Source: Cyanophora paradoxa CCMP329 (Eukaryota > Plantae > Glaucophyta). From it: a stretch of 64,000 nt of DNA. This document shows, in pieces, positions 1 to 64,000 of this stretch. Position numbers and translations under genes: made by a program. How positions within the stretch are numbered: position 1 is the first letter of the stretch; the number at the start of each line of letters is the position of its first letter. Location: assembly GCA_004431415.1 (NCBI GenBank), contig QPMI01000143.1, positions 1 through 64,000 on the forward strand, read 5' to 3'. Under the pieces are notes generated by a model, which was not told the origin of the DNA, ran no database searches, and saw only the letters and a program-made list of their open reading frames with translations.

Positions 1-3000
1 TGTGCGCGCTGGCGCTTTCCCGGCCGGTCGCCCCCTCGTTCGCGGCTGACGCATGTACATGTGCGCGGGGCGGCAGGCGGGCACAACTTCTGTGAGGATC
101 CGGACCCACGAGCACGCTGCGCCGCCGGAGCTGACGCCGCGCAGGCAAGGAGTGCCTCGAGCAATGGCTGGAAGACGAATCGACGTGCCCCATCTGCCGG
201 AGCGACGCCCCGCCCGCCAGCGCCCTCCAGGCGCGCCCCGCCCCGGCTCCGCCGCCGCCAGGCCTCGCCCCGAGGTGTTCGCTGAGCCCGGCTTGACGGG
301 CAGGTGAACGTGATGCTTTCGGAAGTGCTGAGGCGCCTCGGGGCCCTGCGGGAGCCGCCGGCGCCCGCCAGGCCGGCGGAGAAGCAGCCGGCCGTGGAGG
401 CCCCGGCGAGGCGGCCCCGGCCCCCGCCGCGCTTCGACCGCTCCCGCTGCAGCAAGCACGGTGCCGCACGCTCGGCCCCCCCGCTCGCGTTCGCTCCGGC
501 TGACCCGGCGCACCCCGCGGCGGTGCAGTTGACTTCGCGAGCGCGAGGTGCGGGGCGCGGGCGGCCTGCGCGCGCCGGCGCCGGGCGGGGCGCCTCCGAC
601 GCGGGGCGGGCGGGCGGGTCCGGGCGCAGAGAGGACGAGGTGGCGACGTCGCAGGGCCCGTCGGGGGTCTGCGTGGCGGGCGCCGTCTCGGCGGAGGCCG
701 CGGAGGGGGAGGGCGGGGGCGAGGCGGGGCCGGGGACGACGTGGTTCCTGCGGGTGACGGGGAACCCTCGCTTCCTCCTAGGAGCCGTCGAGTCCTCCTT
801 CCGGGGACCCTTCGAGGAGCTGCCGCCGGGGCCCCTGCTCGAGGGCCGCTTCCTCGCCTCGGCGGGCGTCGCGGCCGCCGCCGGGGACGAGGCGGCCGCC
901 GCCCTCCCGCGCTTCCCGTACCACGAGGGCGACGCCCTCCGCGTCCAGCTCGACCCCCGCGCCCGCGCCCTCCGCGTGCGCTCCTGTACCCCCCTCCCCC
1001 TTGACGTGGCGCCCGCCGATGGCGCCGGGGCAGGTGTGGCAGGCGGCGGACGCTTCGGGCGATCCCGTCGAGCTGGCGCTGTCGGCGGCGGCCTCGGGCT
1101 CGGGCTCGTCGGGCCCGGCCTGGCACCTCTGCCTCTACCTCTACGGCGGCGCCCGCGCGCAGCTGCTCCCCGAGGCGCCCCCGCCCCCCGGCGCGGGCCC
1201 GGCGGCGGTGGCGGGGGCCGGCGCCGCGAGCCTCGTGCCGCCCACGGCCGCGAGATCGTCGGGCGCACCGTCGTGCGCGGGCCGGACTGGCGGTACGGGG
1301 ACCAGGACGGCGGCGCCGGCAGGCGGGGGCGCGTCCTCCGTGAGGACTCGGACGACGAGGCGCGCCGGGCTCGAGTCCCCGCCGGGCCGCTTTCTGGCCC
1401 CGCCGCCGCTGACGCCGCGACCCGGGCCGCGGCGCAGGGCTGGGTGGAGGTGCAGTGGGAGGCGGGCGGCCGCGAATCGTACCGCTGGGGCGCCGAGGAC
1501 CGCTACGACCTCGACCCCTTCGTGCGGCCGCGCCCCCCCACCCCCCCTCTCTTCGCACGCCGACGTCGACGGGGCCCGTGCGGGGCGCAGCCCGACGCGT
1601 CGCCTGCGGGGGGTTCGGCGTCGGCGGCCCCCGTCCGCCCCGCGGCGAGCGACATGGTCGGCCGCACCGTCGTCCGCGGGCCGGACTGGCGGTACGGGGA
1701 CCAGGACGGCGGCGCCGGCCGCCGCGGCCGCGTCCTTTGCGTGGAAGACGAGGCGCGCTGGGCTCGAATCCCCGCCGGGCCCGTTTCCGCCGCCCTCACG
1801 CGCCAGTCGCGCGCAGGACTGGCTCGAGGTGCAGTGGGACGCGGGTGACCGGAACTCGTACCGCTGGGGCGCCGAGAACTGCTACGACCTGGATCTCTTC
1901 GTGCGGCTGTACCCTCCGCCTTCCCCACGCTTACCCTCGCCGACGGAGCCCGAGCGCCGCAGGCCGAGGCGCAGCCTGCCGCACAGCCTGCGCGACCGGC
2001 GGCCCGCGAGATCGTCGGTCGGACCGTCGTCCGCGGGCCCGACTGGATCTACGGGGACCAGGACGGCGGCCCCGGCAGGCGGGGTCGCGCCCTTCGCGTG
2101 GAGGACGAGGCGCGCTTGGGCTCGAATCCCCGCCGGGCCCGTTTCCGCCGCCCTCACGGCTCGCGCAGGGGTGGTTGGACGTGCAGTGGGAGGCGGGCGC
2201 GCGCAACTCGTACCGCTGGGGCGCCGGCGGCCGCTACGACCTCGAGCCCGTCGTGCGGCCGCGCCCCCCTCCCGCCCGCCCGCCCCCTGGCCCCGCCGAC
2301 GGAGCCGGCGCCGGGGCCGGCGCGCAGCCGGCGGCGGAGGAGCCGCCGCGCCCCTCGGCCCACGAGCTCGTCGGCCGCACCGTCGTCCGCGGGCCGGACT
2401 GGGAGTGGGCGCGCCCCTCTGCGCTCCTCCGCCCTCGCCCCGCCCCTCCCCCAGCGGGGCGTGACGCCTGCGCAGAGCAACCAGGACGGCGGTGCGGGCA
2501 ACGTCGGCATGGTGCGCCCGCGGCCTCGCCCTCCCCGGGGCGCCCAGTGTGGCTTCCATCAGACATGTGCACGCACTCAAGCTTTTCTTCTTCTTCTCTG
2601 GGCGCAGGTCGCCCGCAGAGACGAGAGCGACGGTTGGGTCGTCGTCCGCTGGAGCACGGGTCAGTCGGTGCGCGCCACCCGTTCCTCCCCCCCTCGCCCG
2701 GCCGCCCTCCTGTGCCGACCGGGCCGGCCCAGCGCTCGTACCGCTGGGGCAACGAAAACAAGTTCGGTGCGGCGGCCCCCGCCCTGCCCCCCGCGACCGG
2801 CGCCGCCGCCCCCTCTGACCTCGGTCCGCGGTCAGACCTCGTACCCCTGCCGGGCCCGGCGGTGCGCTCGTCCCCGCCCCGACCGTCGGCGCTGCCCCCG
2901 AGCCGACGAGCTTCGGCGCAGCCGGCGGCCTTCCCGCCGACGCAGGCGGACGCCGCGCTCTTGTCCGGCCTCCGCTGCATCCGGGGCCCCAGCTGGAAGC

Positions 3001-6000
3001 TGCGCAGCGACCCGCTCCCGACGCTGGACCGGCCCGCGGGACCCCGGGCGGCGCGGCGCACCCCGCTGAACATTGACGGCATGTCCGCCGAGGAGATCGA
3101 GGAGCTCACCCGCCGCCTCTACCGCCAGGTGCCCTCGCTCGCTCCGTGCCCCCTCCCCTTCCCCTGACCGCCCCGGCGCCCCAGATGGGTACGGTGGTGT
3201 CGGGCCACGGGGGGTGGGTCTCGGTCCTGTGGGACGGCTGCCCCGAGCAGCACCTCTACAGGCGCCCGCCCCGCCCCGCCCCGGCCCGCGCGCCTCGCCC
3301 TTTCGGCCCTTATTCACCCGCCCCCCCGCAGGTGGGGCTTCGAGGAATCGTACGACATAAGCGTCGTGGAGATGCCGCCCATCGAGCAGCGCATCAACCG
3401 CGACGGTCCCCCTCCCTCCCCCTCCCCCGCCTCGTCGGCCCTCCCAAGCGGGGCCCTCTCCCGAGCGCAGGGGCCCCGGCGACTCGGTCGCGCAGCGGGC
3501 GCTTCTACTGCGGCCGGCGCGTCCTCCGCTGCCGCTGCTGCGACGGCCACTGCGGCCCCGACGGCGGCTGCAGCTGCCCCGCCTGCCGCGCCCTCGACGC
3601 CGCGCACCCCGTGCGCCCCTCCGCCGCCGCCGCGCCGCGCCGCGCCGCGCCGCCGACCGAGCGAGGGCCGCCGGCAGGTCCCGCAGGGCCTGCGGCGGCG
3701 GGGGCGCCCGCGCTGGCGGCCGAGGCGCTTCCGCTCGCGGCGTGGGACCCGTCGGCGCACGGGTCGCACGTGCACATCCGTGGCGACGGCGACGGCCGCG
3801 GCGGGCAGACGGCCAAGTGCTCCTGCGGCCCCCATGCCGCCCTCTCCCGCGGCGCCCTCGCCCGGGGCACCTACGTCTGGGAGCTCGCCTTCTCCGGCAA
3901 CCGCAGGTTCTACGTCGGCGTGGTGCGGTACCCCCCGACCGCCCGCCGCTTCCTCCTTCCGGCGTCGAATCGCGTACCCCTGCGCGCCCGCAGGTGGACG
4001 CGGGGTTTGCGGCCGGCCGGATGGACGGTGAGACGGCGGAGGAGGCGGAGGACAACTTCATGTGCCCGTCCTCCTTCGGCCCCTCCGGATCCGCCGACCT
4101 CGCGCGATTCCCCGACCCCGGCGGTGCGCCGCCCCGAGAGCTCGCCCGTACCCAGGCGCCTCATCCCCCCCCCCCTCCCTCGACTAGACCGGAAGCTGTA
4201 CGTCGCTGTCGACGCGGACCGGCGCGTCTTCACTGTAGCCGTCGAGGGAGAGGTACCCCCCCGTCCTCCCCCCTCCCCCGCCCCTCCTTTTGATCGCCGA
4301 CGGACGGGCGGGCGGGGCAGGCTGCGCGCCCTACGCGGCGGTTCAAGCCGACGGGGGCGCCGGAGGGGGCCCCGGTCCGCCTCTGCGTCGTGCTCTGGCG
4401 GGAGGGCGCCGCCAGGCTCGCCCGTGGCCCGCAGGCCTGGGAGTGGGGCGCCGCCCGGCACGGCTCGGCCGTCGCCCTGGCCTCCCCGACGCGCGCCGCC
4501 TGCCGCGGCCTCCCGGGGGTCTACGGCGGCGTCGCCCTCGGCTCGTTCGCGGAGCGCGGGGAGGCGCGGGAGTGGCGCGTCGCCCTCTCCGCCCCGGGCT
4601 GCTTCCTCGGGCTCCTCCCCGACCACTTCCCGTTCGAGGCCCTCACGCGGGCCCCGAGCGGGGCGCCCTGGCGGCCCCAGCTCGTCGCCCTGGGGTCGGC
4701 GTACCCCCCCGGGGACGAGGACCCCCGCCTGGAGCCCTTCGACTGCGCCGCCGACGTCGCTCGCGTCGCCCTCGAGCCCTCGTGCGCGCCCCGCGCGCCT
4801 CCCCGCGCGCCACGCTCTGCCTTCCGAACCCGCCGGCCGGCAGGGGCGCCGTGCGGGTCTCGCGCGGCGAGGGCGCGGGCGGGGCGATCGAGCTGGCGCT
4901 GCCGGCCGGCTGCCAACGCTGCACGCTGGTGGCCCTGCTCCCGCCGGCGCCTCCGCGACGCTGCTCGAGCCGCCGGCGCCCGCCCCGGAGGCCGCGCTCC
5001 GCCTGCCCCTGCCGGCCCTGCCCCGGCGCCCGCGGGAGACGGAGCCCGAGCCGGTGCTGATGGTGGCGCGGCCGGCGGAGGGGGGCGCGGAGGCGCCCGG
5101 CCCCGTCTTCGATACCGCCGTCCACGGGCCGACGATCGAGTTCGACTCGCCCCGGGTCGCCCGCTGCTCGTGGGGCCCCGCCGCCGTCCTCCTCGCCGAC
5201 AAGCCGCCCCCCGGCGGTGCGCGGCCCCCATACGCCCTCGAATCGCCGACGAGCCTCCCCGCCGACCAATTTGGCGACCGCAGGCCGGCTGACGTTCCGG
5301 CTGGGTGTGACGGGCAACACGAAATTCCTCCTGGGGACGTGCCCCGCCGCCAGCCCCCTCCTGGACGCGGCGCCCCCGGGGGAGCTCGCCGAGTGTTTCC
5401 TCTGCGTGCGCACGCTTTCCCCCCCCGCCGGCCTCACCAACGCGGGCGAGCGAACGTTACCCCGGTCCCACCCTCCATCCCCTCCCGCAGACCGAGGGAA
5501 CGTCGACCGCCGCGTCCATCGCCGTGCGCCGCCGAAGTCCCGTTCCGCCGCCGCGCCGGCGGCGCCGCGACCCCTGCCGAGTCGGCGTACCCCCGCAGAG
5601 CTTTGCCTACTCCGCAGAGGAGCTGATCGCGGTAACCCTCGACAACGAGCGGCTTGCCATGCGGGTCCGCACCGCGCACGTACCCCCCTCTCCCACCGAG
5701 CCCCTCTTACCCCGTTTTCTAGGTCGCCCCCCCGCGGTGCGCCTCGGGCCCCTCGAGGGTGCGAGACACTTCCCCTTCCTCCGACCGCCGCTCTCTTCCC
5801 CCCCCCCGCGAGCGCGTACCCCCCGCAGGTGCTGGAGGTGCCGTACGCGCCCGCGGAGGGCCCGAGCGGCGTCGTGTTCTGCGTCATCCTCCACGGACAG
5901 TGCGCCGCGCCCGCCCCGCCGCTCCGCTCCGCCCGCTCTCCCGACGGGCCGGCCGGCGGGGCCAGCGCGACGATTGCGGTGCTCCCGGGGCCGCCGGAGG

Positions 6001-9000
6001 GCGAGGAGGAGGGGGCCCCGGGGGCCGGCGGCGTCCCGCCTCCGAAGGAGACCTACGGCTGGGCCCCCGAGCAGCTCGTCGGCTGCACCGTCACCCGCGG
6101 CCGCGGTCCGCCGGCCCGCGCCCCTCCCTCCTTCGCCGCCTCCCTTCGCCGCTGACGGGCCGCGGGGGCAGACTGGAGCTACGGGGACCAGGACGGCAGG
6201 GAGGGCAACGTGGGGACCGTCGAGCGCGTCTACGGGAGAGGTCGCCTCTACGTACGGTGGCCCAACGGGCACGAGAACGCCTACCGGCGCGCTCTCGCCT
6301 CGCCCCGCCCCGCCCCGCGCCGCGCCGCACCGCCCCGGCCCAACCCGCCCGATCCGACCTGATGTCGATCGTGCGCACACGCAGGTGGGGCGGCAGCAGC
6401 GGCGGCAAGTACGACCTCACCGTCGTCGGCCTCGGACCCCACGTGGGCCCTTTCTTCTACGCTTTTCTTTGTTAATATTCCTTCTATTCCTTCTCCGCGT
6501 GAGTGATCCGGGGCAGGCGCCGGTGGCGGAGCGGCCGCCGTGGCAGGAGATGGCCGGTCGCCGCGTCGTGCGGGGGCCCCACTGGGACCGCCCCCGCGAC
6601 AAGGCGCGCCGGCCCTCCCCGCCCCCCGGGCGCCCAGCTGTGCCCCGCCTCTCGTGACGCGCGCGCGCAGGGCGGGGCCTCGGGCGCCGCAGGGACGGTC
6701 ACGGGCGTCGAGGCGGGCCCGGCGGGGGCCGGCGGCTGGCTCACCGTCGCGTGGGGCGACGGCGCGGCGGCCAACGCGGAGGAGGAGGAGGAGGAAAAGG
6801 AGGAGGAGGACGCAGGGCAGGGGCCGGGAGAAGAGGCGGCGCGGTACCGCTGGGGCGTCGACGGGAAGTTCGACCTCGCCCTCGCCTCCCCGGTGGCCCC
6901 CGCGCTCAGCCCCTTGTTGGCTGCGGCTCACGGTCGTCAGCTGCAGGCGGCCGCCGGGGCCGGCGAGAGGGCGTCCCCCGAGCACGTGGAGGCGGCGGCG
7001 ACGGTGGGCCTGCGGTGAGGCGGGGCCCCACTGGCGGGCCGCCTACGGCGACGAGGACGGCGGCAAGGGCTCCGTCGGGCGCGTCGCCGCGTACCTCGGC
7101 GCCAAGTGGGTCGCCGTCGACTGGCGGCCGGCCGGCGCCGGCGGCGCGGGGCGGGGCGGCCGGCAGCGCGGACAAGGGCAAGGCAAGGCGCCGGCGCGGG
7201 CCGAGGCTGCCGCGCTCCGCGCCTACCGCTGGGGCGCCGCCGGCCGCTACGGTGCGTCTCTCCTGGGGCCCTCGAGAGTGCGTGCCGCCGGCGGCCGACG
7301 AGGCGCGCTGCAGACCTCGAGCTGGTGGATGAGCCTCCGGCGGCGGCGGCGCCTACGGGGTCGCGGGCGGCCCTCGCGCTCGACTACAAGACCGTCACGA
7401 TAGAGCAGCTCTTCGGCTCGACGGTCGTCCGCGGGCCCGACTGGCGCGCCGGCCGCCCCGCCCCGCCCCGTCCCAAGCGCCCTCCGCCGCTGCGCCCCGC
7501 CGAGGCGCCCGCCCCGCAGGAAATGGGACAACCAGGACGGCGGCAGGGCGGCAGGGGCAAGGTGACCGGGCCCTCGGGCACGGCTCGCTGGGTCTCGGTG
7601 CGCGCGCGCGCGGCCGATGCGCGGCGGCCGCGCGCGCGCTGATCGGCGCGGCACGGCGCGGCGCGGCAGGTCGAGTGGGACAATGGCGACTCTTCCACTG
7701 CTACCGCTGGGCGCGTTCCTTTCTCGCGCCCAGATCCGCGCCTGACGCGCGCGCCGCGGGGCCGGGATCGGGCAGGGCGAAGACGGGAAGTGGGACCTGC
7801 GGATCGTGGCTCCGGGCCCCGCCCTCCGGGCGCGCTGGAGCGCCGCCTCGGGCGCCGCCGCTCCCCCGACGCCGTGAGCGCCGAGCGGGCCGTCGGCTGC
7901 CGCGTCACGCGCGGCCCCGTGCGCGCCCCGCCGCCCGCCCAGCGCCCCCGCAGCCCGCGCCGACGTCGGCGCTGACCTGAGCCCGGGGCAGCACTGGCGC
8001 TTCTCGTACGAAGAGGCCGACGGCGGGCCCGGTGGCCTCGGTCCGCCCCGCACCGCCCCGCCCCGCCTCTCCGGCCCCAGCCCGGCGAAGAAGGGGCGGC
8101 GGCAGGGGAGGTCCTCTGCGGGAACGCCGCCGGCTGGGTCGCAGTCCGCTGGGCCGCCACCGGACGCACCGCCCTCTACCGGTAACCCCTTCCCTCTTTC
8201 CCCCCCTCGTTCGCCCTCCTCACTCGCCCGCAGCTTTGGGGCGGGCGGGCGCTACGACGTACGCCTCGCCGACGAGGTGAGCGCGGGGTGGGGTGGGGCC
8301 CCCGCCTGGGCGCGGCCGCTCGGCTCCCGCCCTGAGCGCACTCCCGCAGCCGCAGCCGGAGACGGCCAGGCGGCCGGCGGCCGCGGACCCAAGGCTGCCG
8401 CCCTTGACCACCCTCGCCGGCCGGCGCGTCGTCCGCGGCCCCGACTGGTGCCGCCCGCTCGCCCGGCCCGTCCCCTCCGCGCCGCCGAAGGCGTCGGCGG
8501 GGCGCAGGATGTGGGCTCGCAGGACAGGGGCCGACGGGCGCGGGGCCGCGTGGTGGGCCCCACGCCGGGCCACGAGGGCTGGGTCACGGTCCGCTGGCGC
8601 AGCGGCCGCACCGCCTCGTACCGCTACGGCTTCGAGGGCGCCTACGACGGTGCGCGGCCGCCGCTCCAGCCTCCGCGCGCGCGGGCGACCCGGCGGGGCG
8701 CAGTGGAGCCGGCGGACGAGGAGGAGGCCGCCGCGGCCGCCGTCCTCGCCCCGCCGGGCCCCACGCCGCCCGCCTCCCGAACCCGCGGCGGCTCGCGCCG
8801 GGGGCCCTGCTGGGGGCGACGGTGGCGCGGGGCCCGGCGTGGCGCGGGGCGACGCGGACGGCGGGGGCGGCGCCGGCTGCACGGGGAGCGTCGAGGCGGA
8901 GAACGGCAACGGCTGGCTCACCGTCCTCTGGCCCGCACCGGCTCCCGCGGCCTCTACCGGTGCCCGCCGCCGGCCGCCCGCCCCGCCCCGCCCCGGCGCC

Positions 9001-12000
9001 TTCTCTTTCGAACCGGCGGCAGGTGGGGGGTGCAGGGCGCCTACGACCTCGCCCTGGTCTCCCTGGGGCGGCCGCGGCCATCCCCGGCGCCGCGTGCGCG
9101 CGCCCGGCGCCCCGCCGCTCCGCTCGCCCGGCGCTGAGACCGAGGGCGGCGCAGGCGGCGGCGGCGTTCAAGGCCGTGACGCCGGGCCAGCTGCTGGGCC
9201 TGTCCGTCCGCCGCGGCCCGCACTGGAAGTGGGGCGCACAGGCGCGCCCCCGCCCGCCCCGCGGCCCCGCCCCGCCCGGCACCGATCCTCACCGCCGCGC
9301 AGGACGGGGCGAAGGGCGCGGCGGGGGCGGGCGGGGCGACGGGCCGCGTCGTGCGCGTGGCGAAGAAGGAGGGCTGGGTGGTGGTCCGCTGGGCGGGCGG
9401 GGGCCGGCCCTTCGCGTACCGCTGGGGCGGCCGCTCGGGCCGCAAGTTCGACCTCGAGATCGTGGACCCCCGCAGGTGCCCCGCCCCGCCCCGCCCTGCC
9501 CCGCGCCCGCCCGGCCCGCCGGCTCAGGGGCGCGGCAGGGCGGCGGCCCGACCCGACGAAGCACGCGGCGGCGGACGTCGTCGGCCTCCGCGTGCGGCGC
9601 GGCCCCGCCTGGAAGGCGCGCCCGGGCCCGGCCCCGCCCCCCGCAGCCCCGCGCCCCGACCCGACGCGGCGCGGCGCCCGCAGCGGAAGTACGGCGACGA
9701 GGACGGGCGGGGCCCGCGGCTGGAGGGGTACAGGGGGAGGATGGTCTCGCCCCCGGGAGGGCGTCGTCCAGAGCTCCAACCCCAAGGCAGGCCGCCCCGG
9801 GCCCCGCCCCGCCCCGCCCCGCCCGCCCCGCCGCCCGTGCCGAAGCGGGGCAGGGGTACGTGGCGGTGCGCTGGGCGAACGGGAGCGCGCGCGTGTACCG
9901 GTGGGGCTTTTCGGGCGATACGTGCGCCCTGGCCCTCCCCGCCGGCCCCGCGCCGGGCCGGGCCGCGCCGTCGGCGGCGGCGGCGGCGTCTGACCGAAGC
10001 GGCGCAGGACGTGGCCCTGTGCGAGGAGCCCGAGCCCGCGGCGCCGGCCGCCGGTGCGGAGGCGGCCGCGGCTCCGGCGGAGGCGGGTCCGAAGTGCGCG
10101 GGCGGGGCGCACGAGTTCGTGCCTGACAAGTGCATGGTCTGCCGCGCGGTGCGGACTGTCGCCCCTTCCGCGCCCATCCCTCGTCCGCCCGCGACTGACG
10201 TCCGCGCAGTGCGGGGCGTGCACGGGGTACGGGAAGGAGTGCGTGTACCACAGAGACAAGGACCGGACGAAGGACGCCGGGAAGGAGTGCGGGTGCGGCG
10301 TCGGCGACGCCGGCTGCCGCGACTGCGGCGTCTGCCGCAAGTGCGCGGCCGCGGGGCGGCGGGCCCCGGCCGCCGCCTCCAAGCGGCGGTCCCCCGCGCC
10401 CGCGAAGAAGAAGGCTGTAGAGGCGGGCGGCTCCGGCGCGGGGAGCCTCGTGGGGGCACCGTGCTGCCCGGCCCGCACTGGGCGCTGCGGGAGGGCGGGC
10501 CGGCGGGCCCCGACGTGGCGGCCAGGGACGGCAGGGTCGAGGCCGAGGCCTCCGGCCGCCTGCTCGTCCTCTGGGCCGGCCTCCCCGGCCCGCGCGGTGC
10601 GCCGGCTGCCCGCCCTCCGCCGCTCTCCGCCGCGGGCGCACCGACGCCGACGACGGCCTAGCAGTGGTACCGGTACGGGGAGAGGGGCGCCTATGAGGTG
10701 CGCGCCGCGAAGGCGCCCCGGCAGCCCGCCGCGGGCGCCCCGGTCCCAGCCGGCGAGGTGCGCCCCGCCGCCCGCCCCGCCAGAGGCGCGGGGCCGACGC
10801 GCGGGGCGGGGCAGGCGGGGGACGGGGGGTACGAGTCGGAGCTCTCCTCGTGCCCCTCAGAGCCCGGGAGCGACGAGGAGGGGGGAGGGCGCCCCGGCGC
10901 CTCCGACTCGGACGGAGGGAGCGACGCCGGCGGCGGCGGCGGCGAAGAAGAGGAGGCGGAGGCAGAGGAAGAGGCGGCGGAGGGGGGCGGGGACGGGGCC
11001 GCGAGCGGCGAGGAGGAGGAGGATCGCGGGTCGGAGGCGGGCGCGGGGCAAGCCGCCGCTGCCGAGGCGGAGGCGGGGGCGGGGGCAGAGGCGGAGGAGC
11101 CGGCGGGGCGGGGGCCCGGGCAGCCCGATGCCTCGGACGACGACAGCGAGGGCGACGAGGACGGGGCGGCGGGTGCCCCCGTGGTGGAGCCCCGGCCCCG
11201 CTGGGAGCGCGCCAGCGTGCCCCTAGGCGCCTGGGTCACCGGCCTCGCTGTCTCCCAGGCGCGCCCGCGTACCCCCCCTCCACCTGCAGCGCTGACGTAC
11301 CCCCGCAGGAGGGCCCCGTCTTCGCGGCGTGCTCGTTCCAGGGCCTCACCGTCGGCACCCTGGACGCCCGCGCGCTGGCGGTGCGCGGCATCGCCGGCGG
11401 GCCGGTCGGTCGGTCGGGGGCGCCCTCGCCGACCAGCCTGCTCCTCGCAGGGCCAAGCGCCGGCGGGCCCCGACACCGCGGTCCGCAGCTTCGCGATCAG
11501 GCGGGTGCGCGCGCGCGCATCAGCTCGCCACGCCACGCCGTGCCACGGCGCGCCCTGCCTTCGGCGCGGCCTGAGCCCTGCCGCCCGCCCGCCCCGCAGC
11601 CGCACGGGGAGGAGTCCTGCTCCTGCGTCGCCGTCGCCCGCGGCGGCGGCCGCGTCGCCACCGGCGGCCACGACAACGCGGTGCGTGGCCGAGGCCAGAG
11701 CCCGCCCGCCCGCCCGCCCGCTCAGACGGGGCGGGGCGGGCAGGTGCGGCTGTGGAGCGTGGCGGGGGGCGCGAGGAGGCGCGGCTCTCGCGCCAGGACG
11801 ACTGGATCCACGCCGTCGCCATCTCTTCGGCCCGCCCCCCGCCTCGAGCGAGGCGAGGCCCGCGGCTCACGCGGGCGGGGCCGGGGCGCAGAACGGGGCG
11901 CTGGTGGCGTCGGCGTCGGCGGACGGGACCGTCTGCGGCTGGCGCTGCGCCCGGCCCCGGCCCCCGTGCGCCTCCCCTCCCCCCCCCCCCCCCACGCACC

Positions 12001-13340
12001 CGCCCTTTCCTCTCCTTCTCCTTCGAGCCGCCGCGCCGCAGCCGAGCCCCGAGCCGCTCTTCCGCACGCGGGCGCACCGCGGCAAGGCACTCTGCCTAGC
12101 CCTCGCCGAGGTGTACCCCTCTCGCCCCCCGCCCCGCCCCCCCTCCCTCCCGCTGCTGCGGCCCTGAGCTCTCTCTTCATCTCTCAGACCGGAGTCCTCT
12201 TCTCTGGGGGCGGGGATTCGGCCGTCCGCGCCCTGTGCGAGCCTCCCGTTCGCGTTTGCCCGGGTACCCCGTTGCTGACCGGGGCGCGTCGGTACCCCCG
12301 CAGCTCCGCGGAGACGGGTCGCCTCGCGGAGGGGTACGCGCAGATCACGTCGGGGCTCCAGGGCGCCGTCTCCGCCGTCGCCGCCGCGGCGGTACCCCTC
12401 CCAGCCGCCCTCCCCCTCCGGGTTTGCGAGGGGCGCGGGGCCGGCAGGACGGCGCGCACCTGGCGGCAGTCGACGAGCACTCTGTCGCCCTCTTCGACAC
12501 CCGCTCGGGTCTGACCTACCCCCCCCCCTCCCTTCCCCTCCCCCCTTCCCCCTCCTTCTTCCCCCCCCTCCCTCCCCCCCCCCCCCCCCCCCCCCTTCTT
12601 CCTTATGCGCCCGCAGGCGCCCTCGTCGCGCGGTGGCCGGACCCGCCCGGCGTGCGCACCCGCTCCGTGGCGCTTCACAGGGTACCCTTCCGGCTCCCCT
12701 CCCCCCCCCCCCCCCCCCGCGCCCTGGACCCTCCGCCCGCCCGACGCCCGCTCAGGAGGGCGCGCGGTGCCTGGTGGTCTGCGGCCGCTCCGACGGCACT
12801 GTGAGCCGTACCCCCCAGCAGCTGCTCCCCCCCCTCCCCTTTTCGAGCCCTACGCCCAGGTCGGCTTCTTCAGCCCGAGGCGGCGTGACGTAATCCTCTC
12901 GGAGGCGCACGTGGGGCCCGTCCTCTGCCTCGCCCTCTCCCACGTACCCCCATCGCCCGTCCTGCTGTACCCCCGCCCGCCCCTCACGAGGCCGCGCAGG
13001 ACGGCCGTTTCTTCGTCAGTGGCGGCCAGGACGACACGATGCGAGGGACGACTGTACCCCCCCACATTCTCCGGGTGCGCCTGTCCTGCCTCATTCTCCT
13101 ACCCCTCTTCATCTGAGAGCGTTCCGCAGCTGCCTTCAGAGCTCTCGGCCGCAAGGCCCGGACCCGCCACCGAGCCGGTCTGCTGCGCCCCGCTCTCAGC
13201 TCGTCCCCCCCAACTCACCCCTTTCGGCGCAGTCGACCGGTTCGGGTTCGGGTACCCGGCGGCGAGGCCGCGGCGAGGAGGACGAGGGGGAGGGCGGGGG
13301 CGAGGCGAGCGGGGGGCAGCGCAAGCGGCAGCGCGCGTAG
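1..13340 (+). CDS. Large multi-exon E3 ubiquitin ligase-like protein: RING, SPRY/NHR-like beta regions, ~15 MIB/HERC2 repeats, two Cys-rich modules, acidic linker, WD40 repeats (5' end lies upstream of the window)
   Basis: Splicing exons 77-91 and 145-230 gives (C)GHNFCKECLEQWLEDESTCPICR, the second half of a C3HC4 RING. A repeated motif VGRTVVRGPDWRYGDQDGG..GRV..GWVEVQW..G.R.SYRWGA..YDL (MIB/HERC2) occurs at ~1255, 1654, 2010, 2365, 2960, 6075, 6550, 7000, 7410, 7890, 8415, 8810, 9190, 9578 and 10448. WD40 motifs include ATGGHDNA/VRLWS, ASASADGTVCGW, FSGGGDSAVRA and FVSGGQDDT at 11600-13050. A plausible stop TAG lies at 13338-13340. Exact exon ends are uncertain in the C-homopolymer tracts. 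Confidence 0.8.
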
Positions 13341-13972
13341 GTCGCATGCGGCCAGCTTGCACCATATACGAAAAGCATGGTATCAATATCATGCATATAT
13401 ATATAAAATATCATATTGCGCATGCAATGACCGCCGAGTCGGCTAGGCAAATTGAGTCCGGATCCCGACGATATGCTCATCATGCATGATGTGCGTGCTC
13501 GCAATCGAAGGCGCGCGTCTAATCGCATCCGATGATTTACGAAAGATGTCAGCACTCTTTAAGATTCTTGAAAGACACACTGTGGCAGGGTACAGTACAC
13601 GTTGGGCTTAATGTGAAACGGGTTCTATCAAAACTGAAGACACGGGAACGATGCGTGTCGAACGGACGAGCTCCCGGACACTCCGGGAGCTCGAGTACAT
13701 ACGCATAGATGCCCCTAACGAGTTACATGGGGGGACCTATAGCTACTCTCTCGAAGGCGGCTGCGAAACCCCGGAGGGGACTCTAATAAGGACAGTTTGG
13801 GTGCCTACTCGGATGAGGGCGGCGAGGAGAATCGCCGGCACGAATAATAATAACCTCAACGACGCTCCGGCTAGGAGGTAGCTGGGCCTAGCCTAGCCTA
13901 TCCTGGACTCCGGAGGGGCTACTGCGAGAACGCGCGGGGCCGCCGAGCGCGGCTCGGGACGGCTCAGAGGGC

Positions 13973-14965
13973 TCAGAGGGCGACGGCGGAGATGGCGCCG
14001 CGCTCCGGAAGCATGATGGCGCGGCCGGGCTGGAACGAGGCGGGGGTCAGGCCCGGGTTCGCCGCCAGGATGCGAGAGGCCATCGCCGGGTCCCCGTAGA
14101 ACCGGATCGCGACGGATCTGAGGGGGGAGGGGGGTACACGTCAGGCGGGGGGTACGGGGCGGGGAGGGGAAGGGTACGGGGTGCGCACGCGAGGGTCTCG
14201 CCCTCCTCGAGCTCGTGGGCGGGGGTACGCTGGTGGGGACGCGGGCCACGACGGGGGGGGGGGGGGCCGGGGCGGCGAGGGCGGGGATGCCCCAGGGCTG
14301 GGCGGGGGCCGCCTGCGGGCCGAGGGCGCCCTGGGGCATCGCCTGGGCCGGCTTGCCCCCGAGGCGGTTGAGGAGCGCGTTGATGATGCGGGGCTTGCCC
14401 TTCGGCTCCTCCGCGACCCGCGGGGGCGGCGCTGGCCGCGCCACGGCGCTCGGGCTCTCCGGCGCCGGCGCCAGGGTCGGGAGGGGCGCCTCGGAGCCCT
14501 CGGCGGCGACCGGGGCCGCGGCGGCGGCGTTGGCCGCCGAGCCGGCGACGACGGGCGCGGGCGCGGCGGCGGCGGCGCCGTCGGCGGAGTGGGCGGCGGC
14601 AGCGCCGTCCTCGTCCTCCAGGGGCTGCTCGACCTGGACGTCGACGGGGTCCTTCCTGAGGGCGCTCACGCCGCGCATGAAGAGCGCCCGCGCCATCGCG
14701 AAGATAACGGCCGCCGAGATGAAGGTAGTCACGACGGGCCCAGGCCGGCCCACAGCGCCCGCAGCGCCGCGCCGCCCCGCCGCAGCGCCGACGCCACGAG
14801 CGACGCGAGCTGCCGCGCCGCCTCCGCGAGGGGCGACGGGGCGGCGCCGTGCGAGGCCGCCCCGCGGGCCCGCGGCCGGGGCGGGCCGCCCGCGCGAGGC
14901 GTGCGGGGCGTCGCCGAGGGAGGAGGAGACGGAGGACATGCCGGCGCGGACCGCGCTGCGCGCCC

Positions 14966-15002
<37 letters not shown>

Positions 15003-18000
15003 CGCTGCGGCCGACGCCGCGGCGGTTGTCTGCTGGGCGGCCGACGCCGCCGCGTCCATCACGGCACGCGAAGGGGAGGTGGAGCGCCGGCGGCGCGGCT
15101 GCGCCCGCGGGGCCGGCGGGGGAGGCCGGCGCTGCGGCGGCGGGGCGGCGGGGCGGGCGGCGAGCCTGCGGCGCCGGCATGGGGCGAGGCGGGGAGCGGG
15201 CGGGGCGGGGCGGAGGAGGCGGGCATCGGCGGGCGGGAAGGCTGGCGGGCGCCGGGGAAGGGAGGGCTCGGGAGCGGGGCGCCGGGGCGGGCGGGCGCGC
15301 TGGGTGGGAGCCGCGCGGGCGGCGGGCCGGGCGGCCCCGCGGGCGCTCTGCATCTCGGACGGGGCGCGCATCGGCGGCGCGCTCTCCTCCTTGCGCTTCT
15401 GCGGGGGCCGGGCGTCGGACGCGGCGAGGCCGGCGCGGCCGGCGCGCGCGGGGGGTACCGCACCATGTTGAACTGGAAGAACTTGACGTCAGACCAGGAG
15501 CCGGCGGGGCGGGCAGGCGCCTCCTCGCCAGGCATCCAGTCCTGCGGCGCGCGCGTCGGCGGGGCGGCCCGGAACGAAAGCTGAAGCGGGCGGGCGGGGC
15601 GCACGATCAGGAGGGTGTCGCGGGTGACATGGGGCTTGCGGTCGGGCCGGCGGGCGTCCGGGCGCCGGCGCTCCTCCGTCTGAGCCAGGACCTGGCGCCC
15701 GCGATCAGAGGCCGGCCAGACGGGGGAGTCAAGGCGGGAGGGGTACCTCGTCGAGGCTCTCGGGGATCGGAGAGGGCGTGCGCTCGCCGTCGGCCGACAC
15801 GGGCGCGGCGGCGGCGGGCGGCGCGGCCTCCTCGGCGCGGCCCTCGGCGCGGGCGCGGAGGGCGGCTTTTTGGGCACGCATCGCCTCGGCGCATCGCTCC
15901 GCGGCCTGCCGGAGGCGGTCAGAGAGGGGCGCGGGGGCGGCCAAGAAGGGACCGGGCAGGCGGAGCGGACCTGGCGGGCGGGGGCGCAGGCCTGGAAAGC
16001 CGACGCGAGGGACTCGGCGGCTGCGAGGGCGCCGTCGGCGGCCGCTGCCGCCTCACGATTCCGCGCCAGAGTCGTCGGCACGGGCGCCGGGCGCTGCTCG
16101 CGCCCCGACGCCTCCGCCGCAGACTCCACCATGATCTGCGGGCGGGCGCGCGTGAGCCCATCTACTGACCGGAGCAGGAGACGCGGAGGGCTCACCGCGG
16201 CGCTGTCGGCGGCGCGGGAGGCGAGGTCGGCGTCGTGCGCGAAGGAGCGCGTCGCGTTGGCGTGCTCCGACTTGTCCGCCGCCTCCGCCGCCTCGAGGGC
16301 CCGCTCCAGGCCGGCCCCGAGGCCCACCGGCGTGCCCCGCCCGAAGCGCGGGCCGCCCCGCCACATCCGCACGCGCTGCAGCTCCGCGCGCAGCTCGTCC
16401 GCCACGGCCGCGGCCGCGCGGTCCACGCCCGTCGCGTTTGCGAAGATCATCCTGCGGGGCCGGGGCGCGTGAGGCGAGGGCGGGGCGAGCGGCGCGGCGG
16501 AAGGGCGGACCCGTCGGCGCGGCGGAGGGCCTCCGCGGCGCGCTCGGCGGCCGAAGCGGCGCCCTCGACGGAGCCGAGGACCTCCATCATGCGGCGCCGG
16601 GCGCGGTTGAGGTTGCCGCGGCGGTCCTCGACTCCGGCGCAGACCTGGCGCGCCTCCTCCACGTCGCGGTCCCGCGCCTCCTCGACGGCCTTGCGCGCCC
16701 GCCCCGCCTCCTCGCGCGCCGCCTCCAGCTTGCCCGCCGCCGCGCGCAGGCCGTTCAAGGCCTCGGCCGCGCCGCGGGCCTCCGAGGGCCACCCGCCGCT
16801 GGCGCCGCCGGCGAACTCCGCGTCGGCGGAGAGGTCACGCAGCTCGACCAGGGCGCGCTCCAGCGTCGCCGCGGCCCGCCCGGCGCGCGCGTCCGCCTCC
16901 CGCACGCGGGCCGCCGCGACCTCGGCGCGGGCCTGGCCCTCGAGCCAGCCGGCACGTCGCCGCCCAGCGCCGAGCAGCTGAGCGAGAAGCGCAGCGCCGC
17001 CTCCTCGGCGGTGCGGCGGCTCCCCTGCGACGCCTCGAACGTGTCTAAGACGCGCCGGGCGACCGCCACGAGCGCCATCGCCTCGTTGCCCCCGGCCAGC
17101 AGCTGCCCCGCCGCGTCAGGCGGGCGGCGGGCGGCGGGCGGCGGAGCGGCCGGCGCACCCGCTGCGCCTGCTTCGCGTAGAACGACTCGAGCCGGCCGAA
17201 GAGCGCCTGTCGGCGGCCCGGATCAAATTCGCGCCCGGGCTCGGCCGGCGCGCGGGCGCGCAGCGGACCTGCAGTATGGCGAGCTGCTCCTGGGCATCCT
17301 CGCGCTCGGACGCGTCCTCTATCTTGACGACGAACTTGCGGACCTCCTGCAGCTCGGCCTGCGGGAAGCGGCTGCTCAGCGGACCGCGGCGCTCTCGAGC
17401 GAGGCGCGCGAGGCGTCGGCCACGCACCGCAAGGCGGGCGCAGGCGCCCTCCCAGCCCTTCAGGCGGGCGTCGAAGTCCTCGAGACGACGCCGCCGGAAG
17501 CGCCCCAGGGCTGCGCGCCCCCGTTCGATCCGTGCGCCGCAGATCAAATCTCACGTAGCTAACGGAAACGGGTCGCACCGGCGCGGACGCGCTCCGAGGC
17601 GTCGTCAAACTCGGTCAGTGGTGCGGCGATGCGGGCCGCCTCGTTCTCGGCCCGCGCAAACGAGTCCGAGAGCAACCGGCGGGAACGTGCGCGGCTCTCC
17701 GCCGCCTCCAGCGCGGCCGTGAGCTGCGCGCATGTCAGCGCCGGCGAATCCAAGCGCACAGCGGACGGATCCGCACGCACCTCCGCCGTCCGCGCGCGTT
17801 CCGTGCGCAAGCGCTCCACGAGAGCCTCCGCCTCGCGCTCGAGGCCGTCGGGAACCTGCCGCGCAGATGTCAGCGACGGTCGGTGGGACAACGCGCTGCG
17901 TACACGCTGACCTGCTCGTCTTCGATGCGCGACCGCGAGAGGCCCTTGGCCACTCGGCTGAGCAGCGAGGCGAAGCGGTCAGGAAGGCCGAAGTCGCCAT

Positions 18001-18874
18001 CCGAGGAGGTCGGCTCGCTGCCGGCGGGCCGGACGCCGGGGCTTTGAGCCGTCGCAACCGCGCGGATCTTGCGCTCCAGCGCCGCGTTCTCGCGCTCCGC
18101 CTCCGACACGGCCTCTGCCGTGTCGCGGAAGAGGTCGAACGCTTCGCGAAGGCGCTCCATCTGCTGCTCGCGCTCCGCGCTGACGCGTTTGACGCCTTCC
18201 AGAGCGCGTTGGAGCTTCTGGCGGTGCTCCGAGTCGGCACGTGTCGCCTGGACGTCAATCACCTCGCTGTTCTTGGAGTAACCGGAAGATGGCAGCGCCC
18301 GCGCTCTGCGCATCGATTTTGCGGTCAATGAGCGCGCAAAGAGATCATCTGCGAAGAGAATACGCACTCGTCGGCGCGGTTGGGTGCGTCGCCGTCGCCG
18401 CGATCGAGCGGGAAAACCGACTTGCTGCGCCGGCGCGTCTTAGCAGGTTGAGAGCTTCGATTCAACGAATCAAAGCACTTACACGACGCGTTGGAACCAC
18501 GGCCCGTCGTCGTACTGCGGTTGATTGGTGAGGCGGGCGACGCGCCGCTCCAAAGCGACACAGAACCTCACCGCCTCATCTCCGTCTCTTTGATCTGATG
18601 GAGTGATGCCAAGAGCGCATACCGGCATAGATACGCCGCCTCTGCCGGGTCCAGCAGGTGCGATACGCGCGTTGGCGCCAACCACGCCGAATTCAAACTC
18701 ACGCTGCTCGAAGCCCGAAATGCCGACAAAAAACGATCGGACTACTCTGGTAGACAGCCGCTGAGTGCGCTGCGCCGGTCTCCGAGCGACCGCTGTGGCA
18801 GGGGAGACGAATCCCGGTGCGGACCGCACGCCGCCAAAGGCGGCGGCGCACACGAAGCCGCCGCCGCTCTCCAT
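13973..18874 (-). CDS. Putative plastid-targeted long coiled-coil protein with one TM helix and a C-terminal LysM domain (multi-exon)
   Basis: ATG at 18874 gives MESGGGFVCAAAFGGVRSAPGFVSPATAVARRPAQRTQRLSTRVVRSFFVG, which is transit-peptide-like. A/E/R/L-rich heptad exons span 18360-15750. A hydrophobic segment VVTTFISAAVIFAMARALFM lies at ~14675-14735. Removing the GT-AG intron 14118-14188 gives HELEEGETLASVAIRFYGDPAMASRILAANPGLTPASFQPGRAIMLP, with stop TGA at 13973-13975. Two frame slips (~16950 and the G14 run at ~14253-14266) are needed to join all parts. Confidence 0.65.
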
Positions 18875-19101
18875 GCTGGTACTTGCTTTCTCTCGCCGGT
18901 CGGGGGCGTCTGGGGGCGCTGTGGGCCCTGTGTGCGTTGCACGGTAAGCGCGGGAGGCGACAGCAGTCAAATTTTAGGGGGGTACACTGCCTCCGAGGAC
19001 TAGCGAAGACTCGCAGTTGGACGGTTCCAAGGGGGCCGAGTCACCGCGCCGTAACGCCCGGCCCGTGGCCTGCACGGGCGCGGCCCGTCACCCGTGGCCA
19101 C

Positions 19102-19353
19102 TCGCAAACAGTACATTCGCGTGTAGCGCTAGCTCAGTGCGCTCAGCGGCTGCGCCGTGCGAGCACAAGCAAGCACTAGCGCATCGCGACCGGCATTCTC
19201 GCACGGCGCGTGCTCGCGTTCGAATTCGCAAACAGTACATTCGCGTGTAGCGCTAGCTCAGTGCGCTCAGCGGCTGCGCCGTGCGAGCACAAGCAAGCAC
19301 TAGCGCATCGCGACCGGCATTCTCGCACGGCGCGTGCTCGCGTTCGAATTCGC
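19102..19353. repeat. Tandem duplication of a 124-bp unit (2 copies)
   Basis: TCGCAAACAGTACATTCGCGTGTAGCGC...GCGTTCGAAT starts at 19102 and again at 19226, and the copies look identical. Confidence 0.9.
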
Positions 19354-19831
19354 GCTGATCGACATCGCCACGTCGATTGCGACGTCGACGCCGTGCGACG
19401 TCGCATCACACAGTTCTCGAATTTGATCGCTCGCACGCAGCCGCCTTCAATTCGAATTGCAATTGCGTAAAATCTCGCGACAGCTGCCAGTGTAGCGCTT
19501 GCCTGGCAGTGGACATCGATCGACGCGAACGCTGCGCGAGCGCGCGTGCGCAACTTTTCAATTTGATTTGGGTCGCCCAGCTTGCAGGTCGACCTGTCTA
19601 TTGACGAAGAGAGGTCGGCCGCGGGTCTTACGCATCTGCAGCTGCGCTAGCACTGCGCGTGCTATACGGTGATGCGTCTAACACGTCCGGCGGGCGCTCG
19701 ATGAACACTATATGTACACACAAGCATACACGTACTTGTACTTCTTCGTCAAGTTTACAATCGCGCGCGGCGGCCGGGCGCGGCGCGCCGGCGGCTCGAG
19801 CTTGCCCGGGGTTAACGTTCGAAGGTGAACG

Positions 19832-21712
19832 TTAGTACCAGTGGGAGTACGTGGTCGTCATATGCACGCGGGCGGCGGGGACCAGCGAGGGTAGCAGCCT
19901 GCCGGGCGCCGGCTCAGCGGGCCCGGGGCCTCCGAGGCGTGCGGGCGGGGCGCGAGGGCGAGGGCGAGCGCGCGTGCCTGCGGTACTTCTCCTCGATGGG
20001 GGACTGCCGCCGCCCGTCCGCGTAGTGCGTCCGGTCCCCGCTCGCGTACCGCTGCGGGCTGACGAAGGTGATGCGCAGCTCGAGGCGGTCTCCCAGGGGC
20101 GCGAGGCGCGCGAGGGCCTCCCAGGCCTCCATGCCCGGGGCCCGGTGCGTCGGCGTCGTCGCCGCCAGGCGGAGGCGGCGGAGGGACGGCGAGCGGGCGG
20201 CCGCCGCCACCGCCTCGAGCGCGCGGGCGACCAGGGGGCCGCTGGGCGCCAGCTCGACGTCCAGCGAGGCCAGGGCGCCCCCGCAGCAGCTGCCGAGGAG
20301 CGCCTCGAAGGCCTCCGCCTCCGCCTCCGCTGCGCGGCGCGGTCGGGACGGGGCGGCGAAGGGCCGAGGGAGGGGGGCCGGACGGGGCGCACCGAGGACG
20401 GGGGGCGCCTGCAGCTCGAGCGAGACGAGGGAACCCGTCCGGCGGAGGGCGCGGAGGGCCCAGGCGAGGGCGCGCGCCCGGGCCGCCGAGCGGGCCTTGG
20501 CGACAACGTCGACGGGCTCCGTCTCGCCGCTCTCGCGGTTGACGCCGCCGCCGCCGCCACCGCCCAGGCGCACGCGAAGGAGCTCGAGACTCTCGAGGCG
20601 CGCCAGCGAGGACACATCCTCCGGCGTCGCCCCGTCCTCGATCTGCGCGGAAGGCGGTGAGGAGGGGGGCGGAAGACCGGGGGGGGGTACGGACCACGAG
20701 GAGGGCGTCCAGGCGGGCGAGGCGGGGGAGCTTGTCCGCGAGGGCGCGGAGGGCGGGTCCCGATGCGCGGAGGGCGGTGCCAGTCCCGAAGCGCCGGTCG
20801 AGCGACGGCTCGTAATCATCTTCCCCGTCTCTCCCGTAGGCGGACGCCAGGACGATCGTCCGCAGGCCCGGCAGGCACCAGAAGTCCTCCAGCTGCAAGG
20901 GGCGCGCTCAGCGAGGCCGGAGGGGGGCGAGGCAGGGGGTACCGCGAAGGGCCGATCGGTGTAGACGCCGAGGCACTCGAGGGGCAGCGCGGAGAGGGCG
21001 GGAAAGGCGGCCGGGGGGAGGGCGAGGGCGGCGCGGCGGAGGCGAGGGCAGCAGGCCGCAATGCACTCCGCGAGGTCGGGGGGTACGTCAATGCGGGGCG
21101 GGAGCTGCAGCGACTCCAGAGCGGAGAAGGGCTCCAGGAGGGGCCGCAGGCGCTCCGGCACCAGGAGGGGTACGAGGTCGTCGAAGCCGCGCCCCTGCTG
21201 CACGGCCGCCGCGAGGCAGAGGCGGGCGAGGCGCGGGGCGGCGGGCCGCAGGGCCTCCAGCGTGTTCAGGACGTGCGGGGGAAGGGCCGCGGGGGGTACC
21301 GCGCACTCGGCGCGGGCCTCCACCAGCTCCCACGTGCGCGCCCCGCCGGGCGGCGCGGCGAGGGCGGCGGCGAGGGCAGGCAGACCCTCCCCGCCGGCCG
21401 CGCAGGAGCCGGCGGCAGCCAGGAGAAGCGCGCCGCGGACGAGGAGGCGGCCCGAGCCGGCGGCCTCTGCGGCGACAGCAACGGCAGCGGGCGAGGAGAC
21501 GCGGACGGGGAAGGGCGCGGCGGGTTCCCATACAATGCCTGCGAAGGCGGCGCGCCAGCCGCGGGAGACGCGCCGGAGGCTCCAGGCCGCCCGCGGGCCG
21601 GCGAGCTGCAGGACACGCGACAGCAGCTCCGGCGGCAGGCGCTCGAATGGGAAGGCCGAGCCCGAAGGAGCGGCGGCGGGGACGGGACCCGGCAGAACCG
21701 AGCTGCTCGCCA

Positions 21713-21747
<35 letters not shown>

Positions 21748-22466
21748 GGAGGTGCTGCGGTCGAGGTGTGGAGCGAAGGCGCCGAGATGCCTGCATGGCG
21801 GATTGTCAGTCCTGCGGTAGCAGGGGCTACGAGGAGAGAGCGCGCACGGGGAAGCTTTGCGGGAGGCTCGAGCTTTCCCCTGCCGGCGCTGGCGCCGGCG
21901 CCCCTGCCCCGGCCGCCGCCCCTTCCGCCGCCCCTGCCGCGTGCGGCTGCGGCTGAAGCGGGCTGCGCAGGTGCGGCTGGAGCTGCTGGCGCAACGACTC
22001 GAGCGAACCAGCAGGGGTCCGCGTCGGGGTGCAACGCAGATCTTCGCGTTGCCGGAGTGCGCGTCTCGCCGTCCGCAGCGCTCCCATCGTCGAGCGATTC
22101 GTTTTTGAACTGCGCGTTCCATTCGTCGATCTGGCGGGAGCGCTCGCGCTCCTCCTCGGCCTTGGCCGCTGCAGCCGCGCGCCGCGCGTCTCCATCGATA
22201 CCGAGAAGACGTTCCAGCAACTTCGCTGCACGCGGAATTGGCATGGAAGGCCTGAGCTCATCGCCTGAGCTCATCGCCGCTTGCTCGGCTCTGCCAGCGC
22301 TGCCGCTGCCGCTCCCGCCGGCAGCGGCATTTCTGCTCCGCGCCCAATACTCTCGCTCTGCATCATGACCAAAGACACCAGAGTAATCTCTCTGAAGAGC
22401 GGGATTGACCCCTGCCGCGGCGCTGGACACGCTGGACGCGCTGCCGCTGGCAGCCGACGCCCTCAT
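19832..22466 (-). CDS. F-box protein with degenerate LRR-like C-terminal region and a polyQ tract
   Basis: F-box motif FPFERLPPELLSRVLQLAGPRAAWSLRRVSRGWRAA, followed by LRR-like segments (LESLQL, CPRLRRAAL, LPRLARLD, LESLELL, LASLDVEL, LRRLRL). There are a few introns near 20650-20910 and 19920-19985, and the 3' end is approximate. Confidence 0.75.
21714..21746 (-). repeat. (CAG)11 microsatellite encoding polyQ in the F-box gene
   Basis: The + strand reads (CTG)11, in frame with Q11 of the F-box ORF. Confidence 0.9.
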
Positions 22467-23294
22467 CACCGCTGGGCTCTGTCACATGGTGTATACGTAC
22501 CCCAGCACAACTCTTCCCCTCGAATTTGAATTTGAATTACCGCCTTGAGCTTCGCGCAATTAATATTCGAACGCGCCGGGCCGGCGCCTAGCTCGGCCCG
22601 GCGGCCTGGCCTATAGACTGCTATAGCTAGGCTGGCGTGGCGATCAGGCCGTGCACGTGGCGCGCGCGCGAGCGCTATATATAGCTCAGCGGCTAGCGGT
22701 CCGATAGCGCTAGCGCGGCCGGCGCCGCGGGGTCAAGTTGAAACGTTCGCCCCGCCGCTCATCATGGCATGATCAGTGCACGTGAGCTCGAGACTCTCTG
22801 AGACCTAGATCGGAATCCGGATCCGGACTCCGGGACTGGAGGCTCGAGGCCCTGAGGGGCCCGGGGCAGGGCCAACCAGCTGCAGGGGCGGGGCGGGTTC
22901 AAAAAGATTGTACTGAAATCACTGCCAGGCTGAATCATGAATATTAACATGTAGAATACTCAGTGACTATTATAGAGAGCGGACATGACTCGGCGACATC
23001 ACGGCATCACTTACTCTCATGATCACTCACTCAAGTGTCTCTCAACAGTCTCAGCGTCTACGATCGAACTAACCATCATGGCATCCACTGAAATCAATAA
23101 ACTACAGCAGCACTGCGGCAAGCGGCATCTGTGTCGCTTACGATGCGATCTATACGTATACTGTAACATAACCTGCACCTGATTCAATTTCATTGCTAGA
23201 ATTCGAAAAACTTGAAAGGAATCGGCCATGGATCCGGAGGCCGAGGACCTACAGCTACTGCAAAAACGGGCCGTTGAGGCCCTCCGATCTACGA

Positions 23295-26200
23295 TCACGG
23301 GGCGGGCTGCTGCGCGGCAGCCCCCGCGGGGCGGTACTCGACGCTGAACGAGAAGGGGGACTCGGTGGGATACTGGCCCCCGGCCGGCGAGTCGCGGCTG
23401 CGGGCGCCGGAGAGGGCCGCCGGGGCGGCGGGGAGCTCGATCGCGAGGGGCGGCGAGGGCACCGGCTCGAGCTCGAGGCGGGAGCGCGCGAGGGCCGCCG
23501 CGAGGGGTACCGCCCCGCCGTGGACGCTGTCCCCCGCGGCCTCGTACGGGGCGCGCCGGGCCGGCTCGGGGCCGCCGGCGGGGCGGGCGACGGCCAGGGA
23601 GCCGGCGGCGAGCGGCCGGGCGACGTAGTGGCCGCGCTGCGAGCCGCCCGGGCCGTGCTGGGAGGCCCCCGGCGTCGCCGGGCCGCTGCCGATGGAGGCG
23701 AGTGAGAGCGGCCCGCCGATGCCGACGCCGATGCCGTTCGGGCCGATGTGGACGGACGGCTCCGGCATGCTGAAGTCGAAGGCCGACCCCGCCGCGATGC
23801 TGTTGTCCGGCACCGGGTCGTACTCGGCCTGGGGTACGCGGTTCATGAGTGCCACGACGAGGGCGGAGGCGAGGGGGATACATGGATCGAACCTTGGTGC
23901 TGGTGCGCTCGTTGGCGCCCCTGCGGAAGGCCGATGCGCCGCCGTACTCGGGGAACCTCATCTGAACGAAACCTCTCAAAACAAAGAGCAGGCGGGGGTC
24001 GGGAGGGTACAGCGCACCGTGAGGACGACGCAGGAGCAGCCGAGGACGATGCCCCCCAGGATCGCGTACCCGTCCGGGTACGAGAATGTCTGCGCGCCGG
24101 GGGGTACGTGAGCTCCGAAGAGGAGCGCTCTTCAGAGAGTTCTATTATTAGAAGAGCGCGCCTTGAAGAGCTGGAGGAAGCACAGGGAGCCGAGGTTGCC
24201 GGCGGCGCCCACGACGCCGCTCGAGGCGCCCAGGGCCTCCCGGTTCAGCAGGGGTACACAGCCGAACGTCATCCCGCTGCTCGCTGCGGGGCAAGGCGCC
24301 TCAGGACAAAGAAAGCTCGGCCGAGGGCTCAGCCTCGGGAAGGAAAGAAAGCTCGCGTACCCTGGCAGAAGTAGGCGAAGCAGACCATGAGGATGACGGC
24401 GCCGGGGAGCCCCTTCATCCGGCTGCCGGGGTACCCGTTCGGCCCCGCGGAGGGGGGGTACGCGCGGCGTGTTGGCGGGGGTACCTGAATGCGATGAGGC
24501 AGGCGCCCTCGCACATCAGCGCGGCGAAAAGGACCTGCGGGCCGCGGGGGCAAGGTTAGACGGGGCGAGCGAGCGGGGTACGAGGGATCGGGGGGGTACC
24601 AGGATGCGGCCCTGGGGCCCGCGGGAGCGGGCGGCGCGGTCCGAGATGAGGCCCCCCGAGAGGCGCGAGAAGATGTTCATGAGGCCGTAGATGCTCCCCA
24701 CGCCCCCGGCCGCCACCTGGGGCGCGCTGGGCGTCAGGCTGGCGGGGAGCGGGCGGGGGCGGGTGGGGTCGAAGGACTAAGATTTTGCTTTTTTTTAACT
24801 ATCTCAAAGGCGGGCGCACGCGACTGAGGCCCCACTCGGCGGTGACGTAGTCGACGACTGCGGCGAAAGCTCTCAGCAAGCGAAGAATTGATCGCGAGAG
24901 GGAGTGGGGGTGCCCACTCGTCGAGTTGACTGCGCGAAAGCAGGACATTAAGCAGGAGAAAGGTCGAAGAGGGTTCGTTCGAATCAATGCGCACCCGTGA
25001 TCTCCATGCCGAAGCAGAGGACGTACACGGCGGCGAGGACGTACGTCCGGTAGTCCGTCAGCGCGATCCGCAGCGGGCTCCGCGCGGGGGCCGGGCCCTT
25101 CGGCTTCTCCTTCGCCGCCGCCCGCTGCGCGGCGCGCTGCGAGCCAAGGAGTCGTGCGCGCGTGAGGAACTACTAAGAGAGAGCGGGTGGGATGAGACGG
25201 GGCGGACGAGGGCGCGGATGGGGCCGTGGGGTGTGTCCTGGGCGAGCAGAGCGACCCCGAGGCCCGCCGCCGCGCAGAGGCCACCGGGGATCACCATCGC
25301 GTAGCTGGGGTACAGTAACGTTAGGGGGTAGGTGGGAGGGGAGGGGGTACGGGGCGGGCACCGCCAGGACTGGCCCTCCGAGAAGCCCCCGGCCACGAAG
25401 CCCGAGACGAGGAGGGGTATCAGGAGCTGGGCCACGCCGCCGCCCTGGGGGTACACCGCGATCAGAACGAGAGATTTTGAAACGAAGGGGAAGGAGCGGA
25501 AGAGGGGTACCATGTTGCCCCAGCCGCCGGCCATCGCGTTCGCCGTGCCGACGACGTTGCGCGAGAACATGAGCGACGTGTGCATCTGGGGGTACAGGTC
25601 AGGCAGGGGAGGCAGAGGCGAAAAAGAGGGGGCGGGGGTACCTGGTTGCAGACGAACGAGGCGCCGACGAGGGAGATGAAGGCGCGGCAGGCCACGAAAC
25701 CCGTGTAGGCTGGCGGGGTACAGGGTGTGAATCCAGGGTACAAGGGGGGCGGGACGGATCGGATTCGAGCTCGAGGGCGCACAGGTGGAGAGGCCGACGC
25801 AGGCGACGGGGACGGAGCAGGCGAGGAGGACGGTGGACATCGCGAGGCGGGGCCCGATGCGGTCCGCCAGGGGGCCGATGAGCACGCGCGCCAGGATCGT
25901 CACGCCCACCCCCACGCTGTTGCTGTCCGAGACCTGGAGCCGGGTTCGATTCAGATCTAGAACAGAATAGAATGAGGCGCGCGGCGGATTCGAACCTGGG
26001 CGCGGGTGAGGCCCATGTCGGCTCGGATGGTCGGCATGACGGCGGGGACAGAGAACCACGCCAGGAAAGCGGTGAAGAACGCGATCCACTCGCTGCGCTT
26101 GAAGGATCAGCGAGGGCGGGCAGCTCGCGATCGAGCGCGGCGCGTGCATAAGCGCACCAGTGGAGCTCGCGCATGTGGGGCTGCTTGAAGGACAGCAATT

Positions 26201-26457
26201 TGATCTTGGTGGCCTGCGAAGCAATTCAAACGTCGACGATTGCGAGGGACGCGCGCGCGCTCGCGCGGTCGTCGTCGCACCTTGCCCTCGGCGTCGACGG
26301 GCAGATCGAACTTGGGCGCGATGCCGACCGTCGCGGGCGGGATCCGAGCGCCTGTACCGGCCTTCGGGTTCTCTTCGTCGGCGCGCCAGTCGAGTTGGAC
26401 GACCTGTGGGGGCCCATCCGCTCCCGCGGCCGGAACGCCGGCGAGGGCAAGCGCCAT
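23295..26457 (-). CDS. NRT2: High-affinity nitrate/nitrite transporter (MFS, NNP/NRT2 family), multi-exon
   Basis: Spliced motifs include KFDLPVDAEGKATKIKLLSFKQPHMR, WIAFFTAFLAWF and ILARVLIGPLADRIGPR. The nitrate signature FSRNVVGTANAMAGGWGNMGGG is present, as are IYGLMNIFSRLSGGLISD and a second signature SGVVGAAGNLG. An alternative upstream ATG lies near 26505. Confidence 0.9.
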
Positions 26458-27228
26458 CGCCTGCCCCTGGCTCCGCCGCTCCGAAAAGCTCGAGCGGTCG
26501 ATCATGCGTTCGCCTTTCAGGTCGACTCCTGTCGTCGATGCGGGCCTTGGGGGGTTCGCACAGGGCCCGATGGGCTGCGGCCCGTCCACCATCGATATCG
26601 CGCTGATCAAGCGCTAGCTAGAACGATCTGATCTTCGAGATCGATCGATGGCGGCTGCGGGCGTGCGCTCGTGCGCGGCCGATCGGCGCCTGCTGTGATG
26701 CCTTGCAAGCGCTGAGCTGCTTGCAGCTGAGATGCGCTGCGTGCGGGTTAAACGAGCGCACGCGCCGGTCGACGTAGTAGCTGGCGCGCGTGCGGCGATC
26801 GGATCTAGGGCGCTTCGGGTGACTGTCGGCCGATCTCCCGCTGCAGCATTTCGATCATGGAGCGAGCGCTGGAAAGGGCGGAGGCAGGACATCTTTGCTT
26901 CTGTGTGATTTTGAAGCGGCGCGGGTGGGGAACGCCGGGGGGTACGAGGTTCTCATACCCACTGCAAGCTGCAGCGCGAGCCAGTTCAAACCCTCTATGT
27001 AGCCGCAAGCTCTCGCGCGCCGCACTGCGCATGCGGCAATGAATGGCAAAACAAAACCACAGCGGCGATGCGCCCCTCCCCTTCCCAGTGAGTTCCCACT
27101 GAGTCCCAAGGCCGCGGCAGGGTGCGATCTCGGTGCGAAACTTGAACTACTACAGTTGGCGTCCAATGCACTAACGCTGCAGCGCCCTGCGCCGGTGGCG
27201 GCGCCCGCGGGGCCGGGGCGCGCGGGCC

Positions 27229-30200
27229 TCACAGCGGCTTCCCCTTCTTCTTGAGCTTCTCGTAGACCTTTGCCTCGTGGGCCTGCATGCCGAGCTCGGC
27301 CATGAGCCGCTTCGTCTTCTCCTTGCGCTCCGCGTCCTCCGCCTGCATCTCCCGGTGCTTCGTCTGCGCCAGAAACGACGCGTCCTTCCGCAGCTCCCGC
27401 ACCGCCCCCTGCTGAGAAAGTCAGGGGGGTGCGGGAGGGATGGAAGACGGAGCCGGCGGGCCTTCATCTCGTTGGTGTACTGGCGCTTCATCTTCTTCTC
27501 CTCGGCGCGGTCGCGGTCCACGTCGGCCGGGCGCAGGTTCCGCCCGAACTGCTCGTCGAACTTCGGGTTGAACATCTGCGGGGGCGGGGGCGGGCGAGCC
27601 GGGGTCAGCTGGGATCGTTTGTTCTTTCACAGGGCGGGCCGGGCGGCGCTGCGGACCTTGATGGGCGCCGGCTTGCGGGCCTGCAGCCGCAGCGGCCGCC
27701 GGGCCCTCTCCGCCTCCGCCGCCTTGGCCTCGATGCGCGCCGCCAGCGCCCCGTGCGCCTCGCGCAGCGCCGCCGGCAGCGCCGCCGCGCGCGCCTGCCG
27801 CAGCGTCGCCAGCACGGGCCCGTAGACGTCGCCGTACGCCGCGTTGCCCTCCAGCAGAGCGGCGAAGCGGCCCATGAGGGCGTACGCGTTGGCGGCGGCG
27901 TTGACGCGGAACTGGTCCGAGGCGAGGAAGCCGTCGGCGGCGGGCGTGCCCAGCTCGTCGAGGCGCAGGGGCGCCGGGCTCAGCTTCGCCGCCGCCTTGC
28001 GGTCCTTGACGGCGAGGAGGTCGCCCAAGGTCGCCGCCGAGGGGCAGGCCGCGAGCGGCGGCCACCGCGGGCCCCGCGGGGGCGCCCCGGCGGCCTCGCC
28101 CGCGTCGCCCTTCTTGCGCTTGGGCCCCGCGGAGGCCGGGGCCGGGGCCGGGGAGGGGTACGCGGAGAGGAAGGAGGCGAGGCAGGCGTGGAGGAAGCCG
28201 ATCGCCTCCGGGCAGTACCGCTTCCCGGGGGCGCAGTACTGCCGGGGTACAGCGTCAAAAGGGTGGTTAGGTAAGGTCGGGGAGGGGGTACGCGCGCACG
28301 ACGTAGGCGAGGGAGCAGAGGAAGAGGGCGGCGAGGAGGTCGTGGGGGGAGCGGAGGGGGCACTGGGCGAGCCAGCGGCAGGCGAGGGAGAGGGCCGGCG
28401 TCGTCACGGGGTGCGAGAAGTCCGAGGCGGGGAAGAGGGCGGGCGGGAGCTTCAGCAGCACGAGCTGCCCGGCGTCGGGCCAGAGCGACGGCGCGGCCGT
28501 CGCCCCTTCTCCGCCGCCGCCGCCCTCCTCGAGGCCCTCGGGGAGGCCCTCGAGGAGGCCCCTGCTGGTCTCCTCGCTCCAGGCCCCCACGAGCTCGCGG
28601 AAGGCGGCGGCGGCCACCTCGGGCATCTCCTGCGTGAGCTTGTGCACGTGCCTGAAGACCGAGTCGAGCTCGGCCAGGTCCACGGGGCCCCGCCCGCCCG
28701 GCGGGCCCCCCGCCGAGCGCCCCAGCCCGATCCCCCGCACGTGCTCCAGCAGCACCCGGTAGAACACTGCGGGGGCGGGGGGCGGGGCGGGGGCGGGAAA
28801 GGCGAGGCGAGGCGTCAGGCGGGGACGGCGGCGGCGGAGAGGCAAGGGGCGTCTAAGCTTGGCGCGCGGTCAGCTGGTAGTGCATGAATAAGGTGATCGT
28901 CACTGGCAATCGGCGATCTTGGTGATGGGATGGGATCATCACACCCGCAGCGCCTAGAAGCCCTCCCCCGGCCCCGAAAGGAGAGAAGAGGCGCACCCTC
29001 CATCTTCTTGCGGTTCTCGGGGCCGAGGGCGGCGCGGTTGCAGACGATGATGCGCTCGAGAACCGTCCCGCGGTCGGCCGCCGTCTTGCCGTACAGCCGG
29101 AGCAGCTTCCTCAGCTCCTTGTACGACTTGGGGCACTCGAACACGTACGGCATCTGCGCCCCCGGCGGCTCAGGCGCCGTCTGAGCGGCGCCCGGAGCGC
29201 TCCGGGGCGGACCTCCTCGACGGGGGGCGGCGCCGCCGGCTCCTCCTCCTCCCCCTCCTCCTCCTCCTTGTCCGCGCCGGCGGGGGCGCGCAGGGTACGC
29301 CTCCTCGAGACCCACGCCTCCAGATCCTCCCCCGCCTCGTCCTCCAGGTCTACCCCCTCATCCTCCTCCCCCTCCTCCCCCTCCTCTTCGCCCTCCTCCT
29401 CGCCGCTGCCGCTGCCGCTGGCGCTCCCCTCCTCATCGCCCTCATCGCCCTCCTCCTCCTCCTCGCCGCTGCCGCTGCCGCTGCCCTCGCCCTCCTCCTC
29501 CCCCTCCTCCCCCTCCAGGGCGAAGTTGCCGTCGAGGGCGTCCGCGCTCTCGTCCTTCGGGACCTTGGCCTTCTTCTCCTTCTTCGCCTTGGCATTGGCC
29601 TTCTCGTCCTTCTTCGCCTTCTTCTTCTTGGGGCCCTCGTCCTCGTCCTCGTCCTCGTCCTCCTCGTCCTCCTCGTCCTCGGACCCGGAGCCCTCCCCGT
29701 CGTCCTCCGAGCCGCTGCTGCTGCCCTCCTGCGCCGCCTTTTCCAGCTGCGCGGGCGCCGTCAGGCTTCAGGGGTACGTCTTTCCGGGAACGAAACGGAC
29801 GCGTACCCGCTCGGCCTCGGCGGCCATCTTGGCGCGGAGGCGGCGGGCCTTGTACCCTCCGAGGGGCGCGGAGGCGGGCATGGCCTTGGCCTCGGTGTCC
29901 GAGTCCGGGTCGTAGTCGCCCCGCATGCGCCGCAGCCGCTCCCGCTGCGCGAGAGGGGCGGCGGGGCGAGGCGTCAGGCGCGGGCGGCGGCGGCGGCGGC
30001 GGAGAGGGTCCGGAGGGGCGTCTAAGCTCGGCGCGCGGTCAGCTGGTAGTGCATGAATAAAGTGATCGTCACAGGCAATCGGCGATCTTGGTGATGGGAT
30101 GGGATCATCACACCCGCGGCCCTTCGAAGTCCTCCCCCCCCCCGTCTAAAAATAGCGTGCGGACCTCGAGGCGCTCGAGGCGCTCCTTCTCCTCGCGGGC

Positions 30201-31543
30201 GACGTCCTCGGGCTTCTTCATCTTCTCCGCCGCCTGCACGCGCCGCTCCAGCCGCAGCTCCCGCACCGTCCGCTCGTAGTCGTCGTCGTCCGCCTGCTGC
30301 TTCGCCGCCGCTGTGGGGGCCGCCGCCGCCGCTGCCGCCGGTGCCGCCGCCGCCACCTTCTTCTTGTCCTCCTCGTGCGCGTGCGCCTGCTCGTGGCGGT
30401 CCTTGGGGTCCGCCCCGGCGCCGCCCCGCTTGGACGAGGACAGGAGGCCCCGGATCGAGTCGAACTCGAGGTCCAGCTTCTCCAGCAGCTCGTCCCGCTC
30501 CTCCCGTTGCTGCGCGGTCCTCAGCGGAGCGCCGGCGGCGGCGGGGGGCGGGGCGGGACGGGGCGGGGCGGGCGCGCCTTGCGCTGCTCGGCCTTGTGAT
30601 GCTTGCTCTTGGCTATGATCTCCTCCATGACCTCCTTCTTGGACTTGGTGCGGCCCTCGCCCTCGCCCTCCTCCTCGCCGCCGCCCTCCGCCTCGCCGCC
30701 CTCGCCGCCCTCCCGCTTCTTGGAAGGCACGAGCCCCCCGCCGAAGTGGAAGTCGCTAACGAAGTCGGCGCCGACTGCCGGCGCGCGTGAGTCGGTGAAG
30801 GTCAGACCCGGCCGGCCGGGCGGGGGCGCGCACCCTGGCCCTTGTCGGCGTCCTCCTCGTCCGAGAGCGGGATATCGTCCTTGAAGTCGTCGATCTCGGC
30901 GAGCGAGCGGCCTGCGCGATCGTCAGGCCGCTCCGCTCCGCTTCGCCCCGCCCCGCGCCGGCGCACCCAAGTGCGTCAGCTGCGCCCCGCCCTCCTCGTC
31001 GTCCTCCAGGTTGTACAGCGACTTCTTCGAGGCGCGCGACTACGGCCCGCCGGATCAGCCGGGGCAAACGGATGGGCTCCGCACGCGGCGCGCGAGGCGG
31101 CCGCACCTGCCGCTCGCGCTGGAAGCGCATCAGGTACTTGTCCTCCTCCGAGATCCGCTCATCGCGCTCGCCGAAGCGGCGATCGACGAACGCGTTCGAC
31201 TTGCCCTGCTGGCTGTACTCCACCAGCAACGTCGCCTTGCGCTGCGGGCCCCGGCGCGTCGGCGAGGCTCGCGATCGGCCGGGCGGGGCGCTCGCACACC
31301 GCCTCGATCGCCTTGCTGCGCGACGCCCCGCGCTCTCCCTGCTCTCCCTTGACTTTCCGGTTGACCACATCGAACTTGCGCTTGTTCACGCGCCGCTCGA
31401 AGGGGTTCACCTGCGTGGCGAGTCAGCGCCGCCCGGCTGCGCATACGGGCCGGGATCGCGGTCACCTTCTGCACCCCAGCATCCTTCTTCCCTATCGCCT
31501 TCCCCTTCGGGCCGGAGAGCCCGGTTCGTGGCTTCGCTTTCAT
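27229..31543 (-). CDS. NOP14: Nucleolar protein 14 (SSU processome), multi-exon
   Basis: Recognisable motifs are VNPFERRVNKRKFDVVNRKVKG, KSNAFVDRRFGE, LMRFQRERQ, LYNLEDDE..LTHLG, HFGGG, KSKKEVMEEIIAKSK, MPYVFECPKSY, FPASDFSHPVTTP and MFNPKFDEQF..KRQYTNEMK..RELRKDASFLA. Stop TGA at 27229-27231. Confidence 0.92.
28866..28948 (-). ncRNA. Intronic box C/D snoRNA, copy 1 (in NOP14 intron 28767-28996)
   Basis: The minus strand reads gcgggt-GTGATGA(C)-tcccatcccATCACCAAGATCg-CCGA(D')-ttgccag-TGACGA(C')-tcaccttattCATGCACTACCAg-CTGA(D)-ccgc, with a short terminal stem. The two guides are complementary to conserved LSU (GAUCUUGGUGGU) and SSU (UGGUGGUGCAUG) rRNA segments. Confidence 0.85.
30035..30117 (-). 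ncRNA. Intronic box C/D snoRNA, copy 2 (in NOP14 intron 29945-30164)
   Basis: Same boxes and guides as copy 1, with only two substitutions seen, both outside boxes and guides. Confidence 0.85.
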
Positions 31544-31645
31544 CGAATGGGGTACAGCGCCGAAGCGGCGAAAGTCGAGTGCGTGCTTTAGATCGGCCGG
31601 CTAGACCGCCAAGACACTAGCTCCGATCCGCTGGACCGCCTGGCA
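31544..31645. promoter_or_regulatory. Putative bidirectional promoter (NOP14 / hypothetical gene)
   Basis: Only 102 bp separate the divergent start codons at 31543(-) and 31646(+). No specific motif was identified. Confidence 0.4.
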
Positions 31646-32920
31646 ATGCCGGCACGGTCGCCGTTCGCCGGATGCTTCGGCGGCGACCAGCCGCCTTCGA
31701 ATTCGGCTCCTGACCGGCCAGAGTCCCCTCCGATCGCCTTTGGAGACGGGGACGGCAACGTTTATCTGCAACAGCAGCAGCCGGGGAATGGCGCCGGTGC
31801 GATGCAGGGGCTGCAGTTCGGGCCGAGCAAGTCCAGCGACGATCCCAGCAGCGCCGCCGTCTTCCTGCCCATTGATTCGGCCTTGATCTTCAAGCTCTCG
31901 CTCGAATTGCAGCGACCGTGCGCCCCCGTCGCTGCTGCAGTCAGGTCGCCCGCTGACGGTCCGCAATGTCGCAGAGGCGGCTTCCGCGTGCCCGTCTCTT
32001 TTAAGTCGGAGCCGCAGCGAAACAACGGCGGCGGCACCGGCATGTTCGCTGCCCGTCGCCACCGTCACCTCAATACGATCAAGCTGTGCGTTCTGATGAA
32101 GCGCGCCGTGGCGCCCCGCCTGACGGCCCACGCGCAGGGTCAAGGACGAGTCCTACGCGCTGAAGCTAGAGGTCTCGAACTGCTTCCTCGTGCGAAGGCG
32201 AGCGAGCGAGCGCGCTTGGAGCCCCTTGCGGCGCCAGCAGTTGATGCCCCGCGCGCGCAGCTTCGACGGCGGCCTGAAGGTCAACGGGCGCCGCCTGGAC
32301 GACGCGCGCATCTACTTCCGCGAGGGAAGCGACCGCGCCCTCATCGAGGGGCGCTGGAAGGTCCCAGGCGCGCCTCCGCCCCGCCCCGCCCCTCCCCGCC
32401 CCGCCCAGTCGCTCAACACAAGAGCGCAGAGGAGGCGGTGGCGTGCAGGCGCGGGGAGCGCGAGATGCTCGTCGTGTCAACCTCCTACACGCTCGTCTCG
32501 GGGGCGCAGGTCCCCGTCGAGATCCAGGCACGGTACCCCGGTCCAGTCGAGCTCGGTGCCCCCTGAATCTTCCCCCGGCAGCTCCAGTGCAAAATCTACG
32601 CCAGCGCGTCGCCCCAGAGCCGGTGGGGGAAGGAGTTCGCGGGGGCTACACTCTCCATGGACATCCGAACGGTGCGGCGCCGCGCGACGGCGGAGCGGAT
32701 GCAAGCGAGGCCCGATGCGAAGCTGACGGGCGGGCGGCAGGGCCGGGCGGCGGCGGAGGGCGTGCCGGCGTACCACGCGGGCACGGGGGTGCACCCGAAG
32801 CCCGTCGTACCGCCGGCCATCCGGGGGCCCCTGGCCGCCCTCTCCCTCGCCGCGAGCCGCCGCGGCAGCCTCGCCCGCGGGAGGCAACCCCGCGTCCCCG
32901 GACCCGTCCCGCCCCCTTAG
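31646..32920 (+). CDS. Hypothetical protein, multi-exon
   Basis: Coherent exon chain separated by short introns: MPARSPFAGCF..IFKLSLELQR / GGFRVPVSFKSEPQ / VKDESYALKLEVSNCFL / LMPRARSFDGGLKVNGRRLDDARIYFREG..GRWK / EMLVVSTSYTLVSG. No family was recognised. Confidence 0.55.
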
Positions 32921-33160
32921 CATTGGCTTAGGTAGTCCTTCGCTTAGGCGTACGCAGAGAGGTACAGATTGGTTTAATTTTTGAATGTAAATTGAGCTCC
33001 GATCCGGCTGCGTTCAGGCGAGAGTGCGTCGCGTAGCATATGTACAAGCTTAAGCGCCCAAGGGGGATGGGGAGAGGGGAGGGTGACGCCGCGAAAGGAG
33101 ACTGCAGCCGCGCGCCCCGCGCGCGGGTGGGCCTGGGGGAGCCACGCCGGCCCCGCGGCC

Positions 33161-34243
33161 TCACATGTAGAGGCTGTCGTAGAGCTCCTGCTGGCGCTGG
33201 CGGGCGCTCCGCCCGCCGTCGGCCGCCTCCCGCTGCTCCCGCTTCCGCTCCTCGTAGTCGTGGTCCAGCGTCGGCAACTCGTGCCGGCACAGCGGGCACG
33301 TGTTGTGCCGCTCCAGCCCTGCCCGCGGAGTCGAAGGTGAGAGGGGATGGAGAAGCAAAGGGGGGTACGCGCGCGTACACTGGATGAGGCAGTCGTCGTG
33401 GAAGACGTGCCCGCACTCCATCTTCCGCACGTCCTGCGGGAGGAAGGGGATCAGCGGGGCGGGGGGTACGAGCGCCTCAAGCCGCCGCGCCTGGTGCAGC
33501 GCGAATTCCTCCCTGGGGGGCCGGGGTCAGGGGCGCAGGCATGGGGGTGCGACAGAGGAAGGGGGTACGCCTCACCGGCAGACCGGGCACTCGTTCTGCT
33601 TCGCCTTCGTCTTGTGGCAGGCGACGGCCTCCGCCGTCTGCTCCTGGATCGCCATGCGCGACGCGGGCGGCGGGCCGCCGGGCCTGCGGCGCCCAATGTC
33701 ATGATCAGCGGGCGGGACGAAGGATGAGGAGCGGCGCGGGCGGGCGCGCCGCGAGGGTGCCATGGCCTCCATCTGCGCGATGAGCTCCTCGATGGGGCGG
33801 TCGCCCTGAGCCTGGAGCATCTCCCGCATGAGCGGCGGCAGCGCGCTGCGGCCCGCCGGGTCAGAGCTCGCGCGAGAAAGATGACCGCTCGGGCGGCGAG
33901 CGCACTCGGCGAGCGGTCCCATCGCCCGCAGCGCGTCGGCGGCACGCGGCTGCCTCGCCTGGTTCTGCTGCTGTCCCTCCTGCGCGGCCGCAGCGCCGCC
34001 AGTCGGCTGCTCGGGCCGCTCGGCGCCGCCTGCCTCCTGCTCCTCGTCGCTGTCATCCCGCCGCCGCTCCGCTTCGGGCGGCGCTGCGGCCGCTGGAGTC
34101 GCCGCTGGAGCCGCCGGGCTGGCCGCCGGCATTCCCATGGCGTGCAGGAGGGCCATCAGCGCCTCGTGCGCCCGCACGCGCTCCGCCGCCTCGCGCTCCG
34201 CGGCGCGCGGGTCGACCCCGTGGTCCTGCTCGTACGTGACCAT
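33161..34243 (-). CDS. RING-H2 E3 ubiquitin ligase, RNF181-like
   Basis: PPPAS motif followed by ECPVC..EEF..VRKMECGHVFHDDCLIQWLERHNTCPLCRHELPTLDHDYEERK..LYDSLYM*. The N-terminus MVTYEQDH resembles RNF181 starts. Confidence 0.85.
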
Positions 34244-34378
34244 GCGGATGATGCGAATAGCCCGTTTAGAGCGGGCCGCGGGCTGGAAAAGCTGCTCGTC
34301 TGAAGCCTACGCAGCCGACGTAGTCTTTTTCTTTCTGGCCGGGTACACCTACTAGACTTTGACCCGCCGGTTAGCGAG
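34244..34378. promoter_or_regulatory. Putative bidirectional promoter (RING-H2 / MFS transporter)
   Basis: 135 bp separate the divergent ATGs at 34243(-) and 34379(+). Confidence 0.4.
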
Positions 34379-37265
34379 ATGCAGGGGTTCGCGGTGCCCT
34401 GCACCGTGCCCAGGAGACAGCGCGCACCTTCCCTGCAGTGCCAGCCTCCGCTGATCAGCGCATGTTCGCGGCTGCCCGGCCGGTTAAAGCCGCGGACGCC
34501 CGGATGCGGCGGCCGTCGGCAGGCCTTCGCGGGTGCCGCCGTTCCCCGCAGCAGCTTCGCCCCAGTTCGCCGCAGCTTCTGCGTCCGAGCGAGGTCCGTC
34601 ACGTCCGGCCCCGTCCGGGGACCGTCCCGACCCGCGCCCGCAGCGCCGACGGCGACCACAGCGACGAGAAGAAGAAGGAGAAGCACCACGGGCAGCACCA
34701 CCACGACCACATCGAGTTCCGGGCGGGCCCCGCGCCGCCGCTCACGGTCCCCTTCGACACCGTGCGCGACGAGGAGGACCTGAGGCGGCGAATGCTCAAG
34801 GAGCGCGTGCGTCGCCGCTTTCCAGGGCCGTCCGGCCCCCGACGGCCCCCGACGCCGGCCGGTCGCCCGCGCGCCCGCGGCCCTCGAGCTCGCTGACGCC
34901 CGGCGCCGGCCTCAGCTGCGGGGCACGGCGCTGAACAACGCGACGCCTGAGACAATCCGAAACATTGTACTCCTCCTCGTGCGTCCGGGCGCCTTCCGCG
35001 TCGCCCGCCGCCGCCCGCTCCCGAGCCGCGCCCCTCCCCGCAGAGCCTCTTCCCCCTCATCTCGAACTACTTCTGCTACGACATCGTTGCCGCCCTCCAG
35101 AGCTACATCAAGGCCGTGCGGCCCCGTACCCGGGCCCGCTCCGCCCCCCGCTCCCGGCCTCACCCTATCCGTGCCCGGTACCCCGCAGGGCTTCGGGATC
35201 GACAACGTCGGCTTCTCGCAGCTGTACACCGTCTACGAGGTCCCCAACATCATCATGCCCCTCATCGGCGGCGCCATCATCGGTGCGATGCCGTACCCCC
35301 CGCCCCCGCCCCCGTCCGCCCTTCCCGTACCCCCCGGCGCGATCGAGCCCCCGCAGACCGCGTGGGCACGAAGCAGGGCGCGTTCATCTTCGCCCTCCTC
35401 GTCCTCGCCGGCGTCGCCACCGTCGCCTCCGGGTTCGCGTACCCCCTCCTGGACCGTGTACCCCCTGAATCCCCGCAGGCCCTTCTTCGACGCGTACTGG
35501 GTCATGCTGCTCGGCCGCGTCATCTACGGGCTCGGCGCCGAGGCCCTCAACGGTGATTACCCGTACCCCCACCTTCGGTCTTCTTCCCCCCCCCATCCCG
35601 AATCAAACGTGTACGCTCCTCCAGTCACGATGGACGTGATCTACGCGAAGTGGTTCAGCGGGAAGGGTGCCGCCGCCCAGCCCCGCCCGTCCGTGTACCC
35701 CAGCCCTGACGCCGTACCCCCGCCAGGCATGGCCTTCGCGTCGGGCGTCGGCGTCTTCGCGTGCCGCCTCGTGCGCCCGTACCCTTCTGTGTACCCCTCC
35801 CTTCGCTCACGTACCACCCAGGGAGACGTCCTCTCGTTCAACATCGGCCCGCCCGTCGCGGAGCGCTTCGGCGGTTTCCAGTACGCCCTCCTCATGGGTC
35901 CGTACCCCCCTCACTCCTCCCCCCCGCCCTCTCCCCCCCTGAGCCCGGCCGGCGCAGCGCCAATGGCGGCGACGATGTCGGCGGCCGCGATGTTCGCGTA
36001 CGGGTACATCGATTCCCTCGCGGACCACGCCGCCTCCGTACCCCCCTCCTCCTCCTCGTCCGCTCTGTTCTCAGCTTCCTGGCCCTTCTTCGCCCTGGCC
36101 TAAGGGAAGCGCAGGGCGACGCCGGCGCCGACGCCGAGCGCGGAAAAGGAGCCGGCGGCGGCGGGCGAGATGGTGGACGAGGAGAAGGAGGAGGAGGGGC
36201 CGCAGGGGCCGCTGGCGGCAGTCATGGAGCTCTTCAGCACCGTCCCGGAGCTGCCCCCCGTCTTCTGGATCATCGCCTGCATCTGCTTCTTCTACTACGC
36301 CACCTACTTCCCCTTCCAGGCCTTCGCCCCGTGCGCCCCCGTGCCCCTTCGAGTTCTCGTACCCCCTGACGGCCTTTCGGCGCAGCGAGTTCATGGCGCA
36401 GAAGTTCCAGTACACAGCGGAGCAGGCGGCGCGCGTGACGTCCACCATGGGCATCGTCTCCATGTTCCTCTCCCCGGGTACCGCAACCCCGAAACGAGGG
36501 AGACGCGTACCCCCCTGAGCCTTCTTCTCCCCCGCCCTTCAGGCGCGGGTCTGGCGGTCGACAAGGTCGGCAAGCGCGCCTTCATCGGTTCGCGAACCCC
36601 CCACCTGGAGCTTCCCCCCAGCTCCCCCTCACCTTTCGGCGCAGCGGCGATGTGCGCGGCGATCATGATCCCGTGTCTCTTCACGCTGACCTTCACCCCC
36701 CTTCCCCCGTACCTCCCGTGCGCCGTGCCCCGGCCTCCCTTCCCCCAACGCCGCCCGCCCGACACTCCCCCAGGATGGCGGTGATGGGCTGTATGTTCTC
36801 CTTCGTACCCTCCGCGATCTGGCCCGCCCTCGCCATCCTCGTCGACCCCAGGTGCCCCCGCCCGCTTCTTTCGATTACGAGCTCTCGCTCAAGCCTGCCC
36901 GCCCTCGCTCGCAGCCTGCACGGGGTGGCCTACGGGGCGCTCACCTCGATGATCAACATCGGCCTGCTCGCCTCGTACTTCGCGGTGGGCAAGGCGGCCG
37001 ACACGCTCGGCGTGCTCTGGGGGGTACCCCTGGTCCTCATGATCTTCGTCACCCTCGGCTGGTCCTGCGCCATCGCCTGGAACTTCGGTACCCCTGCGCC
37101 CTTCTCCTCGCTCCAGGCCCTCGCTTACTCTGAGCAGTGGACGCGCGGACGGGCGGGCTGGCCAACGCGACGGACGACCGGATTGCGGAGATCCTGGCGG
37201 CGCGGGCGGCCCGCGCCGAGGCCGAGATCGCCGCCGCCGAGGCCGCCTCCAAAAAGGACGCGTAG
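34379..37265 (+). CDS. MFS transporter, MFSD1-like, with transit-peptide-like N-terminus and a His-rich linker
   Basis: Spliced motifs include SNYFCYDIVAALQ, FSQLYTVYEVPNIIMPLIGGAIIDRVG, MLLGRVIYGLGAEAL, AKWFSGKGMAFA, FWIIACICFFYYATYFPFQAFA, LAVDKVGKR and FSFVPSAIWPALAILV..GVAYG. Stop TAG at 37263-37265. Confidence 0.85.
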
Positions 37266-37467
37266 GCTTACTAGTTAGGGGCTCTCCGGGCCCGCGCCGA
37301 TCGCAGCCGGGCAGCTCCTATAGCTATTAATTTAATTAGACCTCTGTAGACCTTGCCCTCTATATATCCTGCAGTCGCGCACAGTAGATCGATAATACTT
37401 TCCCTTCTTTGAATATGCGTCAGCCGTTGCGCCGGCGCCGAGCCAATTGCAAGCGCTAGCGCTAGCC

Positions 37468-40400
37468 ATGAATTTGATCTGGGACCGACGGGGTACGGGA
37501 AAGTTTTTCAATCCCCAGCGCCTGGCTGCGACGTCGACCGCCCGGCCGCGGTACCATCGCATCGGCGTCGGCGATGAAGCGTAGGATAGATAAGCGCGCG
37601 AGCAACGCGCCGGCGGAGGAGGATGAGCCCGAGGCGCCGATGGGCCCTTCCCGCGCTTCGAAGCGAGCGGCGAGCTCGCGAGGTGCGCGCGTGATGCGCG
37701 CTGCATGAGACCATTTGCATCAGCTGACATCACGTCAGACTGCGCCCTGGCAACGTCGAGCTTTAATGCGGCCGCTGCGCATATGCGCATGCATGCGCAT
37801 GCATATGCAGGCATCGGACCGCCGGCCGCGGCCGCGGCGCCGCAGCCGGCGCCCGCACCGCTTCCGCGCATCGAACTGTCGGCGGCCGCGGCCGCGGTCA
37901 AGGGATACACTACGAATGAGCAGTTCGAGAGGGCGGAGCGCCTCTGCGCGGAGCGGGCGGTGAGCGGGACTTGGAGGTTCGAGAGATCCCGCGGCCGCCG
38001 CGCCGGCGCCGGCCGCTCGATTTCTGTGGCGGCGACTGTGGCGGTTCGGATCAGCGCGTCCGATCTCGTTGCCAGCGCGAGCGTCCGCGTCTCCTCTGAC
38101 GGGGACGGGCTGGCCCTAATCCTCGCCGCCGACTGCAGCTGCGTGGAAGGAGGGTGCGCTTCATATCACCCCCGTATCGCAGGGCCTGAGCTCTCGACTA
38201 ACTTCTCGCGCAGCCTCCTCTGCTCGCACACGGCGGCCGTCCTTCTCTGCCTCGGCCTCGCCCGCGCGGTTCGCTTGAGATTCACCGTCGCCTGCCCTAC
38301 CCGGTTCCTGAACGCTTAAGCGCGTCGCCGACAGGATAAAAAGGCGCTCGAGCCGCAGGAGGTGCCAGCATGGCGCCGCGGCGCTCGGCGTCTCGAGCGC
38401 GACCCCGCAGCGGCAGCCACCGGCCGCGGGTCGACACCGGGTGTCAGTAGTAGTACTGCTGACGCCCCCCTCCGGCCGCGCCTTCCGCCGGACTTCCTGC
38501 CGATCCAGCGGTCGATAGAGGAGGTGATACGAGCGTTCCGCCGTGGTCCATCGACCAAACGCGAAGCCTGCCGCCTGTGCGAGACTGCAGCCTTTCCGGA
38601 TCCGAAACCAGGCGCGCGTGACAGCTATACAGCTTTTCCGCCTGCGGTCGGTGGCGGACCCGGCCCGCCTCATGTCCGCGCAGGTCGATATCCGGATCCC
38701 GATGTCGCGGCCGAAAGAAAGCTCAGGTGGTGTCCATGCTGCGCGCTGCATAAAAGCGAAACATGCGCAATTATCGGGCGCATCGAAGGGCCACCCCGCC
38801 GTCCGCTTATGCAGTGAGCCCAATTGCAAGCCACTCTCTAGATCTGCATTGCTGCTGCACAGGCGCCCGAGCTACTCGCCGCAGATACATCGAAGAGCTT
38901 CGTCGGGAGGTGGTGCGCATGGTGACGGAGGGAGCGTTCGAAGCGGCGGTGAGGCTGGCGGAGATCGCGAGCGGCCGCCTTTCGACCACTCTGTCCTATT
39001 TCGAAGATGGGCTTGCCCTCGCCCGCGCTCTCACGGACCTCCTCGCTGTGAGTCTCGCTCTGCTCGGCTTGTTCTCTTCGCAATCGCGCCTAGGCCTGTT
39101 TAATTTCGATCGCGAGGGCTAGCGCTGATCGCGAAGCGCGCCCGCAGGTCCCGGCCTGCCACCCAGACCTCCCCGACGGGCTCCGCCAGCGCTGCCACAG
39201 CGCGGCGCAGGCGGCCATGCGGCGCACATGGACCGACTCGCTCCGGAAACTGTGTCCGGGCGTCCAGGTCTGCGCGGGCGCTTCTGAAGACGGGCGGCGC
39301 ATCCTCAACGGCTCCGTCGCTGGCACGGAAGCAATCTCCATCTACCAAGAAGAGACGAACTCGGGGAAGGAATGCGACGCAAGCAACGCTCGAGCCTGGC
39401 AACTCCGCTTCGAGTGCCTGATGGCCATCCGTGCGCGCGCGCGATTGCGACGATCGCGAGCTGCAGCTTCTCTCGCTCATCGCTTCCCCTCTCTCAGAGC
39501 GCTACGAGGGGGCCGGGCGCCTAGCGCAGGCCGCGCAGGACGGCGTGTGGATCGCGCGCGTCGCGTGGGCAAAGGGCGAGGGGCGCCAGTCGGTGCTCCA
39601 CGCCCTCCGCCCGAGCCTGAAGGCCTCGCCCCGCGCCCTGCGCGATCTGGCCGCCGAGCTCCGCGAAGAGGACCCGGTGCGGCCGTCAGGCGGATAGGAC
39701 ACGTACATGTTCAGTCCACTCGTTTCTGACTGCGTCGCCTCCTCACAGCTTGCGGCGTTCCTGCTGCTCGCCTGCTCGGCGCGGCAGCTGCACGAGGAGC
39801 TCTGGGTCGAGATGCAGGAGCTGCGCGAGTGCGGGGAAGTCTACGCCTTGTCCGCGCGCATAGACTTCTTCTTCCGGGGCTGCCCCCTCAACGAAGATCT
39901 CGACGCGCCTTCAGACACTCCGCTCCTCGCCAGGCACGAGACATGCGCATTGCTTTGCTTCGTAAATCTCTCTCACTTCTGTCCGTTCAATTTTAGAGAT
40001 CCCTGGCTCGTTCGTCGAGTTCGCTTGCCTGGCCGCATCGGAAAATGGCATTCCATTTTCCTCATGAGCGGGCCGTGGTCCGAGCCTGGACCCTGCAGAA
40101 CGTTCTGGCCTGCGCCGTAGACGCTGCACTCGGATTCGCAAAGGTCTGATCGCGATATCGATCATGAGAAGCTTCGTGTATGACGCCCCCTGGGCCCGCA
40201 GTTATGGCTGGTGCCGGGCACCGCCCCCGAGGGCTTCCTGTTCCGGACGGCGGCGCGGGCGGCGGCCACGCTCGTGCTGGGCGGCGGGGAGGCGGCCGCC
40301 TTCGAGCGCCTCGCACGGGCGGAGGGGACGCCGTTCCAGGTCGCCACGGACGAGGGCCGCGCCCTGGTGCGATCGAATATCAATCTATAATATAATTAGC

Positions 40401-43400
40401 CTTGCCTCAGCTTCTCCTTACAAATAGTGTGCCGCCCACTTTCCGACTCCCAGCTAGCCCTGGTCGTCGGCTCTAAGCCGGCAGCTTGCCTTGCCTTGTA
40501 CCCTTTGTAGCCTGCTATTCCTGGTGCCACGTTGTTGCCAACTGGCCCGCTTATTTTAGCCCTGGGCCCTCGCTTGCCCTGCGCGGCGCTCGCTTGCTGT
40601 CTGTCGACGTCCTTGTTCTCTTGTTCTCTCTGTCTTACGCTGGCTCTGCGCCTGCTGTGTACGTAATGGCACCCGCTTGCCGCCGCCCTACGGTGCCGTA
40701 CGGGCCTGTCCCTCTCTGCTTGGGGCGCCTCTGGGCCTAGCCAACTGCTTAGCGCATCCCGCTCAGCGCATGGGGGCTGCTGCGTTGGGCTTCGACTTTT
40801 TAGCTCGTATGCCTGGGGACGAACGCTGCGCTCTTGCCCGAACCCCTGGACAAGCACGCCATCGTTTGCCTCGGCTTGCGCGTACGGCCTCCACTCTCTT
40901 GTAGTGGGAAGCGCCTATGCGGCAGAGCTTAGCAATACTAACCGCATGGTTCATGCCTTTCCACCCGCCACTGCGCCTTTCTTGCTTACGGACCTGGCGC
41001 ACCACTCTTTCTGTAGTGGGAAGCGTCCGCCAATCCGTCTATTGAGCCGCATGCGCTCACAGTCATCTAAACGTGCCGTGGCTGCGCTCAAGAGCAAATG
41101 CTGATGCAGCCCGCGCGCATGTCGAGTGAAACTGTATTGCATTGTATCGGGGGACGACACCACAACGTACTACTAAATGTATTGTATGTGGAGCAACACC
41201 CTCTACATCTACACACGTCGTCATTACGATCGAATTGCGTGTTGACGCCGATCGAATGATGATCTTGTTGTCGTCGTGGCATGTCGTTTCTTCCCTGGTC
41301 CACGTGCAGTGAGACGTATGATGATTAAAGCTGTCTGACTGAGTATTCTTCACAAACATACCTTCTTTTCGTCGTCGTCTTGTTTTGTCGAGTTGCCCGC
41401 ATGCTCGTGACATGCCAGGCTCGCAAGGCAGCTATGAAGCGCCAGTCAACCAATCTTTGCTCTCTGCAGAAAGTACAGAGTCAGCCCGCCAAGACGTGAA
41501 TGCCCTGGATAACATGGCCCCAGTCCGCGCCCGAGGTCTCACCTACGACGGCTGCGATGGCACCTCCGGCTAGCCCGAGGCACGCTCAATGGTGGCGAGT
41601 GTATCTGAAGAACGCATGGAGTCAAACCGCTGCGACGTGAAAGCCCCTGGGATAACAAGGCCCCAGTACGCGCCCGAGGTCTCACCTACGACGGCTGCAG
41701 TGGCGCCTGCGGACCTCCCGAGGCACGCTCAGCGGCGGCGAGTGGCATCCCTCGTGAGGATCACTCCACTTGACTCCACCCTGCATCCAGAGGACGTGCG
41801 GCTCCGCGTCTCTCTCGGCTCTGCGGGTTGCGTACGCGTCAGTGGAAGCCGGCGCAGCTCCACTTGACAGCGATCTCTATGCGAGGAAGCGCATCTATCT
41901 GTTGTCAAGCCTACCGGGCGCACTGTCGCACCTAGTCGGCAGACAAGATGCCAAGACCTTGCCCTGGCTCCGACGACGTAGCTGCCCTTCTCCGGGACGT
42001 CCAGCTCGTCAAGCCAGATGTCAGTCGCTTCACGCACATCTCAAGCGTGTGCGAACTGTCGTTTTCTTCCTGTCGTGGGCGTTTGATCAGCGACCGAGGC
42101 CTGTTCAGCGGGCGGAGGTCTGACCGAGGCCTGTCCGGCGGGCGGAGGTCAACAGAAGCGTAAAGGATGCGCTCTGGAACGTCCTACGACGACGTGAGCA
42201 GCCATAGCTAAAGTTGGACGGCGGACAGCGGACCTGTCTGTTGAGGAGCGTCAGCAAGCAGCACTGGGTGATGCCCCGCGACCAGTCTTCACGTTCGCGC
42301 GTCGACTGCGTCGGCCCGTCGGGTGATTCCCGTGCATCGGTTGAACCTGGCAGCTGGGTGATGCCAGCTGGACGCCAGCGCTGTTTCGGTCTGCTTAGCT
42401 GTGGGTGATTCCACGCTGACCAAGCCAGCACGCACCGGCGCTCTAGTCCGGGTGATTCCGACCAAGCCTCCGCTTGCGACTCTCCGCTGCTGAGAGGTCC
42501 ATACGTCTTGCCTACGACTATCACGCGAGCACCGATGATCATTCCGGGCCGCGCTGATGCTGTCTCCTGTCCCGCGATGGTGGCCTGCCTAAGCCCCGGC
42601 TACGCGCTGCATCTGCGTACGCTGGCGGACTCGATGGCTGTATCCCATCCCGTCCGATCGTGGAGGATCCTTGGCGATGGGTCTGTATGATGCGACCAGT
42701 GGCCTGCTGCTGCTGCGGAGCCTGACCCCGTACGACTGGCTCGCCGCCTCTACTCTTCATGGCTTGCCTGCTCTACGCGTACGCGGCTGCACACTCTACT
42801 GTGCTGACCGATCGCCCCGCCTTGTGACTCCGCCGGCCGAGTCACTTGGCAACGCAATGCGGCAAGCTGCGCCGAGCTTGGCCCGCAACGCGTACTCTAC
42901 CGCTGCGGCTCTGCTGATCGAGCCTGCGGTCCTACACTACTACACTCTACGTCAAGTACCTTCTACACTGTGGAACTTTCGACCCGGCGCCGCCGCGGCC
43001 CGGCGGCTCGTGTGGCGCGGCGCCGGCTTCGAATTCGAGCTTAGTGCTAGCGCTAGCACTCGTTTTCCCTTCCGGCGGGATTTAGAGGGTTTGCCCCCGG
43101 TTGGCTGGCGGCGCTCCGCGCGCTCTGGCGTCAGGTCGTGGGTCCCTCACCCAACTTCCCTTGTTGGGCCCAGTTCCTCATACTGGTGCCGACGGCCTGA
43201 TGGATTTTAATTTGCCCCTCTGGCCCGCCCGCTGTGGCGCCGAGGACGGCTTTCTGTGCAGGGACGGTAGCCGGCTTTTGGCTCGTAGTCCGTTCAGCCT
43301 CGCCTACGCAGCTTTAGTTCAGCCTTTAGCTCGTAGCGCCGAGGACGGCTTTTTGTAGCGGGAAGCGTGTGCCGCCCACTTTCCGACTCCCAGCTAGCCC

Positions 43401-46070
43401 TGGTCGTCGGCTCTAAGCCGGCAGCTTGCCTTGCCTTGTACCCTTTGTAGCCTGCTATTCCTGGTGCCACGTTGTTGCCAACTGGCCCGCTTATTTTAGC
43501 CCTGGGCCCTCGCTTGCCCTGCGCGGCGCTCGCTTGCTGTCTGTCGACGTCCTTGTTCTCTTGTTCTCTCTGTCTTACGCTGGCTCTGCGCCTGCTGTGT
43601 ACGTAATGGCACCCGCTTGCCGCCGCCCTACGGTGCCGTACGGGCCTGTCCCTCTCTGCTTGGGGCGCCTCTGGGCCTAGCCAACTGCTTAGCGCATCCC
43701 GCTCAGCGCAATAGTCTTCCGGATCCACTTTAATTTCCCGCAGGTGATGCTCGAGGCGAGCGCGGCGCTCGTCGCCAAGTTCGGCCGCAACGTGCCCGGC
43801 GCCTGGCGCGCCGCCGCCACCTTCCTGCGGGTCGGCGAGCCCGCGCTCGCGCTGTACGTCGCCTCGGAGGCCCTCCGGCGCCACGAAGAGAGCTACATCA
43901 CGTGCACGCAAATGAAATCGAATCGAACCGATCCGGCTGTTCTGATCATGACTTCTAACGGATCGGACAGCTTCAACTGCTCAAAGGACGAGGACAGGTG
44001 CAGCAGCACTTTCAGCGGGGACGAGGAAGAGGGCTTTGCGTACGGTGCGCGTGCAAGAACCTTTCGGATTTAATTTTACGCTGCTGACATATGCATTAAA
44101 CCTCCACTCACTCCGGCGCTGCGCTGCTCTCAGTTGTCCGGCTGTTGAACCACTGGGAGACCAAGGTGACTATGATCGCCGCGCTGCCTCTGCCTCTCTG
44201 GATCTGCTTCCCCCGCATCTGGCTCTGATTCTCCGTCAAACGCTCTGCAGCCGGCGGGGAGCCCAGAGGCCCGGGCACGGGCGAGCTACCTAGCAGGGGG
44301 CTTCGGCGCCACTAGGCAGGGAATGTTCGCGTATGCCGTCGGACTGGATGAGATCGGAAGGCCGGACGACGCGCTGCGCGCGTGCCGGGCGCCGGCGGCG
44401 CTGGACGTGGCCCTTGCGCGCCGCGACGCGGGCGGGTACCGGTGCGGCCGCGTCGCTCGCGGCTGCCGCCGCCTTCTGGGACGCTCATAGCTATAGCGCG
44501 CGCAGGGATCACTCTGACCGGGTCGCCGTCCTGTACGGGCCGGCGCACTGGGAGGACGAGGACTCGAGGCCGTACCTCCGCTGCTGGGCCCTCAACGTGG
44601 TCAGCGCGCGCGCGCAGCTGCCCTGCGCTGTGTGGCGGCGAGTGCACGCTGCCCGCCCTGAACGGGCTGCAGATGCGCGGCGCCGGGGACGAGGAGGCGA
44701 TCGCCACGCTGACGAGCCCCTCCTTCGCGCCGGAGCGCTTCGTGGGCGACGACGGCTTCCTGCTGGACCCCATCGAGGTCTTCGAGGCGTTCGAGGAGCA
44801 CGAGGGGGAAGGGCGGGCCCGCCTCGCCGCCGAGCTCGCGGCGTACTGCGTCCGCGCCGTCGCGTGCTGCCGCGTGGATCGGCTCGACGCCGAGCAGCGC
44901 GACAAGCTCCTCGGCAGCCTCGCGCACTTTGCGGTTGATCCCGAGCTCCCCGCCGCCACGCGGGGCCGGGCGCTGGCTGCCCTGCCCGCCGCCGTCCGCG
45001 CGGCCGTCGCCACCCGCGGACCCTGCGTCGCTGTCGAGCACGTCGAGGCGGGCCCCTCTGAAGCTTTTAATTTTCTTCCCGGCCCTGCGCCTCACATTCC
45101 CGGCAGGAGGCGGTCGCGGCGAGCAGTGTATCGGAGGAGTGCAGGAACGAGCGCCTGGGCCGCGCGATCGAGGTTGCAGTCGCGATGCCGATGTTCTCGT
45201 ACGGCTTTCGCGAGAGGATCCCATCCAAGATCGCCTGCTGCGCGTTCTACGCCGAGGAGGAATGGCTGCCGGCCCCCGCAACGGAGGAGCTCGGCCCTTA
45301 CTACGCCCGCCTCGACCAGGTGATTATGATTATGCTCTACCCAGGCCTCCAGCCCGTTCCGTGTCTTTTGCTGACCGCGAGCTTGCGATCGGTCGGGCCG
45401 GGCCGGGCTGGTGCAGCTGCTCAGGTGGGAGGGCCCCTTCCTCGGCCGCGACGACTACTCGCTCGAGTTCGTCTTGGGCGCCATCGCCCGGGCCGGGGCG
45501 GACGAGTCCGTCCCGGCCGCCTCCCGGGCGGCAGGGGAGGCCACCCTCCCGCCCGTCTTCCGCGCGGCGCTCGCCCTCCAGCGCGCCCAGACCGCCGCCG
45601 GCGTCGTTCCCGTGCGCGCCGCCCGCTAGCTCTCGCGTCGGTCTTGTCTTCCGCTTATCATAGTATGACGGCACCGGCATGCGCAGGACATCCTGGGGTC
45701 CGCCATGTCGGCCGAGGACTTTGCCGAGCGCGGGATCGCCGCGGCGGAGTGCGGGGCCTCCGCCCTCGCCCTCTGCGCCGCCCTCCTCGCCCCGCCGGCG
45801 GCGCCAGGGCCCGCTGAGCCGGCAGCGGCTGCGGCCGAAGACGAGGACGAGGACGAGGCCCTGCGCCTCCTGGCACGAGCCGCGGCCCGGCGGGCCGTCG
45901 AGCTCGGGGGCGCCCCGGGGCTTCGCCCGCTCCTCGGGGCGGGGTTGATGCAGGAGGGGGACGTGAGGGCCGTCGCCGCCGCCGCCCCCGCCATCCTCGC
46001 GCTCGACGTGCCCGGTGAGCTGCCCGATAAAACTTTAATTTGGTTCACGTTGCATGCAGCTGCAGGATGA
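37468..46070 (+). CDS. SWIM zinc-finger protein with helical C-terminal region; one intron carries an LTR element (start uncertain)
   Basis: QFERAERLCAERAV..ADCSCVEG / LLCSHTAAVLL fits the CxC..CxH SWIM pattern, and a second Cys cluster CRLCE..CPCCALH follows. Exons ..FQVATDEGRAL (ends 40366) and VMLEASAALVAKF (starts 43744) join in frame across intron 40367-43743. Confidence 0.55.
40428..40770 (+). repeat. 5' LTR
   Basis: Direct repeat of 43368-43710 (offset 2940), starting TG and ending CA. Confidence 0.92.
43368..43710 (+). repeat. 3' LTR
   Basis: Direct repeat of 40428-40770. Confidence 0.92.
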
Positions 46071-46305
46071 TGCAGCGCTAGCTGTCCCTCGCGTAACTAG
46101 TACTGCATTTTTTTCCTGACCCGCCGTGCATGCAGCCAGCTAGCGCTGCAGCGGCGCAGCTTCTTTGCTTGCCCGGTGCGCTGCGCATGCTGTTCCGCGT
46201 CGTCCGATGTCGTGCGAGGACGCGTACGCGTACGCGTACGCCAGCAGCGACGAGCGCCATCTCTCACTAGTAATTGTGACGTAAAAGGAGGTCGCCGGGT
46301 CGCCG

Positions 46306-46530
46306 GAGCCTGTTTCAGCCTGATTTATATTTCATCAGGATTGAATCAGGCGGAAACAGGCTTGGCGAAACAGGCTCAGCCATATTTCGGAGGACTGAGC
46401 TCGAGCCTGATTTGAAATTAAACGGGCTGAATGAGGTTCAAATCAGGCTTGAGGCCGCGGGCAGGCTTCAATCAGGCTTTAGCATCAGGCTTGAATCAGG
46501 CTTATATCAGGCTGGATCAGGCTTGCTAAA
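46306..46530. repeat. Cluster of (AT)CAGGCT / AGCCTG(AT) motifs, possibly subterminal repeats of a DNA-transposon relic
   Basis: More than 10 copies of CAGGC(T) occur in both orientations within ~225 bp. No TIR pair or TSD was found. Confidence 0.45.
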
Positions 46531-46754
46531 CCCCGCCCCGGCCCGCCCCCAGCACCGCGCCGGCACTCGGGCTCATCGATATCGCCGCCCTCGAGTCCTT
46601 TCGATGTGAGCCGAATTCGAACGTAAACTTTAATTAATAGGAGTCTTGACGTGGATCTCGTGAATAATGTCGTAACTATCTAAAATCTTCTAATATGAGT
46701 CTTAACGTGCATCTTATTCTAAATCTTAACCTATTCTGACTGCAGCTTATTGTA

Positions 46755-48090
46755 CTAGTGGCCCGGCCGCGTTTGGCGCGCCGGGGGTGCAAGGGGGGAA
46801 TCGGGATCTAATGAAAGAGTAGTAGTGGCACGAACATGCACGGGGCAGATGTAGATCGACCCCGGCCCAGCGCGCGCGGCAGGTTGAAGTAGTAAAGATA
46901 GACACAGATTATATATATGATTGAAAAGAATAGAAAAGGGCTGATAAGCAGACGCTGCGATCTAACCGAATAAAGAAAAGCCTGAATGAAAGGCCAGATT
47001 CAGCGCACTGTATATGAAAGATTGCTCTGGAGCGGAAAAACGCTGCGCATCATCTGTGTTCGCGCGGCCTACCCCTAACCCTGAACAGCTGGCCAGTGGC
47101 TAAAAGATGATGGTGTTGTCTGCAGAGGGCTTGCCGTAAACATAGGCGATCCAGGCCTTCTGGAGGGGGTCGAGGCGGAAGTCGACCATGGAGGTGAGCG
47201 GCAGCCAGCGGCGGCGGTCCTGAAGAGAGCCGTCTTGCGAGAGCATATGCATGGTGAGGCGGCCCGCCGCTTCGAGCGCCCGCAGAGCCACGCGGCTGGC
47301 GCGCTGCTCGCTACCGCTGCGCATCTGGTAGACAAGGTCTTGAATTTCGATATCCGCGAGGCCGGCGTCACGCGTACGGAGGCGCTTGAGGACTCCCATG
47401 TGGAGGTCCTCGATCGCAGACGCGGGCGCACGCGGGGTGCCGAATGAGCGGACAAGCGCCACGTCGTGCGCAGCACACGAACTATAGCTAGTCTGCTGTC
47501 CGGGTGCCGATCGCAACAAGAGCGCCGAGCGCCCGGCCCGGCCGGCGTGCTCGGCTGGCACACGCGGTTCTGCAATATAAGCTCGATATAAGCTCGATAT
47601 AAGCGCAGCAAGAGAGTACGGTCTAGATCTGGCCGGCGGGGCGTGCTCGGCTGCGATCAGCTGCAGCGGCGCAGGCAGCAACGCGAGCATGTTTCTAGCC
47701 TAGTAGGAAGCGGAAATCTAGAGGAGACGTTGACAGGTAGAGAGAAGTGGTTCCATGCAGAACCGCGCAACGAAGAGCAAGGCGTACGCGACGCACTGCG
47801 AGGAAGCCGAAATCTAGAGGAGACAGCTAGGGAGAACTGGTTCCATGCAGAACCGCGCAAGGAATTCGAAGACCGGAGTTAGAGAGAAGTTAGTTTTCCC
47901 CTCGAAAACCACTTTTTCCCCTCGAATTCGACGCTCGAAAGTCGAGGGCTGACCGGTTCACCGAGCCAATCGGATCGCGAATAACCGACAATTTCGTTGC
48001 AAGCTGGCCCTCGAAAACGGCCTCATAGAAAACTTTTGGCTGAAGCGAGGGAACGGGAAGCAAGGGGGCCCCCTTCCCCCCTTGCAATTA
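46755..48090 (-). mobile_element. Non-autonomous rolling-circle (Helitron/Helentron, HINE/DINE-1-like) element, copy 1
   Basis: Homologous to 56679-57804. On the minus strand the 5' end is TTGCAAGGGGGGAA followed by its inverted repeat CCCCCTTGC. The 3' end is TTCCCCCCTTGC, then a GC hairpin (CCCGGCGCG..CGCGGCCGGG), then CTAG. No TSD is evident. Confidence 0.7.
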
Positions 48091-48368
48091 GCTAATTATA
48101 AAAATGCATTGCAAATATGGAATTCGGGGGTCAGCCCCGCGGCCGCCGCGCCCTGCCAGGCTGGCTGATGCCGGCTGCAGGACCTGGAAATTTAAAGCGG
48201 CCTCGGCATCGAAGTCGAGCCTTAGTGAACGAGTTAGATCATGATCAATCATTAATATAACATCAATAATACTGCGTAGTACATGAATGTGCGTGTGCGT
48301 CGGCAAATGAGAGTTCACTGGCCCCGCAGCTGCGAATCCTGCGATGCGTACGCGTGGGCGACTGAGCT

Positions 48369-51300
48369 CTAGACGGCAGCTTCGCCTGCGAAGCCGCCCT
48401 CGAGCTCGACCGCCTCGAGCGACTCCGCCTCCGCGAGCGTCTGAGCTCCACCCACGCTGTCAGGTGAAATCTGGGTGAAACGGGGGCTGCGCGGGGCTTG
48501 AGCTCGCCTCGTCATCCACGGCCGCCGCCTCGTCCTCGTCTTCGCCGGCCGCGTCCACAGAAGCGACTGCATACGCGGACAGGCACAGCGATCGCGAGGT
48601 CAGCGCCGCTCTTCAATCTCAAACAACATTGATCGAGTGCACCGTCGCTATCAAGGCGATAAATTGATTCGAGGTCGAGGTCGGACGCGACCGCCAGCTT
48701 GCTGGGAACTAGTGCTGGCGCCGAGTACCCGTCGACGTACGTGGCGTTGGGCAGCTCGTAGAAATAGGTATTGAAGTGCACGGGCCGGGCGGTCGGGTCG
48801 CCGTTCTTCAGGGGCGCCACGGTCGATAGTGGAAGACCCGAGTCTGGTGCGAAGATGTTTGAATTGTAGAAGTGGATGCCCTGCGACCATATATTGCGGT
48901 TGGCATCGGTTGCAGGCAAAATTCACAAATAAGTCGAATATGTATTCAAGCACTGAAATGTACCTCTGATTCTTCTGCGCATGTTTTCCTGTGGCACGAG
49001 TTTTGCGAGTTATTATCTGGAAGGGGCGGCCACATGCAGACGTTTATATATACGTACAGTACTGCAGGCTGTCCTTCGCCTTGAGAGGCAACGCAAAGAG
49101 AGTCATTGCTGCTGAAACGCAGAGTGCTGCTTGCATGGTCAAACCTCTGTCATTCGACAACCGTACGCGTATTATAATTAGTTGTGCATTACCGCGATTG
49201 TTAAAGCGATTCCTTCAAAAAGCGCACCGCAAAGGCTGCCCCGAAGTCCATTTGATGCGGGCCGGTGGACATGCCGATTTTGTACTCGTTCGCCCACTCG
49301 CTCGGGGCCATCGTCAGCGTGTCGCCCTCCTCGTGCGCGTCGGAAAGTCCTGATTCGAACGAAAGCACGTTTGAGTGTGTTCATGTATTCATGGAAGGTG
49401 AATAGATGAAGAAATGCATATGCAGACCGCCTGTAGAAGTGATGATATCACCCGTCAGCCAGTTCATGAAAGCGTTCGCATATTGAACTCCTTCGAAGTC
49501 GACCGTAGTCCAGAACTGCGACGGATCGACGGCTGCACAGCGCAGGGTCAAGATTGTAGGGGATCCCGGATGGCAGCGGCAGGAAAGCTAAAGCAGAATT
49601 GAGGGACAGGCAAGCCCGCATGCGCACTCGGGTACTGTGTGCCGTCCTCGGCGATGGCGGTCCCCATCTTGCACGGGGCGAAGTACACGTTGGGCCCGCC
49701 GGTGCTGGTGAGGCAGAGCTTGCCCCCGTCCGCTGCAGTCATTATCGGGGAGCCGTTCACGTAGATTTTCCCGTCGAACGTCGGGGCGGCCGCGGGGGCG
49801 GGCACGGCGTCCGTCGGCAGCGGACACTTCAGGTCCGCCGGGACCTCGCACTTGCCGCCGTCGCTGCAGCCGGCAGAACGCGACAGTTAGCGTCGAATAG
49901 CTGTAAGAGAATGCAAAAGAACGGTTTGCGAAGATCTAGAGATACGATCTAGAGATCGTATAGAAACAGGCTGAAGCGTTCGGCCGCGCACCGGCACATG
50001 CTCGTGATACTCGCCGTGTAGTCAACGCTGGGGCCCTGGACCGCCAGGCAGGTGCCCTGCGCATGCATTTGAGCGTAGTAGATTAGATTACATTAGTAGA
50101 CTAGCATAGTAGATATAGAATAGCCCAGACGCGCACGGAGACGCAGGACTTGGGGCCGGGGGCCGCCGCCTGGAAGTCGGGGGTCACGTCCATCGTCCTG
50201 TTATGTTATGTTAACGTTAGCATCGCGGACGCCTTCTAAGCTTTCGAATTCCAAATAGCAACGGGCTAGTATGTATAATTACATCCCGCACCCGGGGATA
50301 AGCTTCTCGGGCACGAAGGCTTGCTTCAGATCGGTGCGCGTCTCCGTGGTTTCGACCTGCCGCGGTACATGTCACGTACGATCATATCGGTTTAGGGCTG
50401 TTCTCCGCAAGCGAAGGCCGCATGCAGGGAGCAGTGGACATGATATGCGTGCATGCACATGCGCACCCGCGCGCCGGTAATCTTGCTGGTGGGCGTGACG
50501 CTCGGGGCCCCGTTAGGGAGCTGCGTGCTGCCGGGCAGCAGCGTCTGTACATGATACGCGGAGAGTAAGAGCCCAAACGATTGCGCATTTGCAAGCGCGG
50601 GCTGGACCTGGATGGGGTTGATGTTTTCCGCCTCGGAGTGCGCGGTCTTGGTGGTGGTCTCGCGGTCCTCGCGCGCGTGCACCTCGTACCGCCCGACCTG
50701 CACGCCACGAAGAGGAGTACGTGAATAAATATAAATAATGATGCAAAGACTTCAGCTGTTAGAATTGCGAAGTACAAAAAGTCCATCTTCACCTCGAGAC
50801 CTGCGCATCCACGAGAACCGCAGTCAGTCACAATCAAATCCGATGATCATCATCAAAAGCAATTACGAAAAAGATGCTTTAATTGCTAATCTCATCCTGG
50901 CAGACATCGCACCGGGCTTTGCGTACTGGCCGATGTTGAAGCCGCCATCGAGGAACGTGTAGGGGCCGACGCCGCTGATCGTGCCCGTCTGTCCACGCGC
51001 AGCTCAGGCCCAACGCACGCTCAAGCCAAATCTCTTTCTTTTTCCAAAGGATCGCACCTCAGTCTTGGAGAACGTGCCCTTCTCCTCGACCGTGCGCTGT
51101 AAGTCCTTGTGCGTGTTCACGTCGTAGGTGAGCGTGTAGGGGATCGTTTGCACGTCCTGCAACGGCGGAGCCGATCGTGAGACAATGCATCGTGAATTGA
51201 TGAAAAGTACTATCTCAGCCGCCCGCTGGTTACCTTGGCCTGCGTCGTGCCTGCGAGTGCCACACGGGTCACCGCCTCCGGATCGAGGTTCTGCAGTCGT

Positions 51301-53092
51301 GCACGAGCGCGTCCATCAATATTCAAATTCGTGCAGACAATAACATGTAGTCCAGTTGCATGCTACGCACCGTGTCGAGGGCGAGAGCATTCAGGAGCAT
51401 GTTGTCGATTTGGGCCTTGACGGCAGCATCCGTGATGCTCGCGAGGTCGGCGATCGGCTTGGCGCTCTCCACGGAGAGCGTGTGAAGGTGCGCATTGAAG
51501 CTGCGGCGATATTTAATATATGACGAACTTGGCACCTCAAGGCCCTTCATTGTATTCGTGCGCACCACGGGCCAGTGCCGGAGCAGGCCTGCTGCGCGGC
51601 CGCGTACGTGATGAACTCGTTCTTCGTGGTTGTGATCGTCAGGCCCTCCTGGGTCCACTCGCCGGGGGCGCCCGGGGCGGGGAGCCGCTCGGGGGACGAG
51701 GGGGCTTTCGGGGTCTGGCTCGAGGATGTGCCGTTGAAGGACTCGGTCTTCTCGTCGCGGGTCCAGGTGATCTTGTCATCCGCCGGCGTGGGCGTGTACG
51801 CTGAAGAGCTGCGCGGGCAAGAAGCGCACAAAGTACTTCCTCAGCGCACAATTGTAATCTAAATTAAATTTGAATCAAGCGCGAATTCTGTGGCGCACGT
51901 AATTGGGACCTCTTTGCCGTAGTAGATGTCGGTGGGCGTGACCTGCTGGCGGATAACGTACTTGCCTGGAGCGGAGTGAGCTTCGACGGCAGCGTTGCAC
52001 CTTCGTAAAATGCGAAAGCGAGCAGACCCGTCTCAGTGTAGCTGTCGGTCGAATCGAAAGTTTTCGTCTGCTTGTACGGGTCCGTGTACCTGGGCGATAA
52101 ATATTCGCATTCAGAATTCGAAGAGACCAGATCTCAGGGGAATATATATATATTAATTGTTTAATTGAATTTCTGACGCACGTGTAGCCCTGGATCTTGG
52201 TGCCGTCCATGGAGTAGGGGCCGGTGCCGTTGTAGACGGCGGTGTCCACGCGGATCTTGCCCACCTCGCTGAAAGGCAGCTCGTAGGAGCCCTGCGGTGC
52301 CGGCGCACGGAGATAAGCACCTAGCTCTGAATTGTGCGAATTAAATTCCGAGAGCGGGGCGACGCACGGCTTCAATCTTGACGCCGGGCGCCGCGTTAAG
52401 CTCCTGGCAGGGCTGGCTGACGGTCGAAGTTGTGACGCCAGTGGGGATCGTCGCGCCGTCGGTGGGGATCGTCGCGCCGTCGGTGGGGATCGTCGCGCCG
52501 TCGGTGGGGATCGTCGCGCCGTCGGTGGGGATCGTCGCGCCGTCGGTGGGGATCGTCGCGCCGTCGGTGGGGATCGTCGCGCCGTCGGTGGGGATCGTCG
52601 CGCCGTCGGTGGGGATCGTCGCGCCGTCGGTGGGGATCGTCGCGCCGTCGGTGGGGATCGTCGCGCCGTCGGTGGGGATCGTCGCGCCGTCGGTGGGGAT
52701 CGTCGCGCCGTCGGTGGGGATCGTCGCGCCGTCGGTGGGGATCGTCGCGCCGTCGGTGAACGCAGTGTCGTCATCGAAATCGTAGAGGTTCTCGTCATAA
52801 TAAGTAGGCTGATGTTCGAGGGACATAAGCACGATGTGCATAACACTCTTAATGAAGCCGGAGCGGGATAAAAGCTAACCTTTACAGCATCCAGGGATTC
52901 CGGAGCAGGCGGCGGCACCCAGCTGCCGTATTGCGCGACCCATCCCGTGGCTGGGTCTACGTATTCGTTGTCGACCGAAGACGCAGAATAGTTCGGTTCC
53001 GCGGGAAGTTCCGCACGCAGCGTCCAGCCATTCGAGTCATCGTACTGGTAGAACCTCCTCTCGATGTCGGAAGCGGTCGACTCAACCACCAT
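48369..53092 (-). CDS. Multi-exon orphan protein: (TDGATIP)15, Thr-rich beta-strand region, ricin-B-like lectin motifs, acidic tail (start uncertain)
   Basis: A chain of in-frame exons is separated by more AT-rich GT-AG introns. Motifs GTCLAVQG, GKLCLTSTGGPNVYFAPC, DPSQFW and SLCVASQGEGQPAVL lie between 50060 and 49060. Stop TAG at 48369-48371. Confidence 0.6.
52441..52755 (-). repeat. Perfect 21-bp minisatellite x15 encoding TDGATIP
   Basis: GTGGGGATCGTCGCGCCGTCG is repeated 15 times with no spacers or mismatches (315 bp). Confidence 0.95.
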
Positions 53093-54593
53093 GGCTCCGA
53101 ACGCAAGTCAAGCAAGATATAGAGCCGGCGCCTGCGCGACAGAGCGTGAGCTCTATGCTGGACGGCCCGGGCCCGTTGCGCGTACGGCGTCCCATAATTT
53201 AGACATATGCATATACCTATACAATCGCCGCGGCGTGGCGCGCGGAGCCTCAGAAAACATCAAGGCCTAGGCCTGCAGCTGTACATGTATCCAGTTCCAG
53301 AATATAGAGAGCCCGCAGCGCTAGCGTCGCGCCTAAATCAACGCGCCTGTGTGTCTCTTTATCTGCGCAGGCCCTCGCACTGCGACACGGCGCCGGCGGT
53401 CGACGTCTTAGCAAGCTAGCTCTAGAGAGAGATCTGATGTGCCGACGTCGACTCGGTGATCGGACACGACATCGAAAGCGCATTCGACGGCGAGCTCACC
53501 TTGGTCTGGAGCGCAGCTAGCGCCGCGGTGCTGCAGATGGAGAACCTTGAAAGGCGGCGAATCTACCGGTAGATGTGATGAATTTCGAACTCGGAAGGAG
53601 CTGTCAGAAATCTTTAGCTATAGGATACTAGTATATAGCACATACACTACTGTAGCACGTTTACGGTATACTGGTATACTACGGTACGGTATACCGTATA
53701 CGAACTAGAATGCGCGCCGGCGGCGCCGCGCTATAGCGCTAGCGTTGTGCACCGTGGCACGTGCGGCCTGTCACAGTGTGCCGCGCGTACCTGCGACGGT
53801 CCTGCCGCGACTCCTGCGTGCGTTATATAATTAACGTTTGCGCCTTCCGTACTACGGTAGTACTGTACATGTCAATTGCAATGTATACGTTCAAGTTAGA
53901 CGGGTAGTAAGTTAGACGCGGATAGACGAGGTCACCCATTCGTGTAACTTCATCCCCGTCTAAAACCCCCTCAAAGGGGTATGCCGTAATACTACTTGTA
54001 TATATATATGGAGCAGCCCGGCGGCCATGGCCAGCAGCTCGTCTAACTTTATAAATTTGTCCACATCTATTGTGGTGGGTGGGCAACTTATCATAGTATA
54101 ATAAATTATATATATTAATAATTTAATAGCCTTGCATACTTAAGCTGCAGACTGAAAATTTTCAGCTTCCTTCCCGGAGTCCGAAGTTCGGATCGACCCG
54201 GGAATCAAAGTTCGGAATCCCAACTAGTAGTAGGCTACTAGTAGCCTGTGATAGTGTGAGACTGTGTGACTTCGGATCCGGAGCTCGAGCCTCGATCGGA
54301 GGATCGGAAGTTCGAATTCCGGAATGCCGATCAGAAAAAAGACAAGAAATTAAAAACACTCGAAAGTATTTCGCGAACAGCCAATTGCAAATTAGTTGAA
54401 ATTAGTCAAATTACACGGTTGCATGCAGCTAGGCTACTAGTACTAATGATCAATAGCCTGCTATTATCTCCAGGTATAATTATAAGTAGCTCCGATTCCT
54501 CCGAATTCGAATCTGGCTCCGATCCGAACGATCGCGAGGCTCTACTAGACTACTACTGCATGTAGGAATTTCGAATGCTTTTTTATTGCTTCT

Positions 54594-54804
54594 ACTGCAT
54601 TTTTAGCCGGTGTTTTAAATTGCCGACTCAATGCCGAGAGGCCGAATTCGGCAATTTTAAGCCACGGCAATTCTCAGGGGGTAGGGCAAAACGGACGCTT
54701 TGTATGGCGCCATCGAAGAAATCCAGAGTTTCGGCAATTGTTTGCCACGGCAATTCCGGTTTTGGTTGAATACGGCAATTTAACTACGCGGCAAATATGC
54801 CAGT
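54594..54804. mobile_element. Small MITE-like element with imperfect ~35-bp inverted ends and CGGCAATT motifs
   Basis: The left end ACTGCATTTTTAGCCGGTGTTTTAAATTGCCG resembles the reverse complement of the right end ACTGGCATATTTGCCGCGTAGTTAAATTGCCG. Five or more CGGCAATT motifs are present, with no clear TSD. Confidence 0.45.
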
Positions 54805-54845
54805 CGCGAGTACTACGCATACGGTACTAGGCTACTGGTACTAGT

Positions 54846-56485
54846 AGTCGCGACTCGCGAGTCGCGACTCGCGACTCGCGAGTCGCGATCGCGAGCCTCG
54901 CGATCGGAGTCGCGACTCGCGACTCGCGAGTCGCCTCGACTCGCGAGTCGCGAGTCTCGCGACTCCCGAGTCCCGACTCCGAGGCAGTGTTTGTGAAATT
55001 TTATTATTCCAGAAGCACCCTGAAAACTTTCAGTAAACTTTCGTAAACTTTCAGCAAATATTTTCACCATACAAAGTTTACTTGCACAGCAAAAGTGATA
55101 CACATCTCGCTCCAAACAAGCGTATAAACATAAGCGCTATGCTTTGCAATATCATATGCGACCTCTTAATGTCAGTTTACAGTGTAGATGCACCTTTGCC
55201 ATTCTTTTCAGGTTGGGGAACGGGGGTACTGTTCCTGATGGGTGCCTTTCCCGGTCCCCAAACAACAGATGAGACTGCCAGATCCGTGTGGCCTTCCGCT
55301 GTCTCGTCTTCTGGCGTGTTTGACCCTCCAATTTGGCGTGAAACACCCCCAAAAAAACCGCTTCAACGGTATCCCCCTTGCAAATATATTGAAAGTTTTC
55401 AGTGCTCTTTTTGGCAGTGAAAGTTTTCTGAAAATTAATATGTAAATTTTCAATTTGCAATTTGCGAAAGTGAAATTTTAAATTCACTGCTCCGAGGCTC
55501 GGCGAGTCCCGACTCCCGATCGCGACTCCCGCTCGATCGCGAGTCCCGACTCGGCGAGTCCCGACTCCCGGTCCCGAGTCCCGGAGTCCCCGAGCCCGAT
55601 CGCGAGTCCCGACTCCCGACTCCCGAGTCCCGACTACCGCGGGGGTACCGTGCACGTGTACCACAAAAATATGGCTGACAGATTTATGTCGTTTTTCGGG
55701 AGGGGTGGGGGCTGTCGTTATAAAACGTTTTTTAACTTGGTCCTTCGATCTCTTAAATTGGTGAAATATGACGGTCCCAAATTATGTCGTCATAAACTTT
55801 GAAACTTTTCAGGCTTAATTAAGCTTGTATCAAGTTTTTCTTTGGTGAATTACCGGCCACAGTCTCTAGACACCAGCACTGCGGGGGCTGCCCAGGGGGC
55901 ATAAAGACAAAAAAGCAAAATAACTAAGACAAGAGCACGAAGAAAGATAAGACAAAGAGCCAAAATCGACAATAGAAAAGGAAAGACACAGAGCTCGAGA
56001 CAGATCGATAGCGAGAAGAGACGATAAATCGAGCAGATCTAGGGACAGAGGATAACTGACACGAAGAAGAGCCAGAGCTAGAGATACCATCAATATCAGA
56101 AGGAATTACATCACTAAGAAGCGGGGGACAAAATTAATATTGAGAAAGATAAATAACAGGAAGAAGACAAGTACTACGGTAAGAGGAACAACAAGACGAC
56201 ATGGAGGCGGAGGCGAAGCAGGACGATGCGAAATTCGAAAGGGCAGAGCTACGGCACGAGGTCGAGGAGGACACAGGAGGCGGAGCAGGCAAAATGATGT
56301 CGTTAAATCATGTCCGAATTCGAACCGACGTATTAAATATTGTGTTATACGGTACTAACGTTTTTTAACGGTACTACTGTTACGTATACCGTACGGTAGT
56401 CGACTCCCGACTCCGGATCCCGAGTCCCGACTCCCGACTCCCGAGTCCCGATCGCGAGTCCCGACTCCCGAGTCCCGACTCGAGT
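54846..56485. repeat. Interrupted arrays of GACTC(G/C)C heptamers in alternating orientation (54846-54984, 55490-55635, 56398-56485)
   Basis: Runs such as GTCGCGACTCGCGAGTCGCGACTC and CCCGACTCCCGAGTCCCGACTC are split by two AT-rich inserts. Confidence 0.75.
54985..55489. mobile_element. Non-autonomous hAT-type DNA transposon (MITE), 505 bp
   Basis: Ends are CAGTG...CACTG with an imperfect ~18-bp TIR. A perfect 8-bp TSD CTCCGAGG lies at 54977-54984 and 55490-55497. The interior is AT-rich with AAA(A/C)TTT subterminal motifs. Confidence 0.85.
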
Positions 56486-56678
56486 CATAATTATAATTAT
56501 AAGTCGTCCATGTCACAGTGTACCAGGTGCATGCGTACTACGGTACTACGGTAGTACCGCCGAGTCGGCGCCGACCGTCGCGGTCCGTCGGACTGTACGG
56601 TCTGTACCGGCCCGGCGGTGCCAGGTCCCGGGGCCCGGGCCCGGCGGGCCGGTGGTTAGGCCAGGTTACATACCAGTA

Positions 56679-57804
56679 CTAGTGGCCCGGCCGCGTTTGT
56701 CGCGCCGGGGGGGCAAGGGGGGAACCGGGATCTAATGAAAGAGTCGTAGTGGGACCTACATGCGTGCGGCAGATCGACCCCGGCCCAGCGCGCGCGGCAG
56801 GTTGAAGTGTAAAGATAGACACAGATTATGATTGAAAAAAAAAAGAAAAGGCCCGATAAGCACACGCTGCGATCAGACCGAATAAAGAAAAGCCTCAATG
56901 AAAGGCCAGATTCAGCGCACATTATATTAAAGATTGTTCTGGAGCCAAAAAACGCTGAGCATCAACGTTAACTGTGTTCGTACGGCCTACCGCTAACTCT
57001 GAACAGCCGGCTAAAAGATGATGGTGCTGTCTGCAGAGGGCTCGCCGTATAAATAGACGATCCAGGCCTTCTGGAGGGGGTCGGGGCGGAAGTCGACAAT
57101 GAAGAGAGCCGTCTTGCAAGAGCATGGTGAGGCGGCCCGCCGCCTCGAGGGCCCGCAGAGCCGCGCGGCTGGTGCGCTGCTCGCTCCCGGCGCGCATCTG
57201 GTAGACAAGGTCTTGAATTTCGATGTCCGCGAGGCCGGCGGCACGCAGGCGGTTTTGCGGTGCAAGCTCAAGCACGAGTGCCGGGCAGCGTGCTCGGCTG
57301 CGGGCAGCGGCGCGTGCTCGGTAGGCGGTGCTGCGGTGCAAGCTTGATGCCGCAGTGCAGATCGAGAAAAGTAGTACGGGTACGGGGTACCGTGCATGCG
57401 GCGTACGCGGCGCACTGCAGCAGCGAGGAAGCGGAAATCTAGAGGAGACAGCTAGGGAGAAGTGGTTCCATTCAGAACCGCGCAAGTAAGAGCAAGGCGT
57501 ACGCGACGCACTGCGATGAAGCCGAAATCTAGAGGAGACAGCTAGGGAGAACTGGTTCCATGCAGAGCCGCGCAAGGAATTCGAAGACCGGAGTGAGGAG
57601 AAGTTCGTTTTCCCCTCGAAAACCACTTTTTCCCCTCGACTTTGACGCTCGAAAGTCGAGGGCTGACCGGTTCACCGAGCCAATCGGATCGCGAATAACC
57701 GACAATTTCGTTGCAAGCTGGCCCTCGAAAACGGCCTCGTAGAAAACTTTTGGCTGAAGCGAGGGAACGGGAAGCAAGGGGACCCCCTTCCCCCCTTGCA
57801 ACTA
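56679..57804 (-). mobile_element. Non-autonomous rolling-circle (HINE/DINE-1-like) element, copy 2
   Basis: Same termini, internal tandem duplication and coding relic as 46755-48090, but diverged by substitutions and indels. Confidence 0.7.
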
Positions 57805-57968
57805 AGTATAACGTGACCGTAGTACCGGTAGCCGCTGAGCGTCGTGAGCGATACTCAAGTGACTGGCAGCCTACGTAAAATCCTGCAGCTGGCCGCGCCA
57901 AGCTTAAGTCAGATCTAGATCTAGAAGTGTCGTGGTGCGCGTCCAGGAGTTAGCGGCTTCAATCCAAG

Positions 57969-60362
57969 ATGGGCGTCGGGTCGTCTGTCAGCGGATGGGC
58001 GAGCGAAGAGGCGTGCCGGGGGGCGGTGAAAGGGACTGCGCTCTTCAGGCGCGCGGTCGGCTATGCGACGGAGCAGGATATGCTAGACGCGTGCGCGTCG
58101 CCGGGAGTCTCGGCCTACGCATGTTCAAAGACAAAAGTTCGAGGCACGAACTGGGACTGTAAGAAGTGGTTCGTTTCCGGTCGAGGGTCTGGAAGACTCA
58201 TATGTATGTCTCAAAACTGATTTGGGGCTGCCCGCAGCCCCCCGGTGTCGACGCTGAAGACGTTCGCCACGTCAGATTGCAGCGGGACTGCCCTCCTAAC
58301 GAAAGCCTATGACGGGAGCCCCGACGAAGAGCACGTGCAGAGCGCCATTGCCGATGCATGCGGCAGCAGCGGCGGCGCGTACTACACGTCGACAATGGGG
58401 GCGGCGGGTGGGACGGAGACGGCCTGCACTCGCTGGTTTGCAATCGCAATATATGTTTCATCTGCTTACTTCCAAACCGCCGCTTTAATTTCTGTTTTTC
58501 GCAGCCCCCCTGTGACGGCCGTTTACACGTACTCGGACAAGCAGCCGTACGTCACCCCTGTCTGCTCGAAAATCGCTTCGGCCAAGTACTATTACGGGAC
58601 TCTTTCGAAGTACGAGCCCGGCTCGCCCCTGTCCGCCGACGTGGCTTGCGACCCAGCAAACTCGCGGGCGTACGCTGCCAAAGTGTTCAATGGATCCGGA
58701 GGTAGCGATCTCGGCTGTACTGCTTGGTGCGGCGCGGCAAACGCTCTGCATACATTTTCATCGATTAATGCAATGGGCTCCAGAATATAATATAGATAGA
58801 TAGAATATTTCTCGCTAACTGATCACAATCGCCCGCAGCCCCTCGAGGAGCATCATCACCGCTTACCCGCACGAGGGCTGCTGGAAGCCGTACTTCCAGG
58901 GCCCAGGCTCGCCGAAGGACCTCAGGATCGCCGAGCTCTCGAAAAAGGGCGCCTACCCGCTCACGCAGTCGGATGTCTTCGACCTGCAGGACACGCGGAT
59001 CTACAAGGAACCGCAAATGTGGGAGAAGCTGAAGGCGCGGGCCGGCCTGACGGAAGACGAGGCGCGGGAGCTCATCAGGCTCGCCGTCGATGTTGCTGAC
59101 GAGAGCGAGTACCCCCGCGAGAACCAGGCCACGTTCGACGTCGACCGCTCGACGATCACCCTTGCGGAGGCGCACGGGGCCAAGCCGCAGGAGGCTGTCG
59201 ACGCCTACGGCGCAGTCTGCGCGCAGACGTACCCGCAACTCCTGAACAAGTACGCCTGGAAGGCGGCGGACCCCGAGCTCGCGCAGTTCCGCCTCCGGGA
59301 CGCCCAGTACAAGCCGGAAGCCTTCCGGAGCATCTCCGTTTCGAAGGGCACGTGGCTTGGCGAGCAGGAGAGCTGCCTGAACTGGTGCGAGCGCTGATGC
59401 ATAAGCACGGGGGTTGATGACCAGGCTGCAGCTACGATTACAAAGAAGTCGTCTCTTGCTATCGGAGTATTTACAAGATGGTGGAAGAAACCCGTAAAGA
59501 TGGGAGCGTCATCTGGGCAGAGAGTGATTGTTTTTGTTTCTGCCTCGTAATATATAACTGTACGCAACAGTCGCGCGCTGACGCCGGAAGGACGTCGAGC
59601 CCCGCAGAGCCCGTCAAAACTCTGCAGGTGACGGGCACGCAAGGACATGACACGTGCGCGCCATGGCCAATTGCGAACGTTGACAACATAAACTCACATA
59701 TGCATCGAGTCGAAATAAACCGATTTAGATCTGCATAACGCAATGTCCAGATGCAAGGCAATCAACGTACCGTGCAATGCCACATACCTGGGCGGATCGA
59801 GCGATATCGATTACAATTGCAGGCCCATTATCTACAGCACGGTGCATGCTCCCATTACCTTCACAGATATTAATACGCCGCTGGCGTTAAAAAACGTGCG
59901 GGCAGTCACGGGAAAAGTGCTCGCCATCGTGGTGGACAAAATACTACCCAAAGATTTGCGTTTTTGCGGAGAAAGTGCATGGGTGGGAGTACTGGAAGGA
60001 AGACGACCCGGACAGATCCGACCCAGCTCCGTCCGGCGCCCCCTCTATTTTACATTTGGACGGCGGGATTCAGGCGCGGCACCGGACTCTGATTAAAAAA
60101 CCAGAGCAGCGCTAGCTTCGAGTTCGCGCGGCTGACCTCGGTTCCTGGCCCGTACAGGAACTTAGGGAGGATGAGGAGGGCGAGCTCGATGTGGAGGCGG
60201 AGCTGGAGGGCGAGGACCTCAACTTCTCTGAGCTGGAGCCTGCATGCGCAGCTGCGGTGCAGATCTCTTAAGCTTGTCGCGTGGTACGTCGAAGGCCCCG
60301 TCGCTGAGCGGTCGTGCACGCCACGCACGCAGGCCGAGCTGCTGGAGGACGCTTTGATTTAA
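57969..60362 (+). CDS. Multi-exon Cys-rich orphan protein with exon-bounded CxxC modules and an acidic tail
   Basis: Four successive exons end C-x-x-TG|gt and resume ag|C, giving DCKKC-PP, ACTRC-PP, GCTAC-PS and SCLNC-YD. The C-terminus reads ELREDEEGELDVEAELEGEDLNFSELE..AELLEDALI*. Exons in 59520-60150 are uncertain. Confidence 0.6.
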
Positions 60363-60974
60363 ACGGGGGCTGGCGTCGTCTCGCTGGAGCACGTGCTTGT
60401 AATTTTTGAGGGCGCATCAAGAGATGAAGCCCGAGATCAAGCATTTTGTTATGATCGAAATGCAAGGCTAAATCCAGAGCTAGCGTGAAATAAGAACGTT
60501 TTCTCTAACACCAAAGGCCAGTCATTGTATACGTAAGTTATACATGTGATTTCTGAAGGCTTGAGGCTAAAGCTAGCGTGAAATGAAAGCGTTTTCGGAA
60601 GGGTGCAAGCGCAAGATGCATGTATTGAAAGGCTACTATCAGTGAAAGCGTGCATGATGATCCAAAGATCATGATCACAGACCATATATATATAATTAGA
60701 ATTCTCGCCTCCGTCGGCGCTCGAGCAGATACCGGTACGAAAGCACAGTCGCAGTTAAAGAGAGAAAGATGCATATGCATATGAGATGGACATGAAATGA
60801 GATGAGGCCGCAGTCATCTCGCATACGCGTACGTGTACACGTACAGCGCATCGTGGATCACAACGCAGCAGAAACAAAAACACTCAAAGCCTGCACGGAT
60901 ACGCAGAAAATAAATGGATAGAAAGAAAGAAAAAGAGCCAAAATAACTGAGATGGAGATAGATTTAATTATTAA

Positions 60975-63900
60975 CTACAAGGGCTTGGCGTAGTTAGTGG
61001 AGCTGGGGTCTGGGGCGTCGCGGTCGGCGTCTTTCGCGGCAGCCGCGGCTGCCGGCGCCGGAGCCGGGGGATGGAGCTGCGCCGGCGCGGCGACGTCGCT
61101 AGCGCTGGCCGCGGCCGGTAGCGGAGCCGGCGCAGCGGCAGCGGCTTTTGCGGAAGCAGCCCCCGCCGAGCTGGAGGCGCCGTCCAGCGCCTGCCGCGCT
61201 CCGACGGTGCGCCGGCCGCGCCGGTCGAAGCCGAACGCGAGCCCGGAGAGGGCGACGAGCGGCGAGCTCCCGCCCCCGTCGCCTGGACGAGCGTGCACGG
61301 AGCCGCTCAGTCAAAGACAAAGCGGAATGAAAAGATGGGGACGCACCGGCACTGCTGCCCGTCTCGTCGTCGCTGCTCTGCTCTCCATCCAAAAGGGTGC
61401 GAAGGGAAGGCACGCGCAGAGCCACGTAGCGGGGTACCAGCTTAAGGAACTGGGCAGGGGGTACGACAGTCAGGGCCAGGATCCGCTTGCGAGGGCCGGC
61501 CCAGAGCGGAGGGGCCCGGGTCAGGGAAGAGGGGCGGACCTGGGAGGCGCGCGTGCACTCGTCCTCGAGCCGAATCAGCATCGGGCGGAAGGCGAAGACT
61601 GCGGCGGACGGAAACGTTAACGCTTCAGAAACCCGACGCGCCTTTCTAATTAAAATCCACAGGTACTAGTTAATTATATAGTTCCGCGGGCAGCAAGAAG
61701 AAGCCTCAAGCTTGTAATTAATCAAGGGCGGGGCGCGCACGGTAGACGGAGGCAGTGACGAGGATCATGAAGGCGAGGACCCCGCCCTCCGCCGAGAGGA
61801 TGACCCCGATCTTCCGCGCCGCCTCCTGCCCGCCCCGGGCCCAGCCCGCGGTTTAGATTAGAGGAGGAGAGGGTGAGGGAGGGGAGGGGGCGCCGGCCGA
61901 CCTCGGCGTACAGGCGGGTGGCGGTCTCGCAGCCCTGGTCCACGTCGAGGCCCATCTCCTCCATGTCCGCCAGCGACGGGTAGTCCCTGCGCATGCGCGA
62001 CCCTCGCCTCAGCGGGCGGGCGCCGCGAGGTCTGGATTCGAGAGATTCGCACTGACCGGACCAGACCGCTGAAGTCGTATCGCGGGGATGGCTGCAGGAA
62101 CTGTTAGTGACGTTTCGACGGTTAGCCAGACGGCGTCGACGCACAATGAGCTCGTTGGGGCTCCAGTCGGTTCGGAAGCTTCCGTTCGAAGTCAGCGCAC
62201 CGGTGCTCTGCTCAATACCGGTTAGCATTCTCGTCCAGAGACCTCGGGAAGAAGCTCAAGCGTAAGGCGCGCGGGGCGCGGGCGCCGACCATTGCGAGCC
62301 GCATCGCGGCGCGGGAGAACGAAGTGAGCGCCCAGTCCAGGCCCTTCGACGTCTGCGGCCGCAGTCGATCGCGGCTCGGCGAGTTGGACGGCGCCAACCC
62401 CGTCGCCGGGGCTTCGAGGAGGCCCACCTCGTCCGTCCGGAGCGTCCGGTTGGCCGCGCCGCACTCGGAAGCATCCGTCCGCAGGCAGGAGCGCGCGTAC
62501 ATCAAATCTGACGAAAGGCCGTCCGTCGACGCGCGCGGCGCGATCGACACCGCGAGCGGCGCGGGGCTCTACGGCTAAGAGCACCTGTCATAGCACCGAA
62601 GTCGAAGGCCCGCGTGCCCTCCTGCAGCGAAAGTTGATTGGAATTGGAAATGTATACGTAGCGCGGAATTAAAGAGCGGGGTCCAGGACCGGTACCTCAG
62701 GATTCCCGAACATGAGGTTGTCGTTCGCCTTGCGGGCCATCGAGATGGACTCGCCCAAGCGCCGCGCCGACTCGCCCTTGCTCGCGATCGCGCCGTCGTT
62801 GACCATCATCTCCAGAGTGTACGTCTGCATCTGCCGCGCGTAATACTGACGCAGCCCCGACATGCGAATCTGCGAGACCGCAGCCGTCAGGCCATTCAGA
62901 CCGCGGAATATGAATTGAACGCGCGAATTCGATAAAATCGATAGCAGGCACCTCCGCCGGCACTGAGGCGTTGTCGGTCAAGGAGATCATGCACATCATG
63001 TAGATGACGCAGGCGATGATGGCAAGAGACACGACCGACTGCAGAGATGGAAGGGGTTCTGATCAACGGCAACCCGCGGAAATGATGGTGGCGGTGCGAG
63101 AACGAAGCGGGGCACCAGGATGGCCAGAACGCGCATCCGGAAGAAGACGTCGCGCTTCTTCGTCTGGAGACCGCAGTCAACAACTCGCGATCGACGGCAA
63201 AGAAGCCGACACATCAAGCCATGGCCGGCCCAAGGCGTCGCACCCGAACCATGGCGTTCGTCAGCGTCACTGAGGCCCGCCGGATTTCCTCGGCGCCGGC
63301 GGGCATTCCAGAGTTGATCTTCGGCAAAACTAGCCCCGCCGCATCCATCTTCTCGCGCTGAAAGGCGTGCTGTAGCGTCAAGGCACGGCATGTGCACGCG
63401 ACTACAACTCGGAAAGGGCGCACCAGAGTGGCGCCGTCGCCGTCGTCGTTGCCAGGAGCCGCGGCCGACGGGTGGATCTTGGTTCGCCGTCGCAGGCTCG
63501 AGCCGCCCTGCGGCGCAGCTGCAGCGCCCGACGCGCGCGCCTCGTGGTCCGTGTCCCCCGCCGCGTCCGACGCGCGCCGCGCTCCTTTGAGGCCCTCGTC
63601 GGCCGCACGCGGCATGATCGACCCGAGGCCGGCGCCGGCGCCGGCCGCGGAGCTGCGCCGGCTCGCGCCCTCGAGCTCGGCCGCCTCGTCCGGCGGCGTG
63701 AAGCTCGCCCTCGGCGCCAGCAGGTGCGGCGCCGACGGCGCCGGAACGGGCGTGAGCGCAGAGTCGCGCTCGCCGCCCCGCGGCGTGCAGGGCGCCCCCG
63801 CGTCCCCTTCGGCCTTGGAATTCGGGCTCTGCTCCTCCGTGAGATCGAACGTCGTGATGAGCTGGAACGAGTCGGCCCGCGGGGCCTTCGAGCTCTGCCC

Positions 63901-64000
63901 GCCGACGCGCTCCTCGCGATCGGACGGCGAGGGGCCCGTCCAATGCGAGCTCGAGCCGCCGGACGCCACGCCGGAGCCGGGGATCGCCTCGACCGTGTCG
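60975..64000 (-). CDS. 3' part of a TmcB/TmcC (tiny macrocysts)-like large membrane signalling protein
   Basis: A disordered linker is followed by TM VLAIL/SVVSLAIIACVIYMMCM, then IRMSGLRQYYARQ..LEMMVND, LMYARSCLR, GLDWAL, a second TM ILSAEGGVLAFMILVTASVY, and FRPMLIRLEDECTRASQ..LKLVP. This pattern is recalled from TmcB/C-type PAS membrane proteins. Stop at 60975, and the gene continues beyond the window. Confidence 0.55.

Follow-up and report, generated by a model that had tools for sequence, protein, structure and literature searches.

Glaucophyte plastids are the clearest surviving organelle with a bacterial wall, and the way in which the host handles this wall is understood for a few proteins only, such as DipM and the wall-synthesis enzymes. 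Bacterial wall binders like FtsN, DamX and DedD (SPOR domain), MotB (OmpA-like domain) and FimV/HubP (LysM) are built from a cytoplasmic part, a helix, a linker and a wall-binding domain. The plant proteins PDV1/PDV2 and ARC6 carry a coil or a large domain on one side of an envelope membrane, cross it with a single helix and extend their C-terminal part into the intermembrane space; they bind protein partners, not a wall. DipM of Cyanophora paradoxa and of moss joins LysM repeats to LytM/M23 (PMC4015805), while SlpA of Deinococcus, which combines a long coiled coil with an SLH domain, connects the outer membrane to the wall (PMC9388160). Within the LysM clan, gpX of phage P2 is described as a protein 'glue' of phage baseplates and is not a proven wall binder (bioRxiv 10.64898/2026.09.14.750843). 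The first-pass annotation had presumed a host with a walled plastid, and the DNA indeed belongs to Cyanophora paradoxa, a glaucophyte with a peptidoglycan-walled plastid (PMC6704402).

The nuclear gene studied here, tig00000571_g2153.t1 (EukProt, Cyanophora paradoxa; protein P0001), lies on the minus strand of the window, that is, the whole 64-kb stretch of DNA that was analysed. Its annotated coding region (13973..18628) has 19 exons and 18 GT-AG introns of 53–86 nt, and joining these exons exactly regenerates the 1177-residue protein; with a 270-aa exon piece as query, a search of representative proteins returned P0001 as the sole match, at 100% identity. GC at the third codon position (GC3) is 0.83–1.00 in exons 2–19, the highest of the three positions in the annotated frame, and 0.42 in exon 1. 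The 18 short GT-AG introns, the spacing of no more than 86 nt between exons and the GC3 values support reading 13973..18628 as one gene. A frame slip formerly claimed at about 16950 dissolves into annotated intron 10 (16978..17063, minus strand; 86 nt, GTCGCC...CTCAG), an ordinary intron.

The product of this gene is a single bitopic membrane protein, some 1,200 residues long. A long coiled coil within about 600 helical residues is followed by a basic disordered stretch of about 300, a lone membrane helix, a flexible linker (about 140 residues) and a C-terminal LysM domain of bacterial type. Protein database searches found no full-length relative or orthologue, and they bear out the earlier statement that no described family has this architecture.

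The long alpha-helical, coiled-coil-like region spans residues 61–656 (15846..18271, minus strand; exons 4–14). AlphaFold2 without an alignment placed helices of 60–114 residues there, at low confidence, and the heptad a/d hydrophobic score, an ad hoc measure, stood at z = 8.2 against 200 shuffles; weak matches to SMC-like and Rad50 coils were also seen. The long helices and the heptad score uphold the several hundred coiled-coil-like residues that had been proposed ahead of the membrane helix. The disordered, strongly basic region that follows (14739..15845, minus strand; residues 657–964) is rich in Arg, Pro and Ala and lacks secondary structure in the AlphaFold2 model, with net charges of +9, +17 and +13 in the three 100-residue blocks spanning 701–1000; GC3 is 0.93 in exon 17. 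The transmembrane helix (14670..14735, minus strand; residues 966–987) is the sole Kyte-Doolittle peak reaching 2.0 in a 19-residue window and matches an AlphaFold2 helix at 965–990. It is flanked by a net charge of +39 over residues 701–965 on its N-terminal side and by an acidic stretch on its C-terminal side, where a flexible linker, acidic and then Ala/Pro-rich, covers residues 988–1127 (14250..14669, minus strand). Hydropathy, AlphaFold2 and charge thus agree with the single helix and Ala/Pro linker described before. The strongly basic N-flank of this one helix predicts that the coil faces the cytoplasmic-type side and that LysM lies beyond the membrane, in line with the opposite placement foreseen in the first-pass annotation.

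The LysM domain is split by intron 18 (14118..14188, minus strand; 71 nt, GT at 14188–14187 and AG at 14119–14118), identical to the GT-AG intron that had been read from the sequence, and its GTGCGC donor, CTGAC branch-like motif and CAG acceptor are typical of the gene's other introns. All LysM tests were run exon by exon, taking the pieces on either side of this intron separately. The C-terminal piece, in exon 19 (14003..14117, minus strand), contains the two helices and the last strand, with the pattern ..RFYGDPAMA..AANPG..PG....LP, and is followed by a nine-residue tail and a TGA stop (13973..14002, minus strand). Exon 19 alone (13976–14116, minus strand) matched Pfam PF05489 (Phage_tail_X, LysM clan CL0187) at 22.7 bits (E 7.6e-5), marginally above the cutoff of 22 bits; the C-terminal 78 aa of P0001 scored 22.5 bits and the full-length protein only 17 bits, and no precomputed domain is listed for P0001. 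When the whole window was translated in six frames, exon 19 was the sole LysM-like piece (E 1.7e-8), and a PDB search with it returned 2ltf (phage P2 gpX) as the best match, followed by two LysM chains. AlphaFold2 on the truncated annotated C-terminus gave two LysM helices at pLDDT 70–83 and no strands. Since the PF05489 alignment covers profile positions 14–53 of 60, the first 13 positions are expected upstream of exon 19.

Upstream lies HELEEGETLA (14189..14217, minus strand), the first strand and the start of helix 1, terminating in two bases of a split Ala codon and sitting at profile positions 5–13, immediately ahead of the exon-19 alignment. On the matching columns of two independent LysM profiles it scored 13.7 bits (p 5.6e-5) and 14.0 bits (p 3.7e-5), values reached by only 6 and 4, respectively, of the window's 108,012 ten-mers. 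It has the N-terminal strand/turn motif (aromatic/His-x-hydrophobic-x-x-G-D/E-T-L), and bacterial relatives have ..V..GETL.. at this place. Exon 17 and this piece share a frame only if one base is corrected: a homopolymer run (14253..14266; 14 G on the plus strand, 14 C on the coding strand) interrupts the assembled frame, and one extra C lets the exon 17 frame continue into that of HELEEGETLA. The chemistry used for sequencing is well known to err in long homopolymers, and this run probably carries a one-base assembly error, with one base missing. The assembly was produced with PacBio/Canu/Quiver and Illumina correction (PMC6704402).

The published annotation bridges the break with intron 17 (14197..14249, minus strand; 53 nt), which removes HELEEGE and leaves an exon 18 of 8 nt (14196–14189). 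It is the shortest of the 18 introns and the sole one with a GAG acceptor, the others having CAG; its 3' end is purine-rich, without a CTGAC/CTCAC motif, and the LysM profile gives only -15.1 bits to the residues that the annotation substitutes for HELEEGE. This intron is probably an artefact of the gene predictor. The frame slip reported at about 14260 stands as a break in the frame, now taken as a probable assembly error. The LysM is complete only if HELEEGE, the seven residues spliced out by the published model, is read, which most likely means that a base is missing from the 14-C run. The domain has gone unannotated because the probable one-base homopolymer error led the predictor to invent the 8-nt exon.

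The nearest relatives of the domain are bacterial bitopic LysM proteins from freshwater metagenomes and MAGs (L006–L009 and L011, 316–362 aa), which likewise run from an anchor through a Pro-rich linker to a C-terminal LysM, the layout of a membrane-to-wall tether. The Cyanophora LysM is 45–51% identical to the last 50-aa domains of L006–L008, including ..GETL..RFYGDPAMA..R (BLASTP E 1e-7), and these domains reach 25.4–30.5 bits on PF01476 (cutoff 20.9). Unlike P0001, the five proteins begin with a short segment ahead of the anchor, carry LysM twice and lack a coiled coil, and pairwise comparison revealed no similarity beyond LysM, linkers included. The taxon of these relatives is uncertain; the locus of one has 66% GC. 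The PF05489 match, the LysM folds in the PDB, the homology to domains that pass PF01476 and the HELEEGETLA scores show that the C-terminal LysM of bacterial type, first recognised from the sequence alone, is real. It may bind GlcNAc polymers, peptidoglycan or chitin.

Phage gpX, despite being the best Pfam and PDB match of exon 19, differs in context. Its 60–77 aa are free-standing and encoded in contractile-tail gene clusters, whereas the Cyanophora domain ends a 1177-aa, intron-rich eukaryotic membrane protein, and identity to gpX is about 35–45%, below that to cellular bacterial LysMs. Tblastn against phages mainly brought up tail protein X and LysM proteins, and in every case the alignment began some 14 codons downstream of the gene start. 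Membership of the gpX family was rejected, the domain being the C-terminal end of a 19-exon eukaryotic protein without tail-gene neighbours; the adjoining genes are Nop14, F-box, RING and MIB_HERC2. DipM, like P0001, is a nucleus-encoded LysM protein of the same alga and acts on plastid peptidoglycan (PMC4015805), but it has a hydrolase domain, cyanobacterial descent and no long coiled coil. Membership of DipM/NlpD was likewise rejected, as P0001 has no M23 match at E up to 1, and a profile search detected no enzyme domain in it. SlpA shares the union of a long coiled coil with a wall-binding domain; its coil is a spacer on the wall side, whereas in P0001 the membrane helix separates coil from LysM, so that the coil cannot span the wall space. 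The likeness to FtsN/DamX/DedD, MotB and FimV/HubP lies in working principle only, with no sequence relation: their binding domains or domain order differ (the LysM of FimV is N-terminal), and none has a 600-residue N-terminal coiled coil. PDV1/PDV2 and ARC6 are alike in working principle only as well, and database searches gave no sequence similarity to P0001.

Targeting was considered from both possible starts. Cyanelle transit peptides are marked by a Phe within the first 10 residues, and stromal presequences are in addition Ser/Ala-rich and poor in acidic residues (PMC4510345). The annotated N-terminus of P0001 is acidic and has no Phe within its first 10 residues. An in-frame upstream extension (18629..18874, minus strand) begins at ATG 18874, the first ATG past a tandem repeat, with A at -3 and G at +4; it has a Phe at residue 7 and one acidic residue among its first 50. 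GC by codon position over this stretch is flat (0.68/0.63/0.67), against the GC3 of exons 2–19, it has no Pfam match, and it is probably 5' UTR rather than coding. Of 353 random ATG frames from the window, 14 (4%) pass the same crude transit-like criteria as the 18874 frame. The Phe-led N-terminus of the first-pass annotation thus exists as an open frame but lacks the codon signature of the other exons, and the plastid targeting deduced from it is not supported. Nor did the suggested check against cyanelle proteomics help: none of six tryptic peptides of P0001 occurred in the three supplementary tables of the Koehler 2015 proteome (PMC4510345), which covers only 262 mostly abundant proteins with older gene models (Table S2 gives database sequences of the identified proteins); in the text searched, long sequences are truncated. 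This absence is weak counter-evidence to a plastid location.

Peptidoglycan tethering is our best guess for the role of P0001, held with somewhat less than even confidence. The likeliest ligand of a bacterial-type LysM in an alga with a walled plastid would be the peptidoglycan wall, which leads us to propose an envelope-anchored protein that grips the wall through its LysM; more specifically, and quite tentatively, P0001 may sit in the muroplast envelope and hold the wall non-covalently on a long leash. The basic N-flank would keep the coil cytosolic while linker and LysM cross the membrane, and the outer envelope membrane would be the more likely anchor because there is no credible transit peptide. 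A cytosolic coil could connect the walled organelle to cytosolic structures, or mark or space the envelope during division. The walled-plastid host, the LysM homology, the anchor-linker-LysM order of the relatives, the helix topology and the DipM precedent (PMC4015805) speak for this tether, a reasonable but unproven candidate. Against it count the 190 residues C-terminal to the helix, which are long for an organelle outer membrane and would equally suit co-translational ER insertion, as well as the baseplate role of gpX (the best Pfam family), the failure of the searches to find an orthologue, the frame broken at the C run, the unsupported presequence and the proteome absence. That a host-invented cytosolic coil protein, anchored in the outer envelope, grips the wall with a bacterial LysM gained by gene transfer, linking host cytoplasm to plastid wall, we regard as unlikely. 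If true, such a link in this lineage without PDV proteins could set the position of the organelle or, during division, tie host machinery to the furrow of the wall. A membrane-anchored wall binder with a long host-type coil would represent a new kind of connector between host and organelle.

Other placements of the same architecture have to be weighed. A serious rival, held at rather low confidence, places P0001 in a non-plastid membrane, as a type II protein (N-terminus cytosolic) of the ER, the Golgi, the plasma membrane or the flat vesicles beneath it, built like a golgin-type coiled-coil tether. Its LysM, luminal or extracellular, would bind GlcNAc-containing glycans such as fragments of bacterial walls or extracellular chitin-like material. 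The unsupported transit peptide and the proteome absence speak for it, the basic N-flank and the 190 residues past the helix fit ER signal-anchor insertion, and LysM proteins at eukaryotic cell surfaces are well known, for example plant LysM receptors (PMC6207691). The Cyanophora LysM, though, is of bacterial cellular type, single-copy and without the Cys-pair features of plant receptor LysMs; the internal peptidoglycan layer of the alga is the natural ligand, and the protein shows no signal peptide and no resemblance to a known family. A start at ATG 18874, as in the first-pass annotation, would instead give a Phe presequence leading into the stroma, with the helix as a stop-transfer in the inner envelope and an ARC6-like layout in which the coil is stromal and LysM reaches the wall space. 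The good start context, the Phe typical of cyanelle transit peptides (PMC4510345) and the low acidity favour this, and the stop-transfer route would yield the needed topology; set against the flat GC, the exon 1 GC3 of only 0.42, the frequency of equally transit-like random frames and the proteome tables, it appears improbable.

It is likewise unlikely, if a little less so, that the LysM is not a working wall binder, whether through a real frameshift with a decayed or truncated domain (the 8-nt exon) or through gpX-like protein-protein contacts. The assembly as it stands interrupts the frame, the best Pfam family is a baseplate glue, neither exon piece of the divided domain matched PF01476 (LysM proper) at E up to 10, and the fold search was not significant (Foldseek against the PDB with the model of the truncated annotated C-terminus, nothing below E 5.6). 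Yet exon 19 keeps a GC3 of 0.92 and a frame open to 9 residues past the domain, the upstream piece matches a LysM start at p ~4e-5, unexpected after decay, the closest relatives are LysM proteins of bacterial cells rather than of phages, and long homopolymers are prone to sequencing error. Other domains in the very GC-rich Cyanophora genome may be hidden likewise by homopolymer errors.

We found a single eukaryotic gene on the minus strand of this region. Joining 19 exons from 18628 to 13973 reproduces exactly the 1177-residue protein P0001, deposited as EukProt EP00741_Cyanophora_paradoxa_P002221 under the name tig00000571_g2153.t1, an identity that bears out the glaucophyte Cyanophora paradoxa as the source organism. 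All 18 introns of tig00000571_g2153 are of the GT-AG type and 53–86 nt long (largest inter-exon gap, 86 nt), in agreement with the published picture of a genome with many short introns, whose BRAKER1/Augustus models need manual curation according to its authors (PMC6704402). GC content is highest at the third position of the annotated frame in each of exons 2–19 (0.83–1.00), which independently backs the exon frames and a single continuous gene. These spliceosomal-type introns and the intron-containing eukaryotic genes of the window, namely Nop14 (four pieces), MIB_HERC2, RING and F-box genes, rule out that the region is bacterial or a contaminant. Nor is the contig of human origin. When the 270-residue exon encoding the membrane helix was scanned in full by HMMER against 1.84 billion representative proteins, the only match was P0001 itself (100% identical). 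Plus-strand ORFs over the gene region gave no family match, and the window gave no tRNA or Rfam match. The gene goes unmentioned in the accessible portions of the genome paper's supplements, as does the contig name in the literature searched.

The first-pass annotation had proposed a LysM domain split by a 71-nt intron near the C-terminus. This intron (GT at 14188, AG ending at 14118) is identical to annotated intron 18 and resembles the gene's other introns in its GTGCGC donor, CTGAC motif and CAG acceptor. Searching the spliced model exon by exon, we found that exon 19 alone (47 residues) matches Pfam PF05489, Phage_tail_X of the LysM clan, with an E-value of 7.6e-5 and 22.7 bits against a cutoff of 22, aligning to profile positions 14–53 of 60. 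Among solved structures it is closest to phage P2 gpX (2ltf), followed by two weak matches to true LysM chains (4uz2 and 5k2l). Searched by tblastn against phage genomes, exon 19 retrieved LysM proteins and tail protein X for the most part; in each, the match begins about 14 codons into the gene, implying that some 13 domain residues are encoded upstream of exon 19. No other LysM-like piece turned up when the window was translated in six frames. An NCBIfam search of the LysM pieces returned no match, and Foldseek with a model of the truncated C-terminus gave nothing significant.

Stronger homologs came from bacteria. Scanning metagenomes with the last 138 residues of P0001 recovered four bacterial proteins of 316–362 residues, and a genome scan added a fifth, L011. 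In all five, an N-terminal membrane anchor is followed by a Pro-rich linker and a pair of LysM domains, and the protein ends directly after the second LysM. That last domain is 45–51% identical to the Cyanophora domain (BLASTP E 1e-7) and scores 25.4–30.5 bits on PF01476, the LysM profile proper, which makes the P0001 domain a genuine LysM, as first proposed. Phage gpX is a more distant match to the Cyanophora domain than the cellular bacterial LysMs are. The linkers of these relatives have no similarity to P0001, and three other genome-scan matches (L012–L014) were rejected as chance matches to a single 8-residue pattern. The L011 record (CAMDFJ010000005.1) carries the title of a Candidatus Kuenenia stuttgartiensis MAG, although the LysM protein it encodes is almost the same as that of the lake-metagenome sequence L006; since its locus has 66% GC and Kuenenia is AT-richer, the bin label may be wrong.

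The missing N-terminal part of the domain is found immediately upstream of intron 18, where HELEEGETLA (14217–14189) lies in a frame different from that of exon 17. To score this piece we used position scores from two independent sets, five phage or prophage gpX-type sequences and seven bacterial LysM domains; the N-terminal columns of both were uninvolved in finding the sequences, except for TLA, already present in the P0001 query. HELEEGETLA obtained 13.7 and 14.0 bits, values reached by only 6 and 4 of the 108,012 stop-free ten-mers of the six-frame window. The seven residues left out by the annotation account for 8.8 bits (p 5.8e-4), while the residues that replace them score -15.1 bits, and ..V..GETL.. 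is the corresponding sequence in the bacterial relatives. Searched by itself, the 20-residue upstream piece matched nothing in Pfam or by BLASTP. The domain belongs to the LysM clan, as backed by marginal profile evidence, good homology evidence and this N-terminal motif.

The annotation enters the LysM frame through intron 17 (14249–14197, 53 nt) and an exon 18 of 8 nt. None of the other introns is as short as intron 17, and none of them has a GAG acceptor. Intron 17 is also purine-rich at its 3' end and lacks a branch-like motif; we take it to be the predictor's device for repairing the frame. The frame breaks at a stretch of 14 consecutive C in the coding strand (14253–14266), where a slip at about 14260 had been suspected, and one added C takes the exon 17 frame into ...PPPP-RRGPRPHQRTPA-HELEEGETLA. 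Base loss in long homopolymers within DNA of ~80% GC, the first 22 kb of the window having about 0.78–0.82, is a familiar error of PacBio-type chemistry. The assembly was built from PacBio data with Canu and Quiver and corrected with Illumina reads (PMC6704402). An assembly error is our favored explanation, and we hold it with good confidence. A real frameshift or other splicing is improbable, and a real 8-nt exon 18 is less probable still. No other GT-AG intron of plausible length brings HELEEGE into frame on inspection by eye, because the coding strand has no GT between about 14417 and 14253. Exact look-ups of ten window ORFs and P0001 in other assemblies, meant to obtain a second reading across the C run, yielded no match. 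The original observation was right and improves on the published gene model. A second slip suspected at about 16950 proved to be simply intron 10 (17063–16978). Further C runs lie ~1.5–2 kb past the 3' end of the gene, at 11979–11993 (15), 12574–12595 (22) and 12701–12718 (18); long C runs are likely error sites in the assembly, and other gene models could be broken similarly.

Taken globally, P0001 is bitopic: a single bacterial-type LysM hangs from a long flexible leash at one face of the membrane, and a long coiled coil and a basic disordered region lie at the other. Hydropathy reveals one membrane helix (residues 966–987), located, as anticipated, between the coiled coil and the LysM. AlphaFold2 without an alignment modeled the whole protein with low confidence (mean pLDDT 47.7), with long helices over residues 61–656, an unstructured stretch at 657–964, a helix at 965–990, no structure up to residue 1128 and two short LysM helices. 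An ad hoc heptad score over residues 61–656 lies at z = 8.2 above 200 shuffles. Net charge over the 265 residues preceding the membrane helix is ~+39; an acidic stretch follows the helix. By the positive-inside rule the basic flank remains on the cytoplasmic-type side, which would place the N-terminal 965 residues there and the linker and LysM on the far side. The coiled coil as a spacer within the wall compartment is excluded, as the membrane helix parts it from the LysM. Neither the full-length protein nor its C-terminal third nor the coiled-coil part matched anything when searched. In a database of 5.8 billion sequences, the E-value limits are out of reach for a domain of 50 residues, so this result is of little weight for LysM relatives.

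This domain combination is undescribed in the sources searched. The LysM of P0001 is not free-standing as in gpX, the M23 domain of DipM and NlpD is absent, and sequence similarity to PDV and ARC6 is nil, so that P0001 belongs with none of these; its layout does resemble that of PDV-type envelope proteins. SlpA-type connectors differ (PMC9388160), as in P0001 the membrane helix separates the coil from the LysM. Mechanistically, P0001 might work like the bitopic wall binders FtsN/DamX, MotB and FimV.

We regard P0001 as a candidate wall tether for the peptidoglycan-walled muroplast, a plausible reading for which we infer both location and ligand. Peptidoglycan would be the ligand since it is the obvious GlcNAc polymer of this cell, the nearest relatives are laid out as membrane-to-wall tethers, and DipM, another LysM protein, already works on this wall (PMC4015805). 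A LysM that is non-functional or binds protein is unlikely in our view, even though the gpX family is a baseplate glue and no proven wall binder (bioRxiv 10.64898/2026.09.14.750843). As for the membrane, our tentative preference is the outer envelope with a cytosolic coiled coil, because P0001 has no credible transit peptide. A serious rival, possible though slightly less so, is a type II protein of the cell surface or endomembrane system, as the membrane helix is followed by 190 residues, which suits insertion into the ER. The inner envelope membrane, proposed originally, seems the least likely of these, and plastid targeting is the weak point of that case. From the annotated ATG (18628) the N-terminus is acidic and lacks Phe among its first 10 residues. 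The alternative ATG at 18874 is in frame, has A at -3 and G at +4, and yields Phe at residue 7 with one acidic residue in the first 50, which would fit the hallmark of a cyanelle transit peptide, a Phe within the first 10 residues (PMC4510345). Against it, the 246 bases from this ATG have a flat GC by codon position (0.68/0.63/0.67), unlike every other exon, and the same crude transit-like filter lets through 14 of 353 ATG frames taken at random from the window. All six tryptic P0001 peptides looked up are absent from the accessible part of the supplementary tables to the cyanelle proteome of Koehler 2015 (PMC4510345), so the proposed proteomic check came out negative; this is weak evidence, because the tables give the sequences of 262 mostly abundant proteins from older gene models, with long sequences incomplete.

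The true start codon is uncertain, as annotated exon 1 (18572–18628) has a GC3 of 0.42. A further ATG (18313), in the frame of exon 4, lies three codons ahead of the annotated acceptor (18305–18313). Just upstream of the gene, the intergenic stretch between it and the F-box gene holds a perfect tandem duplication at 19102–19353 (124-bp unit, 2.0 copies, 100% match), and no ATG comes between this duplication and ATG 18874.

Elsewhere in the window, GC falls to 0.47–0.60 over 46000–62000, against 0.78–0.82 in the first 22 kb, with a coding signature in few frames and no family match. The F-box gene (19917–22481, minus strand) is an 855-residue open frame with a weak, below-cutoff match (E 3.5e-4), and a RING finger piece lies at 33164–33526 (minus; PF13639, E 7.6e-7). 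The ribosome biogenesis gene Nop14 (27232–30922, minus) has at least four exon pieces covering PF04147 positions 160–862. MIB_HERC2 domains on three exon pieces at 286–7015 of the plus strand (best E 2.1e-24) probably form one large E3-ligase-type gene.
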